Source: Armatimonadota bacterium
GTDB taxonomy: Bacteria > Armatimonadota > UBA5829 > DSUL01
Assembly (NCBI GenBank): GCA_052033935.1
Contig: JBPOJE010000073.1
Span: 2,159 to 66,158 of the forward strand
Length of the DNA stretch: 64,000 nucleotides
Reading direction: 5' to 3'
Shown here: positions 1 through 64,000 of the stretch, piece by piece
How positions within the stretch are numbered: position 1 is the stretch's first letter
How the letters are laid out: the number at the start of each line of letters is the position of its first letter
Program-made: the position numbers and the translations under genes
Notes under the pieces: generated by a model
Told to the model about the DNA's origin: nothing
The model's input: the letters and a program-made list of their open reading frames with translations, nothing else
Databases searched by the model: none

Positions 1-757
1 CTCACGATGACGTGTGAGATCAGCATGCGCCAGAGCGGGTCGAAATCGGGAATGGCATCCATAGCCCGGTTGACGAGCAGGAGCCCCTGGCTGATGTGCC
101 CGACAAGCTGCCCGCAGTCGCTCTGACGGAAGCCGCGCTGCCACTCGTACTCCTCGATCTTGCCGAAATCGTGCAGGATGGCGCCGGCCAGAAGAAGGTC
201 GCGGTTCAGGCGCGGGTAGTGGGCGGCGACGGTGTCCGCGAGTGAAATCACCGACACCGTGTGCTCGATGAGACCGCCCAGATAGGCGTGGTGTACCATG
301 GTTGCCGCGGGGGCCTGCGCGAACTTCTGCCCTGTGTCCCCCTCGATGACCAGGCTCTCGAGCAGCCTGCGCACCTGCGGATGCCGGATCGTGCCGATGC
401 ACTCCTTCAGCTCACGCTGAAGCTCCTCGATGTCCCGCTGCGACTGCGGCAGAAAGTCTGCCGGGTCCGGCTCGGAAAGTGGCGGTTCGATCTTGTCAAC
501 AGTGATCTGGAGCCGCCCCTGGTAGATGTCCACCTTGCCCTTTATCAGCACATAGCTGCCGCCGCGCCCCATCTGCTGCTCGGCCTCCGTCGCGCGCCAC
601 TTCAGCCCGTCAATGACGCCCGTGCGGTCCTGAAGCTTCATTCTCAGGTAGGGCGAGTCGTCCCTCGCCGCGCGGACTTCGCTCTCCGCCACCAGAAAGA
701 CGCCGCGAACAGCGCCGACGTCCTGCAACTCGTTGACCCATGGTGATTTCACGTGTG
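1..757 (-). CDS. YhaM-like 3'-5' exoribonuclease (OB-fold + HD phosphohydrolase domain); N-terminal ~252 aa present, 3' end lies beyond window start
   Basis: Minus-strand translation from GTG at 757-755 reads VKSPWVNELQDV...YVLIKGKVDIYQGRLQITVDKIEP (OB-fold-like), then HHAYLGGLIEHT...ILHDFGKIEEY (H..HD motif of HD domain). A GGAGAAAAC RBS-like stretch lies upstream. Absent from the ORF track because the stop is outside the window. Confidence 0.75.
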
Positions 758-898
758 TTTTCTCCGGGTGCCATGGTAGCCGAACAGCCGTCCGCGGTCA
801 ACGAGAAGTGGTCACAGCGGGCCGCCATGTGGTTTCATCAGGGTTACCCGGACAGGGGCTCCGGAAACAGGAATTGATCAAGGAGACTGAATTCATCA

Positions 899-1285
899 AT
901 GGAGTCAACCGAAAAGACATTTGTGGAAAGTGAATACCGCGCGGCCATCAACGAGGACCATCGCCCGTGGGGCAAGTTCCGCGAGTTCCCCATTGAAGGC
1001 GTCGGCGCGGCCAAAATCATCACGGTCAACCCCGGCGGAGAGTTGTCGCTTCAGTACCACAGCCGCCGGGCGGAGTTCTGGGTGGCGCTTGACGAAGGGC
1101 TCGAGATCACCCTGGGCGGCCGCGTGTGGGTGGCGGAACCGAACGAGGAGATATTCATACCGCAGGGCGCGAAGCACCGCCTGCGCGGAGTGGGCGAAAA
1201 TCCGGGGCGCATAATGGAGTTCTGGCTTGGCAACTCAGCGGAGGATGATATCGTGCGCCTGGAGGATGCTTACGGTCGGGAATAA
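899..1285 (+). CDS. cupin-fold protein, mannose-6-phosphate isomerase (type II PMI) C-terminal-like
   Basis: 128-aa ORF. PWGKFREF...AKIITVNPGGELSLQYHSRRAEFWVAL...EIFIPQGAKHRL matches the cupin_2 / PMI C-terminal signature. A 6-nt gap to the next ORF suggests an operon. Confidence 0.75.
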   Translation: MESTEKTFVESEYRAAINEDHRPWGKFREFPIEGVGAAKIITVNPGGELSLQYHSRRAEFWVALDEGLEITLGGRVWVAEPNEEIFIPQGAKHRLRGVGENPGRIMEFWLGNSAEDDIVRLEDAYGRE

Positions 1286-1291
1286 AGTGCG

Positions 1292-3685
1292 GTGATACAG
1301 GTCGGCACGCTGGCCGAACTGATTGAGAGGGCCGCCGGCCGCCACCTCCGGAATGTGGCCTATATCTGGCGGCCGCTCTACCACGCCCGCCGGTTCACGT
1401 ACGCCGAGGTGTACAGCATGGCGCGGGGCGCGGTGGCCGTGCCGCTGATGGCGCAGAGCCAGCCCGATTTCATTTCGCGCATCGCAGGCATCACGGGCGC
1501 TTCCGCTGTCTTCAAATCGTCCGCGCTGAAAGCGGACATGGGGGGAATCCCTGTCTTCGATGTCGAGCAGGCCGTTCCGCGAGACCCCACGGAGCCTGTC
1601 GAGCCTCCGCCCAGGCTGGAACCCGATGACATTGCCCAGATTCTGTTCACATCTGGCACCACGGACAACCCCAGGGGTGTGCCTCTCACGCACCGGAACT
1701 TGCTCTCGAACGTCCGGGACATCAACCGGCTGGAGCTTGTTCGTCCCCGCGACCACCTGATGTCCATCCTCCCGCTCGCGCATTCGTTCGAGCAGGTGGC
1801 ATTGCTGTTCACCTCCATCGCGCTGGGTCTCACGGTGACGCAGGCGGCGTCGCTGTCCGGCCCGCACGTGCGGATGAACATGGTTGAGGACCGGCCGAGC
1901 GTGCTGGTGAGCGTCCCCGAGTTTCTGAAGCTGGCTCTGGGTCAGATCGAGGCCAGAGCCTCCGATACGGGTGGCACGGCGAAGCTGGAGCGGCTCTTCC
2001 GCATCGGCCCGAAGCTTCCGTTCTGGCTGCGCAGGGCGCTTGCGCGGCCGGTGCTGCGCAACTTTGGCGGCCGCCTGCGGCTCGCGATTTCCGGCGGCTC
2101 GGCGCTCGACGCACGCGTGGGGCAGAAATGGGAGGCGCTCGGTGTTATTCAGGGCTACGGTGCCACCGAATGCTTGCCCGTCATAACAGCCAACAGCCTG
2201 AAAGACAACCTGCTGAGTTCGGTCGGCAAGCCGTTGCCGAGCGTGGAGGTGAAGCTTGCGGACGATGGCGAGATCCTCGTGCGCGGGCCGAATGTGGCCG
2301 CTGGCTACTGGAACCGTTCCGGCGAGACACCCGAGCGCTTTCGCGATGGGTGGTATTACACGGACGATCTGGGTGAGCGGGACGGCGGCGGCCGCCTGCA
2401 CATCCGGGGTCGCAAGAAGTTCCTGATCGTGACCCCGGCGGGCGAGAACGTCTATCCGGAGGATATCGAAAGCGAGCTGTGCGAGGAGCACGAAGTCCGG
2501 GACGCCACCGTTCTCGCCTGGAAGCCGGGCGGGGTGTTCGAGATCCACACTGTTCTGCTTCTCAACCCCGAGCACGTGGGCGTCGATGCCCGCGCCATCG
2601 CCGAGCGGGTCAACGCAAGGCTTCAGCCTCACCAGCGTGTGCAGGGGGCGTCCGTGTGGGACACCGAGGATTTCCCCCGCACGGTCACGCGCAAAGTCAA
2701 GAAGAACGGCGTCCGCGCCTGGCTCGAGACCCGCGCCTCCGGTGCCGCTGCGGTCTCGACCGTTCCGGCGGGGGCCGTCGAGCGTGCTATCGCGCGGATT
2801 GCGGGCGTCCCGGCGGAACAGGTGTTGCCGGATATGCGGCTTGAGGCCGGCCTGAAGCTGGATTTTCTGGCAAGGGTCACACTCGCGGGCACCATCGAGG
2901 AATCCACGGGCCTTGTGCTGGACGAAGGCCAGGTCGGGCCGGAAACAACCGTCGCCGAACTCCGTGAGCACCTGAGCAAGAGAGAGCAAAAGCAGGAGCG
3001 GCACGTGTTCAACGAAGCCCCGCTGACACCCTGTGGCGTCGCGCAGCGGGCAATCTGTCAGAAGGCGCTCATCTGGCCCATCGCCTCGTACTTTGCGCCA
3101 ACAACCGTGACGGGCCTCCAGCATCTGGATGGGCTGAACGGGCCGGTTCTGTTCTGTCCCAACCATATTTCGCCCATAGACGCAGCCGTTGTGCTCAGAG
3201 CGCTTCCCGCGCGTTTCCACGCCACAACCGCTGTCGCGGCGGCGTCGGATGTCGTCTTCGACAATCCGGTGTACGGGTGGTATTTGGGGCTGCTGGAGTG
3301 CAGCATGAATGTGTTCCCCTTCGAGCGCGAAGGGCAGATCAAGTCGTCGCTTCAGTACACGGCCAGGCTGATGGACCGTGGGTTCTTGGTGCTTCTGTAC
3401 CCTGAAGGGCGCATCTCGACGGACGGGAAGCTGGGGGAGATTCGCCCCGGCGTTGGTCCGATCGCCGTTGAGATGGGCGCGCCGGTCGTGCCGGTCTGGC
3501 AGTCTGGGACGGACGGGGTGGTGCCCGCAAGCGCGGTGACGTTCGTCCGGCCGAAACGCCATCCGGTGCGCATCAGCATCAGCGAGCCGCTGCGGTTCCT
3601 CCCGGGGTGTCCGTACGATGCGGCCGCGCGCCAGATACGCGGCGCGCTCGATTCGTTGTCCGGCGGCCAGAAGCCGCCCGCTTAG
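1292..3685 (+). CDS. fused AMP-dependent acyl-CoA/acyl-ACP synthetase - ACP-like linker - 1-acyl-sn-glycerol-3-phosphate (PlsC/LPLAT) acyltransferase
   Basis: 797-aa ORF. FTSGTTDNPRGVPLTHRNL (AMP-binding P-loop), GYGATE motif, then a helical PP-binding-like segment (EAGLKLDFLARV; conserved Ser replaced by Phe). C-terminal NHISPIDAAVV (HX4D) and LYPEGRIS (FPEGTR) are acyltransferase motifs. Domain order is the reverse of E. coli Aas. Confidence 0.7.
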   Translation: MIQVGTLAELIERAAGRHLRNVAYIWRPLYHARRFTYAEVYSMARGAVAVPLMAQSQPDFISRIAGITGASAVFKSSALKADMGGIPVFDVEQAVPRDPTEPVEPPPRLEPDDIAQILFTSGTTDNPRGVPLTHRNLLSNVRDINRLELVRPRDHLMSILPLAHSFEQVALLFTSIALGLTVTQAASLSGPHVRMNMVEDRPSVLVSVPEFLKLALGQIEARASDTGGTAKLERLFRIGPKLPFWLRRALARPVLRNFGGRLRLAISGGSALDARVGQKWEALGVIQGYGATECLPVITANSLKDNLLSSVGKPLPSVEVKLADDGEILVRGPNVAAGYWNRSGETPERFRDGWYYTDDLGERDGGGRLHIRGRKKFLIVTPAGENVYPEDIESELCEEHEVRDATVLAWKPGGVFEIHTVLLLNPEHVGVDARAIAERVNARLQPHQRVQGASVWDTEDFPRTVTRKVKKNGVRAWLETRASGAAAVSTVPAGAVERAIARIAGVPAEQVLPDMRLEAGLKLDFLARVTLAGTIEESTGLVLDEGQVGPETTVAELREHLSKREQKQERHVFNEAPLTPCGVAQRAICQKALIWPIASYFAPTTVTGLQHLDGLNGPVLFCPNHISPIDAAVVLRALPARFHATTAVAAASDVVFDNPVYGWYLGLLECSMNVFPFEREGQIKSSLQYTARLMDRGFLVLLYPEGRISTDGKLGEIRPGVGPIAVEMGAPVVPVWQSGTDGVVPASAVTFVRPKRHPVRISISEPLRFLPGCPYDAAARQIRGALDSLSGGQKPPA

Positions 3686-3929
3686 TGCGGCAGCTTCTCA
3701 AGTGCTGTTCGTTTTGTGAATAATCTATATTGTGCTTGGAATTCTAAGTAGAAAATGGTATGATAACACGCTCTCAACCCGGAAAGCGGCTTTTCAGCGG
3801 CAATGCCGGCGCCGCACTCACGGGCGGCAGGATATTCCTATGACAACAGCCGTAGTTCTCTCGAACGGTAGGAGGCGTGTCGCCAGGGCTTGCGTCCCCA
3901 GACCGTCATCTGAAAGGTGCACGATCGCT

Positions 3930-6900
3930 ATGACACATCCACAGGCTTATCATGGCTTTAGCTCCGTCAGGTCCCTAGACCTTACCGCCTGCCTCGCAGT
4001 GCTGGCATTCGTGGTCGTGCTGGCCTCCGGCAGTGCGTACGGAGCGCCCCTCGACCGGGAGGCCCACGTCAAGCTCACGGACGGCATCCACGCGTCCGCG
4101 GGCGCGGAGGACCCGGCCTATCTCACCTTCTACGGTGACGCGACGCAGCTTCCCCGCAGGCAGTACAACCTCGGAGATTACTGTTTCTGGGGCAGCGGCT
4201 ACAAGACCAGTGATCTGCACGATGAGAAGCTCAAGGAAGCCGCTATACTCGGCGTGGGGATGGAAATCGCCTGGAACGCGATGCAGGGCGACCGGCCGGT
4301 GAACGAGCGGGCGCCGACGGACCTCACAAGATACGGCGTGGAAGATCGGGTCAACGACTACTTTGGCGACGGCTGCACGATTTCCGCGCAGGTCGGCTAC
4401 ACGCCCGGCTGGGCGAACGGGCTCATGGGCAAGAACTATCCGCCTAATATCGCGGTTGAGCAGGAGGCCCACGTCATGGCCGGGGGGAACACGTCGGTCA
4501 CCCTGGCTCATTCGCCGGTCGTCGTGAACATCCCGCTCTGGTTTCCGCTTATCGTGACACCCTCTCCAGTGCCAAAGACCCGGGTCGAGGATGAGGTCAT
4601 CACGACGAACTTCCAGCCCGACCCGGACCTGCAGGTTGACCTGCCAGGCAGGGTTCTCATCCGCACTTCCAGGAAGCCGATCATTGTCGGGACCGAGCAA
4701 GTCTGGGTGGACGAAGGCGACGGCTGGGTGCTCTGGAACAGGGTGGACAACATTTTCGATGCGCCCCTCGGCGATGCGGTTTACCAGGTGAACCGTCTCG
4801 GCGTCGTCCGGTTCAAACCAATGAACATTGAGCATGGCAGGACACCCGCGACCGGCTCCAGAGTCAAAATCTCGTATGACGCCATTGACGTTCAGTACAC
4901 CGCCGGGGCAGATTACCTGTTCGACAACCTGACGGGCACACTCACGCGAAGGATAGGCGACCTCTCCGGCTTTATCGCCTCTGAAACCTTTGACAGCACA
5001 ACGCTCGACAGCCGATGGCAGTGGATGAACCCGCCCGGGGCCTGGGATGTGAACACCACCCTGGCCGGACACCTGCACTACACCGTCAACTCGACCCCCC
5101 CGGACGGGGTGGGGCACTTCATCTACCAGAGTCTCAGCGGTGCGGGCGACTTCCGGATGTCCGCCAAAATCACAAACGCAGCGTGTTGGGAACCCGGGGT
5201 GCAGAAACCGCTGACCCAGACGGGGCTGATGGTCTATCAGGATGCGCAGAACTGGTTCCGCTACGGCCTGACAACCGACCAGGGCCGCCCGTACCTCACC
5301 CGGTGCGTCAACGGTGTCACAACGACAGCCGGCGGGGGCGGGGAGTACGGGTGGCAGGTCACGGCTCCGCGCTACATCACCGCCATGAAGCACGGAAACA
5401 CCTATACCGTGTACACGCACTACAGGCCCGGCGCCACTGCGCCTGACGGCGATTACCAGTTCGTCTGCACGTTCGACCAGACCCTGACGTACCCGCTCAA
5501 GGTTGGAGTCTCCAGCACCGGTCTGGATACGGCTGGCGTTGACGTGGACGAGGTGACCGTGGAGGTCCCGAGGATTCCCTCCAACGGCAAGGTCGCTGTC
5601 TTCTACAACTACCTCAACCCGGACCCGTGGCTGAGATATGTCCGGGAGACGGTAGGGTATTTCAAGGACAGAATCAAGTACTGGCAGTCGTGGAACGAGC
5701 CTGATCTGTGGATGTGCTGGGCGGGCGGACAGGACCTGCACGCCGTGATGCAAGGCTTGTTTGCTCAGGCGGTCCGCGAGGCCGACCCCGAAGCGCACGT
5801 GATCGGCGGTGGGTATGCCAACGGCTCCAACCATCAGATCGAGACGGTCTATAACATCGCCGGGGCCAACTCGTTCGACTATGCATCCTGGCACCCGTAC
5901 CTGTTCAGCAACCAGGCCCCCGACTCCATCGGCTGGGAGACCGTCGCCCACCAGCGCGCGCGCGACATCATGGCCAGCCACGGGGACGCTGACAAAGAGG
6001 TCTTCTTCGGTGAGATTTCGGCTGGCAGCGGTGTTCTGCAGAGCGGAGGCGGGCTGAACGACCGGAAACAGGCCGACTATGGCGCGCGGCTTCTTCTGCT
6101 GTCGCGCAAGCTTGGCTGGGTAAAGTCGGTTCAGTGGTGGCCGGGAGAGGGCGATCTCGCGGATGTTGGTATGGTTGAGGACAACGAGCACGGCTACCAC
6201 GGGGGCCTCTTCTACCGCATCACCGGGCGACAGCGCGACATATCGAAGCTGGCACGAGTGAATGGCCGCGTCTCGATCGAGGCGGCGCACCATATTGACC
6301 TGACCTACCGGGTTGGAGACCGTATTGTGGTGTCGGGCGTCACCGAACCGGACGTCTGGTTCAATGGGACATTCACTATCGAAGCTCTGGAGAGCGTTTA
6401 CAACCCGCTGTTCGGAACCTCGAAGATCATCCGGATTATTACCAGCCAGAGCGGCAAACCGGACGCCGCGGCAGAAGCGCCGTACGAGGGCAAGCTGGGC
6501 ATTGTGCGGCCGTATGTCGAGCCGAAGCCGATCTTCTACGCCTTCCGCAATCTCGCCTCGAACAGGGGCATCCTCATGGACCTGTGCGACTACGGCGCGG
6601 ACACCCAGATAATCCCGCCCGAGGGGAGCCACCTTCTGAACAGCGTCCGGCTGGGAGTCCGCGACAGGTCGGAGATTGCCGAGGTGACGGTGCGCGCCTC
6701 GCTCACCTGCACGGATGAGAGTGCGAAGCCGTCGCGAGTGGCGGCGGTTTACACGGGGTATGCCGGGCAGAAGGTGACTGTTGTGCACCTCAACCCCGCT
6801 GCACCGGCGCTCTGCTCCGAGCACTGGTCCATGCTGGCGCTCACCCCCTGGTACTTCGGGGTGGTTGGCTCGGTTTCGGGCTTCCAGGGCATTGCCGTGG

Positions 6901-7751
6901 CCGGCGAGCCGTTCACCTCTCTGAACGGGGTAGTTCAGTCGGTCACGATTCCCGAATCCAGCCTGCTGTATGCGCCGGGTGAGGAGTTCACGTTCGAGAC
7001 GTTTGCGGGTGACGGGCTGCATCAGGTGGCCAGGTGGAGTGCGCCCGTGGGCCTGTCAGGCCCGGGCGACATCTCGGTGGACCTGCTCGAGCCGGTCCGT
7101 GCGCGGTATGTGGAGATACAGATCCGAAGGTCCGGCGGCGCCGACAGCGTCGGGATTGACGAGATCGAGGTTCTCGATACTAGCGGTACCAATGTCGCCG
7201 AAGGCAAGCTGTACACGGTGGAGGGCTATCAGGACTGGTTCGCCACCCCCGAGGCTTCGGAGTACGAACTGGGCGAAGCGCGCCATCTGCCCGACAGCAC
7301 GAACGTGCGGCTTCCCGCCGCGGTTCTGTATCTGAAGGGCCAGGGCTTCGGCTACCTCGAGACCACGGACCGGGCCGCCGGTCTGCGTTTCGAAGGCGAG
7401 GTGGATGCGCAGCCGGGCGACCTCGTGACGCTGACGGGTTCGATGGGGACCACTCCGGGCGGCGAGAAGTACGTGCAGGTCCGGTCAATGACCGTCGTGG
7501 GCACCGGCCAGATCGGCTCGCTCGGAATGAACGGGGGCAACCTGCTCGAGCCGATGGTGGACGCGCTTCTCGTGCGAGTCTGGGGGCAGCTGGTGCCGGG
7601 TTCCGTGACCGACAACTCGTTCAGGATCACCACCTTCAACGGGGAGGTCGAGGTGCGGACGAACGCACCGACGAGTCTGCCGGAAGGGGAGATCATCACC
7701 GTGACGGGCGCGGCCGGTTACGATAACGGCCGGGTGATCTACGCTCAGTAG
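3930..7751 (+). CDS. large secreted multidomain glycoside hydrolase (clan GH-A-like catalytic domain with WNEP motif, discoidin/F5-8 type C-like domain, C-terminal beta-rich modules)
   Basis: ORF 3732..7751. Likely start ATG 3930 (MTHPQAYHGFSSVRSLDLTACLAVLAFVVVLASGSAYG signal peptide, GAAAGG upstream). YWQSWNEPDLW (acid/base Glu motif) and FFGEIS (candidate nucleophile) are present. ARYVEIQIRRSGGADSVGIDEIEV is discoidin-like. The C-terminus carries the recurrent module (see findings). Confidence 0.6.
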   Translation: MTHPQAYHGFSSVRSLDLTACLAVLAFVVVLASGSAYGAPLDREAHVKLTDGIHASAGAEDPAYLTFYGDATQLPRRQYNLGDYCFWGSGYKTSDLHDEKLKEAAILGVGMEIAWNAMQGDRPVNERAPTDLTRYGVEDRVNDYFGDGCTISAQVGYTPGWANGLMGKNYPPNIAVEQEAHVMAGGNTSVTLAHSPVVVNIPLWFPLIVTPSPVPKTRVEDEVITTNFQPDPDLQVDLPGRVLIRTSRKPIIVGTEQVWVDEGDGWVLWNRVDNIFDAPLGDAVYQVNRLGVVRFKPMNIEHGRTPATGSRVKISYDAIDVQYTAGADYLFDNLTGTLTRRIGDLSGFIASETFDSTTLDSRWQWMNPPGAWDVNTTLAGHLHYTVNSTPPDGVGHFIYQSLSGAGDFRMSAKITNAACWEPGVQKPLTQTGLMVYQDAQNWFRYGLTTDQGRPYLTRCVNGVTTTAGGGGEYGWQVTAPRYITAMKHGNTYTVYTHYRPGATAPDGDYQFVCTFDQTLTYPLKVGVSSTGLDTAGVDVDEVTVEVPRIPSNGKVAVFYNYLNPDPWLRYVRETVGYFKDRIKYWQSWNEPDLWMCWAGGQDLHAVMQGLFAQAVREADPEAHVIGGGYANGSNHQIETVYNIAGANSFDYASWHPYLFSNQAPDSIGWETVAHQRARDIMASHGDADKEVFFGEISAGSGVLQSGGGLNDRKQADYGARLLLLSRKLGWVKSVQWWPGEGDLADVGMVEDNEHGYHGGLFYRITGRQRDISKLARVNGRVSIEAAHHIDLTYRVGDRIVVSGVTEPDVWFNGTFTIEALESVYNPLFGTSKIIRIITSQSGKPDAAAEAPYEGKLGIVRPYVEPKPIFYAFRNLASNRGILMDLCDYGADTQIIPPEGSHLLNSVRLGVRDRSEIAEVTVRASLTCTDESAKPSRVAAVYTGYAGQKVTVVHLNPAAPALCSEHWSMLALTPWYFGVVGSVSGFQGIAVAGEPFTSLNGVVQSVTIPESSLLYAPGEEFTFETFAGDGLHQVARWSAPVGLSGPGDISVDLLEPVRARYVEIQIRRSGGADSVGIDEIEVLDTSGTNVAEGKLYTVEGYQDWFATPEASEYELGEARHLPDSTNVRLPAAVLYLKGQGFGYLETTDRAAGLRFEGEVDAQPGDLVTLTGSMGTTPGGEKYVQVRSMTVVGTGQIGSLGMNGGNLLEPMVDALLVRVWGQLVPGSVTDNSFRITTFNGEVEVRTNAPTSLPEGEIITVTGAAGYDNGRVIYAQ

Positions 7752-7922
7752 GGTTTTCGGAGAACTCAAAGTCTGCTATGCAGGGGCGCTCCGCCTACGG
7801 GAGGGGCGCCCGCATGGTATCATGAACCTGTCAGCGTGATGCCGGGCAGACGATACCCAGCCACGGCCTGTCGAGGGCCAACGGGTTGTCTGAGCCGGCA
7901 TCGAGTCACAAAGGTTCCTGCT

Positions 7923-10900
7923 ATGTCACGCCTGCCGTTCATTGCTACAGTCATTCTTGCGCTATCCGCCGCTGCGGCGCTGGCTGCTTCGCAGCCGCCC
8001 GTCGCGGGGACAATCAGCCCGGCCTCGGGAGATCTTGAGGCCGGAGCGGTTTACACGTTCACGGCCACCTTCGAAGACCCCGACGGCTATGCGGATATCG
8101 CGGACTGCCGCGTTCTGCTGAACACCGCCATCTCCGGCGCGAACGGCATTTTCGTCTTCTACAATGCTGTGAGCAACAAGCTCTACCTGCGCAACGACAA
8201 CAACACGGCGTGGCTGGGCGGGTATGCGCCCGGGTCGGCTGGCACGATAGACAACTCACAGTGCGCCGTCCACTGCTCCGGAAGCAGTGTGAGCGGATCG
8301 GGCAACAGGCTGACTGTGAACCTCTGCATTCTCCTTAAGGGCAGCCTCAGCGGAATCACACTTTCCGAGTGGCTGTATGCGGGAGACAGGTCGAAGCTGG
8401 GCGACGGCTGGAATCAGGCGGGCTCGATTCGCGTGGAGGCGTCGCCCGCTCCGCCCGTGACCGGAACCATCAGCCCCGCCGCCGGGCACCGCTTCGCGGG
8501 CGTCACGCACACGTTCACCGCGACGTTCGATGATCCGGAGGGATTCGAGGACATCCGCGACTGCCGCATCCTGCTCAATACCGCGATTTCCGGCGCGAAC
8601 GGCATATTCGTTTACTTTGACATCGCGAAGAACAGGGTCTATCTTCGCAGCGACAACAACACGGCGTGGCTGGGCGGATATGCTCCCGGCACCCCGAACA
8701 CAATCGAGAACGGGCGCTGCAGGGTCTATTGCGCCGGGACCAGCCTGCGCGGATCGGGAACCAGGCTGACCGTCACCCTGCAGGCTTACGTGAAGCCGGG
8801 AGTGGCCGGGAAGATTCTCAAAGAGTGGCTCTATGCGGGCGACAAGGCGGGCGCGGGCGACGGATGGAATCAGGCGGGCGCTCTCTACTTCGTTCCCCCC
8901 GCGCCGATGAACACCAGCGTCAGCCCGTCCAGCGGGCGGGTGTCGGCGCCGGGGTGGACGACCATCACCACGGCGCAGTACGACCCCAACGGGTTCGCTG
9001 ACATCAGAAGCTCCTACCTGCTCATCAACAGCAACTTCACGGGGCTCGGAGCGGTTTACGTGTGGTACGACGCGGTGGAGGACCTGCTCTATCTGCGCAA
9101 CGATGCCAACACGGGCTGGCTGGGCGGGTTCGCGCCTGGTTCGGAGAACATCATCTCGAACGGCCGCGCCGATCTGGACTGCGCCGCCACAACGGTTAAG
9201 GGCAGCGCCCAGACGCTGACGGTGGGCTGGCGCGTCAACATACGGCCGCCGCAGCCTGAGTGGGAGTGCGGGGCCTGGATGTATGCGGCCGACACGGCCG
9301 GGCTAAACTCAGGCTTCGAGAAGAAAGGTGACATCGTCTTCGACCAGGCACCCACGAATGCATCGCTCGAGCCGGCGTCGGGCGGCGCACTCTCGGTGGG
9401 GCAAACGTCTGTCCTGAGCGCAAAGTACACAGACCCGAGCGGCGCAGCCGACCTTCGCGGGGCGTACCTCGTGCTCAACACTACGCTGTCAAGCTTCCGC
9501 GGCGTTTCGCTCTGGTACGACGCCGGCGCGGACAGGCTGTGGCTGCGCAACGACCTGAACACGGCGTGGCTGGGCGGCATAGCGCCCGGAACCTCTGGCG
9601 TCATCGAGAACGGCTACTGCAAGATTGACTGCGCCGGAACGGCCGTCGAGCGCTCGGGCACGGATCTGGTGGTGAACTGGAAGATCGAGCCGAAGGCCTC
9701 GCTCAGGGGGAAAGCGCTCGGATCGTGGATGTACTGCGTTGACGCCGCCGGGCTGTCGGATGGCTGGGACCAGATGACAACCTACACCATCGGGAGCTAT
9801 CTCAATGTATCGCTCACGCCGTCATCCGGCGAAGTCCCCGCGCTGCAGCCGTTGTCGCTGACCACCGAATGCCTGGCACCTAACGGCGCGGCCGCGACGA
9901 GCACCTATCTGCTTCTGAACACGGCGGTCAACGCGGCGAACGGGGTGTATCTGTATTATGATGGGCCGGGCAACCGGCTCTATCTTCGCAACGACACCGG
10001 CTCGGCCTGGCTCGGCGGCTTCGCGCCGGGCAGCGCCAACACCATCGCCAACAGCCTGGTGACGGTGAACTGCGCGGGCACCACGGTTCAATCAGCCGAG
10101 GGGCGGATGCGGGTCGCCTGGTCGGTCGAGTTCAAGGCGTCGGACCGGCAGTTCACAGCCTGGATGTACACAGCCGACACCGCCAGGTTCACCGACGGCT
10201 GGGATACGATGGGCGTTCTGCAGGTCGTGAACCCAGACGGCATGGTTTACATACCGGCGGGTCCGGCCCTGATCGGCAGCGTTGGGGACGAGCCGTACGC
10301 CGAGAGCGACGAGCTTCCCCGGCACGAGGTATATCTGGCGGCATACTGGATAGGGCGCACCGAGGTGACACGCGCGCAGTACCGGGCGTTCATGGACTCG
10401 GGCGGATACCACAACCCCGCGTACTGGTCGGGCGAGGGCTGGACCTGGAAGATGGCCAACGACCGCACCGAGCCCGACTACTGGGCCGCGCAGCAGGACT
10501 GGGGCGGCTCCTCGTTCACGCAGACAGAGGCTCATCCGGTGGTCGGCGTTACGTACTACGAGGCCGAGGCTTACTGCGCCTGGGCGGGCGGGTATCTCCC
10601 CACAGAAGCGCAGTGGGAGAAGGCCGCGCGCTGGACGGGCAGCACGGCGAACGCGTACCCGTGGGGCGATGTGTGGGATCCGGAGAAGTGCAACAACTTC
10701 CACGACCGGAACCTGGCCGGGGGCGGGTATCAGGGCTATCAGACGGCGGCGGTGGGCAGCTACCCTGCCGGGGCAAGCCCGTACGGATGCCACGACATGG
10801 CCGGGAATGCGTGGGAATGGTGTCAGGACTGGTACGTTTCGTATCCGGGCAGCAGCGCTCCGTTTGACTTCACCGGTGCCTACCGCGTGGTGCGCGGCGG

Positions 10901-11000
10901 CGGGTGGGACTACGGACTGGACGGCGCGCGCTCGGCGAACCGGGCCTACTACGCCCCCGTCAACCGCTGGCACGACTGCGGATTCCGCCTGGCCAGGTAG
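7923..11000 (+). CDS. secreted protein with five tandem ~150-aa repeats and a C-terminal FGE-sulfatase (SUMF1/DUF323) fold domain
   Basis: ORF 7836..11000. Probable start ATG 7923 (MSRLPFIATVILALSAAAALAAS signal, AAAGG RBS). The C-terminus reads YLAAYWIGRTEVTRAQYRAFMDSGGY...GCHDMAGNAWEWCQDWY...YRVVRGGGWDY...WHDCGFRLAR, typical of the FGE-sulfatase fold. The canonical catalytic Cys pair of true FGEs is not evident. Confidence 0.75.
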   Translation: MSRLPFIATVILALSAAAALAASQPPVAGTISPASGDLEAGAVYTFTATFEDPDGYADIADCRVLLNTAISGANGIFVFYNAVSNKLYLRNDNNTAWLGGYAPGSAGTIDNSQCAVHCSGSSVSGSGNRLTVNLCILLKGSLSGITLSEWLYAGDRSKLGDGWNQAGSIRVEASPAPPVTGTISPAAGHRFAGVTHTFTATFDDPEGFEDIRDCRILLNTAISGANGIFVYFDIAKNRVYLRSDNNTAWLGGYAPGTPNTIENGRCRVYCAGTSLRGSGTRLTVTLQAYVKPGVAGKILKEWLYAGDKAGAGDGWNQAGALYFVPPAPMNTSVSPSSGRVSAPGWTTITTAQYDPNGFADIRSSYLLINSNFTGLGAVYVWYDAVEDLLYLRNDANTGWLGGFAPGSENIISNGRADLDCAATTVKGSAQTLTVGWRVNIRPPQPEWECGAWMYAADTAGLNSGFEKKGDIVFDQAPTNASLEPASGGALSVGQTSVLSAKYTDPSGAADLRGAYLVLNTTLSSFRGVSLWYDAGADRLWLRNDLNTAWLGGIAPGTSGVIENGYCKIDCAGTAVERSGTDLVVNWKIEPKASLRGKALGSWMYCVDAAGLSDGWDQMTTYTIGSYLNVSLTPSSGEVPALQPLSLTTECLAPNGAAATSTYLLLNTAVNAANGVYLYYDGPGNRLYLRNDTGSAWLGGFAPGSANTIANSLVTVNCAGTTVQSAEGRMRVAWSVEFKASDRQFTAWMYTADTARFTDGWDTMGVLQVVNPDGMVYIPAGPALIGSVGDEPYAESDELPRHEVYLAAYWIGRTEVTRAQYRAFMDSGGYHNPAYWSGEGWTWKMANDRTEPDYWAAQQDWGGSSFTQTEAHPVVGVTYYEAEAYCAWAGGYLPTEAQWEKAARWTGSTANAYPWGDVWDPEKCNNFHDRNLAGGGYQGYQTAAVGSYPAGASPYGCHDMAGNAWEWCQDWYVSYPGSSAPFDFTGAYRVVRGGGWDYGLDGARSANRAYYAPVNRWHDCGFRLAR
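7992..10233 (+). repeat. five in-frame tandem repeats (~440-456 bp each) inside the FGE-domain gene
   Basis: Protein repeats share TISPASG...YTFTATF(E/D)DP(D/E)G(F/Y)(A/E)DI(R/A)DCR(V/I)LLNTAISGANGIFV...LYLRNDNNTAWLGGYAPG...C.G...GSG.RLTV...EWLYAGD..G.GDGWNQAG. Copies 1 and 2 are also highly similar at the nucleotide level. Unit starts are near 7992, 8449, 8894, 9341 and 9796. Confidence 0.8.
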
Positions 11001-11009
11001 CGCTCTCGC

Positions 11010-11660
11010 TCAGGGCAAGCAGATACTGACGCCCTCCGAGTGCAGGTAGGCCTGCGCCATCAGCCCGAGCAGCATCACCAGCCAGAAGAACTGGTGGGCC
11101 ATCTCCTTGTTGCGGAGCAGCCTCATCAGCGAGAAATCGCCGCGCAGCGCGTCCGCGTTCCATCGCATCGGCAGGAAGCTTGGCACCCGGCGGACGTATT
11201 CCGGAAACGCCTGCGGATGAATCCGCGTGAGGTAGTCCTCTTCCCATCGTATCTGGGCCCGGTACGTTATCGCGAACGAGACCACGAACAGCAGTAGAAG
11301 CGGCAGGCTGTGGACGAAAGCGCACAGCCCAACACCCGCGACGAACGATCCGAGATACAGCGGGTTGCGAGAGAGTGCGTACGGCCCGTCCGTGGCAAGT
11401 TCGGTGATCTTTAGCAGCGTCCCGGCGGACCAGAGCCGGATCAGCATGCCGGCCGCCATCAGCGCCAGCGCCCACCACGCGAACGCCTTGCGGAGTGTCT
11501 CCGCCAGGCTCAGGTCCGGGGGAAGCGCCGCCAGTGTGCGGGCGTTCACGACGAACGCCAGCAGAAAGACGAGATAGCCGAACACCAGGCGCAGCCGGGC
11601 CGTGCGCGGCACCGGCGGCCTGTTCTTGTGCGAAGTGATATCGGGCTCGGGGGGATTCAA
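11010..11660 (-). CDS. isoprenylcysteine carboxyl methyltransferase (ICMT) / phospholipid methyltransferase family membrane protein
   Basis: 216-aa ORF, polytopic. GPYALSRNPLYLGSFV matches the ICMT/PEMT family signature. Confidence 0.7.
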   Translation of the reverse strand: MNPPEPDITSHKNRPPVPRTARLRLVFGYLVFLLAFVVNARTLAALPPDLSLAETLRKAFAWWALALMAAGMLIRLWSAGTLLKITELATDGPYALSRNPLYLGSFVAGVGLCAFVHSLPLLLLFVVSFAITYRAQIRWEEDYLTRIHPQAFPEYVRRVPSFLPMRWNADALRGDFSLMRLLRNKEMAHQFFWLVMLLGLMAQAYLHSEGVSICLP

Positions 11661-11675
11661 GACAGTCTGGATGCT

Positions 11676-12258
11676 CTACTCCTTCTGCTTCTCGGGAGCG
11701 GCGGCGGCATTGAAGCCCTGGTTTCTCAGTGTCTCAGCCTGCTTCTCCGCCTCGGCGCGCTCTTTGAAGGAACCCGCCTCGACCCGCCAGACATTCACAC
11801 CGCCGCTCGGCACCCTGGCGACTCGCGCCGTCAGCCCTTCCGCCCTGATCTCATCGGCGGCTTTCCGCGCGCCGGACTCATCCGGATAGTCGCCCACAAC
11901 CACGCAGTACGATCGGCGCGGCGTGGCGGGCCTGTCTTCGCTTATGTCCACATTCACCCCGCCCGGGGCGAGCGATGGGGGGTTCTGGACGCTATCTTGA
12001 GGGGAAGCAACCGGGCGCGCGGGGTCCACCCGGGGAGCGGGCGGCCTTGCGCCCCCGGGGAGCATCGGCCCGACGAAGTAGTACCCGATCAGCCCGCTCG
12101 CGACGAACGCGGTGAGGACTGCGAGAAACATGCCGAGCGCCCGTCCGGCGCGCCTGCGATCCACTGACCTGCGACTTTCCAATGTCCTCTGCTGCTGTGT
12201 GAAAAGTGGAGACAGACGCGTCCACGCCTCGCCTCCGTAGTGACTAGTGCACATCATA
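11676..12258 (-). CDS. SPOR domain protein (peptidoglycan-binding, division-associated)
   Basis: C-terminus RRSYCVVVGDYPDESGARKAADEIRAEGLTARV...WRVEAGSFKERAEAEKQAE is a SPOR repeat, preceded by a TM helix (MFLAVLTAFVASGLIGYYFV). The track ORF 11676..13523 is an artefactual N-terminal extension overlapping icd. Start is ambiguous (ATG 12258 or ATG 12131). Confidence 0.6.
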
Positions 12259-12518
12259 TCATGCCGTTGCGGCGGCACGAAACTCAGGCGGCAAAGCACG
12301 CGCACACAAGCGGCGCGTTCTCGTAAACTCCACGAGAGGAAACCAGCAAGTCCCGCCGCCGCCCCGTCCCTCCTGTCATTCCAGACCGATCCGGAATCCA
12401 AGCGGTTGTGCGTCCTAGGAACAGGATTCCCTGCAGACCGCAGTACGTTGGCGCAGGCTCCTGCTGGCGTGCTATAGTTCCAACAACCCGGCAACGGGAA
12501 CTGCTGGAGGTCAGAGTT

Positions 12519-13598
12519 TTGAGCCACAAAGTAACCCTCATCCGCGGAGACGGCACTGGTCCGGAGCTTGTCGAGGCTGCGCGCCGCGTGATAGACGCCC
12601 TCGGCGCGGGCGTTGACTGGGAAGTGATGGATGCTGGCGTTGACGTGATGGAGGCGAAGGGAACGCCGCTTCCGCCCGAGGTCATCGAAAGCATCCGCCG
12701 CAATGGGGTTGCGCTGAAGGGCCCCATCACGACGCCAATCGGCAAGGGGTTCCGGAGCGTCAACGTGGCTCTCCGGCAGGAACTGGGACTCTACGCCTGC
12801 CTGCGCCCCTGCAAGTATTATCCGGGCATCCGCTCCAAGTACGAGAACGTGGACATTGTCATCGTCCGCGAAAACACCGAGGACCTGTACGCGGGGGTGG
12901 AGTGGGACCGCGGCACGGACGAGGCAAACGCGATCATCAAAATGGGCGGCGGCAAGGTCGCCCCGAACTCGGCCATCTCGATCAAGCCGATCAGCTACGA
13001 GGGCAGCGCCCGCATCGTCAAGTTCGCGTTCGAATACGCCGTGAAGAACGGGCGCAGGAAAGTCACCGCCATCGCGAAAGCGAACATCATGAAGTTCACG
13101 GACGGGCTGTTCTACGAGGCCGCCCGCGACATTGCGAAGCTCTACGACGGGCAGATTGAGTACGAAGAGCGCCTGATAGACAACATGTGCATGCAGCTCG
13201 TCCAGAAGCCCGAGCTGTATGATGTTCTCGTAACCGAGAACCTGTACGGAGACATCATCTCCGACCTTGCCGCGGGGCTGGTGGGCGGACTCGGCATGGC
13301 GCCGGGGGCGAACATCGGCGCTGGCGGCGCGGTCTTCGAGCCGACGCACGGCAGCGCGCCGCGCTACAAGGGGCAGAACAAGGTGAACCCCACGGCACTC
13401 ATTCTGTCGGGCGTGCTGATGCTGCGGCATATCGGAGAGGAACACGCCGCGCTTCGTCTCGAAAAAGCAGTTGCAGCCGTGATTGCCGAAGGCAAGAGCG
13501 TAACCTACGACATGAAGCCGCATCGCGACGACCCGGCGGCGGCCGGGACGTCTCAGATGGCGGACGCGATCATTGAGAAGTTGAGGGAAACCCCATAA
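12519..13598 (+). CDS. icd: NADP-dependent isocitrate dehydrogenase (homodimeric type)
   Basis: [24 protein letters not shown]...[28 protein letters not shown]...ENTEDLYAG...NLYGDIISD match the IDH/IMDH family. Probable start is TTG 12519 with a GGAGG RBS 8 nt upstream. The track ORF from 12408 adds a non-homologous leader. Confidence 0.9.
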
Positions 13599-13645
13599 GA
13601 GAAGCGCCTCGCCTGCGCGGCGGGACTGGAGACGGGAGTCAGGAA

Positions 13646-14728
13646 ATGAGCAGAGTGTACAATTTCAGCGCGGGGCCGGCTGTTCTGCCGGAGGAAGTCC
13701 TGCGAATTGCCGGCGAGGAGATTCTCGACTGGCGTGGCAGCGGAATGTCGGTGATGGAAATGAGCCATCGTGGCAAGGAGTTCATTGGCATCGCGGCGGA
13801 GGCGGAAGCCGACCTGTGCGAGCTTCTGAAGATTCCGGACAACTACAAGGTGCTGTTCCTGCAGGGCGGCGCGACGGGGCAGTTCGCGGCCGTGCCGATG
13901 AACCTGCTCCGGGGCAAGACCTCAGCCGACTACGTTCACACCGGGCAGTGGGCCAAGAAGGCCATCGCCGAGGCGAAGAAGTACTGCGCGGTGAACGTCG
14001 CCGCGTCGAGCGAGGACGAGAGCTTCACCTACGCTCCGCCGATGGACACCTGGCAGCTCTCGAAGGATGCCGCCTACGTCCATTACACCGCCAACGAGAC
14101 GATCGGCGGCGTGGAGTATCACTGGGTTCCGGAGACGGGCGGTGTGCCGCTTGCGTGCGACATGAGTTCGGATTTCCTGTCGCGCCCGGTGGATGTTTCG
14201 AAGTTCGGCGTCATCTACGCGGGAGCGCAAAAGAACGTGGCGCCGGCGGGGCTGACCATCGTGATCGTCCGCGAGGACCTGATGGGCGATCCGATTCCGT
14301 GCACGCCCACACTCTTCTGCTACAAGACGCAGGCAGACAACGACTCGATGTACAACACCCCTCCTTGCTGGACGATCTACGTGGCGGGGCTAGTGTTCAA
14401 GCGGCTCAAGACGCTCGGTGGGCTGGCGGAGATGGAGAAGGTCAACATCCGCAAGTCGCAGGCGCTCTACGATCTCATTGATGCGAGCGCGCTGTACCGC
14501 TCGCCGGTCCGCAAGTCCGACCGCTCGCGCATGAACATCCCGTTCACGCTTTCCAAAGACGGGCTCGACGAGCAGTTCCTGAAGGAAGCGAAGGAGAACG
14601 GGCTGATCCAGCTCAAGGGCCACCGTTCGGTCGGCGGCATGCGCGCGTCGCTGTACAACGCGATGTCGGAGGCCGGGGTCAAGGCGCTCTGCGATTTCAT
14701 GCGCGATTTCGAGAAGCGCAACGGCTAG
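13646..14728 (+). CDS. serC: phosphoserine aminotransferase
   Basis: MSRVYNFSAGPAVLPEEVLRIAGEEILDWRGSGMSVMEMSHRGKEF...LFLQGGATGQFAAVPMNLL is the SerC class V aminotransferase signature. 360 aa. Confidence 0.92.
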   Translation: MSRVYNFSAGPAVLPEEVLRIAGEEILDWRGSGMSVMEMSHRGKEFIGIAAEAEADLCELLKIPDNYKVLFLQGGATGQFAAVPMNLLRGKTSADYVHTGQWAKKAIAEAKKYCAVNVAASSEDESFTYAPPMDTWQLSKDAAYVHYTANETIGGVEYHWVPETGGVPLACDMSSDFLSRPVDVSKFGVIYAGAQKNVAPAGLTIVIVREDLMGDPIPCTPTLFCYKTQADNDSMYNTPPCWTIYVAGLVFKRLKTLGGLAEMEKVNIRKSQALYDLIDASALYRSPVRKSDRSRMNIPFTLSKDGLDEQFLKEAKENGLIQLKGHRSVGGMRASLYNAMSEAGVKALCDFMRDFEKRNG

Positions 14729-14729
14729 G

Positions 14730-14918
14730 GAGCGGCTCTACACCAACCCGAAGCAGCCGTTCGGCCAGACCGAGGCCGACTTCGCCATCATCGTCGTTCC
14801 CCCAGCGTTTCATGAAAAGATGGTGGATATGGCTGTCGAACACGGCGGCCATATTCTCTCCGGGAAGCCGATCGCTGATTCGGTGGAGGCCTGCTGCCGC
14901 ATTTGTTGCCGCGGGTGA
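14730..14918 (+). pseudogene. relic fragment of a Gfo/Idh/MocA-family oxidoreductase (internal ~60-aa Rossmann segment only)
   Basis: Translation ERLYTNPKQPFGQTEADFAIIVVPPAFHEKMVDMAVEHGGHILSGKPIADSVEACCRICCRG* matches the conserved D-A-V-x-I-x-T-P...H.......G-K-H-V-L-x-E-K-P-[IML]-A region of Gfo/Idh/MocA enzymes. It has no N-terminal GxGxxG or C-terminal domain, and lies in the serC-FDP intergenic gap. Confidence 0.5.
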
Positions 14919-15017
14919 TTCCACTTGCGGACATGGGGTATATTCCAGAGGATTAACATTCTGCCCGCGCTCAGGAGGGAGCCGGGCGGGTTTTTGACAG
15001 GCGCTAACGATAACACG

Positions 15018-16196
15018 ATGCAGAAGCGAAAGATTGCTGACGGAATCTACTGGCTGGGCGCGCTCGATTGGGACAGGAGGCTGTTCGACTCGCTGGTTCC
15101 GCTACCGGACGGCACGTCGTACAACGCCTATCTCGTGCAGGGCAGAGACAAGACCGCTCTGCTCGATACCGTTGATTCGATCATGGCGGGCAAACTCCTG
15201 GCGCAGCTCGAAGACGTGCCCAAAGTTGACTGCATCGTCTCGCATCACGCGGAGCAGGATCACTCGGGCACGATTCCTCTAGTTATGGAGAGGTATCCCG
15301 AAGCGAAGGTCATCGGCACCTCCAAGAACAAAGCCATGCTCTACGACCTGCTCAGGGTGCCGGAAGAGCGGTATGTGGCTGTCGAGGACGGCGAGACGCT
15401 GCCGCTAGGCGGCAGGACGCTGAAGTTCATCCACACGCCGTGGGTGCACTGGCCGGAGACGATGGTGAGCTATCTGGAAGAGGAGCGCATTCTGTTCAGT
15501 TGCGACTTCTTCGGATCGCACATGGCCGCAAGCGATCTGTTCGTGACCGACCAGTCGCGCGTTTACGAAGCGGCGAAGCGCTATTACGCGGAGATCATGA
15601 TGCCGTATGGCAACATGATCGCGAAGAACATCAAGAAAATCGAGCCGTACGATATCCGGATGATCGCCCCCAGCCACGGGCAGCTCTATGACGATCCAGC
15701 ATGGATCCGCGACGCGTACCGCGACTGGGTGACGGGGCCGCCGCGCAATCTGGTTGCCCTGCCTTACGTATCCATGCACGGCAGCACGCAGCAGATGGTG
15801 GAGCATCTGACGAACGCCCTGGTGGGGCACGGAGTACGGGTGGAGCCCTTCAACCTTGACGTCACGGACATCGGGAAGCTGGCGATGGCGCTGGTGGACG
15901 CCGCGACGATTGTGGTGGGCACCCCGACCGTGCTGGCCGGCCCGCATCCGCTGTCGGCTTACGCGGTGTTCCTCGCCAACGCTTTGAGGCCGAAGGCTCA
16001 GTTTCTTGCCATTATCGGCTCCTATCAATGGGGCGGCAAGGCGGTGGACACGCTTGCGGGGATGGCTTCGAACATCAGAGCGGAGGTGCTCGGTTCGGTC
16101 ATGAGCCGGGGACTGCCACTCGAGAGTGACTTCGGGGCGCTGGACGAGCTCGCGGCGCTCATCGCGGAGAAGCACAGACAACTCAATCTCCCCTAG
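15018..16196 (+). CDS. flavodiiron protein (type A flavoprotein; metallo-beta-lactamase-like di-iron domain + flavodoxin domain), NO/O2 reductase family
   Basis: MQKRKIADGIYWLGALDWDRRLFDSL...YNAYLV...VDCIVSHHAEQDHSG...FIHTPWVHWPETMVSYL...LFSCDFFGSH is characteristic of FprA/FDP. Start ATG 15018 is preferred over the track start 14925. Confidence 0.85.
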   Translation: MQKRKIADGIYWLGALDWDRRLFDSLVPLPDGTSYNAYLVQGRDKTALLDTVDSIMAGKLLAQLEDVPKVDCIVSHHAEQDHSGTIPLVMERYPEAKVIGTSKNKAMLYDLLRVPEERYVAVEDGETLPLGGRTLKFIHTPWVHWPETMVSYLEEERILFSCDFFGSHMAASDLFVTDQSRVYEAAKRYYAEIMMPYGNMIAKNIKKIEPYDIRMIAPSHGQLYDDPAWIRDAYRDWVTGPPRNLVALPYVSMHGSTQQMVEHLTNALVGHGVRVEPFNLDVTDIGKLAMALVDAATIVVGTPTVLAGPHPLSAYAVFLANALRPKAQFLAIIGSYQWGGKAVDTLAGMASNIRAEVLGSVMSRGLPLESDFGALDELAALIAEKHRQLNLP

Positions 16197-16278
16197 AAGT
16201 GGGGGCACACGGACCGGCGGCCTGTCAGCCGTCACAGCGCCCCTGACCCCGGGCAATCCACGGGAAAGGGCATCAGCA

Positions 16279-17948
16279 GTGTATTGTTTTCAGTGCTAGG
16301 AGACAGCCAAGAACGAGGGCTGCAGCATCAGGGGAATATGCGGCAAGGCACCGGAGACCGCCGATCTTCAGTATCTGCTTATCTACGTGTGCAAGGGGAT
16401 ATCTGTTTTTGCCAGCAGGCTCGGCCAGTTCGGCCCGGTTGACAAGAAGTACGGGCGCGCGGTCTATCAGGGCCTATTCGTAACCGTCACAAACGTCGCG
16501 TGGGACAATGGCACCATTGTGGAGCACATCCGCGAGGCGCTCGCCGTGCGAGACGCGATCAAGGCGGAGTTTCTGGCGGCCTACAAGGAAAAGAACGGCA
16601 GCGGCTTCGCCGAAGCGCTGCCCGATTGCGCCGCCTGGAGCCCGGCCGATGACGCCGAAATCCTCGCAAAGGCCGGATCCGGCGAAGTGCGCATCACCGC
16701 TCAGGAGAACGAGGACGTCCGGTCGCTGCGCGATCTGCTGACTATCGGCTGCAAGGGGATCGCCGCCTACGCCTGGCACGCCGCCGTGCTGGGACACGAG
16801 AAGGCCGAGATCTACGCCTTCATCATGGAAGCCCTCGATTCGACGACGAAGGACCTCTCGGTTGACGAGATGGTGAGGCTGGTGATGAAGGCCGGCGAGA
16901 TGTCCGTCGCGGCCCTGGCGCTCTTGAACGAGGCGAACACCTCCGCCTACGGCAGCCCCGAGATCACCGAAGTGAACCTCGGAGTTCGGAACAATCCGGG
17001 TATCCTCATCCCCGGGCACGATCTGAAGGACATGGAAGAGCTGCTGAAGCAGACCGAGGGCATGGGCGTGGACGTTTACACGCACGGCGAGATGCTTCCG
17101 GCGAGCTACTACCCGGCGTTCAAGAAGTACGGGCACTTCGTGGGCAACTACGGCGGGTCGTGGTGGCATCAGACACGGGATTTCGAGGCGTTCAACGGGC
17201 CGATTCTGATGACGGCCAACTGCCTGGTTCCGCTCAAGCTCGAGAACACCTATCTCGACCGGCTGTTCACCACCGGCGTGGTCAGCTACCCGGGCGCCAC
17301 CCACGTTCCGGATAGGGCGGATGGCGGCGCGAAGGACTTCTCGAAGCTGATCGAGCGGGCGAAGGACTGCAAGCCGCCCACCGGGCTGGAGACAGGCAAG
17401 CTCGTGGGAGGGTTCGCGCACAATCAGGTGCTGGCCCTCGCGGACAAGGTTGTGGATGCCGTCAAGTCAGGCTCCATCAAGCGCTTCGTTGTGATGGCTG
17501 GCTGCGACGGCAGGAAGAAGGAGCGGCAGTACTTCACGGATGTCGCCGCCGCTCTGCCGAAGGACACCAGATCCTTACGGCCGGCTGCGCGAAGTACCGC
17601 TACAACAAGCTGGAACTCGGCGACATCGGCGGCATTCCGCGCGTGTTGGACGCCGGCCAGTGCAACGACTCGTACTCGCTGGTGGTGATCGCCCTCAAGC
17701 TGAAGGAAGTCTTCGGGCTCGAGGACATCAACGATCTGCCGATCTCATACAACATCGCCTGGTACGAGCAGAATGCCGTGGCCGTTCTACTGGCGCTGCT
17801 CTATTTGGGTGTCAAGGGAATCCGGCTGGGCCCGACCCTGCCCGCGTTCCTTTCGCCGAACGTGGCGAAGGTACTTGTGGGGAAATTCGACATCAAGCCG
17901 ATCGGAATGGTCGGGGACGATGTCGCGGCGATGATGGCCGGGAAGTAG
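16279..17948 (+). pseudogene. hcp: hybrid-cluster protein / hydroxylamine reductase (Hcp), disrupted by an in-frame TAG at codon 7 and a 1-nt deletion frameshift near 17567
   Basis: GTG 16279 (GGGAAAGGG RBS) gives VYCFQC*ETAKNEGCSIRGICGKAPETADLQYLL, the Hcp N-terminal Cys cluster, with TAG at 16297-16299 where Hcp has Glu. The frame continues into track ORF 16387..17688. At ...ALPKDT|RSLR the frame slips, and the C-terminus [36 protein letters not shown]...[16 protein letters not shown] continues in the +2 frame to 17948 (track ORF 17643..17948). Confidence 0.8.
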
Positions 17949-17985
17949 CACCAGACCCGGCGCTGTTGTTGTCCGGCCGGGTTCG

Positions 17986-19495
17986 TCAGTGGGAGTCCTG
18001 AAAAACGGAGTAAGACTCGCCGGGGCCGACAGGTGCCAGCCTGATGTCCTTCTCGCAGACCCAGCCCGCGCCTTCGGCAACCTCCACCTTCCACCAATGT
18101 CCGCCCAGCCCCAGGATGCCGTTCAGCCCGTGGGCGGATACTCTGCCAGCGGAACCTGCCTCGGCTGTTGCTGCCGCCGCATAGTTCATGCCGGGTCCAA
18201 GCCGCAGTTCCACAGCGTTCTTGAGCGCGATTCGCACGCTTTGCGCGAGTCGGTGGCTGCGGACCTCCGGAAGCAGATTGACCATGACGCTGCCGTTCGC
18301 GACCGGGCGCTCCGGGCCGTCCGAAGTCTTGTTGACCACCTTCCCGTTGATCCACAGGGTCGAGGAGCCGCCGCCGTCCTGGTTCGTGCCCCATGTGGCC
18401 TTTAGCTCGTCCCGGCAGAACGCGCCAAGCTCGGCCATGTTCATCCCCACGCTCACGCCCGGGTCGCGCCCGTCGCAGACGATGAAGAACACGTAGTGGG
18501 CGTTGTATGCGATGGCGGTGCGGGGGGTGCGGATGAGCAGGCCCTTGTTGTCCGTCTCCACAATCCGGCCGTCGCGCAGAAAGGTGAAGTTGCCGCCCAC
18601 GCACGAGTATGACCGCCGCCAGTCGAGCGGACGCCGCGTTTCGCAGTCCTTCTCCCAAGTGCTCAGAACCTGCGAAAACGTGACTCTGCCTCCGGGCGAG
18701 GCTGCTTTCGCGAGCGCATCGGCGTCGCGTCCCTCGGCCGAGAGCACCACGCAGTCGAACGGGATGGGTGTGGAGCCTTTGCCGCTGCGGACATCGAGCA
18801 CGGTTCCCCGCGCGGCTCTAGGCCGGGCACCGTGAGGCCGACCGGGCCGTTCACCTGCACGAGCACTTCCACGCCGTTGCCCGAAGTCATCGTCGTGGCG
18901 TCGAAGTGGGGAGTGTAGAGCACGAGTTCGTTTGTCTGGCGGGGTTCGTTGACGCGGCTGATCCCCAGTTCCGGGCCGCCGTCACACCGAACCGCGCGGC
19001 CTGCTCCTCGCGCTTGTGGCTCACGCAGTCGCCGATGAACGTCTCCCTGTCCAGCGTCCACACGAATCCGCTCATGCCGCCATACTCGAAGAACCGGTGC
19101 GCGTACCACCCGCCAAGAATCTGCCCGCCCGTCTGAACGCCGGTGCGTGGGTTGAAGAAGTCGCCGTTGATGGCGGCGACGGCCTTGTTTCGCCGCTTCC
19201 AGCGTCCGCCCCAGGTATTGATCGCGCCGTCGTAGCGCTTCACCTGGTCGCGCACGGTCTCGCGCGCGCCGGACACCGTGCCGCCCGCCACCATGCTGTC
19301 GATCGTGCAGTTCGGATTCGCCCGGTCCATCCGCACGACGAACACGTTGTTCGGGTGCGGCAGGGTGAACTTCTGATACTCGAAGCCGTCGCCTACCGGC
19401 GTCCACGCAAGGGCGCGGCCGTCGGCGATGGCCAGCGCGGCGAAGAGCCCGAGCGCCCACCTCAGACGAGACGAAGGAGACTTCCAGCCATTCAT
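17986..19495 (-). pseudogene. phosphodiester glycosidase (DUF2233 / NAGPA-like) family secreted protein, interrupted by two frameshifts as assembled
   Basis: N-terminal ORF 18887..19495 has a signal peptide plus AINGDFF...GMSGFVWTLDRE. The middle segment (...CDGGPELGISRVNEPRQTNELVLYTPHFDATTMTSGNGVEVLVQVNGP) is in a second frame. The C-terminal ORF 17986..18801 (YNAHYVFFIVCDGR...NQDGGGSSTLWINGKVVN) is in a third. Shifts are near 18990 and near 18805 (at a GGGG run). Confidence 0.65.
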
Positions 19496-19505
19496 CCTGC
19501 GCGGG

Positions 19506-20513
19506 TCACGGTTCGGAAATACCCTCCTGCTCGGGAATGAGCGGCCCTGGGCTTTCGCCCTGCCAGTACGAGCCGGTTGTGACGATGTTCAAGCCGCCGT
19601 CGCCGCGCCGCAAGGCAACAAGGCAGCTCACGCCCCCGCTGCATAGCTCGGGTAGCTCCAAGCCTTCCTCTCCCAGCACGATGAGCGCTGTCGAGTACGC
19701 ATCGCAGAACGTGGCGTCCCGCGCGGCAACGGCCACCAGCACGGCACCCTGGGCGGGCCGGCCGGTTCGCGGGTCAATAATGTGGCCCACAACCTCGCCG
19801 TCTCGCATAACGGTCTTCCCGGCGGTGCACGAGACGCCCAGGCTGCTGTCGTAAAGCCAGGTCTCGGCGAGCACCCGGCCGGGTTCGTGCGGGTCCGGGT
19901 CCGCGACCGCCACGCGCCAGCCCCGGCTGTCGCTGTGAGTCCCGATTGCCGTCACGCTGCTCGTTCCGCCGTGAATAAGGGCCGACCGGACACCGCACTG
20001 CCTGAGAGCGGCCGCCGCGTTGTCGAGGGCTACCCCCTTGCCGACAGCCCCGAAGTCGAGTTCCACGCCGGGCCTGTCGAACGAGACCGTCCAGTCGTCC
20101 CCCCCGAGCTTGATGTGATGCGTCCCGGTGAGCGTGCGCGCCTCCTCAATCTCGGCGTCGGTACCCGGCTCGCGTTCGCCCGTCAGCCCCCAGGCGCGCA
20201 GAAGCGGGCGAACGGTGATGTCGAACGCGCCACCCGTGGCCATGCACATGGCGACAATGCGCTCCAAACGCAGCAGAGCCTCGTGACCGACCTTCACAGG
20301 ACGCAGTCCCGCGTGCTCGTTGATGTGGTAGGTCAGGCTGGAGGGGAGGTAGGCGCTGAACATCTCCTCGGCGCGCGATATTTCGTCCAACGCTTCTTCC
20401 CCGGCCGCGCGCAGGCGGTGGGGTTCAGCGCCGGTGAGTGCAATCTCAAAGCGCGTCGCCATCGCGTGCCGCGAAACCATAACCAGACTGCGGTCGTCCA
20501 TAGCTCGCATCAT
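19506..20513 (-). CDS. FAD:protein FMN transferase (ApbE family), no signal peptide
   Basis: 335 aa. DFGAVGKGVALD (DxGxxxKG motif) and overall ApbE-like sequence are present. The N-terminus is not signal-like, so it is probably cytoplasmic. Confidence 0.8.
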   Translation of the reverse strand: MMRAMDDRSLVMVSRHAMATRFEIALTGAEPHRLRAAGEEALDEISRAEEMFSAYLPSSLTYHINEHAGLRPVKVGHEALLRLERIVAMCMATGGAFDITVRPLLRAWGLTGEREPGTDAEIEEARTLTGTHHIKLGGDDWTVSFDRPGVELDFGAVGKGVALDNAAAALRQCGVRSALIHGGTSSVTAIGTHSDSRGWRVAVADPDPHEPGRVLAETWLYDSSLGVSCTAGKTVMRDGEVVGHIIDPRTGRPAQGAVLVAVAARDATFCDAYSTALIVLGEEGLELPELCSGGVSCLVALRRGDGGLNIVTTGSYWQGESPGPLIPEQEGISEP

Positions 20514-20604
20514 ACCAGAATGGCGCGGCGGGGCGCGAAAAAAGCCGGGGACACGGCCACGCCGTGCCCCCGGCTCCTGTCAGATATCTCTTTTCTGCCT
20601 GCGG

Positions 20605-21891
20605 CTAGACGATCTTCTTCTTGACCGGGTCGAAGTTCATCGTCTTGCCCTGTAGCCAGGCCATCTCGGCCAGGCAAACCACCGTCTGAACCTTGGCCGC
20701 GAGGTCAATGTTGCAGTTCGGGGTCTCACCGGTGCGGATGCAGTGGAACCAGTTGCGCTGATGCTCGCTCTGGCTCTCGCCGGGGCCTACGATCTCGACG
20801 TCTTCTTGATCAATCTCGTCCACGAACGGGCGCTGCGGCCTGATCTGAACCTTGCCGCCGCCGAAGTAGATGTCCGCCTTCGTTCCGCGGATAAGATCCT
20901 CGGGGCCGGTCTCGTTGACGGTGGATCCGATCAGGATCATCTGCGAGCCGTTAGGGAACTGCACGAGGCACTGAGTCGTGTCGGCCACGTCGCGGTCCGG
21001 GGTCGCAATGATCGAGCCGACGGTCATAACCTGCGTCGGATAGTCCGCGCCGCAGGCGATCATCAGCGGGTGCAGCCTGTGCGGGAACAGGTCCGACAGG
21101 ATGCCGGCGGAATACCGGCGATACTTGCGCCAGCGGAAGTAGTGCTCCGGATTCCACGGAATCTTCTTGCCCGTCTTGCCGAGCCACGCGTCCCAGTCGA
21201 GGTTCACGCCCGGCTTCGCGTCATCGTCAAAGCCGTAGTTCCACTCGCCGCCCGGATTGTTGCGGCAGTACCCGCCCTGACTCAGAACGACCTTGCCGAT
21301 CTTGCCCTTCTTGATCTGCTCGCCAGCGGTGCGCCACTTCGCGTCGCTGCAGCCCTGCGACCCGATCTGCACAACGCACTTTGTCCGCTTCGCGGTCTCG
21401 AGGAGCTGCTCGGTCTCTTTGAGGGTGCGGCACATCGGCTTCTCGATGTAGCAGTGAATGCCCTGCTCCATTGCGGCCAGCGCGATGGGTGCGTGCCAGT
21501 GCTCGGGGGTGCCGATGATGATGGCGTCCAAGCCCTTGATCTCGAGGACTTTCCTATAGTCGCGAAACGCCATGCTGGCGGGGAGGCCGGCGTTGTTACC
21601 ATTCGCCAGGGCGCGCTTGTCGAAGACATCGCAGACCGCGATGGACTTGACGTTCACCTCGGCGGGCTGCTCCTTGACCATGTTCACATGGCCGCCGCCC
21701 ATGCCTCCGACACCGATATGCCCGATGTTGATGCGGTCGTTCGCGCCGATCACGCGCGCGGGCGCGACCGCGTAAACGGGGCTCTTCGCCACCGACGTAA
21801 CCGCCAGGCCCGCCGCCGTAGCTCCGGCGGCCTTCAGAAAGTCCCTGCGCGAAAGATTCTTCGCGTCTGTGCTCTTCGTTTCCAGATCCAT
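20605..21891 (-). CDS. Gfo/Idh/MocA family oxidoreductase with twin-arginine (Tat) signal
   Basis: MDLETKSTDAKNLSRRDFLKAAGATAAGLAVTSVA (RRDFLK Tat motif), then NIGHIGVGGMGGGH (Rossmann) and ...YIEKPMC. Confidence 0.85.
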   Translation of the reverse strand: MDLETKSTDAKNLSRRDFLKAAGATAAGLAVTSVAKSPVYAVAPARVIGANDRINIGHIGVGGMGGGHVNMVKEQPAEVNVKSIAVCDVFDKRALANGNNAGLPASMAFRDYRKVLEIKGLDAIIIGTPEHWHAPIALAAMEQGIHCYIEKPMCRTLKETEQLLETAKRTKCVVQIGSQGCSDAKWRTAGEQIKKGKIGKVVLSQGGYCRNNPGGEWNYGFDDDAKPGVNLDWDAWLGKTGKKIPWNPEHYFRWRKYRRYSAGILSDLFPHRLHPLMIACGADYPTQVMTVGSIIATPDRDVADTTQCLVQFPNGSQMILIGSTVNETGPEDLIRGTKADIYFGGGKVQIRPQRPFVDEIDQEDVEIVGPGESQSEHQRNWFHCIRTGETPNCNIDLAAKVQTVVCLAEMAWLQGKTMNFDPVKKKIV

Positions 21892-21967
21892 TACCTATTA
21901 CCTTCCACAACACATGTCATTACTGCCGTCCGCCGGCGCTGCCGGCCAAACGTCACTACCTATGTAA

Positions 21968-23227
21968 TCAGGCGAGGTCGAACCACTCCTTCTGGAATGT
22001 GACCTTTGCGCCGTTCAGCAAGGCCTCATTCGCCTTGATTGCGCACACTGCGGCCGTGTAGCCCGCCTGAGGGCCGGCCTCTGGTTTCGCTCCGCCCCGG
22101 ACCGCGGCAGCGAACTCCTCCATGGCATAGTAGAGCGCATCCTTCCCCGCGTCAGCGGCCTCTTCGCCCGGCTCCTTGCCCTTCGCGATGATCTTGGTCG
22201 CGTTCGCGACGAGCGCGATGCCCGTCTCGTCGCCCACTTTCTCCTTGTGAGCGTACGGTTCCCACCCGAGCATGGCCGAGTCCACTTCCTTGACCATCCA
22301 GCCGCGCTCGCCTTTCAGCATGATCGCCGCCTCGCTTCCGTACAGGCACTCGTACGCGCCTTCGAACGAATTCGCGAGGGTTGCGTCGTAGAGGAAGTTC
22401 GTCTGCTCAGGATACTCGAACACAGCCTGCACTGTGTCGGCCATCTCCCGGCCGTCCGTCCACTTGCGGATGCCGCCGAACGACGTAACCGCCACGGGCA
22501 ACTGGTTGAGATACCAGTTCATGACATCCACCTGATGCACGCCAACCTCGGCCAACAGCCCGGCGCTCGTCGCTTTCGACAGCCGCCAGTTCAGTTCGGC
22601 CTCGCGCTCGGGCGTCGGCGCCATTCTGCGCCAACTCTGCTTCTTGTGCCACTGCGCCCGGCATTCGGCGATGGCACCCGGAACTCCGGCCTTCACGAAC
22701 GAAAACACATGCTTGTGCAGCGGGCTCGACCTCATCTGCAGCCCCGACTGAAACACCTGCTTCGCCGCCAATCCCGCCTTTGCGATCTCCTTCGCCTCTT
22801 CGAGGGTGCTGGCGATCGGCGACTCGCAGTAAACGTGCTTTCCAGCCGCAAGCGCGTCCAGAACAATCTGCTTGTGCCGATGGCTCGGCGTGGCGACGAT
22901 GACGGCCTCCACGCCCTGATGCTCCAGAAGCTGCTTGTAGTCCGTGAAGGACGTAGCCTTGGCGGCCGTCTCCAGAGCCCGCTTGGCGTAGGGCTCGTAG
23001 GTGTCGCAGATGGCGACAACGGACGCGGACGGCAGCTTCGCCAGCGCGGTCAGAATATCCCTGCCCTGCAGCCCGAGTCCGATGACCCCGATGCCCACCG
23101 GTGGGCCGGCCGGAGCGGGGGCCGCCGCCGCGTCCGCCAGAATTTCCTGATTCAGCAGAAAAACGCCGGCCGAAATCGCGCCCGCCCCGATAAGAAAATC
23201 GCGGCGCGAAATAGTGTCAGTGCTCAA
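21968..23227 (-). CDS. Gfo/Idh/MocA family oxidoreductase with Tat signal
   Basis: MSTDTISRRDFLIGAGAISAGVFLL (Tat), GIGVIGLGLQGRD (Rossmann), HVYCESP. Confidence 0.85.
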   Translation of the reverse strand: MSTDTISRRDFLIGAGAISAGVFLLNQEILADAAAAPAPAGPPVGIGVIGLGLQGRDILTALAKLPSASVVAICDTYEPYAKRALETAAKATSFTDYKQLLEHQGVEAVIVATPSHRHKQIVLDALAAGKHVYCESPIASTLEEAKEIAKAGLAAKQVFQSGLQMRSSPLHKHVFSFVKAGVPGAIAECRAQWHKKQSWRRMAPTPEREAELNWRLSKATSAGLLAEVGVHQVDVMNWYLNQLPVAVTSFGGIRKWTDGREMADTVQAVFEYPEQTNFLYDATLANSFEGAYECLYGSEAAIMLKGERGWMVKEVDSAMLGWEPYAHKEKVGDETGIALVANATKIIAKGKEPGEEAADAGKDALYYAMEEFAAAVRGGAKPEAGPQAGYTAAVCAIKANEALLNGAKVTFQKEWFDLA

Positions 23228-23422
23228 ATGTGCCTCCAGTTGTTATCTGCCGCACCCCCCGTGAACGCGAGGCACCGCGCCCCGCGCAACTATTATACTT
23301 CGCGGAACGAGGAGTTCATCCCTGCTGCAATGCGTGACCGATTGGCCCGCCGGCGCTCGCCGCCGCACTTAAGACCGCCGGCGAGCGCAAAACGGGACGC
23401 CGCCTTCGGTCCGCCTTGCCCG

Positions 23423-24583
23423 TCAGTACTTCACTTCCTCCCACTGCTTCGACTTGTTGGACTCGAGCACCGCCTCGACGATGGCAATCTCGTTGTGTCC
23501 GTCCACAAAGGTCGGGAAGGGGACCTTGCCGCCGTTCGGATCGCTGCCCTCGGCTACGAACGTATAGAACGCCTGCATGAAGTTCTTGAGCCCGTCTGGG
23601 TAGCCTTCCGGGTGCCCGCCGGGGTAGCCGGCGCAGGCCTTCGCCTCGGCCGACAGCAGCGAGGCGTCGCGCATCAGCACTTGGTTCGCGCTGTCCCTGC
23701 GGCCGATCCACAGCCGCTCCACGTCCTCCTGGTCGAAGGCGAACGCGGCGTTCTCGCAGTCAATCTCGTAGTACAGCCGGTTCTTGCGGCCCGCCGCAAC
23801 CTGGCAGACCGTAAACGTCCCGCGCGTGCCGCCGTCCATCTCGAACAGCACCGTTCCATAGTCTTCGGTCGTCACGGGCACCGGCTCGTAGTCTTCGGGC
23901 GTCAGTTCTTTGCCGGCGTAGGTCTCGATGGCCTTCTTCGGCTTCATGCGGGTCTTGTGGATCACCGCCAGGTCTGCATACACCCGCGTGATCTTCTGAT
24001 CCGTGATGTACATCAGCAAATCGCACCAGTGGCTGCCGACGTCGGCCACCGCGCGGCTTTCGCCGCCAGCCTCGGGCTCGATGCGCCAGTTGTAGTCGGT
24101 CGCCAGAAGCAGCCAGTCCTGCAGGTAGCTGCCGGTAATCACCAGCGGGCGGCCATACTCTCCCGACTGCACCCGCTGTCGGGTCTCCTGGTTCAGCGGA
24201 TAGAAACGGTAGTTGAAATCAACGGCGTTGATCTTGCCCGTCTCTTTTGCAAGCCGCACCAGCTCGGCCGACTCCTTCGAGTTCATCGCGAGCGGCTTCT
24301 CGCTGAAAACATGCTTGCCCGCCTTCAGCGCCTCCACCGCCAGCGGGTAGTGCAGCGTGTTCGGGGTACACAGGTGCACGACCTCGATGGAGGGGTCGGC
24401 GAGCAGCTTCTTGTAATCGCCGTACGCCTGGGCGACCGAAAGCTGCTTTGCCTTCGCGTCCGCCGTCACCTGGTCCATCTCCGCCAAAGCGGCGACCTCG
24501 ACGAAACCCAGCCGCCGCGCGGCCTCGATGTGCGCCGGGCCGATGAACCCGGTCCCGATGATGCCTGATCTGATCTTTCTCAT
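23423..24583 (-). CDS. Gfo/Idh/MocA family oxidoreductase (cytoplasmic)
   Basis: MRKIRSGIIGTGFIGPAHIEAARRL...GKHVFSEKPLA, with no signal peptide. Confidence 0.85.
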   Translation of the reverse strand: MRKIRSGIIGTGFIGPAHIEAARRLGFVEVAALAEMDQVTADAKAKQLSVAQAYGDYKKLLADPSIEVVHLCTPNTLHYPLAVEALKAGKHVFSEKPLAMNSKESAELVRLAKETGKINAVDFNYRFYPLNQETRQRVQSGEYGRPLVITGSYLQDWLLLATDYNWRIEPEAGGESRAVADVGSHWCDLLMYITDQKITRVYADLAVIHKTRMKPKKAIETYAGKELTPEDYEPVPVTTEDYGTVLFEMDGGTRGTFTVCQVAAGRKNRLYYEIDCENAAFAFDQEDVERLWIGRRDSANQVLMRDASLLSAEAKACAGYPGGHPEGYPDGLKNFMQAFYTFVAEGSDPNGGKVPFPTFVDGHNEIAIVEAVLESNKSKQWEEVKY

Positions 24584-24661
24584 CTTTGCTTCTCCTCAGA
24601 GTACGTTATTTGACGAATCTGAACTTCTCTTGCGGGGGCGCGTTGCCCTGCCCCGCGCCCG

Positions 24662-25753
24662 TTAGGCCGTCTGCTCCGTCCTGCGCCTGTTTCTGGCGTT
24701 TTCGATGATGCGCTCGATATCCGCGTCGTCAACGGCGCGCTCGAAGCTGCGGAAGCCCGACAGCCGGAACCCTTGCGACTCCGCCATCGCCGTTATCTCG
24801 TCCACCTGCTCCACCGACACGTCCTTGCCGAGCGTGAAGCTCTCGTAGCGCTCCGCCAGCGCGAGCGCCATCGTCTCGGACATGCAGGCGTACGCCTTGC
24901 CGGGCGGAAAACCGAAGTCGAAGTGGAAGTCCACTTCGCCGGGTGGGTCCACGATGCCGCCCTCGATCACCAGCACGTCGTCGCGCTCCCTCGCCACGCG
25001 GACAGACACATCCCTCGGCCGCGCGACGTCGCAGACGACCGCCCCAGGCTTCAGGTGGCCGGGCAGCACGATTGCGTCCACAGCGCTCGACACCGTCACG
25101 ACGATGTCCGCCGAAGGCAGGCTGTCCGCCACCGATGTGCTGATGCTCACGTGGGCCGCCGAGCCTTCGCGTATCTCGGCCGCGAGCGCTTCCAGCTTGT
25201 CCGGGCTGCGTCCCACAAGCACGATCTCGGGATAGTCCCGCGCTAGCAGCTTCGCGCAGGTCTTTCCGATGGAGCCGGTCGCCCCCACAATCGCCACGCG
25301 CGCTTCGTGCTGGGGAACCTCGAGCATCTCCGCGGCGCGCCTGGCGCCCTGAACCGCGGCCGCCACAGTGTAGCTGTTGCCGGTCGTAATGGCGATGTTC
25401 ACCCTCTTGCTGAGCGTCACGCCGCCGTCGCCCACCACCGACGTGAACGCGCCGAGCCCCATAATCTTCGCGCCCCGCTCCTCGGCCAGCCGCGCCGCAA
25501 TCACAAGCCGCTTCCACACCTCCTCCTCGGGCAGCGAAAGGAGCTGGCGTGGCGTCAGCGGACAGGCGATGAACCAGCCCTCGGCCTCGGTCCCGCCGGC
25601 CGCGCGAACGCCTGTGATGTGGCTTACGACAAACGGATCCTTGTGCTTGATGGCCCATTCGACCAAGCGGTCGGGCAGGTACTTCGCGACCGGGTACTGC
25701 CGCGCGACGTCCTTCGCGTTCAGGGGGTGTATGATGAAGGCAAATCGTTCCAT
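24662..25753 (-). CDS. acyl-ACP reductase (AAR)-like NAD(P)-binding protein (shikimate-DH-like N-domain + Rossmann domain)
   Basis: MERFAFIIHPLNAKDV...GLGAFTSVV...ITTGNSYTVAAAV...VAIVGATGSIGKTCAKLLA. These parallel the cyanobacterial acyl-ACP reductase segments as I recall them (FGLIGHL..., ALGGFTSI, FTTGNTHTAYV, VAVVGATGDIGSAV). The assignment rests on recalled family similarity only. Confidence 0.55.
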   Translation of the reverse strand: MERFAFIIHPLNAKDVARQYPVAKYLPDRLVEWAIKHKDPFVVSHITGVRAAGGTEAEGWFIACPLTPRQLLSLPEEEVWKRLVIAARLAEERGAKIMGLGAFTSVVGDGGVTLSKRVNIAITTGNSYTVAAAVQGARRAAEMLEVPQHEARVAIVGATGSIGKTCAKLLARDYPEIVLVGRSPDKLEALAAEIREGSAAHVSISTSVADSLPSADIVVTVSSAVDAIVLPGHLKPGAVVCDVARPRDVSVRVARERDDVLVIEGGIVDPPGEVDFHFDFGFPPGKAYACMSETMALALAERYESFTLGKDVSVEQVDEITAMAESQGFRLSGFRSFERAVDDADIERIIENARNRRRTEQTA

Positions 25754-25775
25754 AGGGTAAGCGGGTGGCGTCTTT

Positions 25776-26579
25776 CTACTCTGACGCCTCCGGGGCCTTT
25801 GCAGGTTCGGCAGGCTTGCGCTTGTGCGCCAGGAACCAGTCGTACAGCTCCTGATTGTTGTACGCCTCGGTCCACGAGTCGTGCCCGGCCTCGGGATACA
25901 CGGTGAACTTCACCTCTGGCGCGCCCGCATTCTTCAGCGCCGCCACCATGTCCTCGGAACGCTTGATCGGCACGGTGGTGTCCTTCGCGCCGTGGAACAC
26001 CCAGACGGGCATATCCTTGATAGCCCCAACGGTGAACGCGTTCCCGCCGCCGCAGATGGGCGCGATGGCGGCGAAGCGCTGAGGATCCGCGATGGCCAGA
26101 GCCCATGTGCCGAATCCGCCCATGCTCAGCCCGGTCAAATAGACGCGGTCCTTATCAATCCGGTAGTTGTCCGCAAGCTCATCGAGCAGCGCAAAGAGCG
26201 TGTCCAGCTTGCTGTCCCACCAGACTCCTTCCGGGCACTGCGGAGCGGCGACTATAAACGGGAAGTCACCCTTTGCCTCCGCCACCTTGATGGGGCCGTG
26301 GATCTTCACCTTCTGCACGTCGTTTCCACGCTCGCCCGCTCCGTGCAGAAAGAGAATCAGCGGCCAGCGCTTGTCGCTGTCCGCAGTGTAGTCTTTCGGC
26401 AGAAACAGGAGGTAGTTCGCGCCCACCGACAGCGTAATCCTGCGCTCGAAGCTCTTTGCGCTGACACCGGTGGCGCCGGAGTCCTGCGCCCGGGAAGGCA
26501 GCGCCGCCAGAACGAGAACCAGAATCATCAATGCGAGAACCATGCCCGCGCCCTTTCCATATCCGTGCATCATATTCAT
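25776..26579 (-). CDS. secreted alpha/beta-hydrolase (phospholipase/carboxylesterase-like, GLSMGG nucleophile elbow)
   Basis: Start ATG 26579 (MNMMHGYGKGAGMVLALMILVLVLAALPSRA signal) overlaps the upstream stop by 4 nt (ATGA). LILFLHGAGERG, YLTGLSMGGFGTW, HGAKDTTVP are present. The track ORF 25776..27182 is an artefactual extension. Confidence 0.8.
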   Translation of the reverse strand: MNMMHGYGKGAGMVLALMILVLVLAALPSRAQDSGATGVSAKSFERRITLSVGANYLLFLPKDYTADSDKRWPLILFLHGAGERGNDVQKVKIHGPIKVAEAKGDFPFIVAAPQCPEGVWWDSKLDTLFALLDELADNYRIDKDRVYLTGLSMGGFGTWALAIADPQRFAAIAPICGGGNAFTVGAIKDMPVWVFHGAKDTTVPIKRSEDMVAALKNAGAPEVKFTVYPEAGHDSWTEAYNNQELYDWFLAHKRKPAEPAKAPEASE

Positions 26580-27484
26580 AAATCGGTAACCTCCGGTTTC
26601 CAGCGGAGTTCTTTCAGCATGCGGCTGAAGTCGTCCGGCGTCAAGCCACGCGCGTCTTTGCCTGAGGCCGCCACGATCGCCGCTTCCATTACGTTTGTGC
26701 CCGGTGAGCGCCCCCCGAAGGCGGGGGTTGTCGTGATGAGCCGCTTCGCGCCGCGGCTTGCAATCTCGTCCCGGAACTCCGCCGTGGTCGTGTTGGTGAT
26801 AATCGTCTTGCCCGCGAGCGACCCTTCGCCCTCCGGCATGCGCCGGCGGATCATGTGCCGGTCCCCCGCGATGACATCCGCCCACGAGTATGCCCACCCG
26901 AACCGCGGGCGCGCCACATCCTGTTTCGCTCCTGTCGGATAGAGCCACCGGAACGGCAGCCTCACCGCCACCGGTAGGATGAGCGCGGCGAGCGGCCTGA
27001 CTAGGCGAAACGACCGGATCGGAATCGGCAGCCCTAGCGCAAACATCAGGTCGCCGTAGATGGCCGGGCCGCCGCAGGCGGCGATCTCCTCGGCCATCCC
27101 GAACCTGTCCACCGCACACACCATCAGCGTGTTCACCTCGCCGAAATGCACAATGCCGCGCGCGTTGAGATAGCGGACGCACTCGCGCTCCAGCGTGTTC
27201 TTAAGCCCGCTTCCGTCCACGACCGGCGTCTGCTTCACCAGAGCCGCGAGCTTGCTGATCTCGCGGAACGTATAGCGCCGCCCGTCTGCGTAAACGTACA
27301 TATCGGCACCGCCAAGCCCGATAGCATCCGCCTTGCCATCCAGCTCGCGGAGCTTTGCGGCGTAATCGGTGAGGCTGCCGTTCGTGCCGGCGCGGCTGAT
27401 CTCAATGTCCTGCCCTAGATAGCGGACCGTCGTCTGAAAGTCACCCTTCGCGCTTCCGAGACTTACGCTCACGACCTTCTTCAT
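26576..27484 (-). CDS. conserved hypothetical protein (family not confidently recognised)
   Basis: 302-aa ORF MKKVVSVSLGSAKGDFQTTVRYLGQDIEISRAGTNG...DAIGLGGADMYVYADGRRYTF. It is translationally coupled (4-nt overlap) to the downstream esterase. Confidence 0.5.
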   Translation of the reverse strand: MKKVVSVSLGSAKGDFQTTVRYLGQDIEISRAGTNGSLTDYAAKLRELDGKADAIGLGGADMYVYADGRRYTFREISKLAALVKQTPVVDGSGLKNTLERECVRYLNARGIVHFGEVNTLMVCAVDRFGMAEEIAACGGPAIYGDLMFALGLPIPIRSFRLVRPLAALILPVAVRLPFRWLYPTGAKQDVARPRFGWAYSWADVIAGDRHMIRRRMPEGEGSLAGKTIITNTTTAEFRDEIASRGAKRLITTTPAFGGRSPGTNVMEAAIVAASGKDARGLTPDDFSRMLKELRWKPEVTDL

Positions 27485-27652
27485 GTCAGCAGGTATTATA
27501 CAGGTTTACCGCCGCGAAAGGGAGTGGTGTGCGATCCGCCTCACGCTCCATCGCCGTTGGGGTTGAGCTGTTCTTGCGCGGCAGGGGCGACCACATGCCG
27601 CCATGAATCCACGTCGTGGCTTATCTCCTGAGTCCGCCTCTCTCAGCCGGTC

Positions 27653-28720
27653 TTAGCGCGCGAACCGGAACCCGAACGATTTGGTCCAGTAGTTCTCCGG
27701 GCGGTTGTTGCTGCGGGCCGAGACGCGGGCACAGTAGTCCGTGCCGTTCCAGCCGCAGCCCCGGATGGCGCGATATGTGCCGGTGGCCGGCCCTTGCGGG
27801 TCCTGGGTGGGCGAGACACTGTAGTAGCTGCTGCTGAACCAGTCCAGGCACCATTCGGCGACGTTGCCGGCCATGTCATGGCATCCGTACGGGCTCACTC
27901 CGGAGGGGTAGCACCCCACCGGCGCCGTCTGATAACCCGGGTACAGCGTGTCGTTGGTGTTGTTTGACCTCTGGGCATCATACACACTGCCCCAGGGATA
28001 GATGTTCGGGTAGCTGCCGGTCCAGCGGCCGGCCTTCTCCCACTGCGCTTCCGTGGGCAACCGTCCGCCTGCCCACGCGCAGTATGCCTCGGCCTCGTAG
28101 TAGCTTACGGCAACCACAGGATGAGCGTCAGTCTGTGTAAAGGGCCCCGTGCCCCAGTCCTGCTGCTCGGCCCAGGAATCGGGCTCGGTGCGGTCGCGGC
28201 CTTCCTTCCACGTCCAGCCCGCGCTCGACCAGTACGCGGGATTGCTGTAGCCGCCCGCCTGCATAAAGGCGCGGTAGTCGCCCCGAGTCACTTCGTACTT
28301 GCCGATCCAGTAGCCGGAGAGGGTCACCTGGTGCTGCGGCAGTTCGCTTGTCGCCGAGTATGGCTCGCTGCCATTGTTGCCCATCAGAAAAGCCCCGGCT
28401 GGGACATACACCATCTCAGTCCGGCAGGGACCGGCGTAGAGAGTTGACTTGCAGGGCGCCTGTGATGCCGCCAGAACGCCCTCGGCATAGTCGCCCTCGA
28501 CGATCAGAAAATCGCCCGGCTTGCCGGTGATTCCCGTAACCGTTATCTCCCCCCTGCCGTCCGACAGCACCAGCGGCGACTCAGAGGTCACACACCCGTA
28601 CACGACGACCGGGTTGGGAGGGTTCGGGGCGTACCCCAGATCGGAGATGCGGACGGTGTACGCCGCCCATCCAGGTGCGGACGATGCGAGCAGCACAAGA
28701 GCGCAGAACAGCTTTTTCAT
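27653..28720 (-). CDS. secreted FGE-sulfatase-fold (SUMF1/DUF323) domain protein, paralog of the C-terminus of 7923..11000
   Basis: Probable start MKKLFCALVLLASSAPGWA (28720). YWIGKYEVTRGDYRAFMQAGGYSNPAYWSSAGWTWK...GCHDMAGNVAEWCLDW...FGFRFAR is near-identical in motif order to the 7923 gene C-terminus. Confidence 0.75.
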   Translation of the reverse strand: MKKLFCALVLLASSAPGWAAYTVRISDLGYAPNPPNPVVVYGCVTSESPLVLSDGRGEITVTGITGKPGDFLIVEGDYAEGVLAASQAPCKSTLYAGPCRTEMVYVPAGAFLMGNNGSEPYSATSELPQHQVTLSGYWIGKYEVTRGDYRAFMQAGGYSNPAYWSSAGWTWKEGRDRTEPDSWAEQQDWGTGPFTQTDAHPVVAVSYYEAEAYCAWAGGRLPTEAQWEKAGRWTGSYPNIYPWGSVYDAQRSNNTNDTLYPGYQTAPVGCYPSGVSPYGCHDMAGNVAEWCLDWFSSSYYSVSPTQDPQGPATGTYRAIRGCGWNGTDYCARVSARSNNRPENYWTKSFGFRFAR

Positions 28721-28780
28721 CTGAGTCCTCATGCCTATGGTGCGACAGGAGGGCCGGGCTGTCAAGGCCGAAAGCGCGGT

Positions 28781-29611
28781 TTAGGCTTTCAGGCCGGTGA
28801 GGGTGATCCCTTCGATAAACTGCTTCTGGGCGAGGAGAAACAGAACAAGAATCGGCAGCGCGGCCATCACCGCACCCGCCATGAGCACCGGCCAGTTCGC
28901 GTCGCCATAGAACCCCTGCAGCGACTGCAGCCCGATGGGGATGGTCTTCATCGTGGGGCGGTTGATGACGATAAGCGGCCAGATAAAGCTGTTCCAGCTT
29001 CCGAGAAACGCGATCAGCCCGAACGCCGTCAGCGCCGGACGTGAGAGCGGCAGCATGATCCGCAGATAGATAGTCCAGTGACTCGCGCCATCAATATGCG
29101 CGGCCTCCTCCAGCTCCTTCGGGATGGTCATGAAGAACTGTCTTAGCAGGAAGCAGCCATAGGCGCTCGCGACGAAGGGCACGATGAGCGCCGCGAACGA
29201 GTCAATCCAGCGCAACTTCACCATCAGAATGAACAGCGGAATCATCGTCACCTGCGTGGGCACCATCATGGTGGCGAGATAGGCGATAAAGAGCGCGTCG
29301 CGGCCCCGGAAGTTGAGGCGCGAGAACGCGTACGCGGCGAACGTGGATGTGACGAGCTGCGCCAGGGTCACGACGACCGCCACGATGAGGCTGTTGAGAA
29401 AGAAGTTGGCGAAGGGCACGGTCTTCCACGCCTGCAGGTAGTTGTTCCAGTGAGCGCCGCTCGGCAGAAGCTGCTCGAGCGGCAGGAAGAACTCCGTCGT
29501 GCTGCGCAGGCTCCCGATGATCATCCACACAAACGGCACGATCATGCTCAGGCTGAGAAGCCCGAGGACGATGTAAGTGCACAGGTTGCCGAAGCGCTCG
29601 CGGTTCTTCAT
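28781..29611 (-). CDS. carbohydrate ABC transporter permease (MalG-like)
   Basis: MKNRERFGNLCTYIVLGLLSLSMIVPFVWMII...EAAHIDGASHWTIYLRIMLP contains the EAA loop. Start 29611 shares 1 nt with the upstream stop. The track ORF is extended artefactually to 29878. Confidence 0.8.
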   Translation of the reverse strand: MKNRERFGNLCTYIVLGLLSLSMIVPFVWMIIGSLRSTTEFFLPLEQLLPSGAHWNNYLQAWKTVPFANFFLNSLIVAVVVTLAQLVTSTFAAYAFSRLNFRGRDALFIAYLATMMVPTQVTMIPLFILMVKLRWIDSFAALIVPFVASAYGCFLLRQFFMTIPKELEEAAHIDGASHWTIYLRIMLPLSRPALTAFGLIAFLGSWNSFIWPLIVINRPTMKTIPIGLQSLQGFYGDANWPVLMAGAVMAALPILVLFLLAQKQFIEGITLTGLKA

Positions 29612-30495
29612 CAGCTTCCGTAGTGAATCCATCTGCGCGTGACGGAGAGCTGCAGCAGCGTCACGGAAAGGATGATCAGAAACAGCACAAAGGCAAGCGC
29701 GGACGCGTAGCCCATGTGGAACATCGTGAACGCCTCGGTGTACACGTGGTACACATAGACGCTTGTCTGCGGCGTCGGCTTGCCGCCGGTCATCATGTAG
29801 ATCTGCGTGAACACCTGAAACCCGCTGATGACCGACATCGTGAAAATGAACAGCGTTGTCGGCGACAGCAGCGGCCAAGTGACATGCCGGAACATCTGCC
29901 AGGGGTTCGCCCCGTCAATGCGCGCCGCCTCGTAATAGCTCGCGCCGATGCCCTGCAACCCCGCAAGGTAGAGAATGGCGTTGTACCCCAGCCCCGCCCA
30001 TACGCTCATAATGATGATCGCGGGCATGGCCCAGTACGGGTCGGCGAGCCATCCGGGCGGGTTGGCGATGACCGTGGAGAGGAGCTTGTTGATGAGGCCC
30101 GACTCCGGGTTGTACAAGGAGCGCCACACTATGGACAGTGCGACGATGCTGGTGACCGCCGGCAGGAAGAAGATCACACGGAACGCAGCCACGCCCATAA
30201 GCTTGCGGTTCATCAGCAGGGCGATGCCGAGTGAGACGGCCATGGCGAGCGGCACTGTGGCGGCGGTGAAATAGAGTGTGTTCACAAGCACCTGCCGGAA
30301 GGCCTCGCCGTGCGTCAGGTCTCTCCAGATGGCGGCATAATTGGCGAGCCCGACGAAGCGCGGTGGGGTCAGGATGTCCCATTCCAGGAGGCTGATGCCC
30401 AGCGCTCCGAAGATGGGCAGCACCGCGAACACCTGCAGCCCCACAAAGCTCGGGCTCAGGAAACCGATGGCTGCAAGAGTGTCGCGGCGGCTCAC
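29611..30495 (-). CDS. carbohydrate ABC transporter permease (MalF-like)
   Basis: 294 aa. YEAARIDGANPWQMFRHVTWPLL is the EAA motif, with 6 TM helices. Confidence 0.85.
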   Translation of the reverse strand: MSRRDTLAAIGFLSPSFVGLQVFAVLPIFGALGISLLEWDILTPPRFVGLANYAAIWRDLTHGEAFRQVLVNTLYFTAATVPLAMAVSLGIALLMNRKLMGVAAFRVIFFLPAVTSIVALSIVWRSLYNPESGLINKLLSTVIANPPGWLADPYWAMPAIIIMSVWAGLGYNAILYLAGLQGIGASYYEAARIDGANPWQMFRHVTWPLLSPTTLFIFTMSVISGFQVFTQIYMMTGGKPTPQTSVYVYHVYTEAFTMFHMGYASALAFVLFLIILSVTLLQLSVTRRWIHYGS

Positions 30496-31841
30496 TGCAC
30501 GTTCCCGTCCTTTCCGGCGCTTAGGATGGCGTTCACGCGGTGGGTGAGCGCACGCATGCTCTCGGCCACATCTTTGCGCGCTGTGAAAATCTGGGTCAGC
30601 TCCGATCTGGCAAGCTCTTCAAAGGTGCCAGTGTTGGGGTCCACCTCGAGCGGACGGGCATAGCGCGCGGCCCTCAGAAACTCCCAGTCGTTTTCGGGCG
30701 GCGTATTGGGGTCGAGGAACACCGGCGACTCGGCGACGGACACGAACGAAGGCATGTCGCGCCCGGTGGCGGCCTGGTGCTTCTGACCCTCCTTGCCGCA
30801 AAGCCACTGCATCAGCTTCCACGCTTCTTCCAGATTTGGGCCATCCTTGCGCAGGACGTAGCAATTCGCGAAGAGCACTGTGGCGGTCTCTTTCTTCATC
30901 GGGACCGGCCCCACGTCCCAGTTGAGCGGGCGTCCGTCGGCGTATTTCGCGTCGCGGAAGCTCTGGCATCCCCAGCGCCCCTGAATGAACATCGCCTGCC
31001 GCCCGGCGCGGAACATCTCGCCGCCGCCGCCCAGGTCCTGTGCCTGTTCGGGGGACGGGAAGACTTTGTGCTTGTACTGGCAATCGGCAAGAAACTGGAC
31101 GGCCTCAATCGCGGCCGGCTCGTCGAGCAGGCAGCAGCTCATGTCGGGCGTGAACAGCCGCCCTCCGTTCTGCCAAATCCAGAACGCTATTCCGTCGGAC
31201 TGCAGCGGCGCGTCGCAGGCGAACTGATCGGGTTTGCCGTCGCCGTTTCGGTCGGCGGCGATCTTCTTGCTCGCGTCAAGAAAATCAGCCCACGTCCAGC
31301 CTTCGCGCGGGTACGGCACGCACGCCTGGTCGAACATGTCCTTGTTGTAGTACAGCACGAACGTCGTCCACCCGCGCGGGAGTCCGTAGAAGCGGCCCTG
31401 GTATTTCAGGGCGGGGAGGAGCTCGGCGAACATCTCGTCCACGGGAAAGCCGTCGCGTTCGATCAGCTCGTCGAGAGGCTGCAGCGTGTTGCGGGCAGCG
31501 AATGTCGGAAGCTGGTTGTAAGCGAGCTGCATGATGTCGGGCGCGACGCCCGCGGCAAACTGAATCTTGATACGCTGGTAATACTGCGACCCCGGTACCT
31601 GCTGGATTTCGATGTCCACGTTCGGGTGAGCAGCCTTGTAGCGGTCAAGCAGGCGGGTAAGAGACGCCAGCCCTTCCGGGCCCTCCCAGCAGGCGAGCAC
31701 CAGACGCACACGTCCGGGATCCTTCTTCGCTTTTCCGGTGCATCCGCAAACGCACAAGCAGGCGGCAAGAACAATCAGCAGGGCGACAGCGCAGCGCGCC
31801 AGGCCGGATTCCCAGATTGCAGCAGACCCGAGAGCGCGCAC
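30492..31841 (-). CDS. ABC transporter extracellular solute-binding lipoprotein (family 1, sugar)
   Basis: Probable GTG start 31841 (VRALGSAAIWESGLARCAVALLIVLAACLCVCGCTGKA lipobox), which avoids overlap with the 5'-nucleotidase stop at 31846. SBP_bac_1-like. Confidence 0.7.
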   Translation of the reverse strand: MRALGSAAIWESGLARCAVALLIVLAACLCVCGCTGKAKKDPGRVRLVLACWEGPEGLASLTRLLDRYKAAHPNVDIEIQQVPGSQYYQRIKIQFAAGVAPDIMQLAYNQLPTFAARNTLQPLDELIERDGFPVDEMFAELLPALKYQGRFYGLPRGWTTFVLYYNKDMFDQACVPYPREGWTWADFLDASKKIAADRNGDGKPDQFACDAPLQSDGIAFWIWQNGGRLFTPDMSCCLLDEPAAIEAVQFLADCQYKHKVFPSPEQAQDLGGGGEMFRAGRQAMFIQGRWGCQSFRDAKYADGRPLNWDVGPVPMKKETATVLFANCYVLRKDGPNLEEAWKLMQWLCGKEGQKHQAATGRDMPSFVSVAESPVFLDPNTPPENDWEFLRAARYARPLEVDPNTGTFEELARSELTQIFTARKDVAESMRALTHRVNAILSAGKDGNVQ

Positions 31842-31845
31842 TGTC

Positions 31846-33474
31846 TTACGGCTGCTCCACCCGCCTGACTCTGTCAAGGGCGGGAGGCGAGACGGTCTTC
31901 CGCTCCTTGATATAGGAGATAACCGCCTCGCGGGTGGTGTCCCAGGTCTCCCATGTGACCTCGACACCCGGGGCTGCTTCCATCATCTCCATCATCACGT
32001 ACGCCTGTGTGGTGACGGTGTAGAGCTTCTCCGGGCCGGCCGTCTGCCCGCCGATGGTCAGACGCTTCACGACGGGGGTATCGCCGCTTATCTCCCACTC
32101 GGTCGAAGCGCCCGATATGGCGGTCGTAATCTGCTTCTTGCGGCCGGCGCGGGCGTTCAGGCCTCCAATGATCTCATCGCCGGTCATCTTCGCGGTCACA
32201 AGGTGCTGGCGCGTGTATCCTCCGATGAGCCCGAATGCCTGCCCTGCGGTGACCGGGCCGGCGGCAAGCTCACCCTTCACCGAGTTCGCGTCCACGACGC
32301 CCAAATCCGACCCGCCCGCGGCGCGGACGGCATCGGCGACGAGACTGGCGGCGGCGCTCTCCTGCCCTGCCGGCGCCGGCAGGATGGCGGCCGAGGCGCT
32401 ACCGATCACCTCCTGCGCCAGCGCGGCGGCCCGGTCGCGATAGGGCTGATACGCTTTCAGCACATCCGGGTCTTCCGGCACGTCGTCTCCGATGGCGATG
32501 AGCGGCCCTTCCGGATACGAAGCGTCGAGCGGCACGTTCCGCAGCCTGTTCCAGAGCTTGTGCCTGCCGTTGACCGATGTGATCTCAGCAGCGCCGCTGT
32601 CCTTGCGGACGATGAAGTCAATGCGCCCTAGGTTGCGGGCCCCGTAGCCCGTCTGCGTGACGAGCGTATCGCCGATCCAAGTCCACTCCCGAATGGCCGT
32701 ATGCGTGTGACCGCCGACGATAAAATCTATGCCCGGCACCTCGGCGGCCATCTGTTTGTCCGGGTTCACCCCCATATGCGACAGGGCGATCACGACGTCC
32801 GCCTGCTTTCGCAGTTCGGGCACGATGCGTTTGGCGGTCACGATGGGATCGTCAATGATGATGTCGCGGATGCTGGGCGGCCAGTGCAGCGATATGGTGT
32901 CCAGCGATGCCAGCCCGAAAATCGCAATGCGCACCCCCTGGATTTCCTTGATGATGTGCGGCTGCAGCCTGTCCCACTGCCCGCCGGAAGCTGCGCGGAT
33001 GTTTGCCGCTAGGAACGGGAAGGTGGCGTGGCGCATCGCGTCCCGCGTGACCTGCAGCCCGAAGTCGAACTCGTGGTTGCCCGCGGTCATAACGTCATAG
33101 CCCACGGCGTTCATTGCGCTGATGGTGGCGGCTCCGCCGGAGATGTAGTCCTCCGGCTGCCCGTGGATCACGTCGCCACCTTCGAGCAGAAGCACGTTGG
33201 GCATCTCCGCGCGAATTTGCCTGACAACGGTGGCCGCGCGCGCGAGCCCGCCCGGGCCTTCACCCGGCACGATACTGCCGTGCAGGTCGTTCGTGTGCAG
33301 AATGGTGATGAGGACGTAAGCCGGGTCGGCACCAGCCACACCCGACAGCGACGCAAACGCCACGCTGGCCGCCAGCCACGCCGTGCGCGAATGCAGCTTC
33401 AAACCAGGCCTGACCAGGCGGCGGAACAGCCATGCAACGCCGCCGATCGCGGTAAGCCACTTCAGGTTAAGCAA
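31846..33474 (-). CDS. bifunctional metallophosphatase / 5'-nucleotidase (UshA-like)
   Basis: ILHTNDLHGSI, LLLEGGDVIHG, GNHEFDFG are calcineurin-like metallophosphoesterase motifs. A C-terminal 5'-nucleotidase domain follows, and there is an N-terminal signal/TM. Confidence 0.85.
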   Translation of the reverse strand: MLNLKWLTAIGGVAWLFRRLVRPGLKLHSRTAWLAASVAFASLSGVAGADPAYVLITILHTNDLHGSIVPGEGPGGLARAATVVRQIRAEMPNVLLLEGGDVIHGQPEDYISGGAATISAMNAVGYDVMTAGNHEFDFGLQVTRDAMRHATFPFLAANIRAASGGQWDRLQPHIIKEIQGVRIAIFGLASLDTISLHWPPSIRDIIIDDPIVTAKRIVPELRKQADVVIALSHMGVNPDKQMAAEVPGIDFIVGGHTHTAIREWTWIGDTLVTQTGYGARNLGRIDFIVRKDSGAAEITSVNGRHKLWNRLRNVPLDASYPEGPLIAIGDDVPEDPDVLKAYQPYRDRAAALAQEVIGSASAAILPAPAGQESAAASLVADAVRAAGGSDLGVVDANSVKGELAAGPVTAGQAFGLIGGYTRQHLVTAKMTGDEIIGGLNARAGRKKQITTAISGASTEWEISGDTPVVKRLTIGGQTAGPEKLYTVTTQAYVMMEMMEAAPGVEVTWETWDTTREAVISYIKERKTVSPPALDRVRRVEQP

Positions 33475-33486
33475 ACGAAGGCCTTT

Positions 33487-34200
33487 CTAGTATTCGCCCA
33501 TAACGTAGCGGTCGTTGGCGTGACACTCGGGGAAGTCCCAGTGGGCGTACTTCAGTTGACCGCGCGAGTCCTTCCATTCCGGGCTGTAGGGCTTGACGTT
33601 CGTTACCACGTGCCCGTCCATCATCACCATCAGCATCACCCAGCCCGAAGTGGGGCTGTTGACACCCGAGCGCTCGTAGTGATGCCTGCTGTGCCGGTCA
33701 CTCAGGAGATAGAACTGGGCAGGCCGCGTGCACTGGTCGAACTTCCGCGGCCGGTACACCCTGCCCGGCGCGTAGGCGTACCCCAGACACTCGTTGAAGC
33801 GGTAGTCTATCTCGTTGCGCACGAAGTTGTTCCAGCAGGAGTCGCAAGGGTCGGGACACTGCCACATGGTGTCGCCTTTGAGATAGGAGTTCAGGTCGCG
33901 GTACGGGCCGCTCGTGTTTCTGAGGAAGGAGTCCTGCGCGCTGATGTTGGGGTTACCGTTGCCATACACATTGCAGACCCGTGGGCCGTAGCCGTTGTGG
34001 TCATCCACATACATCCGCACAGCCGTGGCGATCTGCTTGAGATTGTTGATGCATTGCGTTGTCTTGGCCTTACGCTTAGCACGCGCGAAAACAGGGAACA
34101 GGATTGCTCCCAGAATGGCGATGATCGCAATGACGACAAGCAGTTCGATCAGCGTGAAGCCCACACGGTTGGACCTGTCCGAGAGCCGTCTCATAACCAT
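33487..34200 (-). CDS. prepilin-type N-terminal cleavage/methylation domain protein (DUF1559 / H-X9-DG family)
   Basis: [32 protein letters not shown] is the class III signal. C-terminal ...MDGHVV is the H-X9-DG tail. Start is probably ATG 34200. Confidence 0.8.
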
Positions 34201-34304
34201 TGTAATGTCTCCCGAATAATGATTCGCGAAAGCACCCTTACGAAGCATTTTGCGCCTTCCGAAGAGCGCCTGTCAACCAGCCCGCCGGAACTGGTACGCA
34301 GGTA

Positions 34305-36155
34305 CTAGTTGAGCGTGACAATGTCGGCCGCGGAGCGGACTCTCAGCCGTCTCTGTACCTTGCCCGCGATGGTGGCGGTGGAGATGATGCCCGTCACTTG
34401 CACAGGGCGGCCCACGGCCGGAGCGCTCCAGCCGGACAGGCCTGACACATCCACCCGCAGCCCTGTGTAGCCGTAGCCGTCAACGAGCGTGCTCCCGTCG
34501 TCAATGTACAGGTAAAAGCCGCTGATCGAGGCCTTCACCCTGCCCCACGTCCGCACAAGCAGTCCGATGTTGTTGAGTCCCACTCCCCCCTGCACGCCCG
34601 GAGTGTAAGTGCCGAGCGCCTCACCGCCCAGCCGCTCGTTCGACAGCCCGAGCGGCACGGGCAGACTTCCGGTTCCGGACACAGTAACGCTCGACGCCGA
34701 AATCTCCCGTTCGCCGTTGAGCATGCTGAGCGTGCCGACGACGTTTACCCTGTCGCCAACCGCAACAATCGCGCCGCTGTTGACTTTGATTGCCGCCGAT
34801 CGGTCGTCTTCAGAAACGTAAAACGCGCCGGAAAACACGGATGTTACTGTCTTGCCGGACAGGACAACGGCCGTCCCGTTCGGCTCAAGGCGCGCATCGC
34901 CGATTCGCGGAGACGAACCATCGGGGCCGTAGTGAACGGCCACTGGCGGCGAGACCGACTTAAGGCGGTTGCTGGAGGCATCGGTGGCTCGCGCTATGAT
35001 CGTGTGGACGCCGATAGCTTGCCCGGCCGGATCCCAGGTGAAGCTGTATGGCGCGGCGGTATCTGTCCAGAGAAGCTGGCCGTCCACATAGAACTCGACA
35101 TTGTAAATGCCGCTCGCGTCCGATGCGTCCGCCGTCACCGTAACAGGCCCTGTGACGAGTGCTCCCGCAGCTGGAGCGGTGACCGAGACGGCCGGTGGGG
35201 TCAGGTCCACGGCGTGGATGTTGATGGTGGCATAGACGGCGCGGTGATCGCTGCCGAAGTGCGAGCTGCGGGTGGGGTTGAAGGCGAACCCTCCCGGCTG
35301 CTTGACGCCCGAGTCGCGGTCCCACCAGATATAGTCCAGCCGCTTGCCGAACAAGTCCATCATCGTCTGCCCGCTGAACGAGTTGTGTGTGTGCTGGCTG
35401 CTGGGGTCGGTGAATTCGATGTCTATCTCGTTCCAGGTGGACGTGCCTGTATCGGTGTTGAGATCGTTGGTGATAATGCGCGCGGTTCCGGGGAATCCCG
35501 ACATGCCGGGCGAGCCCGTCTGTCCGTTGACGATCCACTCCTTCAGCCGGATGGCTTCTTGGCGGCGTTCTTCCTCGGTCACTTCGTGTCCGTTGAGGAT
35601 CGCCCCGCCCCAGAGCAGCTTGCCCGTAAACAGCCCGAACGCTTCGTCCGTGCCGAGCTTCCGGAATAGCCTGCCGGCGTACTTGAGCACGTAGCCGTTG
35701 TCTATTGTCTCCAGCACCTTCTCGCCGAGATACCACTCGCTGAGCCGGTGCTCCACGAGACCCGTTCTCCAGAAGAAGCCGATGCCGCTTGTGTTGTTGA
35801 CGCCCTGCGGGGTGCGCGAGCTTGCCCAATCCGCCCCGGTGTACTGCTCCAAGAACTGCTCGACCTTCACGCGGTCGGTCTCGCTGAGGAGTTCCTGCAT
35901 CCCGATGACGGCGATGGGAGGATGTGTTGATCCCGAAGGGTTGATGCTGGCCACCCACTGCGCGAAACGCTTCGCGGTATCGTAGGTGACGGCGGAGGTG
36001 TCCTGCTCGGTGTAGCGCCCGCCGGAGTAGATGTTGCACTGGCAGACGGTGATGGTTCCGGCGCATGCAGGAATGAAAACCGTGAGCGCAAGAAAAGCAG
36101 CGCAAATCAACCAGTGATGAAGTTTGTGCATTGCGGCGAGCGAGACGACAGGCAA
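34305..36155 (-). CDS. secreted endonuclease/exonuclease/phosphatase (EEP) family hydrolase with Ig-like domain and recurrent C-terminal module
   Basis: Signal MHKLHHWLICAAFLALTVFIPACAG. RLDYIWWD...GSDHRAV is the EEP C-terminal catalytic motif. APYSFTWDPAG is Ig-like. The C-terminal FYLYIDDGS...GLRV...VQVTG module is shared with other secreted proteins. Confidence 0.65.
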   Translation of the reverse strand: MPVVSLAAMHKLHHWLICAAFLALTVFIPACAGTITVCQCNIYSGGRYTEQDTSAVTYDTAKRFAQWVASINPSGSTHPPIAVIGMQELLSETDRVKVEQFLEQYTGADWASSRTPQGVNNTSGIGFFWRTGLVEHRLSEWYLGEKVLETIDNGYVLKYAGRLFRKLGTDEAFGLFTGKLLWGGAILNGHEVTEEERRQEAIRLKEWIVNGQTGSPGMSGFPGTARIITNDLNTDTGTSTWNEIDIEFTDPSSQHTHNSFSGQTMMDLFGKRLDYIWWDRDSGVKQPGGFAFNPTRSSHFGSDHRAVYATINIHAVDLTPPAVSVTAPAAGALVTGPVTVTADASDASGIYNVEFYVDGQLLWTDTAAPYSFTWDPAGQAIGVHTIIARATDASSNRLKSVSPPVAVHYGPDGSSPRIGDARLEPNGTAVVLSGKTVTSVFSGAFYVSEDDRSAAIKVNSGAIVAVGDRVNVVGTLSMLNGEREISASSVTVSGTGSLPVPLGLSNERLGGEALGTYTPGVQGGVGLNNIGLLVRTWGRVKASISGFYLYIDDGSTLVDGYGYTGLRVDVSGLSGWSAPAVGRPVQVTGIISTATIAGKVQRRLRVRSAADIVTLN

Positions 36156-36205
36156 GACTGCCGCCCGCCGGGTGGCAGGGCGGCAGTCAGAAGCGAAGCA
36201 GGGGT

Positions 36206-36916
36206 TTACTTGCGGCGAAGCACACCGGAGAATCCGGCGAGGCCCATCGCCAGCGCAACCAGCGACGCAGGCTCGGGGACGACGTTGAGGTCGTCCGCGA
36301 TTGCGTAGTTGGCATACGAGGGAAGGTCGGTAAGGCTCAAGTAGCCCCTGTAGAAGTTGATCGTGGTCGGTTTAACGGCATTAGCGCTGTAGAGCGCCAC
36401 ATCCGTCGCGGCGGCAGTGCCGTCCACCCACAACGACCAGGTCTGGGCCGCCCAGTCGAGCACGGCCTTGAACTGATAGACCTGAGCGCCGTTGAAGCTG
36501 GACTGATAGACCCGCCACGCGCCTCCCGAGTAGTACTGGATGGCCCCACCGGTGAAGCCGAATGCCAGGCTGCGATCGGCAGCGCCTGCGTCCTGGAGAG
36601 AAACCCACCACTGTCCGGTGTTGTACATCGCCTTCGCCAGCTTGACCTCCACAGTCACGAGGTCGCCAACCTGGCCGATGGAATGCCTTGCGGCACGCCC
36701 GGCATTACCGGACACCATGTACGACTGCGCCCCGGCAATCACGTACGTCGGATCGTTGGTCACACGGTAGTTGGTGCTGGCCGGGTCAACGACCCAGTCG
36801 TTCTGGCCCGTCAGCCCGCCGGCAACATACTCCGGTGCCTCGAAGCCGGTGGCGAAGTTCGCGCTGGCCGGCAACGCAACTGCCAGAAACGCCATGAGCA
36901 CAAAGACTGTCCTCAT
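36206..36916 (-). CDS. PEP-CTERM sorting-domain secreted protein
   Basis: Signal peptide MRTVFVLMAFLAVALPASA. The C-terminus VPEPASLVALAMGLAGFSGVLRRK is a PEP-CTERM motif plus TM helix plus basic tail. Confidence 0.85.
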   Translation of the reverse strand: MRTVFVLMAFLAVALPASANFATGFEAPEYVAGGLTGQNDWVVDPASTNYRVTNDPTYVIAGAQSYMVSGNAGRAARHSIGQVGDLVTVEVKLAKAMYNTGQWWVSLQDAGAADRSLAFGFTGGAIQYYSGGAWRVYQSSFNGAQVYQFKAVLDWAAQTWSLWVDGTAAATDVALYSANAVKPTTINFYRGYLSLTDLPSYANYAIADDLNVVPEPASLVALAMGLAGFSGVLRRK

Positions 36917-37243
36917 CCTATTCTCGTTCTCCTTTCCCGTCTCCAGAGGAGACGAACACTTCCCTTACCTCCGTACGAAGGGGCAGGGAAACTCAAAAAC
37001 CAGGTTCTTGAGGACTATATTACCATTCTAGCGTGCAAAAAACGTGCCAACCCGGGCTTTTGACGAACTTATGCGCGCAAAAGCGCCTGTGTCAGTTGTC
37101 TTGAAGAGGCAGGGTAGCGCTTGATTTCGCGCATTATTCGTGGTAGTTTCGGAGGTACTCAGCCGGGCGGACGCGCTCTGGGGGGAAGCGCGGCACGTGT
37201 CTGGAACAAGCGTTGACTCGAGTGTGAAAGGAGACCGCGCACA

Positions 37244-40090
37244 ATGCGACCCTTCTATCTGCTGATTCTGGCTCTTGCCATTGCAGGGCTCCCGTCCGCT
37301 GCGGGCGCCCAGATGACCATTGACGACTTCGAGAGCGGTACGACAAGCGGCTGGCGCGTGCAGGATCTCCCGTATGCTGCAATCAGCCTGGTGTCGCCAG
37401 GCGCGGGCGGCTCCGGGAAAGCCATAGCCATTCAGGAGATTGCCGGATCGCTTGGTGGTCACAGCGCATATGCCTACGCCTCCCGGGAGTTCTCGCCCGC
37501 TGGCAACTGGAGCGGCTACACCACGCTCGAGATGGACGCCGCGATAAGCGCGGGCGAGTGGAACGGCTACTCCATCCGGGTGTACAACAACAACAAGAGT
37601 GTGTGGGTGCACGGGTTGCAGAGCGACTCGGCGATTCCGGGCTTCCGTACCCTCAAGTTCGACGTATCCGGCATCGTCCGCGACCAGATTACGAGCTTTC
37701 TGATCTACGTGAACCGGACGTCGCAGAACGCCGAGCAGACGCTGACGCTCGACAATATCAGGCTGACTAACAACCCGGTCACGATTGATCCGGTGCGGGT
37801 GATCGAAAACTTCGCCTCCGGGGACATCTCGGCGTGGACTCCCGGCGGGACATCACCGAACTTCCACTGCAGCCTCACGTCCGTGTCTGAGAACGCGCCG
37901 GGCGACACCTCGACGCCCGCGCGAGCAATCGCGGCCACCCTCATCGGCAAATCCAACTCGTCGCTTTTCCGGTGGCGGCCGACAAAAACGATGGACTGGA
38001 CGGACTACAAGACGCTGGAATTCGAGGCGAAGCTGGCGGAGGGCACTGCGACCGACGGCTTCTCGGTGCGCATCTACAACGCGTTGCTGCCGGCGCGCAT
38101 CAAGAAGTTCGTGCCGGGTGCCGCTGGATATGCGACCTGGCAGGTTGACGTCTCTGGAATCGAGCGCGACCAGATCAATGAGGTGATCTTCTACCTGAAC
38201 CGCACGCTTGCCTACGACACCACCGCTTCGCCCGCCCGCAACTGCATGCTGCGCATTGACAACCTGCGCCTCACGCAGAACACCGTCCCGGCAGGGCCCA
38301 ACGTCGTTTACGTGCAGGATTTCGATCCGGGCCTCTTCGACGAGTGGAACTGGTCCCACTATGTTTACCCATCGCTCAATTCGGACGCGGTCACGGCTCC
38401 GTGGGCACTCGACCTGATGCTCACCAGTGCGTCTTCAACATCAGCCTACAGCCGGGAGACGCTCGTGTTCAACGACACCCCGACGCAGGACTGGGAGGAC
38501 TACAACTCGCTGATGTTCGAGGTGAAGGTGGTGCCGGGGCCAAACCAGCCGAACTACCCCGTCGGCTTCAGCGTGAACGTTGTGAACGGCGGAACCTTCC
38601 AGACCGGAAGCGGCACAGCCGGTCCAGGCGGCGGCAATCTCTGGTTCTATCCGTCAGGCTACGACGTCTGGGAGACATTCACGCTCGACCTCAAAGCGCC
38701 CGGCGTGATGAGCGACGTGGATCAGGTGTCGGCGTTGCGATGGTACGTCAACCGCTGCAATCGCGGGGACTACAGCATCATGACCGGCACCGGCCAGATT
38801 CTGCGGCTGGACAACATCCGGGTTTCAAAGGAGCCGGCGCCGAAGTACGACGTCAGCAACCCGAACGTGGACGACTTCGAGGACGGGGACATCGCGGACT
38901 GGTACTATGTCAGCCAGCACACCAACCCCGACACCGGTGACGTTCTGCCGGGTGTATCGCGGGAACTCACCAGCGATGCGGCGAGCGGCGGCAAGGCGCT
39001 GGTCATAACCTGCCTGACCCCTCCGGGCAGCTCGTCGGCGTACACGCGCAAGACTCTGCACGCTGACTGGAGGGGCTACAAGACCCTCGAGTTCGACGCG
39101 AAGGTGGCGGACTCGCGCACAAGCCAGGGCTTCTCGGTGCTGTTGAGGCACCTGTCGGGCTATGCCGCCAACCGGCACGAGTTCTACCCGACAAACGAGT
39201 GGCAGACCTTCAGGGTGGACATATCGAAGGATAAGGTGGGCACAACCGCCACGGACGCTCGCGCCGAGGTTATCGGCCTGCTGTTCTACGTGAACCAGAT
39301 CACTGGCTGGGGTTCAGAGCAGGGCGGCGCGCAGAAGCTGTACCTCGACAACATCCGGCTCACGAACGACGACCCCATCACGACCTCGTTCACGGCGGTG
39401 GGCGGGGTCAAGAGCGCCGACACGGGCACGATCGTTACTCTGACCGGCGCGGTCAGCACGGGCAGCTTCCAGAACAAGGCACCGGACAAGAACGCCCCCG
39501 CGACGCTTCGGGCGGTCTTCTTCGTTGAGGACCTCGACCGCAGTTCGGCCATCCCTGTTGTGATCGGGGGTGCTGTAACGGGCGTCACCGACGTCCCTTC
39601 GGGCTCGAAGGTGGATATCACGGGTATCCTGACCGCCGGGCCGGGCTTGCGCTACATCTATGCGACCAGCATCAGCACGCCGGTTCCGGGATTCGCGATA
39701 CCCGACCCGGTGGTTCTGCTCAACAAGAACACCGGCGCGGAAGCCATCGGCATTGACCAGCCCATTCCGGGGTTCGCCGGGGCCGATACGACCGGCATGC
39801 TGGCCGAGGTGACGGGCAAGATTCTGGCCGTGGGCACGGACGCGATCGGCCGCACCTACATGTACATTGACGACGGGTCGGCTGTGGTGGCCGACAACGG
39901 CGCGATGGGCCTGAAAGTCTATGACTGGACGGCAACAACGGCCGTGGCAGGAAACGTGGGCAAGCATGTCCGCGTGACGGGGTTCGTGATGACCGAGAGC
40001 GAGTTGAACGGCACGACCTCCACATGGAAGCCCTACCGCACCTTCTGGCCGAAGGCCGATCTGCCAAACCCGATCATACTGGTCAACTAG
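37244..40090 (+). CDS. large secreted protein with four tandem carbohydrate-binding-module-like (jelly-roll) repeats and recurrent C-terminal module
   Basis: Signal MRPFYLLILALAIAGLPSAAGA. Four units each begin (I/V)DDFE.G....W and end ..LDNIR(L/V)(T/S): MTIDDFESG...TLDNIRLTN, VIENFASGD...LRIDNLRLTQ, YVQDFDPG...ILRLDNIRVSK, NVDDFEDGD...KLYLDNIRLTND. The C-terminus reads MYIDDGSAVVADNGAMGLKV...VRVTG. Confidence 0.6.
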   Translation: MRPFYLLILALAIAGLPSAAGAQMTIDDFESGTTSGWRVQDLPYAAISLVSPGAGGSGKAIAIQEIAGSLGGHSAYAYASREFSPAGNWSGYTTLEMDAAISAGEWNGYSIRVYNNNKSVWVHGLQSDSAIPGFRTLKFDVSGIVRDQITSFLIYVNRTSQNAEQTLTLDNIRLTNNPVTIDPVRVIENFASGDISAWTPGGTSPNFHCSLTSVSENAPGDTSTPARAIAATLIGKSNSSLFRWRPTKTMDWTDYKTLEFEAKLAEGTATDGFSVRIYNALLPARIKKFVPGAAGYATWQVDVSGIERDQINEVIFYLNRTLAYDTTASPARNCMLRIDNLRLTQNTVPAGPNVVYVQDFDPGLFDEWNWSHYVYPSLNSDAVTAPWALDLMLTSASSTSAYSRETLVFNDTPTQDWEDYNSLMFEVKVVPGPNQPNYPVGFSVNVVNGGTFQTGSGTAGPGGGNLWFYPSGYDVWETFTLDLKAPGVMSDVDQVSALRWYVNRCNRGDYSIMTGTGQILRLDNIRVSKEPAPKYDVSNPNVDDFEDGDIADWYYVSQHTNPDTGDVLPGVSRELTSDAASGGKALVITCLTPPGSSSAYTRKTLHADWRGYKTLEFDAKVADSRTSQGFSVLLRHLSGYAANRHEFYPTNEWQTFRVDISKDKVGTTATDARAEVIGLLFYVNQITGWGSEQGGAQKLYLDNIRLTNDDPITTSFTAVGGVKSADTGTIVTLTGAVSTGSFQNKAPDKNAPATLRAVFFVEDLDRSSAIPVVIGGAVTGVTDVPSGSKVDITGILTAGPGLRYIYATSISTPVPGFAIPDPVVLLNKNTGAEAIGIDQPIPGFAGADTTGMLAEVTGKILAVGTDAIGRTYMYIDDGSAVVADNGAMGLKVYDWTATTAVAGNVGKHVRVTGFVMTESELNGTTSTWKPYRTFWPKADLPNPIILVN

Positions 40091-40135
40091 CCGGAGCTTT
40101 CCTCCTTGCGGCCTCCGGGCTGCAAGCTCCGGGCA

Positions 40136-40173
40136 TCCCCCCGGCCGATTTCGGCCGGGGGGGATGTTTTTTT
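40136..40173. terminator. bidirectional rho-independent terminator between convergent genes
   Basis: CCCCCGGCCGA-TTT-CGGCCGGGGGGG perfect GC hairpin is followed by ATGTTTTTTT on the + strand and preceded by A/U-rich sequence on the - strand. It lies between the stops at 40090 (+) and 40184 (-). A second hairpin CCGGAGC...GCTCCGG sits at 40091-40132. Confidence 0.75.
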
Positions 40174-40183
40174 GCGTACGGGG

Positions 40184-40795
40184 TCAGAGGCCCCGCAGGT
40201 GCGAGGTGTCGTTCAGGACGTGCAGGGCGGCCGCAGCGCCGGCTTCGAGGATGCTCAGGCTGGCGTTGGCCGCGTGGAACTTGAGGGCTGCCGGGACAGG
40301 AAGGTCGAGGGCGGCGCAGATCAGCCCGCTAAGCGACCCGTAGTGCACGGTGGCAAGCACCGTATCGTCCGGGCCATGGGCCTCGACAGCCTCACAGATG
40401 AACTGCCCGCACCGCTCGATCACCTCTTCGAACCGCTCCGCGCCGGGCGGGCGATGCGCGATCGGGTCGGCCTCCCAGCGCGCGCAGAGGTCCGGATAGC
40501 GCTCGCGGAACTCGTCGCGCGTCCAGCCCTGTACGTTGCCGATGTGGCACTCGCGCAGAAGCGGGGTCGGATGCACGGGCAGGCGGCCGAGCGCCTCCGC
40601 TATCGGCGCGGCGGTGTCACGCGCCCGGCTGAGGTCGCTGGAGTAAAGCGCGGCGATGGGTTCGCGTTTCAGCCGCTCCGCCGCAGCCCGCGCCTGCCTG
40701 CGTCCAAGTTCCGTGAGGGGCGAGTCCACCTGCCCCTGAAAGCGGTTGCCAAGGTTGGATTCGCACTGTCCGTGCCGCACGAGCAGCAGCTTCAT
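40184..40795 (-). CDS. histidine phosphatase family protein (phosphoglycerate mutase-like)
   Basis: MKLLLVRHGQCESNLGNRFQGQVDSPLTELGRRQA is the RHG catalytic motif. The track ORF start 40930 adds a non-homologous leader. Confidence 0.8.
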   Translation of the reverse strand: MKLLLVRHGQCESNLGNRFQGQVDSPLTELGRRQARAAAERLKREPIAALYSSDLSRARDTAAPIAEALGRLPVHPTPLLRECHIGNVQGWTRDEFRERYPDLCARWEADPIAHRPPGAERFEEVIERCGQFICEAVEAHGPDDTVLATVHYGSLSGLICAALDLPVPAALKFHAANASLSILEAGAAAALHVLNDTSHLRGL

Positions 40796-41004
40796 AGCGA
40801 TGGTTTCCGGGTTGGTGTCATTTTGGTGTCTCCGCCGGGATGATAGCAGATATCGCAGGCGGGAGTAAGGGGCCGCCGTGGTATAATAGCGACGCGAGAG
40901 ATTCCTGCAGACAGGCTCCTTCATGGGCACGGTGTGCTGGGGTGGAGAAACAGCAAGAAGTTCGGTTCACAACAGGAGTGGTTGGTGTTGCCTGAAGGCT
41001 CAAA

Positions 41005-41208
41005 ATGAAATACATCGAGTGCGACACAACGGACGGAGGCAAGGTGATTCGCTGCCTTGCGGAAACAGATGAGGACCGAGCGTTCCTTCACGCCGAGGCG
41101 ATGGCTGGAAGGATCGAGATCGGTGATGTCTGGGACAGGAAGGACCGCGAGCGGGCGCATCTGAAGGAAGAGGCGGAGGACAGGAAGGCCGCCAAAAAGC
41201 AGCGATAG
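41005..41208 (+). CDS. small hypothetical protein (67 aa, charged C-terminus)
   Basis: This ORF is the only support, and the sequence is of low complexity. A TATAAT box lies at 40882-40887 upstream. Confidence 0.3.
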   Translation: MKYIECDTTDGGKVIRCLAETDEDRAFLHAEAMAGRIEIGDVWDRKDRERAHLKEEAEDRKAAKKQR

Positions 41209-41234
41209 CGGCACATTCAACAGAGTTTGACGAG

Positions 41235-41267
41235 AAGCCCCACAGGGAGGCCGGGCGGGGCTTTTTT
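41235..41267 (+). terminator. putative intrinsic terminator
   Basis: AGCCCC...GGGGCT stem (6 bp, long GC-rich loop) is followed by TTTTTT at 41262-41267. Confidence 0.4.
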
Positions 41268-41396
41268 GATGCCTGGGACGGACGGGCACAAGGCCCTATC
41301 CTACGCGGATGCGGGCGTTGCCCGGGTTTAGGGGAACAAGATTCCCGAAATGCCGGTGCCAACCGCGTTACGCTGAACTTGATTCAGGGCCTAGGT

Positions 41397-41470
41397 CCGG
41401 ATGGATTCCGGATCGAGTCCGGCATGACGTTGTGTGGCCGGATGGGTGCCGGATCAAGGCCGGCATAACG
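41397..41470. repeat. REP-like palindromic intergenic repeat cluster (two adjacent related units)
   Basis: tCCGGAtggatTCCGGATCGAGTCCGGCATGACGt then gCCGGATgggtgCCGGATCAAGGCCGGCATAACG. The core CCGGATCGAGTCCGG is a hairpin (CCGGA/TCCGG). Confidence 0.6.
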
Positions 41471-41486
41471 CGAAGTCGGCACCCCG

Positions 41487-42565
41487 CTACGGCGTGTCCA
41501 CAATCCGCCCGTCAACGGCCCAGACGCCGCCGTTGCACTGGGAGAAGGCTGCGATGGTGCGCTCGTCCTTCACGAACAGCGAGTTCCACCAGCCGCCTTC
41601 GTCCTCCGGCACCTCGAACGGGACGGAGCGCCCTTCGAAATTGCGCGCGTTCTCGTCGCCGACGTAAACAACGATCTGCGGTTGCTTGCGCCCCACGCTG
41701 GACTGGAACGAGAGCACCGTCTCGCCGCCTGGCATCTGGCGGATGCACGGCGCCCCGCCCCATTCACTGCCGGGCGGCTTCCGGACCGCCCTCCACCGCC
41801 TCGGGCTTGCTCCGCTTGCCGCAAGCGGCTTCCAGTTGTCCTCCATGTTCGAATGGACGATCACCGGGTGGAACATGACCGAGTAACCGTTGTCCTCGAT
41901 GGCGACGACGATCCCCTTGCCGCCCCGCAGTATCAGGGGCGAGGGCATCCCGTCGTGGTGGTTCGGCCGGAAACTGATCGCCTTCGCACTGCTCCATGTG
42001 CGCCCGTTGTCAAACGACCGCACGAGCGAAATCTCCTGCTCGCTCGTGTTTCGGTAAGGGTTCTCGTTGGCGAAAAAGAGCTGAATCTCCCCGAAGGAAG
42101 CTGGATGGCCGCTGGCTCCCAGCATCCGTTGTCCCACACCGTGTCGGCCTCATACGCCAGCGAGTGCGGCTTCCATGTGCGGCCGCCATCTTCGCTTACG
42201 CTGAGGTGGATTGAGAACCGGTGCACGCCGTCCTTCGGGCGCTCGTTGTACATCAGCAGCGCCCAGCCGTTTGCGAGCTGCAGCAGTTCGGGGTTCGACG
42301 CGGTCCCGGATGGAACGCCGGCCACTTCCGCGAAGCCGTCCCACGTCTTGCCGTCGTCCGCGCTGCGCTTCACGCACACTTTGCCGCGCAGCGCGAAGCT
42401 GGCGAGGATATCGCCTCCTTTGAGCCGGATCATCCGCGGGTATCCGCCCCCGCGTTGGACTTCGACGAGCGTGCTCCTGTCCCAGACGATGGTCTTACCG
42501 GAGAAGGCTGCCTGGGCGGCCACTGTCAGAAGAGCGGCCATGAGCGGAAGCGCAAGGATCTTCAT
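41487..42565 (-). CDS. BNR/Asp-box repeat exo-alpha-sialidase-like glycosyl hydrolase, frameshifted as assembled
   Basis: Start MKILALPLMAALLTVAAQA (signal). Asp-boxes KRSADDGKTW, SVSEDGGRTW, RSFDNGRTW are present. The N-terminal part is in track ORF 41933..42724 and the C-terminal part in 41487..42137. The junction ...AIQLPSG|EIQLFFANE is at a GGGG run near 42095. Confidence 0.65.
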
Positions 42566-42623
42566 GCTAATTGCTTCGGCACAGCGGTGCCGGTCTCCTT
42601 GACAGGACGAGGGGTGAATCTTC

Positions 42624-43585
42624 ATGCTTGGCGCAACGATGAACACCGAGAGGATACACATGCCGCGACTGTGCCTGTTCGCCTTTGCTCTCGTCGTGCT
42701 GGCGGCCGCCGCCCCGGCCTTCACTGAGCCAGCCTACCCGGAGTCGCCGGAGGGCGTGACGCTGATTGCCGATGTGGCTTATCTCGCGCAGGGCCGTGAG
42801 GAGAAGTTGGACATCTACCTGCCTGTGGGGCGCAAGGCCGGCCAGCACTCGCCCGCCATGGTGATGATTCACGGAGGCGGTTGGGCGAGGGGCGACAAGA
42901 CGGGCGCGAGGGAATACGAGACGGGTGCGATTCTGGCGCGGGCGGGCTATGTGGCCGTCAGCATCAACTACCAGATGGCTCCCGGAAGGCGCTGGCCAAC
43001 GAACCTGCTCGATTGCAAGAACGCGGTGCGGTTCCTGCGCGTCAACGCGGAATATTACAGCGTGGACCGGCGCGCATCGGTGTGATGGGCGGTTCGGCGG
43101 GCGGGCATCTGGCGCTGATGACCGCCTACACTACCGGTGCGCCGGGACTCGAACCAGCAAGCCCCTACCCCGGCGTGTCGAGCCGGGTGAGCTGCGTCCT
43201 TGATCTTTACGGCCCCACCAGCCTGCTGACGCGGGAGAAGACCGACGCGAAGGGCAACCTGACGGGGGTCCCTGTGAATACCCTTGGCCTCTTCAGCCCC
43301 ACCCGCCAGCAGGACCCGGGGTTGTGGAGGTTGGCGTCGCCGGTCAGCTACGTGCGGAAGAACTCCCCGCCCACGCTGATTCTGCACGGTCTGGCGGATA
43401 CCACGGTGGACCGCGGTCAGGCCGAAGCGCTTGCGGCGAAGTTGGCGGAGCACGGCGTGGAGCACAGGCTGGTGCTGCTTGAGGGCGTCGGTCACTCGTT
43501 CTACCTGAAGACGTGGAAGAACAAGCCGCTGCCTTTGGACGTCGAGGGCATTGCTCTGGAGTTCTTGGCAAGGCATCTGAAGTGA
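42624..43585 (+). CDS. secreted alpha/beta-hydrolase fold-3 esterase/lipase (HGGG + GxSxG), frameshifted as assembled
   Basis: MPRLCLFAFALVVLAAAAPAFT is the signal. MIHGGGWARGDK is the oxyanion HGGG motif. After ...NAEYYSVD the frame shifts (CC run near 43068) into IGVMGGSAGGHLA (nucleophile) ...LILHGLADTTV (track ORFs 42624..43085 and 42881..43585). Confidence 0.65.
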
Positions 43586-45414
43586 GACGCGTGGGGGCGG
43601 GGATTGCGGCGATTGTCATCGCGCCGCTGGTGTGTGTCTGGGTCTTTCGCACCGAGATTCTGCGCAACTCCACCGACCTTGCATCGAGCGCGCTGACGTT
43701 CGCGGGAGTGGGTGTGCTGCTGGCGCTCGCGGCTTTGCGGGCGGTGGCTGGCCGACCCGGGACGCGGGCGATCATCCTCATCTACTCGGCTGTCGCCTGC
43801 ACGGCGGGCATCGCGACGATGGGCATGGTGCAGTTCCTCATCACGACGCTGCTTGCGCCGTTCTACTTCGCCACCCCCGAAAACCGCTGGGCGGAGTTCT
43901 GGGCGTCCATTCCGGCGTGGGCGGCGCCGAGATCGCCGAAGGTGGTGGAGGGGTTCTTTCTGGGCGGGTCGAGCCTGTACGACCCGGCGATCTGGAAGAC
44001 GTGGCTTGTGCCTGTCGCGGCGTGGAGCCTCTTTCTGGCGGCTCTCCTGGGAGCGCAGTACTGCATCGCGCTTCTGATGTACGAGCGCTGGGCGAAAGAA
44101 GAGAAGCTTGCCTTCCCGATAGTTCAGCTTCCGCTGGCGCTTACATCCGAGCGGCACTCCCGGGTGCCGCTGATTGCCGGGGCGGCCCTCGCCATCGCCG
44201 TGCAGACTCTGAACGCGGCGCACTATATAGCGCCGTCGGTGCCGCGGATCAACGTGCTGCCGAGAGAGTTCGGCTCGCTTCTTCCGCCGCCCTGGAACGG
44301 CGTCGGGCAGCTCTGGGTCACGAACTACCCTTGCATCATCGGGTTGTCGGCGCTGATCCCGACGAACATCCTGTTCTCGTGCGTCATCTTCTTTTGGCTC
44401 GGCAAGGCGGAGGGAGTGTACGGCCGGGCGTTCGGACTGACGGCGGTGGGCGGCGCGACGGGGTTTCCGTACGCGACTGAACAGGCGCAGGGGGCGCTTC
44501 TGGCGCTCTCGCTCGCTGTTGTCTGGTCGGCGAGGAGGTCGCTGGCGCGTTCGCTCCGGAACCCGGCGGACCGCGCTGTGTGGCTTACGCTCGCGGCCTG
44601 CTGCGCGGCGCTCTGGTGGTTCGCGGTGGCGCTGGGTCTGCGCCCCGTTTTCGCGGCGGCGTTCTTTGGGCTGTTCTTGCTCTTCATGACGGCCATCGGC
44701 TGGCTGCGCGCGGCGATCGGCCCGGCGTGGCCTCCGGGAGTTGACGTCTCGTGGTGGCTGCGGGGTCTGGGCGCTGGCGTGCCGCTCGGCGAAGGGGTGG
44801 GCCTGGCATACCTGCGCTGGTTCTCGTTCGGCGACTCCCGGGCGCACGCGCTGCCGAACTACGTGGACGCGATGCGGCTGACCGAGACTTCGGGCATTTC
44901 GCGCAGGACGCTGACGTTCGTCCTGGGTGCGGCGTCTGTGCTCGCTATCGCGGCAAGCCTGTGGGCGGCGCTTGACGTGTATTACACGAGTGGCGCGGCC
45001 ACGGCGCTGACGCACAACTGGCGGACGTATCAGGGGCGCGTCGCGTTTGAGGTTCTACGCTCGCATCAGGATGGCCTCACGGTGCGGCCCGGGACAGCGC
45101 AGTTCGGTGCGGCGGGGTTCGGGTTCGGTCTGGTGCTGGCTCTGCAGTGGTTGGGGACGCGCATCACCGGCTGGCCGCTGCACCCGGCGGGGTTCGCGCT
45201 GGCGCAGAGCGGCGCGCTGGAGTGGCTCTGGTGCCCAATGCTGATTGCGGGGGCGGCGAAGGTTCTGCTGTTGCGCGGCGGGCTGAAGACGTACCGGCGG
45301 TCGGTGCCGTTCTTTATCGGGCTGGTCCTCGGCGACTACGCGTTGGGGATCATCCTTGCTCTTCTGAGCTCGGCGCTCGGCGTGAGCCTCTACAAGACGT
45401 TTCCGATTGAGTGA
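43582..45414 (+). CDS. uncharacterised polytopic membrane protein (~610 aa, >12 predicted TM segments)
   Basis: GTG 43582 overlaps the upstream TGA (GTGA). The sequence is highly hydrophobic with repeated helical segments and has no recognised family motif. Confidence 0.55.
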   Translation: MRRVGAGIAAIVIAPLVCVWVFRTEILRNSTDLASSALTFAGVGVLLALAALRAVAGRPGTRAIILIYSAVACTAGIATMGMVQFLITTLLAPFYFATPENRWAEFWASIPAWAAPRSPKVVEGFFLGGSSLYDPAIWKTWLVPVAAWSLFLAALLGAQYCIALLMYERWAKEEKLAFPIVQLPLALTSERHSRVPLIAGAALAIAVQTLNAAHYIAPSVPRINVLPREFGSLLPPPWNGVGQLWVTNYPCIIGLSALIPTNILFSCVIFFWLGKAEGVYGRAFGLTAVGGATGFPYATEQAQGALLALSLAVVWSARRSLARSLRNPADRAVWLTLAACCAALWWFAVALGLRPVFAAAFFGLFLLFMTAIGWLRAAIGPAWPPGVDVSWWLRGLGAGVPLGEGVGLAYLRWFSFGDSRAHALPNYVDAMRLTETSGISRRTLTFVLGAASVLAIAASLWAALDVYYTSGAATALTHNWRTYQGRVAFEVLRSHQDGLTVRPGTAQFGAAGFGFGLVLALQWLGTRITGWPLHPAGFALAQSGALEWLWCPMLIAGAAKVLLLRGGLKTYRRSVPFFIGLVLGDYALGIILALLSSALGVSLYKTFPIE

Positions 45415-45437
45415 GAGCGGGGGCATTGTGCCGTCGC

Positions 45438-45460
45438 TCTCTGGATGCCGGATCGAGTCC
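45438..45460. repeat. REP-like palindromic repeat, second locus
   Basis: CCGGATCGAGTCCGGCATGACGT is identical over 23 nt to 41408-41430. It sits 24 nt after the stop of the membrane-protein gene. Confidence 0.6.
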
Positions 45461-45569
45461 GGCATGACGTGGGGGCGGAGGCGGAGGTTATTCGGCCCGG
45501 CGTGCTGAAGAATGCTCCGGGAGCCAGGTGACAGCACCCGGGCAGATCTAGAAATGGCGGAATAGGCAA

Positions 45570-47099
45570 ATGATCAGAACTGTGAACCTTGCGGTAACCC
45601 TGTTTGTTTGCGTGCTGGCATCCTGCTCTGCACAGGCGGAGCAGGGCCCCATAATCACCTTCAACGAGGCGGATTTCCGCGACAAAGTGTACGCCTGCTG
45701 GTTGGGCAAGAGCATAAGCGGCACCCTCGGCATGCCGTTTGAAGGCCGCCGGGAGACACACTCGCTGACGTTCTACGACTCCGTGCCCGACAAGCCGTCC
45801 GCGAACGATGACCTGGACCTTCAGCTTCTCTGGCTCAAGGCGATCGAGGAGCGGGGCACGCAGATTAACGCGCGCATTCTCGGCGATTACTGGCTGAAGT
45901 ACGTTCCCGTCAACTGGAACGAATACGGCATCGGCAAGGCCAACATGCGCGACGGATTCCTGCCGTCGCTGTCGGGGCACTTCCGGAATGAGAAGTGGCG
46001 GAACAGCAACGGCGCGTGGATCCGCTCGGAGATCTGGACATGTCTGGCGCCGGGGTGTCCCTCGCTCGCCGCGCGCTATGCGTGGCAGGACGCCTGCGTT
46101 GACCACGGAACTGCAGAGGGAACCTACGCCGAGATGTTCACCGCGGCTGTGGAGAGCGCGGCTTTCGTTGAGAAGGACCGCGACCGGCTGATTGAAATCG
46201 GGCTCAGCTACATCCCGCCGCAGTGCGGCGTGGCAGCGGCCATTCGAACTGCCATGACCGCGAAAGATCAGGGGCTCGATCTGGCCGCCGCTCGCGAAGC
46301 CGTTGTGAAGGTCTCGGAGCCGACGGGATGGTTCCAGGCGCCGCGCAATGTCGGGTTCGTGATCCTCGGCTGGCTCTACGGCGGCGACGACTTCGGTAAG
46401 GCGATTTGCGGCACGGTCAACTGCGGCGACGACACGGACTGCACCGGAGCGACCCTGGGCTCGATTCTGGGCATCATCCACGGGGGGAAGGTGATTCCCG
46501 AGAAGTGGCGGCGTCCGGTGGGCGAGACGATTCTTAACGTCGCCGTCAGCGGATTTCAGGGTCTGGCGACACTCTCCGAACTGACGGATCGCACCATCAT
46601 TGCCGCGAAGAAGGTGCTGGAAGACAACGGCATGCCGGTAGCAATCGTCCCGGATGCCCCCACCAATCTTTCGCGCAAGAGCGAACTCAAGCTGACGGAC
46701 GCAAAGGTCGCGCAGGGGCTCTGGTCGCGCTCCCCCTACAGGCTGGTGTACGAAATGGGCCCGGCCCGGGCGACCTTCGACTACGTCAGAGACCCGGACC
46801 TGCGGCCGGGTGAACCGCGGCACGTCACACTGTTGCTGGAGAATCTCACGCCTGCCGCCCTGGAAGCCGAAGTGCGCTGGAAGACGGACGCGGGTCTGAG
46901 CGCAGACGCGGAAGCGGGCAGCTTTACGTTGACACCGAGGGGACAGCACAGGATCACCTGCACGGTCACGCAGAGCGAAGTTCCGGATTCGGAGCGCGTG
47001 ATACGCGGCTCGGTGAGCGTGTCCGTTTCGCCGCGCGGCAAGTCAGTCGAAATACCGTTCGCGTTCCTGTGCCACGCCCGCAACACCGCGAATCCCTGA
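45570..47099 (+). CDS. secreted (lipoprotein) ADP-ribosylglycohydrolase family protein with extra C-terminal beta-domain
   Basis: MIRTVNLAVTLFVCVLASCSA is a lipobox-like signal. ...GTVNCGDDTDCTGATLGSILGI is the ADP-ribosylglycohydrolase metal-binding motif. Confidence 0.65.
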   Translation: MIRTVNLAVTLFVCVLASCSAQAEQGPIITFNEADFRDKVYACWLGKSISGTLGMPFEGRRETHSLTFYDSVPDKPSANDDLDLQLLWLKAIEERGTQINARILGDYWLKYVPVNWNEYGIGKANMRDGFLPSLSGHFRNEKWRNSNGAWIRSEIWTCLAPGCPSLAARYAWQDACVDHGTAEGTYAEMFTAAVESAAFVEKDRDRLIEIGLSYIPPQCGVAAAIRTAMTAKDQGLDLAAAREAVVKVSEPTGWFQAPRNVGFVILGWLYGGDDFGKAICGTVNCGDDTDCTGATLGSILGIIHGGKVIPEKWRRPVGETILNVAVSGFQGLATLSELTDRTIIAAKKVLEDNGMPVAIVPDAPTNLSRKSELKLTDAKVAQGLWSRSPYRLVYEMGPARATFDYVRDPDLRPGEPRHVTLLLENLTPAALEAEVRWKTDAGLSADAEAGSFTLTPRGQHRITCTVTQSEVPDSERVIRGSVSVSVSPRGKSVEIPFAFLCHARNTANP

Positions 47100-47193
47100 T
47101 GTCCGGTCGCCTCGACGCGGGGCGGCCGGGTGTGGTACAGTCTGGGAACGAACGGAGGGGAGCGGGACGCGCTTTACTGGCGAGAGTTACCCT

Positions 47194-48066
47194 ATGAGTC
47201 CAAAGCTTACGAGAAGGCAGTTCATCGCGGGCGCGGTTGCGGCGGGGGCGGCAATGCGCTCGGGCGAGATCCTCGGCGCCGGTGAGCGAAAGCTCAAATC
47301 GCTGACGGACCGCGTCGAGATCGGCAAGACCGGCATCAAGGCCTCGTATCTCGGCATCGGAACGGGCACAGTCGGCAATGGAGGAGCGTCGAACCAGACG
47401 CGCCTGGGGCCGGTCAAGTTCGCGCGGTTGATCAATCACGCGTACGATCAGGGCATCAACTACTTCGACTGCGCCGACACGTACGGCTCGCACAACTACG
47501 TGCGCCGCTCTCTGGCGCGCATCCCGCGCGAGAAGTACGTGTTGGAGACCAAGATGTGGTTTCGCACCGACAAGGATGCGAAGGCGCAGCTCGAGCGCTT
47601 CCTGAAGGAGCTGAACACCGACTACCTCGACATCGTCTTTTTGCACTGCGTGAGCGACTCAACCTGGGCGGCGGACCTCCGGCCGATGATGGACGTGCTG
47701 GAAGAAGCCAAACAGAAGAAGATCATCCGCGCGCGTGGCATCTCGATCCACAGCCTGGACGTGCTGAAGGGCGTTGCAGAAAACAGGTGGGCGGACACCG
47801 TCCTCGCCCGGATCAACCCGGCGGGCGTGGCGATGGACGGAAAGCCCGAAGAGGTTGTGCCCGTGCTCAATAAGATCCACGCCGCCGGCAAGGGCATCGC
47901 AGGGATGAAGATCCTCGGTGAGGGGCGGATAGCGGATCGGCGCGAGGAATCGCTGAAGTACGTGACCGGGCTGGACTGCGTGGACGCCATCGTCATCGGC
48001 TTCGAGTCAATCGCGCAGATTGACGAGATTCTGGCGATGGGCAGCAAGGCGCTGGCGGCAAAGTAG
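47194..48066 (+). CDS. aldo/keto reductase with Tat signal peptide
   Basis: MSPKLTRRQFIAGAVAAGAAM is the Tat motif. ...GINYFDCADTYGSHN...LDIVFLHC is the AKR signature. Confidence 0.8.
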   Translation: MSPKLTRRQFIAGAVAAGAAMRSGEILGAGERKLKSLTDRVEIGKTGIKASYLGIGTGTVGNGGASNQTRLGPVKFARLINHAYDQGINYFDCADTYGSHNYVRRSLARIPREKYVLETKMWFRTDKDAKAQLERFLKELNTDYLDIVFLHCVSDSTWAADLRPMMDVLEEAKQKKIIRARGISIHSLDVLKGVAENRWADTVLARINPAGVAMDGKPEEVVPVLNKIHAAGKGIAGMKILGEGRIADRREESLKYVTGLDCVDAIVIGFESIAQIDEILAMGSKALAAK

Positions 48067-48123
48067 CCGGTGAACGCCCCCGAACAATCACTGGCAGAGT
48101 CTTCTGAGGAGAGAACGGACGAG

Positions 48124-49869
48124 ATGAATAGTTTCCCATTGCTGAATGTCTGCGTCGCGGCATGCGCCGCGGCGGCGCTGTCCGCCGCATCGGCGGCGGA
48201 GCCCGTCTGGAACATCCGGCAGATTCCGATCGAACGGGTGTCGGTGGTAGCGCATCGCGGAGCCGGCTTTCTGGCACCCGAGAACACCATGAGCGCGCTC
48301 GAGCTTTCGTGGAGCATGGGCTGTATCCCCGAGGTGGACGTGCGCACTACGAAAGACGGCCACGTGATGATGTTCCACGACGGCAACTTCGCGCGGATAC
48401 TTCCGAACGCTTCCGAGGAGATGAAAAAGAAGCGCCTAGAAGACCTGACGTATGACGAGGCGAAAAAGCTGGACATCGGGGCGTTCCGCGGCCCCGAGCA
48501 TGCCGGGCAGCGTATCGTGAGCCTGGCGGATATCTGCGCCGCGCTAAAGAAGGACCCGAAGCGGCGGGTGTATCTGGACGTCAAGAACGTGGACTTCTCG
48601 CAGATGGCGCGTGAGACGGAAGGCGTGCACGAGCAGGTGATCCTGGCGACCGGCTCGGAGGAGGACTGCACGCGCTGGAAGAAAGTGGCCCCGCGCAGCG
48701 ACACCTTCCTGTGGGTGGGCACCTGGGACGACAAGGACGACACGAACGTCGAGAAGCGGTTCGAGAAGCTGCGCGCGGCGGGCTTCGCGAACATCAACCG
48801 GTTGCAGGTGCACTGCCATTTCACGGGTGGAGGTGGCGGCACGATGATCCCGAGCGATGCGTTCATCCGCCGCGCCGCCGATGAGGTTCGCGGTCACGGC
48901 ATCGAGTTCCAGACGATGCCCTGGAACATCCCGGAGAGCCCCGAGGCGTACGTGAGGCTGATGGACCTCGGCAGCGCCGGGTTTGGCACCGACCGGCCGG
49001 ATGTGGCCGTGAAGGCGATCCGCGACTACTACCGCAACGGGCCGAAGAACTGGAACGTGCGCGACCACATCCCGCTCAAGAGCGTCACCGTGCAGGCGCA
49101 TCGGGGCGCGGGCGATCTGGCGCCGGAGGGCTCGCAGGAGGCGTTCGAGCTGGGGTGGAGCCTCGGCTGCATTCCCGAGGCCGACCTGCGGGTGACGAAG
49201 GACGGCGTCATCGTCTCGTTCCACGACAACAACTTCGCGCGCATCGTGCCGGACGCTTCCGAGTATCTCAAGAAGAAGGGTGTCGCCGACCTCACTTTCG
49301 AGGAAGCGCGAAAGCTGGACGTCGGCAGCTTCCGGAACAAGAAGTTCGCCGGGCAGAAAATGCTGAGCCTTGCCGAGATGGTCGCGACGCTCAAGGCGCA
49401 CCCGAAGCGTTCGCTCTACATTGACATCAAGAAGGTGGACTTCGCTCAGCTCGCCAGGGAGACGGTGGAAGTGCATCCTCAGTTGATTCTCGCGAGCACG
49501 CGTTACGAGGAGATCAAACAGTGGCGGAAGCTCGCGCCGAGGTCGAGGACTCTGCACTGGATGGGCGGCCCGCAGGAGGAACTGGCGAAACGGCTGGTGG
49601 CCCTTCGGGCAGAGAACTTCGCCTTCATTGACCAGCTTCAGATTCACGTCAACACGAGCAAGGACGGCGTCTTTTCTCCGGACGAGGAGTTCCTGCGGAG
49701 CGCGGGAAACGAACTTCGCGCCCATGGTATTCTGTTCCAGATCCTGCCGTGGGGCCGGAAGGACGCGAAAACGTATCACCGGCTGATGGACCTGGGGTGC
49801 GCCAGCTTCGCGACCGATTACCCGGACACGGTGATGGAAGCGATCCGCGACTACTACAAGCGAGGCTGA
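48124..49869 (+). CDS. secreted protein with two tandem glycerophosphodiester-phosphodiesterase (GDPD)-like domains
   Basis: Signal MNSFPLLNVCVAACAAAALSAASA. Domain 1 is VVAHRGAGFLAPENT...EVDVRTTKDGHVMMFHD. Domain 2 is VQAHRGAGDLAPEGS...EADLRVTKDGVIVSFHD. Both carry the HRG...PEN...E.D...HD GDPD motifs, about 290 aa each. Confidence 0.75.
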   Translation: MNSFPLLNVCVAACAAAALSAASAAEPVWNIRQIPIERVSVVAHRGAGFLAPENTMSALELSWSMGCIPEVDVRTTKDGHVMMFHDGNFARILPNASEEMKKKRLEDLTYDEAKKLDIGAFRGPEHAGQRIVSLADICAALKKDPKRRVYLDVKNVDFSQMARETEGVHEQVILATGSEEDCTRWKKVAPRSDTFLWVGTWDDKDDTNVEKRFEKLRAAGFANINRLQVHCHFTGGGGGTMIPSDAFIRRAADEVRGHGIEFQTMPWNIPESPEAYVRLMDLGSAGFGTDRPDVAVKAIRDYYRNGPKNWNVRDHIPLKSVTVQAHRGAGDLAPEGSQEAFELGWSLGCIPEADLRVTKDGVIVSFHDNNFARIVPDASEYLKKKGVADLTFEEARKLDVGSFRNKKFAGQKMLSLAEMVATLKAHPKRSLYIDIKKVDFAQLARETVEVHPQLILASTRYEEIKQWRKLAPRSRTLHWMGGPQEELAKRLVALRAENFAFIDQLQIHVNTSKDGVFSPDEEFLRSAGNELRAHGILFQILPWGRKDAKTYHRLMDLGCASFATDYPDTVMEAIRDYYKRG

Positions 49870-50090
49870 GCGGGCAGGCCGCCCGTCTCAGGCTTCACCG
49901 TCACTGCCCGCGATTTCAGGCGCCACAAGCTCGTCGTCCGGCCCGCGCCAGGCGCGCACGCCATGCGGCGAACCAGGGCGAACAGGTTCACCACGCTGAA
50001 CACCACGAACCAGGTGGTATTTCAGGCGGCAAGCGCGAGCTCGATCAGCACACGGCGGAACCGTCCAGCCGGGGTGTTCGAAGATTGTCG

Positions 50091-50489
50091 TCAGGATTCC
50101 CCGGCCGGATGCTTCCGGCAATCAGCGCACAGCCCACCCATCTCAACGCGCGCCGTCTCAATCGAGAACCCGCTGCCCGCCTCCACCTCTCGCTCTACCC
50201 GCGCCCACGCCTCCGGACGCATCTCGGCTACCTTGCCGCAACCTGTGCAGACGATGTGCAGATGCATCTTGTCGGGCAGGGGCTCGTAGAAGTGCCCGTC
50301 GTGCTTGTAGTGGAGCAGGTCGAGCTCGTCAAGCAGGCCGAGGTCCTGCAGTCTGCGGATGGTGCGGTACACGGTTGTCTTGTCAATGCCGGGCACGCGG
50401 CGCCTTGCCTCGGCAAGCAGCCTGCGTGCGTCCAGGTGTTCGGCCGACGAGTCGAGGATGTCAACGATGGCGGCGCGCTGACGAGTCAT
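50091..50489 (-). CDS. fur: Fur family transcriptional regulator
   Basis: MTRQRAAIVDILDSSAEHLDARRL...HLHIVCTGCGKVAEM...CADCRKH combines a winged helix with an HxH...CxxC metal site. The track start 50618 is probably too long. Confidence 0.8.
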   Translation of the reverse strand: MTRQRAAIVDILDSSAEHLDARRLLAEARRRVPGIDKTTVYRTIRRLQDLGLLDELDLLHYKHDGHFYEPLPDKMHLHIVCTGCGKVAEMRPEAWARVEREVEAGSGFSIETARVEMGGLCADCRKHPAGES

Positions 50490-50636
50490 GCGCACCCCTC
50501 TGGCGCGGCAGGCTTCGCGAAGCGAACCGCCCCCGCCCGCGCGGCGATCTTCGTGTCCATGCTCTGATACGTGATGTGTCACGGAACACATAGTGATTTC
50601 CCGCTGCCCCCCTGTCAAGCACGGCGGCGCAGAGGG

Positions 50637-50662
50637 TTTGCGGTCGCCGGGCGCGAAGGTAT
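50637..50662 (+). promoter_or_regulatory. putative sigma70-type promoter for the 50717 gene (divergent from fur)
   Basis: TTGCGG - 16 nt - TATAAT at 50637-50662, about 55 nt upstream of GTG 50717. Confidence 0.3.
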
Positions 50663-50716
50663 AATGGAGTCGAGGCGGGCGCGACAGCCCGCCGGAGCAT
50701 CAACTATGAAAAGGCG

Positions 50717-52111
50717 GTGTCCCTGATTACTATGGATTTGATTAAGCCTCAGGTTGTCCCCCCACTCGATCCGAGCTTCCGCCCGGCCGTTCTGGCAAAC
50801 CGGGCATTTCTTGCCCAGGTGGACAGTTCGGGCGCGGCGGTGCCTCTCAAGATCGTCGTGGAGCGCGGAGAAGGGGCGACCTCCATTTTCGAGACCCGGG
50901 TGTTTGCCAGTGGTCACCCGAAGTTTTCCGCAAACCTGCGCTACGTTGAGCGCCTGGTCAAGTTCCTGCTCTGGCAGAGGGGCGGCTGGAAGGTGACAAT
51001 AGCGGGTCCGGCCGAGATCGCCGAGCACATCAAGAGCGTGTATTCGCCGAACGGCGAGCGCAAGTTCGACTACGATTTCATGGGCGGTGTTTACGAGAAG
51101 ACGTTCACTGTTGAGCATTGCGCCTACGAGGATTGCCCTGCCGCGCGTGAGACGGCCGCTCCCATCGGACGTCACCTGAAAGGCTGCCGCATCGGATTCG
51201 ACGCGGGCGCCAGCGACTGGAAGGTGTCGGCGGTGATTGACGGCGAGCCGGTCTTCACCACGGAGACCCCTTGGGATCCGCGCAACAACACCGACCCGCA
51301 GTACCACTACGACCAGATCAACAGCGCGATCGAACTCGCGGCATCGAAAATGCCGCGTGTGGACGCCATCGGCGTGAGCTCCGCCGGAGTCTATATTGAC
51401 AACAAGGTGCGCGTAGCTTCGCTGTTCCGGGGCATCCCGAAGGACCTGTTCGAGGAGAGGATCCGGCCGCTCTACATGAACATCGGCAACAAGTGGGGCG
51501 TTCCGCTGGAAGTGGCGAACGACGGCGATGTCACCGCGCTGGCGGGCTCGATGTCGCTCGGGACGAACCGGATTCTCGGAATCGCGATGGGGTCGAGCGA
51601 GGCTGTCGGGTACGTGGACGGGCACGGCAACATCACGGGTTGGCTGAACGAGCTTGCCTTCGCCCCGGTGGACTACCGGCTGGACGCTCCGGCGGACGAA
51701 TGGTCGGGCGACATCGGGTGCGGTGTGCAGTACTTCTGCCAGCAGGCGGTCATCCGTCTGGCGCCCGCGGCGGGAATCACCCTCAAAGAGGGGAATATGC
51801 CCGGCGACAAGCTGCTGGAAGTGCAGGAGCTGATGAAGAACGGCGACGAGCGCGCGCGCAAGATCTACGAGACGCTCGGCGTGTTCACGGCGTACGGCGT
51901 GGCGCACTATGCGGACTTTTACGATGTGGAGAGCGTTCTGATCCTCGGGCGCGTCACATCCGGAGAGGGCGGCACGATTATCCTTGACACGGCGAACGCC
52001 ATTCTGGCGGAGCATTTCCCGGATCTGAAGGGCGTCAAGGTCAACATGCCCGATGAGGCGAGCAAGCGGGTGGGACAGGCGGTCGCCGCCGCCAGCCTGC
52101 CGCAGGCGTAG
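50717..52111 (+). CDS. ASKHA-superfamily sugar kinase-like protein (ROK / BadF-BcrAD-like) with N-terminal extension
   Basis: GCRIGFDAGASDWKVSAV and LEVANDGDVTALAG resemble ROK/N-acetylglucosamine kinase phosphate-1 and connect motifs. 464 aa. Confidence 0.45.
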   Translation: MSLITMDLIKPQVVPPLDPSFRPAVLANRAFLAQVDSSGAAVPLKIVVERGEGATSIFETRVFASGHPKFSANLRYVERLVKFLLWQRGGWKVTIAGPAEIAEHIKSVYSPNGERKFDYDFMGGVYEKTFTVEHCAYEDCPAARETAAPIGRHLKGCRIGFDAGASDWKVSAVIDGEPVFTTETPWDPRNNTDPQYHYDQINSAIELAASKMPRVDAIGVSSAGVYIDNKVRVASLFRGIPKDLFEERIRPLYMNIGNKWGVPLEVANDGDVTALAGSMSLGTNRILGIAMGSSEAVGYVDGHGNITGWLNELAFAPVDYRLDAPADEWSGDIGCGVQYFCQQAVIRLAPAAGITLKEGNMPGDKLLEVQELMKNGDERARKIYETLGVFTAYGVAHYADFYDVESVLILGRVTSGEGGTIILDTANAILAEHFPDLKGVKVNMPDEASKRVGQAVAAASLPQA

Positions 52112-52221
52112 AACAGTGCTGTCATTGCGAGGCGGCTCCGGCAGCCGTGGTAATCTGGGGCGAGGGGGGTTGCTTCGCTCCAGAGACCTCGCGATGACGG
52201 ATTGAATGAGGACTAACAAAC

Positions 52222-53070
52222 ATGAACTTCAAGAAAAGCAGCGCGGAGCTGTTCATCCCGGACGGTGCGCCGGTTGACGAGGCCTTCGCGAAAACAACCG
52301 ACCTCGGGGTGTGTGCGCATCAGGACGACCTCGAGATACTCGCGTACCCGGGCATTCTGAAGTGCTTCGGGCAGGACGGGCTGGGCTTCACCGGCGTCTG
52401 CGTGACGAACGGCGCGGGCAGCCCGCGCGACGGGCTCTACGAGAAGTACACGGACGATGAGATGCAGTCCGTGCGCCGCCTGGAGCAGAAGAAGGCGGCG
52501 TATGTCGGCGAGTACAAAGCGATGGCTCTGCTCGACTGGTCGTCCAGCGAAGTCAAGAATGCCGCCATCCGGGGCCCCGTGGAAGACCTGAAAGCCCTGA
52601 TTCTGGCATGCAGACCGAAGACCGTGTGGACGCACAACCTTGCGGACAAGCACGACACCCACGTCGCTTCGGCGCTGCGGCTGATTCAGGCGCTGCGGGA
52701 GGTTCCGGAGGACGCCCGGCCGGAGGCTGTGTACGGGCTCGAAGTGTGGCGCGATCTGGACTGGCTGAACGATGGCGACAAGAAGACGTTCGACGTGAAG
52801 GAGCACGAGAATCTGGCATCGGCGCTTCTGGGCGTGTTCGACTCGCAGATTGCGGGAGGCAAGCGCTACGACCTCGCGACGCTCGGCCGCCGCCGCGCGC
52901 ACTCGACGTATTTCGCATCGCACGGCACCGACAACACGACCCAGCTCTCGTTCGGTATGGACCTGACGCCGCTGGTGAACAACCCGTCGCTCGACGTGGC
53001 GGGGTACGTGGATGGGTTCATCCAGCGATTCTCTGAGGAGATACGGGAGCGAATCGGCAAGTTCTTCTGA
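52222..53070 (+). CDS. PIG-L family deacetylase (LmbE-like)
   Basis: LGVCAHQDDLEIL matches the AHPDDE zinc-binding motif of the PIG-L/LmbE family. Confidence 0.7.
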   Translation: MNFKKSSAELFIPDGAPVDEAFAKTTDLGVCAHQDDLEILAYPGILKCFGQDGLGFTGVCVTNGAGSPRDGLYEKYTDDEMQSVRRLEQKKAAYVGEYKAMALLDWSSSEVKNAAIRGPVEDLKALILACRPKTVWTHNLADKHDTHVASALRLIQALREVPEDARPEAVYGLEVWRDLDWLNDGDKKTFDVKEHENLASALLGVFDSQIAGGKRYDLATLGRRRAHSTYFASHGTDNTTQLSFGMDLTPLVNNPSLDVAGYVDGFIQRFSEEIRERIGKFF

Positions 53071-53137
53071 AGCTCGGCAATCGGGCGTTGGACTTCCCCC
53101 GAAAAAGTGGACACCCTAAGGATGAGTTATCGAAAGG

Positions 53138-53407
53138 GTGTCTGAGAGGATGATGAAGTTCAGCGAGGAGTTCCGGGACGAGTCGGTGCGGCTGGTTCTG
53201 GAGAGCGAGAGGACGGTGGCGGAGGTAGCGCGGGATACTGGAATCAGCGTGTGGACCTTGCGGGGTCGGATCCAGAAGAGGTGCGAGGCCGTCAGGTCGT
53301 CTTTGTCCCAGAGGCGTGAGACCCTTGAGCAGGAGATTCGGTGCCTTCGCCGGGAAGTGTTAGTTCTGCGTCAGGAGCGTGAGATCCTAAAAAAAGCGGC
53401 GGCGTAA
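53138..53407 (+). CDS. IS3 family transposase OrfA (HTH + leucine zipper)
   Basis: MSERMMKFSEEFRDESVRLVLESERTVAEVARDTGISVWTLRGRIQK...LRREVLVLRQEREILKKAAA ends in the A-run frameshift site. Confidence 0.8.
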   Translation: MSERMMKFSEEFRDESVRLVLESERTVAEVARDTGISVWTLRGRIQKRCEAVRSSLSQRRETLEQEIRCLRREVLVLRQEREILKKAAA

Positions 53408-54287
53408 TTCGCGAAGGAGCAGCTGTGAGGTATGCCTTTGTTGCTGTACACAGGAAGGAGTTCCCCCTGAGTCTTCTGTGCCGGGTTCTTGGGGTATCCA
53501 GGAGCGGCTACTTTGCGTGGCGCGGCCGTCCTGAGAGCCGCCGGGAGCGTGAGAACCGGATTCTTCTTGAGCGGATCAAGGCGACCCATAGGTCGGGAAG
53601 GAAGATGTATGGTAGCCCTCGGATTCACCGGAAGCTCGTGTCGGAGGGGGTGCTGTGCGGCCGTGTCCGGGTGGAGCGCTTGATGCGCGTGAATGGGATC
53701 CGTGCGCAACGGAAGCGGCGGTTCGTGGTGACGACGGACTCGGGGCACGGCCTGCCGGTTTCTGAGAACATTCTTGGCCGTGAGTTCGCGGTGGGCGAGC
53801 CGAACCGTGTATGGGCATCGGACATCACTTATGTTCCGACGGATGAGGGCCGGCTGTATCTGGCGGGCGTTCTGGACCTGGGGATGAAGGGAGTAGTATG
53901 GGCGAGAGTCTGGACAGGACACTGGCGATGGATGCCTTGACGATGGCGTATCATCGTCGTAGGCCGGGCGAGGGACTGCTCCATCATTCGGATCGGGGTA
54001 GTCAGTATGCGAACCGGGACTACTAGGCTCTGCTGAGCGCGTATGGGATGCGCTCAAGTATGAGCCGGAAGGGGGACTGCTGGGACAATGCACCGATGGA
54101 GAGCTTCTTCGCGACACTGAAGAAAGAGCTGATCCACGGGCGAAGGTTCCGAACCCGGGAACAGGCCCGGCGAGAGATCTTCGAATACATCGAGGTGTTC
54201 TACAACCGGGAGCGGCTGCACTCCAGCTTGGGGTATGTCTCGCCCGCGGACTACGAACGGCAGCTTGCCGTCAAAGAGGCGGCTTAG
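53389..54287 (+). pseudogene. IS3 family transposase OrfB (DDE integrase core), disrupted by a frameshift (~53905) and an in-frame TAG (54024-54026)
   Basis: The -1 frame from the A7G site gives ...RVWASDITYVPTDEGRLYLAGVLDLGMKGVV. After a shift it continues ...[68 protein letters not shown]...[19 protein letters not shown] (track ORFs 53425..53940 and 54048..54287). Confidence 0.75.
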
Positions 54288-54341
54288 GGTGTCCACGAAA
54301 ACATGGGAGGTCCAATTGTGGTCCGAGAGGAGACCTTCAGG

Positions 54342-55256
54342 ATGAAATGTCTATCAGTCCGCGTGGTGCTTGTTCTTGTGTGGTTGCTTTCGGCTTGCTC
54401 CATAGCCTCAGCAGCCACGGTTCCTGATTGGTTGGTGAGGCCGGGAACCATCGGGCACGCTCTGTCCCTTAGCCACGCTCTGTCCCTTAGCGATGGATCC
54501 CAAGTATGCCTTCATGTGGTGGTCGTGGACAAGATCCACTTCAGGCAGAAGCCGGTCTATTTCACAGTCCGCGAATGCTTCGACTGGAAGTCGTGCCTGA
54601 TCGTTTACGGACAACCTTCGCCCCTGCTACGGCACGGGCAGACAATAGACATCGAGGGAACCCTGACAACGCTCCCGAACGGGCATAGGGCGATTGTAAG
54701 GCCGAAAGTATCAGGTTATGTGGACAAAGCGGGTAAGCTCCTCTACCACGGACCGCTCATAAAGTGGCCTTGGTCTCGGACGGAATGGGAGTGGAAGACC
54801 GACCTCACCGTTGTGGAAGCAGTTGACCAGGCTTCCTATACGCTTTCGGATACCGGGACTCCTCCTGATGAGCCGATTACTAACTCCACTTCCGGCCCGG
54901 TCTTCTGTGCGACAATCGCCGATGCGCGAGCACAGTATAGCCCAACCGAGCGGGTGCTTGTGGAGCTTCAGTGCAGGCCGCTTGAGAATCCGGTTTCAGG
55001 CTCTTTCACGTTGAAAGAGGACGGTGGCGCGGATAGCATTACCATCTACTACACGGGTTCCGTAGCGGCTTCCGACAGGATTAACAAGCTCGTCGGTGCC
55101 ATACAGAGAGACGCTGGAACCAACTATTGGATTGAGGTGGACTCCGGCCCAACTGGCAATCGCAAGATCCTATTGGAAGCGTACATACCGCTACAAGCGG
55201 AACCATCGCATGGGCAAAGACATTTGCGGACACCACTACATTGCCTGCGCCACTGA
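54342..55256 (+). CDS. hypothetical secreted protein (lower-GC island)
   Basis: Signal MKCLSVRVVLVLVWLLSACSIASA. It contains an 18-bp perfect tandem duplication (HALSLSHALSLS). It is possibly the N-terminal part of one larger gene continuing in 55241..57121. Confidence 0.5.
   Translation: MKCLSVRVVLVLVWLLSACSIASAATVPDWLVRPGTIGHALSLSHALSLSDGSQVCLHVVVVDKIHFRQKPVYFTVRECFDWKSCLIVYGQPSPLLRHGQTIDIEGTLTTLPNGHRAIVRPKVSGYVDKAGKLLYHGPLIKWPWSRTEWEWKTDLTVVEAVDQASYTLSDTGTPPDEPITNSTSGPVFCATIADARAQYSPTERVLVELQCRPLENPVSGSFTLKEDGGADSITIYYTGSVAASDRINKLVGAIQRDAGTNYWIEVDSGPTGNRKILLEAYIPLQAEPSHGQRHLRTPLHCLRH
54456..54491 (+). repeat. perfect 18-bp tandem duplication (2 copies) inside coding sequence
   Basis: CACGCTCTGTCCCTTAGC at 54456-54473 is repeated exactly at 54474-54491. 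Confidence 0.9.
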
Positions 55257-57121
55257 GCGGAAAAGTAGTATCGCGCACGTTCCCTTGGCTCGGTTACTTC
55301 TACATTCTGGGGATGGCATCGTTCGTGGCCACGGGTGACACTGTCGATGTGGAAGGGGAGTTGGCGACAGACGATGGGGAGCGCGTAGTCGACGCCTCGT
55401 CCACTACGCTTGTTGATATTGCGTCCGTCGCGTCGGTGGGCTTGAATGGCCGTTCGTTGGCAGGTGGGAATTTCAATGTGTTCACCCCCGGAGCCCACGG
55501 TGCGTATGGCCTGAACAATGTTGGTTTGCTTGTTGGTGTTTGGGGCAGAGTGACCGCTGTCGGCTCCGACTATTTCTACCTTGATGACGGCTCTAATTGC
55601 GACGATGGTTCCGGGTCTGGCGGGGTGAGAGTTGTCAACGTGTCTGGTTATATGCCAGGTGCCGATGACTACGTTGCCGTAACAGGCGTCTCAGGTCTTG
55701 CCACGTATGACACTGATCTTGCCAGAACTGTCCGGTTAGCCCGCACCGTCGATCTTTCCGGTATCTGCCCGACTCTTCCGCCGGCTAACTTGACCGTTGC
55801 TCCAACGGGCAGCGGGAAGCTCACTCTATACTGGAGCGGTGTGTGCGGAGCGACAGGCTATAACGTCTATCGAGGCACGATTTCCGGTGGTGAAAACTAC
55901 TATACGCCTGTCAATGGTGGAACTCCGGTAACCACAGAGAGCTACTCCGGTAGTGGTGTCTATACCTATACGGATACCGCGCTGACCGACGGAGTCGAGT
56001 ATTTCTACACGGTAAAGGCTGTGGGTGGGTGTGGCGAGAGTCAAGCGTCGGAAGAGGACAGCTGCATTCCTGATCCAAACGGTGCGCCGTGGGATACTGG
56101 TGATGTTGCAGCAATCTTGGCCTCCATCAGGAATTCGTTCCCCGGGGTTTCAATACCATACGGCTGCATCCGGGCACGAGGGCCGGACGGAAGAGATTAT
56201 CTGGACGGGATTAGCAGTCCAATCATACCTGACGTCACAATCGATCCCACGACGAGAGATGTAGTCTTTTCCGACGGAACCAGAATTGCAGCACCGAATG
56301 ATATTGCCGACATTGACTCATACACGCTTGGGTCAATGCAGATCCTTACAACGATCGAACCGAGAATAAAGAACGCCCAATCCGGGCCATTCAGAAAGGT
56401 CTACACTCACCATAACTATCGTGGAGTAAAAGGTCGTTTCCGGCTTCCTGACTCGAGTGTCGGCATCAGAGTCACGCCTTACACGTACCCTTCCACCGGA
56501 AAGAGCACCAAGGACATACCCTATGTGTATCTTGGCGGGCTTGGCAATCGCTACACCGCCGTTGATGCGGGGCTGTACTGGGGGCCAACGGCTAACGACC
56601 CGCAAAGCCGTTGGAGAATGTTTGGCAAGATCAAGAACTCCAAGAGAGACGAGTGGATTAACACGCCTCCAAATGGGATCTTTGACGATAATCAAGATGT
56701 CAACGCTGAGTACATAGCCTCAAGCATAGTTAATGGCCGGGTGCTGCTGAGAATAACACCAGTTGGCGGAGGTCAGACTGGGGTTATCACGATAGACATA
56801 TCGGATTTCGCAAAGACGGGGCAAGGTGTCCACCTGAAGCGTGTCCATTCGATTGCCCAAAACAATCTCATTGGAACAGACAAGGCCAAGGGATACCGAG
56901 AAACGGGGTCATATTTCCAGTCCAGTGCCTGGTTTGATGGCCAGGTAATGGATCAGAATGGAACATACAGCAACTGGGGCACCTCGCAAACACCCTACTC
57001 GACATATCATGGCAGGTTTCCTAACCTCTCCAGCATCGTCAGTTTCCAACTGCAGTTTCCACAGAACCTCTATCCGTCGAAATGTTTCTCAGGTGATCTC
57101 TATGTGCACATCACCCTGTGA
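55241..57121 (+). CDS. secreted fibronectin-type-III domain protein with recurrent FYLDDGS...GVRV module (lower-GC island)
   Basis: ANLTVAPTGSGKLTLYWSGVCGATGYNVYRGTISGG...YTDTALTDGVEYFYTVKAV is an FN3 domain. GLNNVGLLVGVWGRVTAVGSDYFYLDDGSNCDDGSGSGGVRV is the shared module. The track start TTG 55241 has no signal peptide. The frame is open from 55136 and overlaps the upstream ORF end, so a frameshift fusion is possible. Confidence 0.5.
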   Translation: MPAPLSGKVVSRTFPWLGYFYILGMASFVATGDTVDVEGELATDDGERVVDASSTTLVDIASVASVGLNGRSLAGGNFNVFTPGAHGAYGLNNVGLLVGVWGRVTAVGSDYFYLDDGSNCDDGSGSGGVRVVNVSGYMPGADDYVAVTGVSGLATYDTDLARTVRLARTVDLSGICPTLPPANLTVAPTGSGKLTLYWSGVCGATGYNVYRGTISGGENYYTPVNGGTPVTTESYSGSGVYTYTDTALTDGVEYFYTVKAVGGCGESQASEEDSCIPDPNGAPWDTGDVAAILASIRNSFPGVSIPYGCIRARGPDGRDYLDGISSPIIPDVTIDPTTRDVVFSDGTRIAAPNDIADIDSYTLGSMQILTTIEPRIKNAQSGPFRKVYTHHNYRGVKGRFRLPDSSVGIRVTPYTYPSTGKSTKDIPYVYLGGLGNRYTAVDAGLYWGPTANDPQSRWRMFGKIKNSKRDEWINTPPNGIFDDNQDVNAEYIASSIVNGRVLLRITPVGGGQTGVITIDISDFAKTGQGVHLKRVHSIAQNNLIGTDKAKGYRETGSYFQSSAWFDGQVMDQNGTYSNWGTSQTPYSTYHGRFPNLSSIVSFQLQFPQNLYPSKCFSGDLYVHITL

Positions 57122-57137
57122 TAGGATTGCTGCATCC

Positions 57138-58262
57138 ATGATACTGCTTTCTGCTCTTGCTGCTGCCAGCGTTGCGCACGCCCTGGATTTCCCATCATCC
57201 GCCGTCGTATACTCGACGGCGGCGACGGCCAGAAAACCTTCGCGACTCATAGTCTGCACATACCCGGGGGGGGTGTCAACAGAGGTCAAGATGAAGCAGG
57301 CTGAAGGAGCGCGAATGGGAGATGACATCCGAGCCCCCGTGTTCTCTCCCAACGGCAAAACCGTGTTAGTCACTGCAAACCGCACAAGCGCAGATAGGAA
57401 AACAACCGTGAGCCCCGATTCTACACCGGGTCTTGACCTATGGACCGTTGATTTACAGAGATCGACGGCTGCGCCGCTGACTCACGATGCTTGCGGATAC
57501 GAAAACTACTCCTGGTCGCCAGACGGGAATTACATCTGCTCGATCTCTTGCAACGGCGTTCAGGACGAGCACCCGATGGCTGACACTGGCACAACCGCAT
57601 TCCTCTACCTGTGGAACGCGCACAAACCAGTTAAGAAGCTGATCGGCCTCGAGGCTGTCGATTATGGATGGTCAAGTGACAGCAGGAGAGTATATCACAC
57701 TGGTAGCGCATATAGCGTCAAATTGCCTCATGACAGGAGAGCAAGCTTTATATACGCGGATATCCAACAGGGCAGATCTTTCCTCTACTTCAGTTCAGAT
57801 AATGACTTGTATTCGGGCACATGGTCTTCCAACGGCAAGCTGTTGGCCTACTGCGAGTCTAGCGAGACGGGCTATGGCATCAGCATTCTGCGCAAGGGAG
57901 AGAAGAATCCACGTCGATTCCTGAACACCGAGTTGCCTTTGCATCCGTGGTGGTCGCCTGACGGCAGGAAAGTTGCCTTCTTGGAGAGTGTTCCACATCA
58001 AGAAGGAGGCGAATACCTCAACAAGCTGCGAATCCTGGACGTAGTATCAGGAAAGACTACGGACCTGTGGTCGGTACGCGGCGAAGCAACCATTCTCGGG
58101 TGGACGAGGGACAGCCAATGGGTCGTGGCCAGTCGCTTCCAGTCCCTTGCACCGGACTGGCTAGGGGAAGTTGTTGCATGCTGTATCGGCAGACCGGAAT
58201 TGACTGTGACGTTGTGCTCGCCTGTGGAGAGAGTCACTGCCTTTGACTGGATCCAGCGATAG
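57138..58262 (+). CDS. TolB-like WD40/PD40 beta-propeller repeat protein, secreted (lower-GC island)
   Basis: Signal MILLSALAAASVAHA. PD40 repeats are FSPNGKTV, WSPDGNYI, WSSDSRRVY, WSSNGKLLAY, WSPDGRKVAF. An alternative start is ATG 57102. Confidence 0.65.
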   Translation: MILLSALAAASVAHALDFPSSAVVYSTAATARKPSRLIVCTYPGGVSTEVKMKQAEGARMGDDIRAPVFSPNGKTVLVTANRTSADRKTTVSPDSTPGLDLWTVDLQRSTAAPLTHDACGYENYSWSPDGNYICSISCNGVQDEHPMADTGTTAFLYLWNAHKPVKKLIGLEAVDYGWSSDSRRVYHTGSAYSVKLPHDRRASFIYADIQQGRSFLYFSSDNDLYSGTWSSNGKLLAYCESSETGYGISILRKGEKNPRRFLNTELPLHPWWSPDGRKVAFLESVPHQEGGEYLNKLRILDVVSGKTTDLWSVRGEATILGWTRDSQWVVASRFQSLAPDWLGEVVACCIGRPELTVTLCSPVERVTAFDWIQR

Positions 58263-58602
58263 CAGGGCGGTGTGCGCAATTTTGCTGCCAAGCAGGAGCT
58301 TATGGAGACACTTGCCTACCGTGGCGCAAACCCGTGGATTTTGCGCTGCTCGTTCCACAGCATCGGCAACTGCTTCGTCAGCATCGTCAGCGACAGCCCA
58401 CTCGGCTCCTCGCCCATCAGGATCGACTCAACAATGTCCGGCGCAAGAAACGTGAGCCGCAGCAACCGGGCTGCAAACTGGACGGAACCCCTTCAATCCG
58501 GCCGGGCGCGACCGCACGGCTGCCCGGGCGGCGAAAACTTCTCGCTCTCCAGCGCCGTATTATACGCATGTAGGGTAGAATAGAGTGTGCTTCAATCCAC
58601 GT

Positions 58603-58970
58603 GGGGGCGATAGGTCTCGACAGGGAGCTTTGAAGCGCGGTCTGCGAGTCGAGGCGCCGCTGGCCTCGTAAAAAGCGGCAAAAAACATAAACGCGAACAC
58701 TAACAACTATAGCTACGCGCTCGCTGCCTAACTAAAGGGCAGCCGTCCGGCCCTCCTTAGCTGGAGAGGAGGTCACCGGGCGTTGATAAATCCGGCTTGC
58801 TCCGCCTAGGCGTCCACTGGGGGCGGAGGACTCAAAAAGAGGACTGGCTAGAAGGCGCGAGCCCCGCCCGCGGGGATTGCTTTCGGCGAGATAACAAACG
58901 CGGGAAACACTCGTAGAGGGCCGTGCGTTCGGTTTTCTGGACCCGGGTTCGAATCCCGGCGCCTCCACCA
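58603..58970 (+). ncRNA. ssrA: tmRNA (transfer-messenger RNA)
   Basis: 5' GGGGGCG pairs with the 3' CGCCUCC-ACCA acceptor stem. The T-arm GGGTTCGAATCCCGG precedes the CCA end. The internal reading frame GCGAACACTAACAACTATAGCTACGCGCTCGCTGCCTAA encodes the tag peptide ANTNNYSYALAA*. Confidence 0.9.
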
Positions 58971-59219
58971 TTACGGTGAGCACGAGCAACGCCCAGGCGC
59001 CCAGCGCGCTGGAGGCAAGTGAGTATGCACCTTCGCAAGTCGGAAGTTCAGCGCTGGCTGGCGGGCTAGCGAGCAGCCGAAAGAGTAATCCAGCAGGAAC
59101 GTACGCGGTCTCTGATCAGCCGCACCACCGAAGACGCTTGGCAGGCATATCTTGACCTGTCGGAAATCTCGCCGCTCGCGCGCCCGGTTGCCGGTCAGCC
59201 TTCTTATCTGCTGAAGGCG

Positions 59220-59716
59220 ATGCGCCAAGCACGAAACGCCCGCGCCGTGAGCATCCTCGATGCCGCCGAAGTGACCTCATACCTGGACGAGCAACGGGTG
59301 CCGTATGCCGTCATCGGAGGTATGGCCGTGCAGTACTGGGGCGAGGCACGACAGACCGGCGACGTGGATATCGTGGTGCTGGTCCGCCCTGATGAGACCG
59401 CCAACTTCCTCGAAACCGCTGTCCAGAGGTTCAGGCCTCGCATTGATGACGCTGTCGGGCGAGCCGTCTCTATAGACCTTCCGGGAGGACGAGCCATCCG
59501 CATCATCAGCGCAGAAGACCTCATAATCCACAAGTGCATTGCCGGCCGCGAGACATTGAGGATATCGAACGGGTTTTGGTGCGCCAGAGGCTCTCAGTCG
59601 ATCACGACTATATCGCGCAGTGGTTCCAGGGGATTGTAGAGGATCGTGACGTCACGGGGGTGTACAACAGTGCGCTTCAGCAGGCAACGTCGGCGCTGAC
59701 AGGTGAAGACACCTGA
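59220..59716 (+). pseudogene. minimal nucleotidyltransferase (MNT / AbiEii-like) family protein, frameshifted
   Basis: YAVIGGMAVQYWGEARQTGDVDIVV is the hG[GS]...D.D nucleotidyltransferase motif. The frame breaks at ...LIIHKCIAGRE| and continues in another frame as PRDIEDIERVLVRQRLSVDHDYIAQWF (track ORFs 59220..59639 and 59534..59716). Confidence 0.55.
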
Positions 59717-60047
59717 TCCCGACGTTTCAGATGCGTTGGCAAGTCATCGGGCAGTGTGCGCAAACCTCCTGGCCGGGCTGCCAGAACGATCAGATTGCCT
59801 CGATTTAGGTTCCGGGAACAAGACTCTCGAAACACCACGATTCCCGCGAAGTTCGTTCTCTTTCACATTTCGTGCACACACCAGCCGCACAGGCCGGAAT
59901 GGCACGGTTCTTGCATCTCCATTTGTGTTATGCCACGGCGGCCACCTCATTCCGGCGAGTCCGCGAGGAGGAATCCCTTTGTCAAGTGGACGATGATGGC
60001 GCGTGAGACAGGCAGGAAATCCGGCGGCGCTGCGCCAAATGGTTGCT

Positions 60048-60947
60048 ATGTCCAAAACAATCAAGCTTGCTTCAGTCTTCCTGATAGCCTGCCAGATGGC
60101 GGCGGCCGCCGCCCCGGGAGGAAAAGAGATGGACACCGTACGAGATCGTCTCTGGGTCTGGTGCCACCAGGCCGGCAGCAACAACGGAATGTTCGGGGTG
60201 CCGGGAGAATCGAGGATGACCCCGGCGGAAGCTGCCTTCTATCTGGACGTTCCGAATGCGCTGATGGTCGTGTTCCAGGGGAAGCCCGAGCCGCCGTTCG
60301 ACAGGCTCGCGGTGTCCATGCGCCCGCTGAAGCGCGTGGTCTGGTCCATCATCGGCGACAGCTCCTCCACACGCAACGACAAAGAGACCGACATTGATGA
60401 GGTGATCTCGCTGGCGGGCAGGTTCCCGAACTTCTCAGGCGGGATGATGGACGACTTCTTTCACCCCGCGGACGAAAAGGGGGCGATCAGCCGCTACGGA
60501 ACCGCCGACATCGCGGGCTTCCGCAAGCGTCTCAACGAAGCGCCGCACAAGCTTGATCTCTGGGTGGTGGTTTACACGCACAATCTGGACCTGCCCATCC
60601 GGCCGTACCTAGACAACTGCGACGTTGTAACGTTCTGGACGTGGAACGCAGCGGATCTGCGCGACCTGACGAAGAACTTCGAGCGCTTCGAAGAGGTTGC
60701 CGGTCCGGCCCGCAAGGTTCTCGGCTGCTACATGTGGGATTTCGGGACCGGCAAGCCGATGCCCCTGTATCTGATGAAGCTCCAGTGCGAAAAGGGCCTG
60801 CAGTGGCTGAAGGAAGGCCGCATCGAGGGGATGATCTTCCTATCGAGCGTCGTCTGTGATCTCGACCTCGAAGCGGTGGAGTGGACACGCAGGTGGATCG
60901 CGGAGGTCGGTGGCCAACCGCTGAAAGCCCCAGCCACCAAAAAATGA
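60048..60947 (+). CDS. hypothetical secreted protein
   Basis: Signal MSKTIKLASVFLIACQMAAAAAPG. No confident family assignment, although the content is TIM-barrel-glycosidase-like. Confidence 0.45.
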   Translation: MSKTIKLASVFLIACQMAAAAAPGGKEMDTVRDRLWVWCHQAGSNNGMFGVPGESRMTPAEAAFYLDVPNALMVVFQGKPEPPFDRLAVSMRPLKRVVWSIIGDSSSTRNDKETDIDEVISLAGRFPNFSGGMMDDFFHPADEKGAISRYGTADIAGFRKRLNEAPHKLDLWVVVYTHNLDLPIRPYLDNCDVVTFWTWNAADLRDLTKNFERFEEVAGPARKVLGCYMWDFGTGKPMPLYLMKLQCEKGLQWLKEGRIEGMIFLSSVVCDLDLEAVEWTRRWIAEVGGQPLKAPATKK

Positions 60948-60966
60948 GGGCGCGAGGAGCCTCGCA

Positions 60967-62256
60967 ATGAAGTTTGCTCTGAAATCGCTGTCTGTCGTGC
61001 TCGCCGGGCTGCTGTTTGCTCCGGCGTGCATGGGGGCCGCCCGTCCAGAGCTTGTTCGCGAAGTGCTGGAGGGCAAGCGGCACGAAGCCCGCGCGTCGTG
61101 GTGGGGCTTCGACGCGGAGGACTCCACAGACTGCCTGCAGCAGGCCATCAACTCCAAGGTCAAGAGGCTGATTATTGACCGTCAGAAATCTCCCTGGATG
61201 ACGCGGCCGCTGACGGGGGTGAGCAACCAGGAGATCGTCCTGCAGAAGGGAACAGAACTGGCAGCCCGGAAAGGCGCGTTCAAGCGCAAAGGCGACTGTC
61301 TGCTCACGTTTCCCGGATGCGAGAACATCATTATCCGGGGCAAGAAGAAGGATCGCGGCAAGACGGCGCGCATTCGCATGCGCAAGGAGGACTATCAGTC
61401 CGAGGCATACGAACAATCGGAGTGGCGGCACGGACTGAGCTTCTCCGCATGCCGAAACGTGCTGATACAGGACCTCGCGATCGAGCAGACCGGGGGCGAC
61501 GCCATCTATCTGGGCACCTCGCCCGGACGGGGCCCCAACCGCAACGTCGTCATCCGGCGCGTGGACTGCAACGGCAACCACCGGCAGGGCATCAGCGTCA
61601 TCAGCGCCCAGGACATCCTGATCGAGGACTGCCTCCTTCGCAACACCCGCGGAACGGCCCCGGAGGCCGGCATTGACTTCGAGCCGAACACGCCCGGCGA
61701 GTCGCTTGTCCGCTGCGTGGTGCGCAACTGCGTGGCGGAGAACAACGCAGGAACTGGCTATCAGATCTGCCCGCAGACCATGAATAGCTCGTCGCCGCTG
61801 ATCTCGATTGACATCGAGAACTGCGTCTCGCGCGGCAATATGCAGCACGGTGTCCACCTCTGCAGCGCTCCGAAGGATGCCCCGCGCGGGCTGCTGAGGA
61901 TTTCACGGTTCACCTCCGACCGCGACCGGATGGCCGGGCTTTCGGTGCAGTTCAACCCATGGGATGGGGTGCGCGTCGAGATGAAGGACTCGGAGCTTCG
62001 CGACTGCGCGCGCGACGACACGTTCTTCCCGCCGATCTACGTGCAGGGGTCCGGTGCCGACAGGGGGCCGGCGGGCAACATCCACTTCACGCGCGTCACA
62101 GTCCGGGACGACGTGGATCGTCCATTCTTCCGGATTCGAGTCAACAGCGAGAGCGGCGTGAAGGCGATCACGGGCAAGATTACGCTCAAGCGCCGGGGTG
62201 CGACAGAGGCCATCAAGCTCGACGAAGCACGGCTGCGGGAGTTCTCACGTGGGTAG
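60967..62256 (+). CDS. secreted right-handed parallel beta-helix (pectate-lyase-fold) repeat protein
   Basis: Signal MKFALKSLSVVLAGLLFAPACMG. PbH1-like repeats are VDCNGNHRQGISVISAQDILIED, NCVAENNAGTGYQI and VSRGNMQHGVHL. Confidence 0.55.
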   Translation: MKFALKSLSVVLAGLLFAPACMGAARPELVREVLEGKRHEARASWWGFDAEDSTDCLQQAINSKVKRLIIDRQKSPWMTRPLTGVSNQEIVLQKGTELAARKGAFKRKGDCLLTFPGCENIIIRGKKKDRGKTARIRMRKEDYQSEAYEQSEWRHGLSFSACRNVLIQDLAIEQTGGDAIYLGTSPGRGPNRNVVIRRVDCNGNHRQGISVISAQDILIEDCLLRNTRGTAPEAGIDFEPNTPGESLVRCVVRNCVAENNAGTGYQICPQTMNSSSPLISIDIENCVSRGNMQHGVHLCSAPKDAPRGLLRISRFTSDRDRMAGLSVQFNPWDGVRVEMKDSELRDCARDDTFFPPIYVQGSGADRGPAGNIHFTRVTVRDDVDRPFFRIRVNSESGVKAITGKITLKRRGATEAIKLDEARLREFSRG

Positions 62257-62275
62257 AAGACAGCGAAGTAATCCG

Positions 62276-63220
62276 ATGAGCACGGGCGCCATGAGGACAC
62301 TCATCATCGGCGGGACGGGCCACACCGGGCGGTTCCTTGTCCGACAGCTTCTTGACGAGGGCCACCACGTAACCGTCGTATCCTCGGGGCGGACGGCTTT
62401 CGACGAGGAAGCGGCAGGCAGGGCCGATTTCGCCGTGATGCCCTATGAAGAGATGCTTGCGGACGGTCGTTTCGACGCGCTGCTGGCGGAGAAGAAGCCG
62501 GATGCCGTGGTAGACATTCTGCAGCACGATGCGCGCAAGATGCAGCGAGCGTGCGAGACGGCGGAGGTACGCCACCTGGTATTCTGCGGGTCGCTCTGGA
62601 TGCTGGGGCGCCCGAAGGTTGTGCCGACCCCCGAGGTCAGGCAGACCGAGTGCCCATTCGACGGCTACAGTCAGCGATACGAGCAGTTGAACGAGGCTCT
62701 TGGCAAATCGCGGGTGGACGGGCTTGCGGTAAGCGCTGTGCTGCCGCCCAGCATCTGCGGCCCGGGTAAGGTCCCGCTCGAAGGTCTCGGCGGGCGCTCC
62801 ATCGAAGTCCACCGCGAACACCAGCAGGGAAAGGAAGTGACCCTGCCCTTCCCTGGTACAAACCTCATCGGTCCGTGCGATGCTTGGGACGTCGCCCGCG
62901 GCTTCGCATGCGTGCTCCGGAACCGGGAGGCATCTGCGGGAGAGGCGTTCAACGTGGGATCGGCCTACGCGCTGACGTCGGAGCAGTTCATCAATACGTA
63001 CGCCGCCATCCACGGCACGAAGATTCCCATCCGATACGTCAGTCCCGAAACCTACATCCGCGACGTCTCGCCGGAGATCGGCGCGCACTATCACTTCACC
63101 GAGCACATGTGCCCGGACATCTCGAAGATATCCGAGCGTCTGGGATACAGGCCGGCGCACACGCCCGGAGAGACAATGGCGCGAGCGGTGAGATGGATGA
63201 AGGATGTGAAGCTGCTGTAG
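62276..63220 (+). CDS. NAD-dependent epimerase/dehydratase family (extended SDR) protein
   Basis: MSTGAMRTLIIGGTGHTGRFLVRQLLDEGHHVTVVSSGR is the GxxGxxG Rossmann motif. Start ATG 62276 is preferred over the track start 62198. Confidence 0.75.
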   Translation: MSTGAMRTLIIGGTGHTGRFLVRQLLDEGHHVTVVSSGRTAFDEEAAGRADFAVMPYEEMLADGRFDALLAEKKPDAVVDILQHDARKMQRACETAEVRHLVFCGSLWMLGRPKVVPTPEVRQTECPFDGYSQRYEQLNEALGKSRVDGLAVSAVLPPSICGPGKVPLEGLGGRSIEVHREHQQGKEVTLPFPGTNLIGPCDAWDVARGFACVLRNREASAGEAFNVGSAYALTSEQFINTYAAIHGTKIPIRYVSPETYIRDVSPEIGAHYHFTEHMCPDISKISERLGYRPAHTPGETMARAVRWMKDVKLL

Positions 63221-63364
63221 CCCTGGCGGCGGCATGCAAGCAGCACGATAGCACGGATACCCCTTGACTGCGGCCCGTGCCGGATGATACATTTTAGATT
63301 AGGGAGGTGGGAAGACGACTGATCGGGAGCGGGGCACCGCTCCCACACAAGGAGTACCCGTCAA

Positions 63365-64000
63365 TTGGCTCTGCGAAAGTATCTGACCGTTGCGTTGTTG
63401 TCGGTCGTCCTGACAGTGCTGTCGCTGGGGATGTCCTTCGCCTACGAGTTCTGGTGGCCCACATCTGGCTGGATCAGCAGCATCTGGGGCGAGGACCGGG
63501 GCGATCATTACCATTCCGGCATAGACATCGCCGCCAACAGCGGCACCCCCATCTACGCAGCCTGCAAGGGCACAATCGCCTACCGGGGCTGGTACTCCGG
63601 ATACGGCTACTGCATTGACATCAGGCACGAAGGCAACTGGGTGACGCGCTACGCTCACCAGTCCTCTTTCGCCAGCGGGCTTTCGGTGGGGTCGAGTGTC
63701 GTGCGAGGCCAGGTGATCGGCTACGTCGGCAGCACCGGCAACTCGACGGGGCCGCATCTGCACTTTGAGATTCGCCAGGGGGTGACGTTCGGGTTTACCA
63801 ACTCGTACTACATTCCGGGCAACTACTACAACACTATCACCGCAAAGACGGAGATCGCCCGTACGTACTCAGGCTGCACTTGCACTTCCGCCCCGACGTG
63901 GGCGGCAACGTACCGCGCGCAGTCGTTCCCGTCCTCGATGGAGGCGGGTTCCACGGCTATCGTCTGGGCCGAGTTCAACAACACGGGCACGGGTACCTGG
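63365..64000 (+). CDS. M23 family metallopeptidase (LytM domain), 3' end beyond window
   Basis: The frame is open to the window end. HYHSGIDIAANSGTPIYAACKGTI...GSTGNSTGPHLHFEI are the HxxxD and HxH motifs of M23 peptidases. Putative TTG start 63365 is preceded by AAGGAG (63349-63354) and followed by a TM/signal segment. Not in the ORF track (no stop in window). Confidence 0.65.
   Translation, partial: MALRKYLTVALLSVVLTVLSLGMSFAYEFWWPTSGWISSIWGEDRGDHYHSGIDIAANSGTPIYAACKGTIAYRGWYSGYGYCIDIRHEGNWVTRYAHQSSFASGLSVGSSVVRGQVIGYVGSTGNSTGPHLHFEIRQGVTFGFTNSYYIPGNYYNTITAKTEIARTYSGCTCTSAPTWAATYRAQSFPSSMEAGSTAIVWAEFNNTGTGTW

Follow-up and report, generated by a model that had tools for sequence, protein, structure and literature searches.

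The window, by which we mean the whole 64-kb stretch of DNA that was analysed, contains two genes for predicted secreted proteins with the FGE fold. One of them, at 27653-28720, lies in a run of ~11 consecutive genes (24662-36916), all on the minus strand, next to a transporter operon and a nucleotidase gene; the other, a paralogue at 7923-11000, lies elsewhere in the window (Table 1).

Table 1. Genes and other features of the locus, with their positions in the window.
Feature	Position	Strand	Basis or remark
Paralogue, 1025 aa: signal peptide, five ~150-aa repeats, C-terminal FGE/CLec domain	7923-11000	+	FGE-sulfatase 3.9e-54
VR-like segment of the 7923 paralogue	~10893-10988	+	C-terminal FGE/CLec domain
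Predicted secreted FGE-fold protein, 355 aa	27653-28720	-	Pfam FGE-sulfatase (PF03781) 7.9e-56
VR-like segment, aa 320-352, RGCGWNGTDYCARVSARSNNRPENYWTKSFGFR	27665-27763	-	hypervariable across family, fixed in this lineage
Spacer, permease 2 to FGE-fold gene, 60 nt	28721-28780	-	TTGACA hexamer, GAGGA ribosome-binding site
CUT1 ABC permease 2 (UgpE/MalG-like)	28781-29611	-	BPD_transp_1 6.2e-21
CUT1 ABC permease 1 (MalF/UgpA-like)	29611-30495	-	BPD_transp_1 3.8e-18
Solute-binding protein, oligosaccharide type, lipoprotein	30492-31841	-	SBP_bac_1 4.3e-39
Secreted 5'-nucleotidase/UshA-family phosphoesterase	31846-33474	-	Metallophos 1.5e-17 and 5_nucleotid_C 1e-12
Prepilin-type N-terminal methylation/DUF1559 protein; conserved upstream module	33487-34248	-	N_methyl 8.5e-8
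Secreted protein, Big_7 domain; conserved upstream module	34305-36155	-	Big_7 5e-22
PEP-CTERM-anchored protein, upstream of module	36206-36916	-	PEP-CTERM 7.5e-5

The three-gene carbohydrate ABC transporter is as the first-pass annotation described it, with tight junctions on the minus strand and the FGE-fold gene 60 nt downstream. Permease 2 and permease 1 meet in a TGATG overlap, permease 1 overlaps the stop of the binding-protein gene by 4 nt (GTGA), and the binding-protein gene has a GTG start at 31841, so that the junction with the nucleotidase gene is as tight as had been claimed but the spacing after the nucleotidase stop is 4 nt, not 5. The N-terminus of the binding protein resembles a lipoprotein signal, and among solved structures the protein comes closest to Lmo0181 and to AbnE, an arabino-oligosaccharide binding protein. 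Permease 2 scores 156 bits against the UgpE model, which is below the cutoff. The nucleotidase, which had been called UshA-like, has the domains of that family but scores 186 bits against the UshA model, where the cutoff is 600, and is consequently a family member rather than the UshA equivalog. The cluster contains no ABC ATPase gene; ABC operons of the carbohydrate uptake transporter 1 (CUT1) type are known with a shared MsiK-type ATPase. Farther upstream, the pilin gene stands beside the nucleotidase gene also in the loci L007, L088 and L090, where the PEP-CTERM gene was found as well. The Big_7 protein weakly matches the endonuclease/exonuclease/phosphatase family (Exo_endo_phos 2.5e-4, 21.3 bits, under Pfam's cutoff of 24.5 bits), and its orthologues in L088 and L090 are 56-58% identical.

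A scan with promoter and terminator consensus sequences found no promoter- or terminator-like site in any gap from the nucleotidase gene to the FGE-fold gene and therefore leaves the operon structure unsettled; its sole promoter-like match lies upstream of the pilin gene. The 60-nt spacer in particular has no terminator-like site and is identical at 59 of 60 positions in relatives that are ~90% identical (L007, L087 and L001). This strong conservation without a terminator makes co-expression with the transporter possible, and the FGE-fold gene may be read through from the nucleotidase/ABC operon, while the TTGACA hexamer in the spacer makes a promoter of its own possible too. The single transcription unit that had been suggested is possible. 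The shared orientation says little, because the whole run of ~11 genes is on the minus strand.

Public data contain a gene call that matches the 355-aa product of the FGE-fold gene exactly. An N-terminal signal peptide (MKKLFCALVLLASSAPGWA, followed by AY) precedes an all-beta domain of ~80 aa and an FGE-sulfatase/C-type-lectin-fold domain, the match to which spans residues ~100-355 (116-370 in the longer ORF that was scanned). The earlier description of a secreted protein of ~350 aa resembling the C-terminus of the 7923 gene product holds: the two domains share 60% of their residues across 258 aa (E=2e-98), and their DNA is 71-80% identical. The internal repeats of the 7923 gene have a period of 441-456 nt. 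An AF2 model based on an alignment of 121 sequences has a pLDDT of 95.2 (a run on 15 sequences, with a pLDDT of 44.8, was discarded), and the top Foldseek matches of this model are EgtB and FGE structures, with E~1e-21 to 2q17 and 6muj. Matches by sequence in the PDB comprise EgtB, FGE and TvpA (2y3c, 3.5e-15), a protein of the diversity-generating retroelement (DGR) type, the best being EgtB 4x8b at 8.5e-35.

Annotation routinely gives genes of this kind the name "formylglycine-generating enzyme" or "EgtB". A catalytic FGE, EgtB or PvdO-type enzyme, which would generate formylglycine for sulfatases or act as a sulfoxide synthase, would agree with how strongly the protein matches the Pfam model FGE-sulfatase and the structures of EgtB and FGE. 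The catalytic Cu(I)-binding cysteine pair of FGE is C336/C341 in the human enzyme. In the alignment to Streptomyces coelicolor FGE (2q17), the second catalytic cysteine falls on C330, as a catalytic role would have it, but the first falls on G326, both positions lie inside the hypervariable segment of the family, the C330 position is occupied across the family by Y, G, D, N, L or S (Y24, G19, D17 and so on), and the 7923 paralogue has neither cysteine. Scores against NCBIfam equivalogs are all 3- to 7-fold under the cutoffs (EgtB 137.8 vs 360, SenA 119 vs 420, GldK 84.9 vs 350, PvdO 74.6 vs 500), and the alignments to the EgtB and SenA models are confined to the C-terminal half of each (EgtB model positions 170-413). 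A DinB-type iron-binding domain is absent from the protein, in which the N-terminus is predicted to consist of the signal peptide and the beta domain instead. In L170, a sulfatase gene is two genes away from a paralogue, but no sulfatase homologue or CxPxR signature was found in the 64-kb window. Judged by these residues, the catalytic reading is largely refuted, and we find it scarcely credible. Identities of the PorK/GldK, PvdO and CalU17 types were also considered and were rejected for sub-threshold scores.

The segment in question has a distinctive pattern of variation. In the alignment of 121 homologues, entropy is 3.1-3.7 bits at residues 325-331, 335, 337-340 and 342-349, and the residues R320, G321, R332, R336, P341 and G350-F351-R352 around them are invariant. 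In DGRs, a reverse transcriptase (RT) makes errors specific to adenine when it copies a template repeat (TR), and a variable region (VR) is then replaced by the mutated copy. Codons at the variable positions of five paralogues are of the form NNC in 18/19, 19/20, 19/20, 19/20 and 19/21 cases, compared with 29-41% third-position C elsewhere in the same genes, and such nearly exclusive use of NNC codons is the signature of DGR adenine mutagenesis. In the window copies, the fraction is 14/20 for the 27653 gene (vs 45% elsewhere) and 15/19 for the 7923 gene (vs 42%). The VR-like segment of the 27653 protein aligns position by position with the scaffold encoded by the TR of a homologous locus, L023, namely YRVLRGGSW-(7)-RCAYR-(4)-P-(7)-GFRLAR, and is one residue longer, whereas the 7923 paralogue has exactly the scaffold length. 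The extra codon is seen in 7 of the 121 homologues; among its variable residues, the 27653 copy moreover shows three non-NNC ones, E, K and W, and it has non-NNC codons including GAG, AAA, ACG and TCG, and RVS where the family has an RCA motif. The modest NNC fraction and these departures fit drift after freezing of the segment, and they also fit a lineage that was never targeted by a DGR.

Complete and decayed DGRs are found at homologues. The locus L023, with an FGE domain 60% identical to that of the window protein, has a target, Avd, RT and TR/VR: the Avd scores 93.8 against a cutoff of 80 (NCBIfam DivGenRetAVD), the RT matches RVT_1 and contains IGNLTSQ...YVDD, and the AAC-rich TR is 78% identical to the VR. 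The genome of the closest relative, AnMBR.bin211 (90% amino acid identity), contains the locus L009, in which three FGE targets are followed by a bAvd and by an RT whose homology ends after ~75 aa; an IS110 transposase gene lies ~0.5 kb beyond the truncated RT, and no TR was found in this locus. One of the three targets is, at 67% identity, the closest non-orthologous match of the window protein among the loci compared. In the 64-kb window, neither a regular expression for the DGR RT motif nor tblastn with the RT and Avd of L023 found an RT or Avd, and when a TR of either VR-like segment was sought by repeat analysis and by blastn with short words, only chance-level matches appeared. According to Wu et al. 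2018 (PMC5758913), FGE-sulfatase/CLec1 is the largest class of DGR targets, TvpA has no FGE activity, its type (a CLec1 VR within an FGE-sulfatase domain) is category 'b', and remote targets more than 100 kb from the DGR are documented. The earlier framing in terms of FGE, EgtB and DUF323 clades misses that the family is of this FGE/C-type-lectin class of DGR-targeted variable proteins. The lineage-specific expansion of the fold that had been suspected is borne out: L009 and L010 each have a tandem triplet, and there are several paralogues per genome. As side observations, a four-helix-bundle gene adjoins a paralogue in L169, and PDDEXK_3 genes adjoin paralogues in L170 and L009; no DGR link was shown for these genes.

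Populations differ in the behavior of the segment. In the cluster P0002, a paralogue 63% identical to the window protein, 31 of the last 45 positions are variable, compared with 18 of 325 elsewhere, and this paralogue is apparently undergoing active diversification; the cluster varies in length as well as in sequence, and length variation is not produced by a single TR. In contrast, the VR-like segment of the 27653 protein is nearly constant across many samples in the window's own 90% cluster, with one N-to-I change. Between the two ~90% lineages it has 3 differences in 33 aa, which is about the gene-wide rate. That of the 7923 protein shows no variation among the copies in relatives and differs between these and the window at about the rate of the rest of the protein.

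The FGE-fold gene probably came to lie behind the nucleotidase/CUT1 ABC operon recently and in a lineage-specific way, and it is not conserved as part of the operon. In L088, L089 and L090, three orthologous loci whose binding proteins are 65-73% and whose permeases are 70-79% identical to those of the window, the genes retain the nuclease-pilin-nucleotidase-ABC module without an FGE homologue at tblastn E<=1e-8, where the sequence downstream of permease 2 is covered for ~8 kb in L088 and L090 and for only ~1 kb in L089. The junction of permease and FGE-fold gene was found only in the ~90%-identical relatives (L007, L001, L002 and L087), in which synteny breaks ~110 nt downstream of the FGE-fold gene and the gene stays with the operon. 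Around non-orthologous FGE homologues (46-67% identity), at about a dozen loci, neither CUT1 nor nucleotidase genes occur within 10 kb. The first-pass annotation had proposed a functional pairing of the FGE fold with sugar or nucleotide uptake and had named a lack of conserved context in relatives as one thing that would refute it; with the linkage not conserved and the homologues in unrelated contexts, this pairing is not supported. In a Sumerlaeota locus (L049), CUT1 permeases lie ~5 kb from an FGE homologue, which we treated as coincidence as the homologue is 32% identical and no nucleotidase is present.

We consider it likely that the 27653 and 7923 proteins are frozen DGR-type variable proteins, secreted, lectin-fold and ligand-binding, and that the adjacency of one of them to the operon is recent. 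Each has an FGE-type C-type-lectin fold, in which the C-terminal ~35 residues would form the binding surface, and they would belong to an expansion, in Armatimonadota, of the FGE-sulfatase/CLec1 class, the variable proteins of which are diversified by DGRs. The diversifying machinery is missing from the neighbourhood and would be inactive in this lineage, which would leave each VR frozen with a single fixed specificity. Because no TR or RT was found for the 27653 gene, its descent from a DGR target is read from the patterns of the family.

An alternative in which the segment is still diversifying, as the remote target of an active DGR elsewhere in the genome, would draw on the documented remote targets, the intact family scaffold with its NNC enrichment and the cassette with closely related targets in the relative's genome. 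We regard it as highly improbable, since the segment is essentially invariant across samples, changes between the ~90% lineages at the rate of the rest of the protein and departs from the family consensus in its non-NNC codons and inserted codon, and since the relative yielded a single RT, which is truncated, and no TR. It is unlikely that the FGE-fold protein serves the nucleotidase/sugar-ABC operon as a functional accessory, co-transcribed as its last gene, for example as a substrate-capturing lectin or a substrate-modifying periplasmic enzyme. Glycan binding is plausible for a lectin fold, the gene has its own ribosome-binding site behind a conserved spacer without a terminator-like site on the same strand, and it has been kept with the operon despite the nearby break in synteny; but the orthologous loci keep the upstream module without an FGE homologue, the homologues elsewhere have no such neighbours, and the hexamer in the spacer allows an independent promoter. 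Moreover, with many FGE copies per genome and common CUT1 transporters, chance adjacency is expected now and then. Unlikely, too, is a combination in which a protein once varied by a DGR became fixed when the retroelement had been lost, was captured as the terminal gene of the operon and now serves the importer as a dedicated lectin-like substrate-capture factor; if true, a binding protein that used to be hypervariable would have been domesticated into a nuclease/nucleotidase/ABC nutrient-scavenging operon.

If the two proteins are frozen variable proteins, a likely mis-annotation is corrected: they would be non-catalytic binding proteins of the DGR-target class rather than a "formylglycine-generating enzyme" or "EgtB", and the apparently unusual pairing of FGE with sugar and nucleotide uptake would be a chance arrangement of genes that arose recently. 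The locus would also provide an example of DGR decay, with a truncated RT in the closest relative and segments that are hypervariable in sister paralogues and invariant here, and frozen copies could serve the study of the specificity that is fixed once a system of diversification has gone. Nothing here implies a new mechanism.

Among known systems, the operon resembles CUT1 operons in its binding protein and two permeases, overlapping junctions and lack of its own ATPase gene, and differs from them in that the orthologous operons examined have no FGE/CLec protein; to our knowledge, CUT1 operons are not known to contain one. With the EgtB/OvoA/SenA synthases, the window protein shares the C-terminal FGE-like domain, but it is predicted to be secreted and is without their N-terminal DinB-like domain with its three-His iron site. 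FGE (SUMF1; PDB 2q17, 6muj and 1y1e) has the same fold, ~30-34% identity over ~280 positions and the same conserved core motifs, including PTEAQWEKA and GFR; the copper-binding cysteine pair is not conserved in the present family, the loop carrying it is shorter by 3 residues, and the window gene has no sulfatase substrates encoded nearby. Compared with TvpA-type DGR variable proteins, the window copy differs in having no adjacent RT, Avd or TR, in a VR-like segment that does not vary within populations and shows some drift away from the NNC repertoire, and in its position at the end of a nutrient-uptake operon rather than in a DGR cassette. It shares with them the C-type-lectin fold in its FGE subclass, with a C-terminal variable segment, the loss of FGE catalytic residues and the variable N-terminal add-on domains; at the level of the family, the invariant R/G/P/GFR scaffold and NNC-coded variable positions are the same, and homologues (L023 and L009) reside in real DGR cassettes.

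Our analysis points to both FGE-fold copies in the window, i.e., the 27653 gene and the C-terminal domain of its paralogue at 7923-11000(+), being frozen variable proteins of the type associated with diversity-generating retroelements (DGRs). The gene content that the first-pass annotation had described for the region from the nucleotidase through the ABC transporter to the FGE-fold gene was found exactly as described, all on the minus strand, and the gene calls of public assemblies include the exact 355-aa product of the 27653 gene.

Features of the gene cluster around the 27653 gene
Feature	Coordinates	Strand	Remarks
5'-nucleotidase-family protein	31846-33474	(-)	Metallophos and 5_nucleotid_C domains
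Solute-binding protein	GTG start at 31841	(-)	SBP_bac_1, 4.3e-39
Permease 1	29611-30495	(-)	Overlaps the binding-protein stop (GTGA)
Permease 2	28781-29611	(-)	Overlaps permease 1 (TGATG)
FGE-fold gene	ATG 28720 to 27653	(-)	355 aa; Pfam FGE-sulfatase 7.9e-56, residues ~100-355
302-aa ORF	26576-27484		No Pfam or NCBIfam match

The nucleotidase scores 186 bits against the UshA model (cutoff 600) and is consequently classed, from its sequence, as a family member rather than a UshA equivalog. The binding-protein GTG lies 4 nt past the nucleotidase TAA stop, and the N-terminus that follows resembles a lipoprotein signal (LAACLCVCGC). Since no ABC ATPase gene is present beside the binding protein and permeases, the CUT1 transporter (28781-31841) presumably shares an MsiK/MalK-type ATPase whose gene lies elsewhere. 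Within the 60-nt spacer between permease 2 and the FGE-fold gene are a TTGACA hexamer and a GAGGA ribosome-binding site, and nothing resembling a terminator; transcription of the gene may start at a promoter in this spacer or come from the ABC operon by read-through. That the FGE-fold gene and the transporter share a strand is not informative, as about 11 genes in a row (24662-36916) are co-oriented. Beyond the FGE-fold gene, the 168-nt gap (27484-27652) carries a perfect TATAAT at its end, about 12 nt before the ATG of the 302-aa ORF.

The nearest genome to the source organism, Armatimonadota bacterium, is the MAG AnMBR.bin211 (90% protein identity). The permease-FGE junction is kept in this genome (locus L007) and in three metagenome contigs at ~90% (L001, L002 and L087), and the spacer is 59/60 identical in L007, L087 and L001. 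The order in L007 is PEP-CTERM, an EEP-like protein (a secreted endonuclease/exonuclease/phosphatase type, weakly matched), DUF1559 pilin, nucleotidase, binding protein, permease 1, permease 2 and FGE; the shorter contigs cover only its permease-FGE end. Synteny with the closest relative breaks ~110 nt past the FGE stop codon, inside the 27484-27652 gap. Querying metagenomes with the binding protein yielded three more distant orthologous loci (L088, L089 and L090; identities 65-73% for the binding protein, 70-79% for the permeases and 51-54% for the nucleotidase). The PEP-CTERM, EEP-like and pilin genes are also found in L088 and L090, while L089 starts at the nucleotidase. The sequence available for these three loci, which reaches ~8 kb past permease 2 in L088 and L090 and ~1 kb in L089, contains no FGE homologue. 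Conversely, full-length FGE-fold homologues at 46-67% identity occupy unrelated neighbourhoods (branched-chain amino-acid ABC, riboflavin genes, peptidase S8/GH20, His-tRNA synthetase/SOD, and tandem FGE arrays), with no CUT1 transporter or nucleotidase within 10 kb. The association of the FGE-fold gene with sugar or nucleotide uptake suggested by the first-pass annotation, which regarded a context not conserved in relatives as speaking against it, thus breaks down beyond the ~90% relatives. The conserved unit is the nuclease-like protein, pilin, nucleotidase and ABC transporter, and the FGE gene is a recent neighbour.

The PEP-CTERM/EEP-like-Big_7/DUF1559 prepilin-like/5'-nucleotidase/CUT1 module itself (28781-36916) is 50-79% identical in L088 and L090, and in L089 from the nucleotidase on. 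In L090 a histidine phosphatase and a convergent PhoU-PstBACS phosphate-uptake operon come after the module. This setting hints that the module may help to scavenge phosphate or extracellular nucleic acid; such a role is perhaps of greater interest than the FGE link.

Among the PDB sequences that match the 27653 protein are EgtB (8.5e-35), FGE from bacteria and human, and TvpA, a DGR variable protein of Treponema (3.5e-15). Its AF2 model (121 homologues, pLDDT 95.2) consists of a signal helix, an all-beta N-terminal domain of ~80 residues and the FGE domain, and the top Foldseek matches are EgtB and FGE structures. Membership in a catalytic family was rejected on residues, equivalog scores and a missing domain. 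The first catalytic Cys of S. coelicolor FGE aligns with Gly; the second aligns with C330, where the family has Y, G, D, N, L or S, and the 7923 paralogue has no Cys at either position. Scores against the EgtB, SenA, GldK and PvdO equivalog models are 3- to 7-fold under the cutoffs, and the EgtB and SenA matches are confined to the C-terminal half of the models, which means that the iron-binding DinB domain is lacking. The 64-kb window contains neither a sulfatase gene nor a CxPxR motif.

The FGE core is strongly conserved across the 121 homologues; entropy reaches 3.1-3.7 bits at residues 325-331, 335, 337-340 and 342-349, between which stand the near-invariant R320, G321, R332 (C333, A334), R336, P341 and G350-F351-R352. 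The variable positions are mostly Y, N, D, G, S, T, A, C, F or L. In five paralogues they are encoded almost exclusively by NNC codons (18/19, 19/20, 19/20, 19/20 and 19/21), compared with 29-41% third-position C elsewhere in the same genes. This bias is the signature of DGR adenine-specific mutagenesis of AAC-rich template repeats (TRs). Part of the family is still hypervariable in nature, since in the 90% cluster of the paralogue P0002 (63% identical) 31 of the 45 final columns are variable vs 18/325 of the others. The members of this cluster (P0128-P0141) are near-identical proteins whose C-terminal variable segment differs in both sequence and length; a single TR cannot yield length variation, which suggests several TRs, several paralogues, or recombination.

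A complete DGR is found at locus L023, where a homologue with a 60% identical FGE domain precedes Avd (NCBIfam DivGenRetAVD, 93.8 > 80), a reverse transcriptase (RT; RVT_1, IGNLTSQ...YVDD) and a TR that encodes YRVLRGGSWNNNDNNNRCAYRNNNNPNNYNNNNGFRLAR and is 78% identical to the variable region (VR). Compared with the frame that the TR encodes, the assembled VR (10560-10720) carries a frameshift, probably an artefact that arose in assembly from population heterogeneity in the VR. A second locus in AnMBR.bin211 (L009, JAXGLP010000001, 12412-14276) has three FGE-type targets and bAvd, all intact, and an RT whose homology ends after ~75 residues; ~0.5 kb further downstream the opposite strand carries a gene for an IS110-family transposase, and the 20-kb locus contains no TR. 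This cassette is a decayed DGR, and one of its targets is the best non-orthologous match to the 27653 protein among the fetched loci (67% identical). FGE-sulfatase/CLec1 is the largest class of DGR targets (PMC5758913). We take the L023 DGR, the L009 cassette, the P0002 variability and this published precedent as direct confirmation of the DGR signature. Small PDDEXK_3 (GxxExxY) or four-helix-bundle (23S_rRNA_IVP/Avd-like) genes also adjoin FGE-type paralogues at L170 9730-11600, L009 14626-15024 and L169 9318-9701, with no RT nearby; they may represent additional remnants of DGRs, or the association may recur for unrelated reasons.

The 7923 copy is 60% identical to the 27653 protein over 258 aa, and at the DNA level the identity is 71-80%, fading in the last ~185 nt. 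The rest of this 1025-aa paralogue contains five ~150-aa tandem repeats (7923-10200, period 441-456 nt, 'ADIADCRVLLNTA...LYLRNDNNTAWLGG') that match no Pfam family. At L009, repeats of this type also fill a 1407-aa protein (14969-19192) encoded ~2 kb downstream of the decayed DGR. Directly upstream of the paralogue is a 1339-aa ORF (3732-7751), likewise with no Pfam match at all.

No RT, Avd or TR accompanies either copy anywhere in the 64-kb window. All cluster members that span the VR-like segment at 27665-27763, a set that covers many samples, are essentially identical there; the exception is one N-to-I change. Of its 33 residues, 3 differ between the two ~90% lineages, which is about the protein-wide rate. 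The relatives' copies of the 7923 paralogue all share the same VR-like segment; that of the window copy (~10893-10988) has diverged from it at a rate close to that of the whole gene. NNC codons occupy 14/20 variable positions in the 27653 copy and 15/19 in the 7923 copy (background 45% and 42%), an enrichment below that of the active-looking paralogues. The 27653 copy also uses GAG, AAA, ACG and TCG at variable positions, has one extra codon found in only 7 of the 121 homologues, and reads RVS where the family has RCA. Taken together, the invariance, the weak NNC enrichment, the odd codons and the missing RT, Avd and TR indicate that the variable regions are no longer rewritten and that drift has begun.

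Other explanations fare less well. A genuine functional partnership with the importer, which the kept junction might evoke, is unlikely: it has no comparative support and could hold at most within the narrow ~90% lineage. Remote DGR targets are documented (PMC5758913), but it is quite improbable that the 27653 gene is an active one, given the invariance of its VR-like segment in populations. Least credible of all is a catalytic FGE or EgtB; the fold matches both, yet the residue and domain tests contradict such a role.

If the 27653 protein is instead a frozen variable protein, it would be exported via its signal peptide, and its formerly variable residues would form a fixed C-type-lectin binding face with a predicted extracellular or envelope ligand; the N-terminal beta domain, judging from the model, is probably a spacer or anchor. 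The main use of these results is the correction of annotation for FGE-fold genes. They also provide a clear example of DGR decay that leaves fixed variable proteins, and among known systems TvpA is likewise a DGR variable protein without FGE activity (PMC5758913).

Follow-up and report, generated by a model that had tools for sequence, protein, structure and literature searches.

Four large genes, p1 to p4, lie in the window, the whole stretch of 64,000 nucleotides of Armatimonadota DNA analysed here, and the proteins they encode carry a common unit of about 200 residues, made of two small beta-barrels of the OB-fold type (Table 1). The initial annotation had recognized there a beta-rich module through six motif variants, all of which are present in the translations. 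BLASTP comparisons place the similarity of the four proteins far beyond chance (E=2.4e-24 over 184 aa for p2 and p4, 1.6e-16 over 202 aa for p2 and p3, 2.6e-7 over 131 aa for p1 and p2). An HMM was built from 63 homologues found outside the window, together with the p2 copy, and run against the whole window translated in all six frames. The match to p2 is expected by construction; p4 (6.5e-37), p3 (1.8e-18) and p1 (9e-16) were recovered independently, with no other clear protein, the next-best match (ORF 54303..55256) being marginal (E=1e-3). Motifs, pairwise alignments and HMM all concur in establishing that the module is shared.

Table 1. Location of the four carrier genes and of their OB domains in the window
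Feature	Positions	Strand	Description
p1, large exported protein	3930..7751	+	ATG at 3930 yields a signal peptide; ORF open from 3732; C-terminal A-B pair
p1 OB-A	7269..7508	+	GYLETTDRAAGLRF ... GDLVTLTGSM..GGEKYV; HMM modA iE 9e-14
p1 degenerate OB-B	7566..7748	+	HMM modB only E 0.04-0.2
p2, exported protein	34305..36155	-	Signal peptide, probable EEP domain, Big_7 Ig domain, C-terminal A-B pair
p2 linker and OB-B barrel	34308..34658	-	aa 500-616, ends at stop codon; ordered linker PLGLSNERLGGE...GLNNIG
p2 OB-A barrel	34659..34910	-	aa 416-499; motif FYVSEDDRSAAIKV ... GDRVNVVGTL..NGEREI
p3	37244..40090	+	Signal peptide, four divergent ~175-aa CBM-like repeats, C-terminal A-B pair
p3 OB-A	39398..39676	+	FFVEDLDRSSAIPV; insertion in beta1-beta2 region; HMM modA iE 8e-9
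p3 linker and OB-B	39707..40087	+	HMM modB 1.8e-8; BLASTP p2-p3 1.6e-16
ORF upstream of p4	54303..55256	+	Signal peptide; marginal extra A-like OB, modA E 1.4e-3, aa 110-142
p4, open frame	55136..57121	+	A-B pair, fn3 (1.2e-4), then ~350-aa domain of unassigned family
p4 OB-A	55181..55411	+	HMM modA iE 5.8e-6; begins upstream of the TTG at 55241
p4 linker and OB-B	55433..55756	+	LAGG, GLNNVGLLVGVWG, YLDDGS, VAVTGVS; internal; HMM modB 1.8e-26

The unit is composed of two homologous domains, OB-A and OB-B, joined by an ordered, non-regular linker that bears P-L-G-x-x-N-x-x-L-G-G-G. OB-A bears the 'DRS' form of the motif and OB-B the 'DDGS' form, each making the beta2-beta3 hairpin of its own barrel. 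The OB-A hairpin reads F-Y-I-E-x-x-D-R-S-S-G-I-R-V, followed by G-D-x-V-x-V-x-G-x-L-x-T-x-x-G-E-R; in OB-B, G-L-N-N-I-G-L-L-V-R-T-W-G precedes the barrel, and the hairpin F-x-I-D-D-G-S-G is followed by V-x-V-T-G-I-S-S. AF2 models the whole with confidence (pLDDT 97.5, pTM 0.92) as two barrels held in a fixed mutual orientation, each of them a closed, five-stranded beta-barrel of OB topology, which places both in the OB-fold superfamily. As hhalign shows (93.9% probability, E 1.5e-7), A and B arose by duplication and have since diverged. The C-termini finish in a beta-strand (...R.LR.R...DI...), with no hydrophobic helix.

The full motif set is kept in p2 and p4, part of it in p3, and it is lost in the B half of p1. 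In p2, OB-B displays GLNNIGLLVRTWG, YIDDGS and VQVTGIIS; linker and OB-B together match modB at 2.9e-34, over nearly invariant columns, and in AF2 the strands of the barrel span 118-199, with a linker pLDDT >96. The upstream part of this protein contains a Big_7 domain recovered by Pfam at 5e-22 (aa 321-386) and resembles the endonuclease/exonuclease/phosphatase (EEP) enzymes (Exo_endo_phos, 2.5e-4, below cutoff), and its operon also holds a 5'-nucleotidase and an ABC permease. The nearby gene 36206-36916 bears a PEP-CTERM, so that the PEP-CTERM models do work in this genome. In p3, Pfam finds weak CBM_11 and 3keto-disac_hyd matches, the former in the N-terminal repeats, outside the A-B pair; its OB-B has kept YIDDGS and VRVTG, while LGGG has become NTGAE and GLNNIG has become GADTTG. 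The p2 and p3 region is collinear with that of a related MAG (L001), at 90% DNA identity, and under purifying selection: against the L001 orthologues, p2 has 92-94% aa identity and a dN/dS of ~0.2, p3 88-91% and 0.12-0.15, and in both the passenger is no more conserved than the module (dN/dS 0.12-0.22).

As for p1, Pfam suggests two concanavalin-like families (DUF1349 and GH43_C2), both sub-threshold, and a comparison with PDB sequences retrieved no relative. The initial annotation had described the four proteins as hydrolase-like, which stands, weakly, for p2 with its sub-cutoff EEP match; no known hydrolase family was found in p1 or p3. The OB-A barrel of p1 is modelled by AF2 at pLDDT 93-98 and has a faint Pfam match to the tRNA_anti-codon OB (aa 1227-1256; 16.2 bits, E 0.01). 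Its OB-B has a shortened linker and is devoid of LGGG, GLNN and DDGS, retaining LLVRVWG and ITVTG; AF2, given the family alignment, still builds a five-strand barrel (pLDDT ~90, pTM 0.82). Having lost the motif set, this half may also have lost binding.

The p4 gene differs in its setting. Its OB-A is without the E..DRSSGIRV hairpin, and the stretch TIAWAKTF..LSGKVVSRTF..YFYI matches the family consensus by eye. The signal-peptide ORF located upstream stops at 55256, within the p4 frame (open from 55136), and the frame of the A module can be joined to it by a frameshift only; p4 has probably suffered a frameshift, the upstream ORF encoding its N-terminal portion. The surrounding island has a GC content of 0.53-0.57 versus ~0.63 elsewhere, in agreement with the initial annotation, and has degenerate fragments of IS3 transposases and a tmRNA gene on its flanks. 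The accompanying proposal that the module travels with accessory genes is not supported, as it relied on this one frameshifted copy; the other three have native composition, with p2 and p3 in a collinear region.

The A-B unit belongs to a very large family, unnamed and devoid of any Pfam or NCBIfam model, the carriers of which, where taxonomically named, are Armatimonadota. It comprises 6,319 clusters at 50% identity for E<=1e-3, and 2,655 for E<=1e-30. Genomes were scanned with a B-only alignment, as the broad alignment had no sufficiently conserved stretch; the 9-mer GLNNIGLLV gave 192 confirmed genomic matches, seven in each of three genomes, the unit being present in at least seven copies per genome. 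Carriers that have a taxonomic name are all Armatimonadota MAGs (one of them Abditibacteriota), with no cultured member among the carriers found, so that the module is, as far as can be seen, as lineage-specific as had been supposed. Signal-like N-termini are present in 90 of 116 representatives starting with Met. The passengers come from more than 25 unrelated families, Beta_helix/NosD, DUF1565 and Disaggr_assoc being the commonest (18/66), alongside RCC1, SBBP, LVIVD, CarboxypepD_reg, CHB_HEX_C, Ig, RHS, FGE-sulfatase, lectin, NHL, GSDH, Peptidase_C1 and LRR, and also Peptidase_S8 and GH65, while the P0009 homologue is a protein of the 'choice-of-anchor' type. The invariant motifs do not depend on the type of passenger.

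The order of the domains is invariably A then B. The end of B lies within 30 aa of the stop codon in 92/102 genomic ORFs and 109/133 representatives (~82-90%), and within 10 aa in 75 of these 102 ORFs. The view that the module is C-terminal thus applies to p1, p2 and p3 and to most of the family, and fails for p4, where the unit is internal, for the ~16-18% of relatives with internal or N-terminal copies (21/133 representatives) and for proteins in which it is repeated: ABAB in 18 representatives, ABABAB in three, up to P0096, made up of a signal peptide, an N-domain of 60 aa and the A-B unit three times over. There also exists a conserved protein made of a B module and its linker, with no enzyme attached, encoded in a syntenic cassette together with a PEP-CTERM-anchored protein of ~210 aa and an unannotated secreted protein of ~245 aa. 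The proteins of this cassette have no A- or B-like domain besides the B module itself, and no Pfam or PDB relatives. A polysaccharide deacetylase is found nearby, and, in five genomes, so are two genes for Peptidase_S41/PDZ C-terminal processing proteases, convergent with the stand-alone B gene rather than co-oriented with it. Clustering of the ORFs around 88 carrier loci, in search of a receptor or a machine, revealed no universal neighbour. Prepilin/DUF1559 genes recur at 8 of the 88; since this family is hugely expanded in Armatimonadota, we judge their recurrence to be compatible with chance. A neighbour of 1,111 aa with CarboxypepD_reg, considered as a TonB-dependent receptor in a pairing of the SusC/SusD kind, turned out to have Ig-like repeats and an A-B unit of its own.

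What could such a tail be for? It might be a C-terminal export or sorting signal, possibly cleaved, recognized by a machine for outer-membrane translocation or attachment in the way the T9SS CTD is. The extreme C-terminal position in most carriers, the diversity of the passengers and the confinement to one phylum are what would be expected of it, LGGG, invariant just upstream of OB-B, might be its processing site, and the S41 proteases adjoin the stand-alone B gene. We nevertheless hold it to be improbable, for 200 aa of stable folded domain is large for a signal, copies occur internally, N-terminally and two or three times in a row, some proteins are almost wholly made of A-B units, and the S41 genes are not co-oriented with the B gene. 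The T9SS CTD (TIGR04183 / Por_Secre_tail), PEP-CTERM (PF07589 / TIGR02595) and LPXTG models of Pfam and NCBIfam do not match p1-p4 at E<=1, no PEP-CTERM tail was seen in the 133 representatives, and the domains fold as OB barrels, not as a beta-sandwich, which bears out the earlier exclusion of these three systems.

At the other extreme, the barrels might bind nothing in particular and serve as an inert stalk or spacer, or help folding. That p1 and p3 have lost the motifs wholly or in part while keeping the barrels, p3 remaining under constraint, counts against docking and suggests that the barrels may also be structural elements or spacers; copies placed between other domains do exist. Over thousands of clusters, however, surface-type polar and glycine motifs (G, NN, DDGS) are nearly invariant, which is unusual for a spacer; together with the strong C-terminal bias and the conservation of a stand-alone B protein in a syntenic cassette, this leaves an inert role with little probability.

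The nature of the passengers brings in carbohydrates. Many partners are glycan-active (beta-helix proteins, GH65, CHB_HEX, the CBM repeats of p3), and this counts against docking to the cell itself, as a role like that of a carbohydrate-binding module would fit equally. The unit would then bind some common polysaccharide, of plants, algae or microbial EPS, and bring the enzymes to it. OB-folds do include oligosaccharide binders, such as the B subunits of AB5 toxins; tandem copies are typical of CBMs; beta-helix, NosD, DUF1565 and Disaggr_assoc head the list of partners, which extends to lectin; and p1 adds its weak concanavalin-like matches. Yet identical invariant motifs are found on Peptidase_S8, Peptidase_C1, EEP, RCC1, LRR, NHL, RHS and FGE-sulfatase proteins, a B protein is conserved with no enzyme, no Pfam CBM family matches the module, and restriction to one phylum would be less expected for a substrate found everywhere than for a ligand of the cell's own. 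We consider substrate targeting of this sort rather unlikely, while keeping it in mind.

The fold itself could suggest yet another family of ligands. Neither p1-p4 nor 99 family members are matched in the module by a Pfam or NCBIfam model above threshold: only faint scores from the OB clan (RMI2, tRNA_anti-codon, BOF) appear, all below family thresholds. Among them tRNA_anti-codon (PF01336) is seen in 11/99 members, under its gathering threshold of 27 bits, and BOF (PF04076) in 4/99, with a best E of 4.5e-5, also under the gathering threshold; in p1-p4 Pfam gives no BOF match at E<=1. Inside the A-B region of the window proteins and of these 99 members, the comparison with CARDB, Big and CBM models of Pfam gave no match (the Big_7 of p2 is upstream), and the dockerin and cohesin models match none of these proteins. 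Foldseek found no solved structure for the tandem (TMq <=0.38), the best neighbours of the barrels being OB-folds that bind ssDNA or tRNA. In a profile search of the PDB, YgiW (1nnx) came first (E 0.005), and 9sf8, an EEP protein, matched weakly through its N-terminal OB, short of significance (E 0.15); the homologue P0001 has been named 'YdeI (BOF family)' by JGI. A literature search retrieved no description of the module. It is uncharacterised, as announced, in being unannotated and recurrent, without being an orphan as to its fold: within the OB superfamily, the periplasmic BOF group (YgiW/YdeI) appears to be its nearest relative, through faint sequence links.

With such neighbours, binding of nucleic acids comes to mind, the unit anchoring enzymes on eDNA in the biofilm matrix or, in p2, on the substrate of a nuclease. 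The EEP-type nature of p2, its operon, its basic A-B copy (pI 9.4), the weak match to 9sf8 and a hairpin reminiscent of the YhcR/NucH-type OB would be in keeping with this role. The family is acidic, with a median pI of 4.9 for A and 5.6 for B, and net charges of -4 to -10 for the modules of p1, p3 and p4; generic DNA binding is therefore unlikely. Furthermore, the passengers overwhelmingly have no relation to nucleic acids, and a likeness to OB-folds that bind DNA is a general property of the fold. Tethering to eDNA appears as very improbable.

We are thus led to favour, tentatively and with a probability that we place just short of even, a non-catalytic module docking its carriers to the envelope or to the matrix, where they would be held on a shared ligand; of the functions put forward in the initial annotation, cell-surface anchoring or binding is the class that best fits the architecture. 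The carriers would leave the cytoplasm through Sec, as their signal peptides indicate. The A-B unit, performing no catalysis, would then retain them on one ligand located in the envelope or the extracellular matrix of Armatimonadota, which could be a glycan of the surface or a protein of the surface or outer membrane, through a putative binding site made of the nearly invariant cluster of polar residues and glycines (LGGG / GLNN / DDGS) around OB-B. Beta-helix enzymes, propellers, proteases, a nuclease/phosphatase and CBM arrays, very different passengers indeed, could in this way be kept at the surface, and tandem A-B-A-B(-A-B) copies would gain avidity. The tail-like position, the independence from the passenger, the tandem copies and the constraint on the motifs argue for docking, while the internal and N-terminal copies, that of p4 included, count against a pure tail anchor. 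A precedent exists in the BOF proteins, OB-folds located outside the cytoplasm for which cationic ligands are predicted, and which physically bind outer-membrane proteins: YgiW binds OmpF, YdeI OmpD and SipA OmpA (PMC6370654). An acidic module that docks its carriers could plausibly function in an analogous way.

Armatimonadota are abundant degraders of polysaccharides in soils, hot springs and anaerobic digesters, and to our knowledge almost nothing is known of the way they display or retain their exoenzymes. A domain family of more than 6,000 clusters (at 50% identity), with a confident predicted structure and clear invariant motifs, is now defined, which offers a ready-made marker for the surface and secreted proteome of the phylum and a possible tool for displaying proteins on the surface of these bacteria. 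If its ligand is a dedicated receptor, a new principle of protein anchoring would emerge; if it is a polysaccharide, the family would found a new group of OB-fold CBMs.

How does the A-B unit compare with known systems? The BOF proteins (PF04076 / COG3111; YgiW, YdeI/OmdA, SipA) are likewise small extracytoplasmic OB barrels with a signal peptide, but they are single, stand-alone barrels of ~100 aa (~100-130 aa for a single periplasmic OB) from Proteobacteria, whereas the A-B unit is an obligate A-linker-B tandem with invariant motifs of its own (LGGG, GLNNIGLLV.TWG, IDDGSG), restricted to Armatimonadota and fused to large passengers, in proteins of 600-1300 aa in the window. The OB-folds that bind nucleic acids (tRNA_anti-codon PF01336, RPA, Ten1/Stn1, RMI2, MCM N-terminal, HIN) are cytoplasmic or nuclear, and basic, while the A-B unit is exported and acidic, with no solved tandem superposing on it. 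The OB of YhcR/NucH/ExeM (cd04486; 9sf8/9sf9) has, as in p2, an OB barrel on secreted EEP-type or nuclease enzymes, and what we take to be a similar hairpin, 'F-[FY]-[IV]-x-D...D..[ST]xGI.V ... GD.V.V.G'; in that family one OB precedes the nuclease, whereas the A-B tandem is mostly C-terminal, on non-nuclease passengers. Finally, the C-terminal sorting and anchoring modules (T9SS CTD TIGR04183/PF18962, PEP-CTERM, LPXTG, SLH, dockerin) are, like the A-B unit, lineage-restricted tails, multicopy in each genome, on many unrelated exported passengers. They differ from it in sequence, none of their models giving a match, in that A-B copies can be internal or repeated, and in fold: a beta-sandwich for the T9SS CTD, a TM helix for PEP-CTERM and LPXTG, helices for SLH and an EF-hand-like structure for dockerin, against an OB barrel. 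The A-B tail may even be, though this is decidedly unlikely, the docking half of a surface-display system specific to the phylum, in which tagged enzymes and adhesins would gather on one envelope receptor or scaffold, formed or regulated by the stand-alone B protein and its syntenic partners, including the nearby S41/PDZ proteases and polysaccharide deacetylase. It would then stand as an analogue of a fourth kind, built from OB-folds, beside T9SS-CTD attachment, SLH/SCWP anchoring and cohesin-dockerin assembly.

A region of about 130-200 aa is common to four proteins of the window, p1 to p4, when these are compared by BLASTP (p2 with p4, E=2.4e-24, 39% identity over 184 aa; p2 with p3, E=1.6e-16 over 202 aa; p1 with p2, E=2.6e-7 over 131 aa), and it consists of two domains in a fixed arrangement, termed A and B below. 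HMMs made from homologues outside the window and the p2 query, scanned on all stop-to-stop stretches of the six frames of the window, gave independent significant matches in p4 (6.5e-37), p3 (1.8e-18) and p1 (9e-16) only, p2 being itself part of the model; next came a marginal A-like stretch in the open reading frame 54303..55256 (E 1e-3). The similarity is therefore real. It holds up under the alignment and HMM search that the initial annotation had called for, all the motif strings quoted there are present in the translations of the four ORFs, translation likewise confirmed the module coordinates, and the observation of a shared module is thus confirmed and sharpened. The motif then proposed exists, but in two flavours, which are the beta2-beta3 hairpins of two separate barrels (in p2, F-Y-V-S-E-D-D-R-S-A-A-I-K-V for A and F-Y-L-Y-I-D-D-G-S...G-L-R-V for B). 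AlphaFold2, also suggested at the time and run here on p2 (aa 416-616, 99-sequence alignment; pLDDT 97.5, pTM 0.92), predicts two five-stranded barrels (14-80 and 118-199) joined by a linker (81-117) that is ordered but non-regular. As A and B match in profile-profile comparison (93.9% probability, E 1.5e-7), they are old duplicates. Positions that hardly vary within the family are the GG in LGGG (linker), G-L-N-N-I-G-L-L-V-x-x-x-G at the entry to B and, in B itself, I-D-D-G-S and the glycine of V-T-G-I-S.

On the module in p1 to p4, all Pfam and NCBIfam models stay below their cutoffs. The initial annotation judged it neither PEP-CTERM nor LPXTG and no obvious T9SS CTD, and indeed none of those models match it; the recommended comparison with T9SS CTD and CARDB/Big models left it unmatched, CBM models too found nothing within it, and the Big_7 domain of p2 sits upstream of A-B. 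Every structural match spans a single barrel, no solved structure found by Foldseek superposes on the pair (TMq <=0.38), a scan of 99 family members gave OB-clan matches below threshold only (RMI2 15, tRNA_anti-codon 11, BOF 4), and the best PDB match of the family profile is YgiW (E 0.005). We can therefore place A-B in the OB-fold superfamily, nearest the periplasmic bacterial OB-fold group and in no described family; one homologue carries the JGI label 'YdeI (BOF family)'. The fold is known, but neither the family nor its obligate A-linker-B order nor its role as a shared tail is described in the libraries and literature searched. The structural neighbours of A-B are DNA-binding, yet generic DNA binding is argued against by the acidity of the family (median pI: A 4.9, B 5.6; net charge in the p1, p3 and p4 copies: -4 to -10). 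The p2 copy is the exception, being basic (pI 9.4), and since its carrier is probably a nuclease/phosphatase, encoded in one operon together with a 5'-nucleotidase and an ABC permease, a substrate-related adaptation is possible there; the whole row resembles a locus for scavenging nucleotides outside the cell.

When 1.84 billion representatives clustered at 50% identity were searched exhaustively with HMMER, 6,319 proteins scored E<=1e-3, 4,815 scored <=1e-10 and 2,655 scored <=1e-30; in two word-indexed searches every taxonomically named match was an Armatimonadota MAG. The peptide GLNNIGLLV has 192 confirmed matches in 185,579 species genomes; among the 80 matches listed, the named ones were all Armatimonadota, one Abditibacteriota included, and three genomes had at least seven loci each. 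Because this exact 9-mer occurs in just one of the window's four copies, true copy numbers per genome are probably several-fold above the 9-mer count. A-B is a very large undescribed domain family, confined to Armatimonadota among taxonomically named matches. Window 28289-40652 (12.4 kb) is collinear with JAXGLP010000002.1 of 'Armatimonadota bacterium AnMBR.bin211' at 90.3% DNA identity; the p2 and p3 modules share 94% and 91% protein identity with their orthologues there, slightly more than the passengers (the rest of each protein), and dN/dS values of 0.22 and 0.12 mark them as functional coding sequence.

Among 133 high-scoring representatives (the top of the list, where multi-copy proteins are over-represented), A always precedes B, as AB in 105, ABAB in 18 and ABABAB in 3, and a PEP-CTERM-like tail was seen in none. 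The C-terminal position first ascribed to the module mostly stands (within 30 aa of the C-terminus in 109/133), but more than 100 aa follow it in 21/133, p4 also has it internally, and tandem copies occur. Of 102 genomic ORFs whose 3' end is complete, 75 have no more than 10 aa between B and the stop, 17 have 11-30 aa, and 10 have more. The N-terminus is signal-like in 90 of the 116 representatives that start with Met. Unrelated passengers number more than 25: the partners seen in 66 proteins include Beta_helix/NosD (18), DUF1565, Disaggr_assoc, RCC1-like propellers, SBBP, LVIVD, CarboxypepD_reg, CHB_HEX_C, Ig, RHS, FGE-sulfatase, lectin, NHL, GSDH, Peptidase_C1 and LRR, and additional carriers are Peptidase_S8, GH65 and a 'choice-of-anchor Q' protein. 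P0096, a homologue outside the window, has a signal peptide, a ~60-aa N-domain, three A-B units and little else. Such proteins of A-B units only, with the internal and tandem copies, disfavour a role as a C-terminal secretion signal. A ~60-aa N-terminal element (Y.I.W.S.NSGGG..SGG.Y.L..TVGQ.AAG.......H..GFW) recurs in P0096 and five other outside homologues (P0010, P0020, P0032, P0082, P0112). It stands directly before the A-B units, one to three in number, of these small proteins, which have no other domain.

Features of the window and the cassette of the stand-alone B protein
Feature	Position	Strand	Remarks
p1	3930..7751	+	large exported protein; weak sub-threshold concanavalin-like matches; A-B
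FGE-sulfatase protein	7836-11000	+	1,054 aa; domain C-terminal; no A-B tail
Operon-like row	29611-36916	-	very short gaps
ABC permease	29611-30495	-	row of p2; ~1.35 kb beyond 5'-nucleotidase
5'-nucleotidase	31846-33474	-	row of p2
Prepilin N-methyl/DUF1559 protein	33487-34248	-	row of p2
p2	34305..36155	-	probable EEP enzyme; Big_7; A-B
PEP-CTERM protein	36206-36916	-	row of p2
p3	37244..40090	+	four CBM-like repeats; A-B
p3 N-terminal part	37244-39390	+	four divergent ~175-aa repeats, DDFE.G....W ... LDNIRLT
DUF6785 + DUF6784 protein	43513-45414	+	E 1e-97; then ADP-ribosylglycohydrolase, GDPD phosphodiesterase, ROK-like protein; all unrelated to A-B
IS3 OrfA piece (HTH_Tnp_1)	53138-53407		left edge of low-GC stretch
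IS3 piece (HTH_21)	53425-53940		left edge of low-GC stretch
IS3 C-terminal piece (rve)	54048-54287		left edge of low-GC stretch
p4 (open frame)	55136..57121	+	A-B; fn3; domain of unknown family
PD40 beta-propeller protein	56958-58262		low-GC stretch of p4
tmRNA gene	58603-58970	+	tag peptide ANTNNYSYALAA; immediately right of low-GC stretch
Beta_helix protein	60967-62256	+	429 aa; no A-B tail
Stand-alone B cassette	L017:3852-6405		homologous locus; also L005, L030, L051, L054, L081-L087

The full motif set is kept in p2 and p4; p3 retains YIDDGS and VTG and has lost LGGG and GLNN. In p1, A is normal, B is degenerate (B HMM E only 0.04-0.2) and the linker is shortened; even so, a model guided by the family alignment folds the pair into two barrels (pLDDT 90, pTM 0.82). 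The repeats of p3 have only weak CBM_11 or 3-keto-disaccharide-hydrolase-like matches and have diverged so far that BLASTP does not match them to one another. The FGE-sulfatase and Beta_helix types bear an A-B tail in other Armatimonadota. As for p4, it belongs to a stretch (53.1-58.6 kb) whose GC is 0.53-0.57, as opposed to about 0.63 elsewhere, and which is bounded by the tmRNA gene and by degenerate pieces of an IS3-family transposase whose catalytic core is interrupted. The A module of p4, without the DRSSGIRV hairpin, starts at ~55181, ahead of any start codon in its frame. That frame, open only from 55136, shares its beginning with the last part of 54303..55256, a signal-peptide ORF read in a different frame. 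The gene must therefore carry a frameshift, whether as a pseudogene or through a mistake in the assembly. The initial annotation was right to place one carrier in a lower-GC island, here found beside IS3 pieces; that the module in general travels with accessory genes is unsupported, since a single decaying copy lies there and the other three are of native composition.

B also exists alone, in widespread ~145-aa proteins made of a signal peptide, a PLGxxNxxLGGG linker and OB-B (516 proteins at E<=1e-5, all those with a taxonomic name from Armatimonadota). Linker and B therefore form an autonomous unit, probably the functional core of A-B. This conserved protein and the invariant motifs speak against A-B being a spacer, a disfavoured role that degenerate copies like that of p1 could nevertheless have. 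At least seven genomes have the stand-alone gene in a syntenic cassette, where it comes after Memo (opposite strand), a ~210-aa PEP-CTERM protein and a secreted ~245-aa protein (motif MTDMWISLP...PFNH) for which no Pfam or PDB relative was found. In five of them there follow a convergent polysaccharide deacetylase and two Peptidase_S41/PDZ C-terminal processing proteases; the other two cassette groups have extra A-B carriers inserted. The cassette is only a lead to function.

Judging from architecture, we tentatively propose that A-B is a docking or retention module: carriers would be exported by Sec, and the non-catalytic A-B would recognize one shared ligand, a self component of the envelope or matrix, thereby holding passengers at the surface. 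Binding of this kind, more than catalysis or specificity for a substrate, fits Sec export, strong C-terminal bias, the many unrelated passengers, passenger-independent invariant polar and glycine motifs, tandem copies, restriction to a phylum and several copies per genome. The main rival, a CBM-like role in binding food polysaccharide, appears rather unlikely, because passengers so heterogeneous, in a family of one phylum, make a self ligand the likelier. The domain family is new and well founded, and it offers a testable entry into exoenzyme display by the poorly known Armatimonadota, though it does not yet amount to a new mechanism. For docking at the envelope there is a precedent in the BOF proteins, OB-folds located outside the cytoplasm; cationic ligands are their predicted targets, and they interact physically with outer-membrane proteins (YgiW-OmpF, YdeI-OmpD and SipA-OmpA; PMC6370654).

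Follow-up and report, generated by a model that had tools for sequence, protein, structure and literature searches.

Here, we show that the short palindromic repeats in a 64-kb stretch of Armatimonadota DNA (the window, meaning the whole stretch analysed) are units of the CGTC-tagged REP superfamily, a known repeat family, and that genes for small (~95 aa) GIY-YIG nucleases are found consistently nested between such units. This nesting was seen in alpha-, beta- and gammaproteobacteria, Armatimonadota, one cyanobacterium and one Bacteroidota plasmid, and the association of the genes with CGTC REPs is both statistical and positional. We lean slightly towards a reading in which CGTC REPs are non-autonomous DNA repeats, copied or maintained in trans, with the GIY-YIG nuclease as the likeliest driver.

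Repeat units in the window

The true repeat unit is 28 nt long and consists of TGG, an 8-bp stem (ATGCCGGA), a 5-nt loop, TCCGGCAT and GACG; on the opposite strand it reads CGTC-stem-loop-stem-CCA. A covariance model (R1), with a seed taken only from other genomes and free of window units, detected five units across three intergenic loci. The stems of the seed alignment were chosen for pairing, so that its covariation is not independent evidence. The units and one adjoining hairpin are as follows, with unit sequences read on the plus strand.

12374 to 12400, minus strand: unit of the third locus, with a 4-nt loop (R1 28.3 bits, E 8e-7); TGTC, ATTCCAGA, CCGA, TCCGGAAT, CCA
41366 to 41393, minus strand: degenerate inverted unit of the partner type (R1 18.0 bits, E 0.002); CGTT, ACGCTGAA, CTTGA, TTCAGGGC, CTA
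41402 to 41429, plus strand: CGTC-REP unit with one stem mismatch (R1 37.2 bits, E 8e-10); TGG, ATTCCGGA, TCGAG, TCCGGCAT, GACG
41443 to 41470, plus strand: degenerate CGTC-REP unit (R1 28.9 bits, E 5e-7); TGG, GTGCCGGA, TCAAG, GCCGGCAT, AACG
45413 to 45441, plus strand: separate hairpin adjoining REP unit 45442, GAGAGCG...CGCTCTC with an inner GGCA/TGCC stem
45442 to 45469, plus strand: best CGTC-REP unit, single (R1 45.3 bits, E 1.5e-12); TGG, ATGCCGGA, TCGAG, TCCGGCAT, GACG

A repeat search delimited the corresponding 29-nt family at 41402-41430, 41443-41471 (79%) and 45442-45470 (97%). The initial annotation had described a 23-nt repeat at two loci. This 23-mer, CCGGATCGAGTCCGGCATGACGT, indeed occurs exactly twice, and no match with three or fewer mismatches arose in 100 dinucleotide shuffles. 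Its first copy lies at 41408-41430 as annotated and its second at 45448-45470, the annotated position (45438-45460) being 10 nt too low; the end coordinate 45460 cuts through the repeat. The repeat length was underestimated, and the inverted unit 41366-41393 and the third locus had been overlooked. Two further degenerate tandem copies had been noted at the first locus: one is real (41443-41470), while the other, CCGGATGGATT, is spacer plus the tail before unit 41402-41429.

The window holds one trimer and two singletons. In the trimer, units 41366-41393 and 41443-41470 form a head-to-head heterodimer with the tags outside, which folds as one long hairpin, and unit 41402 is nested in the spacer of this outer inverted pair, starting 41 nt before unit 41443. 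The intact form of the partner type, CGTCATCCTGAACTTGATTCAGGACCCA, is abundant in the relative L133 and in metagenomes. Folding of 41360-41480 gave -60.2 kcal/mol (z -4.5) with the two outer units paired to each other. The RNA folding check suggested at the outset likewise gave a stable structure for unit 45442 (-14.2 kcal/mol, z -3.4) and for this unit together with its adjoining hairpin (45405-45480, -38 kcal/mol, z -3.7), but units 41402 and 41366 folded alone were no better than shuffles (z -0.1 and +0.5, respectively).

All window units are intergenic, each with a gene end or start 16-46 nt away. Two loci follow stop codons directly, as first described: unit 45442 begins 27 nt past the TGA (45412-45414) of a DUF6785/DUF6784 gene (43582-45414), and unit 41443 ends 16 nt short of the stop (41487-41489, minus strand) of a BNR-like ORF. 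Unit 12374 is located immediately upstream of the isocitrate dehydrogenase gene. The hairpin at 45413-45441 begins within the stop codon of the DUF6785/DUF6784 gene and is kept in L133 with one G-U change in the alignment. The same layout, a stem-loop beside a REP unit, was found at Rhizobiaceae loci, and a stem-loop next to the unit has been described for the CGTC-3 spacers of A. tumefaciens (PMC3733652). The REP units also create a spurious ORF (41309-41878), the translation of which contains WIPDRVRHD. Independent Logan assemblies of the same strain have contigs that break exactly at 45442 and 45470; short-read assemblies are broken by these REP units.

Membership in the CGTC-tagged REP superfamily

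The superfamily was defined by Di Nocera, De Gregorio & Rocco (2013, BMC Genomics 14:522; PMC3733652) and includes Neisseria dRS3 and Rickettsia RPE-4 and RPE-6. According to the text of that study, its members carry an unpaired terminal CGTC tag (TGTC or CCTC variants allowed), an 8-9 bp stem with complementary A and T at the first two positions, a 4-5 nt loop, and a short unpaired tail with the consensus CCA at the other end. We assign the window repeats to this superfamily because tag, stem, loop and tail match this description. The tag is CGTC in units 45442 and 41402, CGTT in 41443 and 41366, and TGTC in 12374. ATGCCGGA and TCCGGCAT pair at 8/8 positions in unit 45442 and the stems of the other four units at 6-7/8; the first stem pair is AT in three units and G-T or A-C in the remaining ones. 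Loops are TCGAG (twice), TCAAG (twice) and the 4-nt TCGG, and four units have the tail CCA (TGG on the plus strand), whose place is taken by CTA in 41366. The initial reading of a REP-like palindromic intergenic family is borne out by these features.

The architecture agrees as well. Published CGTC REPs are multi-copy and intergenic, prefer positions downstream of ORFs (convergent or unidirectional genes), and occur mostly as head-to-head dimers with the tags outside, with heterodimers in CGTC-2 and CGTC-3 (PMC3733652); the locus at 41366-41470 is such a head-to-head heterodimer with a nested unit. The 2013 study stated that these repeats "apparently lack a dedicated transposase" and did not find CGTC units flanking any RAYT gene. 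Correspondingly, no Y1/HUH transposase was present in the window or the REP-bearing loci, and an IS3 remnant at a distance of 8 kb is the window's only transposase. Armatimonadota, in contrast, are not among the five phyla given for CGTC repeats (PMC3733652). Assignment to a sub-family is ambiguous: by the text definition, an 8-bp stem and a 5-nt loop indicate CGTC-2, whereas a near-identical Sphingopyxis unit is placed under CGTC-1 in the supplement of the same study. The Sphingopyxis alaskensis peptide WTPDQVRGD listed in that supplement back-translates to the second commonest unit in our sample.

Distribution and copy number

A repeat specific to this genome, as initially considered, is contradicted by scans of other genomes and of metagenomes: the same 22-mer was present in at least 120 stretches of genomes belonging to many phyla, and at least 120 metagenome stretches contained its usual partner unit. 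The near-same 28-mer spans Armatimonadota to Proteobacteria, Desulfobacterota and Bacteroidota, and across phyla the CGTC tag and the CCA tail, both unpaired, are as conserved as the stem. Across phyla, the same REP sequence adjoins unrelated genes. Unit pairs were head-to-head in 41 cases, tail-to-tail in 4 and head-to-tail in 2 in other genomes (92, 37 and 60, respectively, at metagenome loci), with a modal spacer of 13 nt and unlike partners at the metagenome loci. Intergenic enrichment is clear, as only 25% of 130 units lay within long ORFs compared to 77% of random positions. Unlike the published analysis, a crude test revealed no bias to convergent or unidirectional gene pairs (p 0.93). 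One window locus is convergent, one is unidirectional, and one was unidirectional before a gene deletion.

REP unit number at a given site differs between close relatives. At a site where the window has one unit, the relative L133 (89% aa identity) has 14 units with orthologous flanks on both sides, arranged as 6.3 copies of an 87-bp period in which the apparent spacers are themselves repeated at 93% identity. The more distant L136 (78% aa identity) had no REP unit in the 13.6 kb searched. Other units are shared: the ortholog of unit 41402 in L133 (3804-3831) carries a compensatory A-T to G-C stem change, and the 41-nt direct pair of units 41402 and 41443 is also present at the orthologous L133 site. 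Unit 12374 has a degenerate orthologous unit in L126-L129; there it lies 35 nt past an MFS transporter gene, and a mapped deletion has removed this gene from the window. The initial comparison to MITEs was close in spirit, given that inverted head-to-head pairs dominate and copy number varies between close relatives. CGTC units share with MITEs that they are short, non-coding and multi-copy, have terminal inverted repeats and likely derive from a coding element. They differ in that single units occur alone, no target-site duplication was recognisable (the empty sites being too diverged for exact ends), and their putative parent encodes a nuclease outside the known transposase classes.

A GIY-YIG nuclease gene nested between REP units

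CGTC REPs have been described as having no dedicated enzyme (PMC3733652), whereas we consistently found a GIY-YIG gene nested between units. In ~1.75 Mb of REP-anchored DNA, all 14 GIY-YIG ORFs were located within REP clusters, and strict units flanked 9 of 15 GIY-YIG gene models on both sides, compared to 16 of 1464 other crude genes (odds ratio 136, p 1e-13). A second sample was picked from the GIY-YIG protein and is thus unbiased regarding REPs (unit threshold E <= 0.05). Here, the model search showed the gene to be flanked by units on either side in 7 of 12 plasmid loci (weakly in one), three further plasmid loci had 9-bp-stem or TGTC-type palindromes found by eye, and the gene was REP-flanked in both of two loci from Armatimonadota metagenome-assembled genomes (MAGs). 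In one of these MAG loci (L271), the GIY-YIG gene has its ATG 10 nt after one unit and takes its stop codon from the other, and the 12.3 kb contain no further units. Exceptions are L260, which lacks clear units, and L269, where only one side has units.

The orientation of units around the gene varies, the gene being inside one head-to-head pair or between two pairs, and GIY-YIG protein clusters track REP type across proteobacterial classes. In unit composition, short head-to-head heterodimers match the gene-bearing element. In Azospirillum lipoferum 4B, a 509-bp REP-gene-REP block with four units separates sufB from sufC; three relatives whose flanks are 91-97% identical lack it, in a comparison of one occupied and empty site. 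A GIY-YIG gene between sufB and sufC was found in two orders. The only solved relative of the protein is the uncharacterised UPF0213 protein 1ZG2, and weak profile matches point to homing endonucleases. The gene was absent from the window and from ~100 kb of its closest relatives. In the literature searched, we found no paper that links CGTC REPs to GIY-YIG genes and none that later resolved the missing enzyme.

It is conceivable, although we propose it only tentatively, that the window repeats are gene-less members of an undescribed mobile element whose autonomous form is a ~95-aa GIY-YIG gene between two CGTC-tagged REP hairpins. This REP-gene-REP unit of 0.3-0.5 kb would be present or absent as a block, and short head-to-head REP pairs would be its gene-less derivatives or substrates, related to it much as MITEs are to IS elements or REPINs to RAYT genes. 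We infer that the nuclease might recognise the hairpin together with the tag and mobilise the units. Once placed, units would probably form part of transcripts as 3'-UTR hairpins, and effects on mRNA stability, if any, would be secondary.

Alternative explanations and related elements

The association with the nuclease gene is equally expected if this gene merely homes into pre-existing REPs. As a free-standing homing endonuclease, it would treat the REPs as targets instead of passengers, and these would arise and spread by another route. Insertion between the conserved operon genes sufB and sufC in two orders and the profile matches to homing endonucleases are in line with this explanation, which we nevertheless consider unlikely. 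No REP unit is present at the empty sufB-sufC sites of the Azospirillum relatives, which means that the gene came in together with its four units; the two flanking units of L271 are the only ones in its locus; and gene-less heterodimers share the unit composition of the gene-bearing element. Free-standing GIY-YIG homing endonuclease genes are exemplified by the seg genes of phage T4. The REP-nested gene resembles them as a small selfish nuclease gene between conserved genes that is present or absent among close relatives, but its product is a bare catalytic domain of ~95 aa with no separate DNA-binding domain, and it is bounded by inverted REPs that also have many gene-less copies.

Host selection at the RNA level, the classical REP function, would make do with ordinary recombination and no dedicated enzyme: the units would be 3'-UTR hairpins that block 3'-5' exonucleases or attenuate read-through. 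Their location close to gene ends or starts, the reported preference for positions downstream of ORFs (PMC3733652), the good folding of unit 45442 and the composite loci (z -3.4 to -4.5), and the persistence of orthologous units at 89% aa identity with one compensatory stem change are all compatible with such a role. Transcript stabilisation, as considered initially, may be part of it. Nonetheless, two units fold poorly alone, orientation relative to the upstream transcript varies (locus 2 versus locus 3), relatives differ in copy number at one site (0 to 14), and our sample had no gene-pair-class bias. A mere RNA hairpin also does not need the unpaired tag and tail that are conserved like the stem. 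The terminator-like function suggested initially found no support, as no T-run follows any unit (GTGGGGGC, TTGTGTGG, CGAAGTCG) and a scan for Rho-independent terminators was blank at these loci. On balance, we judge host-selected RNA elements to be improbable as the main explanation.

Mobilisation by a RAYT (REP-associated tyrosine transposase, IS200/IS605 family), as for GTAG REPs, appears very improbable. REPINs (Bertels & Rainey 2011; Nunvar et al. 2010) likewise comprise two inverted REPs with a short spacer that fold into a long hairpin, are accompanied by a single small REP-flanked nuclease gene, and occur as a mixture of singletons, doublets and clusters. Their GTAG tag and HUH/Y1 transposase, however, contrast with the CGTC, CGTT and TGTC tags of the window and with the GIY-YIG nuclease of CGTC REPs; no RAYT was found among the window genes or in ~1.75 Mb of REP-bearing loci (searched with a RAYT-like seed and a HUH...Y motif). 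REPIN families are lineage-specific and described as mostly vertically inherited, whereas the CGTC unit is near-identical across phyla. The L133 array resembles the BIMEs (REP clusters) of Enterobacteria in its tandem arrangement of alternating inverted units with conserved linkers, but differs from them in unit sequence and tag, and the window holds no more than a trimer and two singletons. Chance palindromes, a transcription-factor operator or a CRISPR-like array have a negligible probability. Palindromes with 8-bp half-sites could bind a dimeric regulator and the 87-bp periodicity in L133 superficially looks like repeat-spacer, yet these readings are effectively refuted by the shuffles, the occurrence across phyla next to unrelated genes and the repeated L133 spacers. 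In addition, Rfam gave no match at the repeat units, and only tmRNA reached the gathering score in the window.

Implications

As such, the repeats of the window are ordinary. They add modestly to what is known of the superfamily, by extending its hosts to the phylum Armatimonadota and by clearly showing one orthologous site with 0, 1 or 14 units. Their wider value is a lead on the driver of CGTC REPs, a question left by the defining study (PMC3733652) that the nesting makes experimentally approachable. If our proposal is true, an orphan superfamily, including Neisseria dRS3 and the Rickettsia palindromic elements RPE-4 and RPE-6, would gain a dedicated enzyme, and the near-same 28-mer across phyla would be explained by a nuclease and its recognition hairpins travelling together. 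If upheld, it would add a nuclease class to the enzymes that drive bacterial repeat families.

Repeat units in the window

The window holds five units of a 28-nt hairpin repeat, a CGTC-tagged REP, at three intergenic loci. The 23-mer CCGGATCGAGTCCGGCATGACGT has two exact copies in the window, at 41408-41430 and 45448-45470, and allowing up to three mismatches gave no match in 100 dinucleotide shuffles. These copies had been reported correctly by the initial annotation, except that the second was placed 10 nt too low (45438-45460). The repeat is also longer than the 23 nt then described, as a repeat search of the window yielded a 29-nt family with members at 41402-41430, 41443-41471, and 45442-45470. 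Read on the plus strand, the unit consists of TGG / ATGCCGGA / TCGAG / TCCGGCAT / GACG, i.e., on the minus strand, of CGTC, an 8-bp stem, a 5-nt loop, the second half of the stem, and CCA. A covariance model was seeded with 72 units, all from other genomes and excluding the window's own variants, with the caveat that the seed stems were selected for pairing. Scanning the window with filters off gave the following five units, after which matches were at chance level.

Repeat units in the window, by covariance model score
45442-45469, + strand, unit (locus 2), 45.3 bits
41402-41429, + strand, unit (locus 1), 37.2 bits
41443-41470, + strand, unit (locus 1), 28.9 bits
12374-12400, - strand, unit (locus 3), 28.3 bits
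41366-41393, - strand, unit (locus 1), 18.0 bits, E 0.002

The inverted unit at locus 1 and the locus at 12.4 kb had thus been overlooked, and CCGGATGGATT, previously listed as a degenerate copy, is spacer and tail and contains no unit. A spurious 189-aa ORF (41309-41878, + strand) runs through the REP cluster of locus 1 (...GWIPDRVRHDVVWPDGCRIKAGIT...).

The window has a G+C content of 62.9%, and its isocitrate dehydrogenase has its nearest named homologues in MAGs of Armatimonadota and Chthonomonadales. The sole find of an Rfam scan of the window was a one-piece tmRNA (58603-58970, tag ANTNNYSYALAA). Locus 1 is flanked by convergent genes, a 67-aa ORF (41005-41208) and a BNR-like ORF. Locus 2 is a lone unit, 27 nt past the stop codon of a gene for a DUF6785/DUF6784 membrane protein and 100 nt short of an ADP-ribosylglycohydrolase gene, and is preceded by a separate hairpin that starts within the stop codon. 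Locus 3 precedes the isocitrate dehydrogenase gene and, in relatives, follows an MFS gene that is deleted from the window.

The unit at 45442 alone and the composite loci folded better than shuffles (z -3.4 to -4.5), which did not hold for the units at 41402 and 41366 alone (z -0.1 and +0.5). A single long hairpin forms at locus 1, where the two outer, inverted units pair and enclose the middle one. The suggestion that the repeats are terminator-like finds no backing, as no unit in the window is followed by a T-run and a terminator/promoter scan gave nothing at the repeats. A GC-rich hairpin followed by TTTTTT (GCCCCACAGGGAGGCCGGGCGGGGCTTTTTT; 41235-41266, + strand), located after the 67-aa ORF, looks like a canonical intrinsic terminator despite its absence from the consensus list of the terminator scan. 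T-run terminators would thus be in use in this genome, unlike the REP units.

Identity and distribution of the repeat

The window repeats are CGTC-tagged REPs (Di Nocera et al. 2013, PMC3733652), whose published features they match: a CGTC tag (or TGTC/CCTC) that stays unpaired, stems of 8-9 bp that start with AT, 4-5 nt loops, and a CCA tail. The same source describes these REPs as mostly head-to-head dimers placed after ORFs and without an associated transposase. It names as hosts Proteobacteria, Chlorobi, Bacteroidetes, Spirochaetes, and Thermotogae, and relative to this list Armatimonadota are a new host phylum. With their 8-bp stem and 5-nt loop the window units fit sub-family CGTC-2 as defined in the text, whereas a near-identical Sphingopyxis unit (peptide WTPDQVRGD) is filed as CGTC-1 in the supplement; because of this disagreement within the source we do not choose among CGTC-1, -2, and -3.

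The repeat had also been proposed to be specific to this genome. This is contradicted by a scan of one genome per species, in which CCGGATCRAGKCCGGCATRACG was found in at least 120 stretches; by our own estimate, a random 22-mer of this degeneracy is expected about 0.5 times in 1.2e12 strand-bases. Among the matches listed, hosts include Sphingomonadales, Rhizobiaceae, Parvibaculum, beta-, gamma-, and zetaproteobacteria, many Desulfobacterota, Nitrospirae, Binatia, Bipolaricaulota, Lutibacter, and Balneolaceae, and CTGGAT upstream of the pattern is also conserved. Most of these loci carry an inverted partner (CGTCAT..stem-loop..ATCCAG) 13-40 nt away. In metagenomes, at least 120 stretches contain the partner unit CGTCATCCTGAACTYGATTCAGGRCCCA; its usual neighbour in those listed is an [A/G]TGCCGGA unit, oriented head-to-head at a spacing of 13 nt. 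Unit pairs in other genomes were oriented head-to-head (tags outside) in 41 cases, tail-to-tail in four, and head-to-tail in two. The CGTC-REP family is thus widespread, with inverted pairs as its main arrangement. Units are depleted within long ORFs (25% vs 77% for random positions). The class of the surrounding gene pair (convergent, unidirectional, or divergent) did not differ from background (p 0.93, with a crude gene caller), so that a gene-pair preference of the kind described in PMC3733652 was not reproduced, as opposed to refuted.

Copy number in the lineage

The number of units at orthologous sites varies among relatives. In L133, a relative with a DUF6785 protein 89% identical to that of the window, REPs are present at both orthologous loci. 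Four units follow its BNR gene, including the 41-nt direct pair of the window, and one orthologous unit carries a compensatory stem change from A-T to G-C. After its DUF6785 gene lies a 6.3 x 87-bp array of head-to-head heterodimers, amounting to 14 units versus one in the window, with flanks that align with the window on both sides. In a third relative (L146/L178, 85% nucleotide identity), the alignment to the window spans exactly 41402 to 45471. Independent Logan assemblies of the same strain start at 45442 or stop at 45470; a unit with several copies in those samples would have this effect. A 78% relative (L136) has no unit in 13.6 kb; it was rejected as a clean empty site for REPs alone, as its intergenic DNA is too diverged and its downstream gene is different.

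Gene loss and mobile DNA in the window

Frameshifts split a BNR/sialidase-like gene (41487-42724, - strand), a BD-FAE esterase gene (42624-43585, + strand), and a hybrid-cluster (Prismane) protein gene (16387-17948, + strand), which are intact in relatives (379, 320, and 556 aa, respectively). Since other, independent Logan assemblies of this strain show the BNR and esterase splits as well, these look like real pseudogenes, not assembly errors. Compared with GCA_040769165.1 (L128), an MFS transporter gene has been reduced at 12365-12445 to some 35 nt at either end, a loss of ~1.5 kb, and a pair of genes, cupin and GFO/IDH/MocA, has been lost at 14729-14908. Pseudogenes and deletions together suggest ongoing gene loss in this lineage.

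An IS3-family remnant (53088-54315) with 33-nt imperfect inverted repeats at its ends contains orfA (HTH_Tnp_1) and the two pieces of a broken orfB (HTH_21 and rve); on metagenome contig L213, a homologous IS end lies ~1.2 kb from a REP unit. Between the remnant and the tmRNA gene (54303-58262), three ORFs (317 aa, 626 aa, and a 434-aa one with PD40 repeats) do not share the high third-position G+C of the remaining window sequence, and given its location this segment may be acquired DNA. A 1054-aa protein (7836-11000, + strand) has five ~450-nt repeats (8053-10081) and a C-terminal FGE-sulfatase domain; this C-terminal part shares homology, in inverted orientation, with a second FGE-sulfatase gene 17 kb away (27653-28765, - strand; 71-80% nucleotide identity).

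A GIY-YIG gene nested between repeat units

Pfam scans of the window genes revealed no protein like RAYT, the REP-associated tyrosine transposase of GTAG REPs. These scans back the same negative result in ~1.75 Mb of REP-bearing loci, obtained with the HUH...Y..NP motif and a RAYT-like seed sequence, the latter being weak evidence. Among ORFs with units on both sides, one family of ~95 aa recurs in unrelated loci and carries a GIY-YIG catalytic domain (PF01541, E 1e-12 to 4e-19). All 14 GIY-YIG ORFs of this sample belong to REP clusters and have units beyond both ends, at distances of 7-130 nt. Under strict unit and gene definitions, two-sided flanking applied to 9 of 15 GIY-YIG genes versus 16 of 1464 other genes (odds ratio 136, p 1e-13). 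The remaining clusters of REP-flanked ORFs were rejected, being either artefact peptides that the repeats encode or frames antisense to the GIY-YIG gene. The gene is absent from the window and from ~100 kb of its closest relatives. PADLOC and NCBIfam offered no informative family for the protein (there is no NCBIfam model), its sole solved relative is the uncharacterised UPF0213 protein 1ZG2, and no paper in the literature searched pairs GIY-YIG with REP, REPIN, or RAYT.

Because this sample had been chosen for its REPs, the association test was redone starting from the protein. A tblastn search of PLSDB gave 33 records, 12 of which were fetched with 4 kb on each side. With the covariance model, the gene proved to be flanked by units at both ends in L261, L262, L263, L265, L266, and L267, weakly but symmetrically in L264, and on one side only in L269. 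By eye, the S. meliloti locus has 9-bp-stem CGTC-3-type dimers on both sides, and the Planktothrix and Spirosoma loci have TGTCAT...ATGACA palindromes of other types; L260 alone showed nothing clear. The GIY-YIG version paired with the window's REP types has its closest named homologues in Armatimonadota MAGs. In one such MAG locus (L271), one unit lies 10 nt ahead of the ATG and a second encodes the last eight codons and the TGA, with no further unit in 12.3 kb; the other (L273) has this same layout, but within a cluster. Unit orientation around the gene is variable, and protein clusters track REP type: proteins of Azospirillum (alpha), Neisseria (beta), and Aeromonas and Photobacterium (gamma) group together, all with CCCGC-type REPs with 4-nt loops. 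The small GIY-YIG gene is thus nested non-randomly between CGTC units in many lineages. At least once, gene and units are present or absent as one block: in Azospirillum lipoferum 4B (L263), 509 bp between sufB and sufC comprise a head-to-head dimer, the GIY-YIG gene, and a second head-to-head dimer, and this block is missing from A. ramasamyi, A. sp. B510, and A. brasilense, with flanks 91-97% identical.

The sufB-sufC gap hosts a small nuclease-type gene in three lineages, encoding a GIY-YIG protein in A. lipoferum 4B and Shinella sp. PSBB067 (H24/H49) and a DUF559 protein in Sphingomonas parapaucimobilis (H55); selfish nuclease genes may have a recurrent target there. Contigs with close homologues of the small GIY-YIG protein are mostly just 0.5-3 kb long, and Logan contig L272 begins 32 nt 5' of the gene, within the flanking REP. 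Both observations fit a gene seated in assembly-breaking repeats, and the family is probably under-represented in MAGs.

Proposed mechanism and implications

We propose that the nuclease recognises hairpin and tag and drives their copying. Gene-less pairs and singletons, including those of the window, would then be derivatives or substrates of the nuclease, and an RNA effect of the units, if any, would be secondary. The chief alternatives, both less probable, are that the units serve a host-selected role in RNA and that a homing gene merely landed in pre-existing REPs. The empty sites in Azospirillum lack any unit and speak against the second.

The window repeats are a real but ordinary REP family in a new phylum. 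Units of the CGTC-REP family give rise to recurrent artefact peptides that are open to mis-annotation as hypothetical proteins. The proposal that a GIY-YIG nuclease copies the units offers a testable lead, located outside the window.
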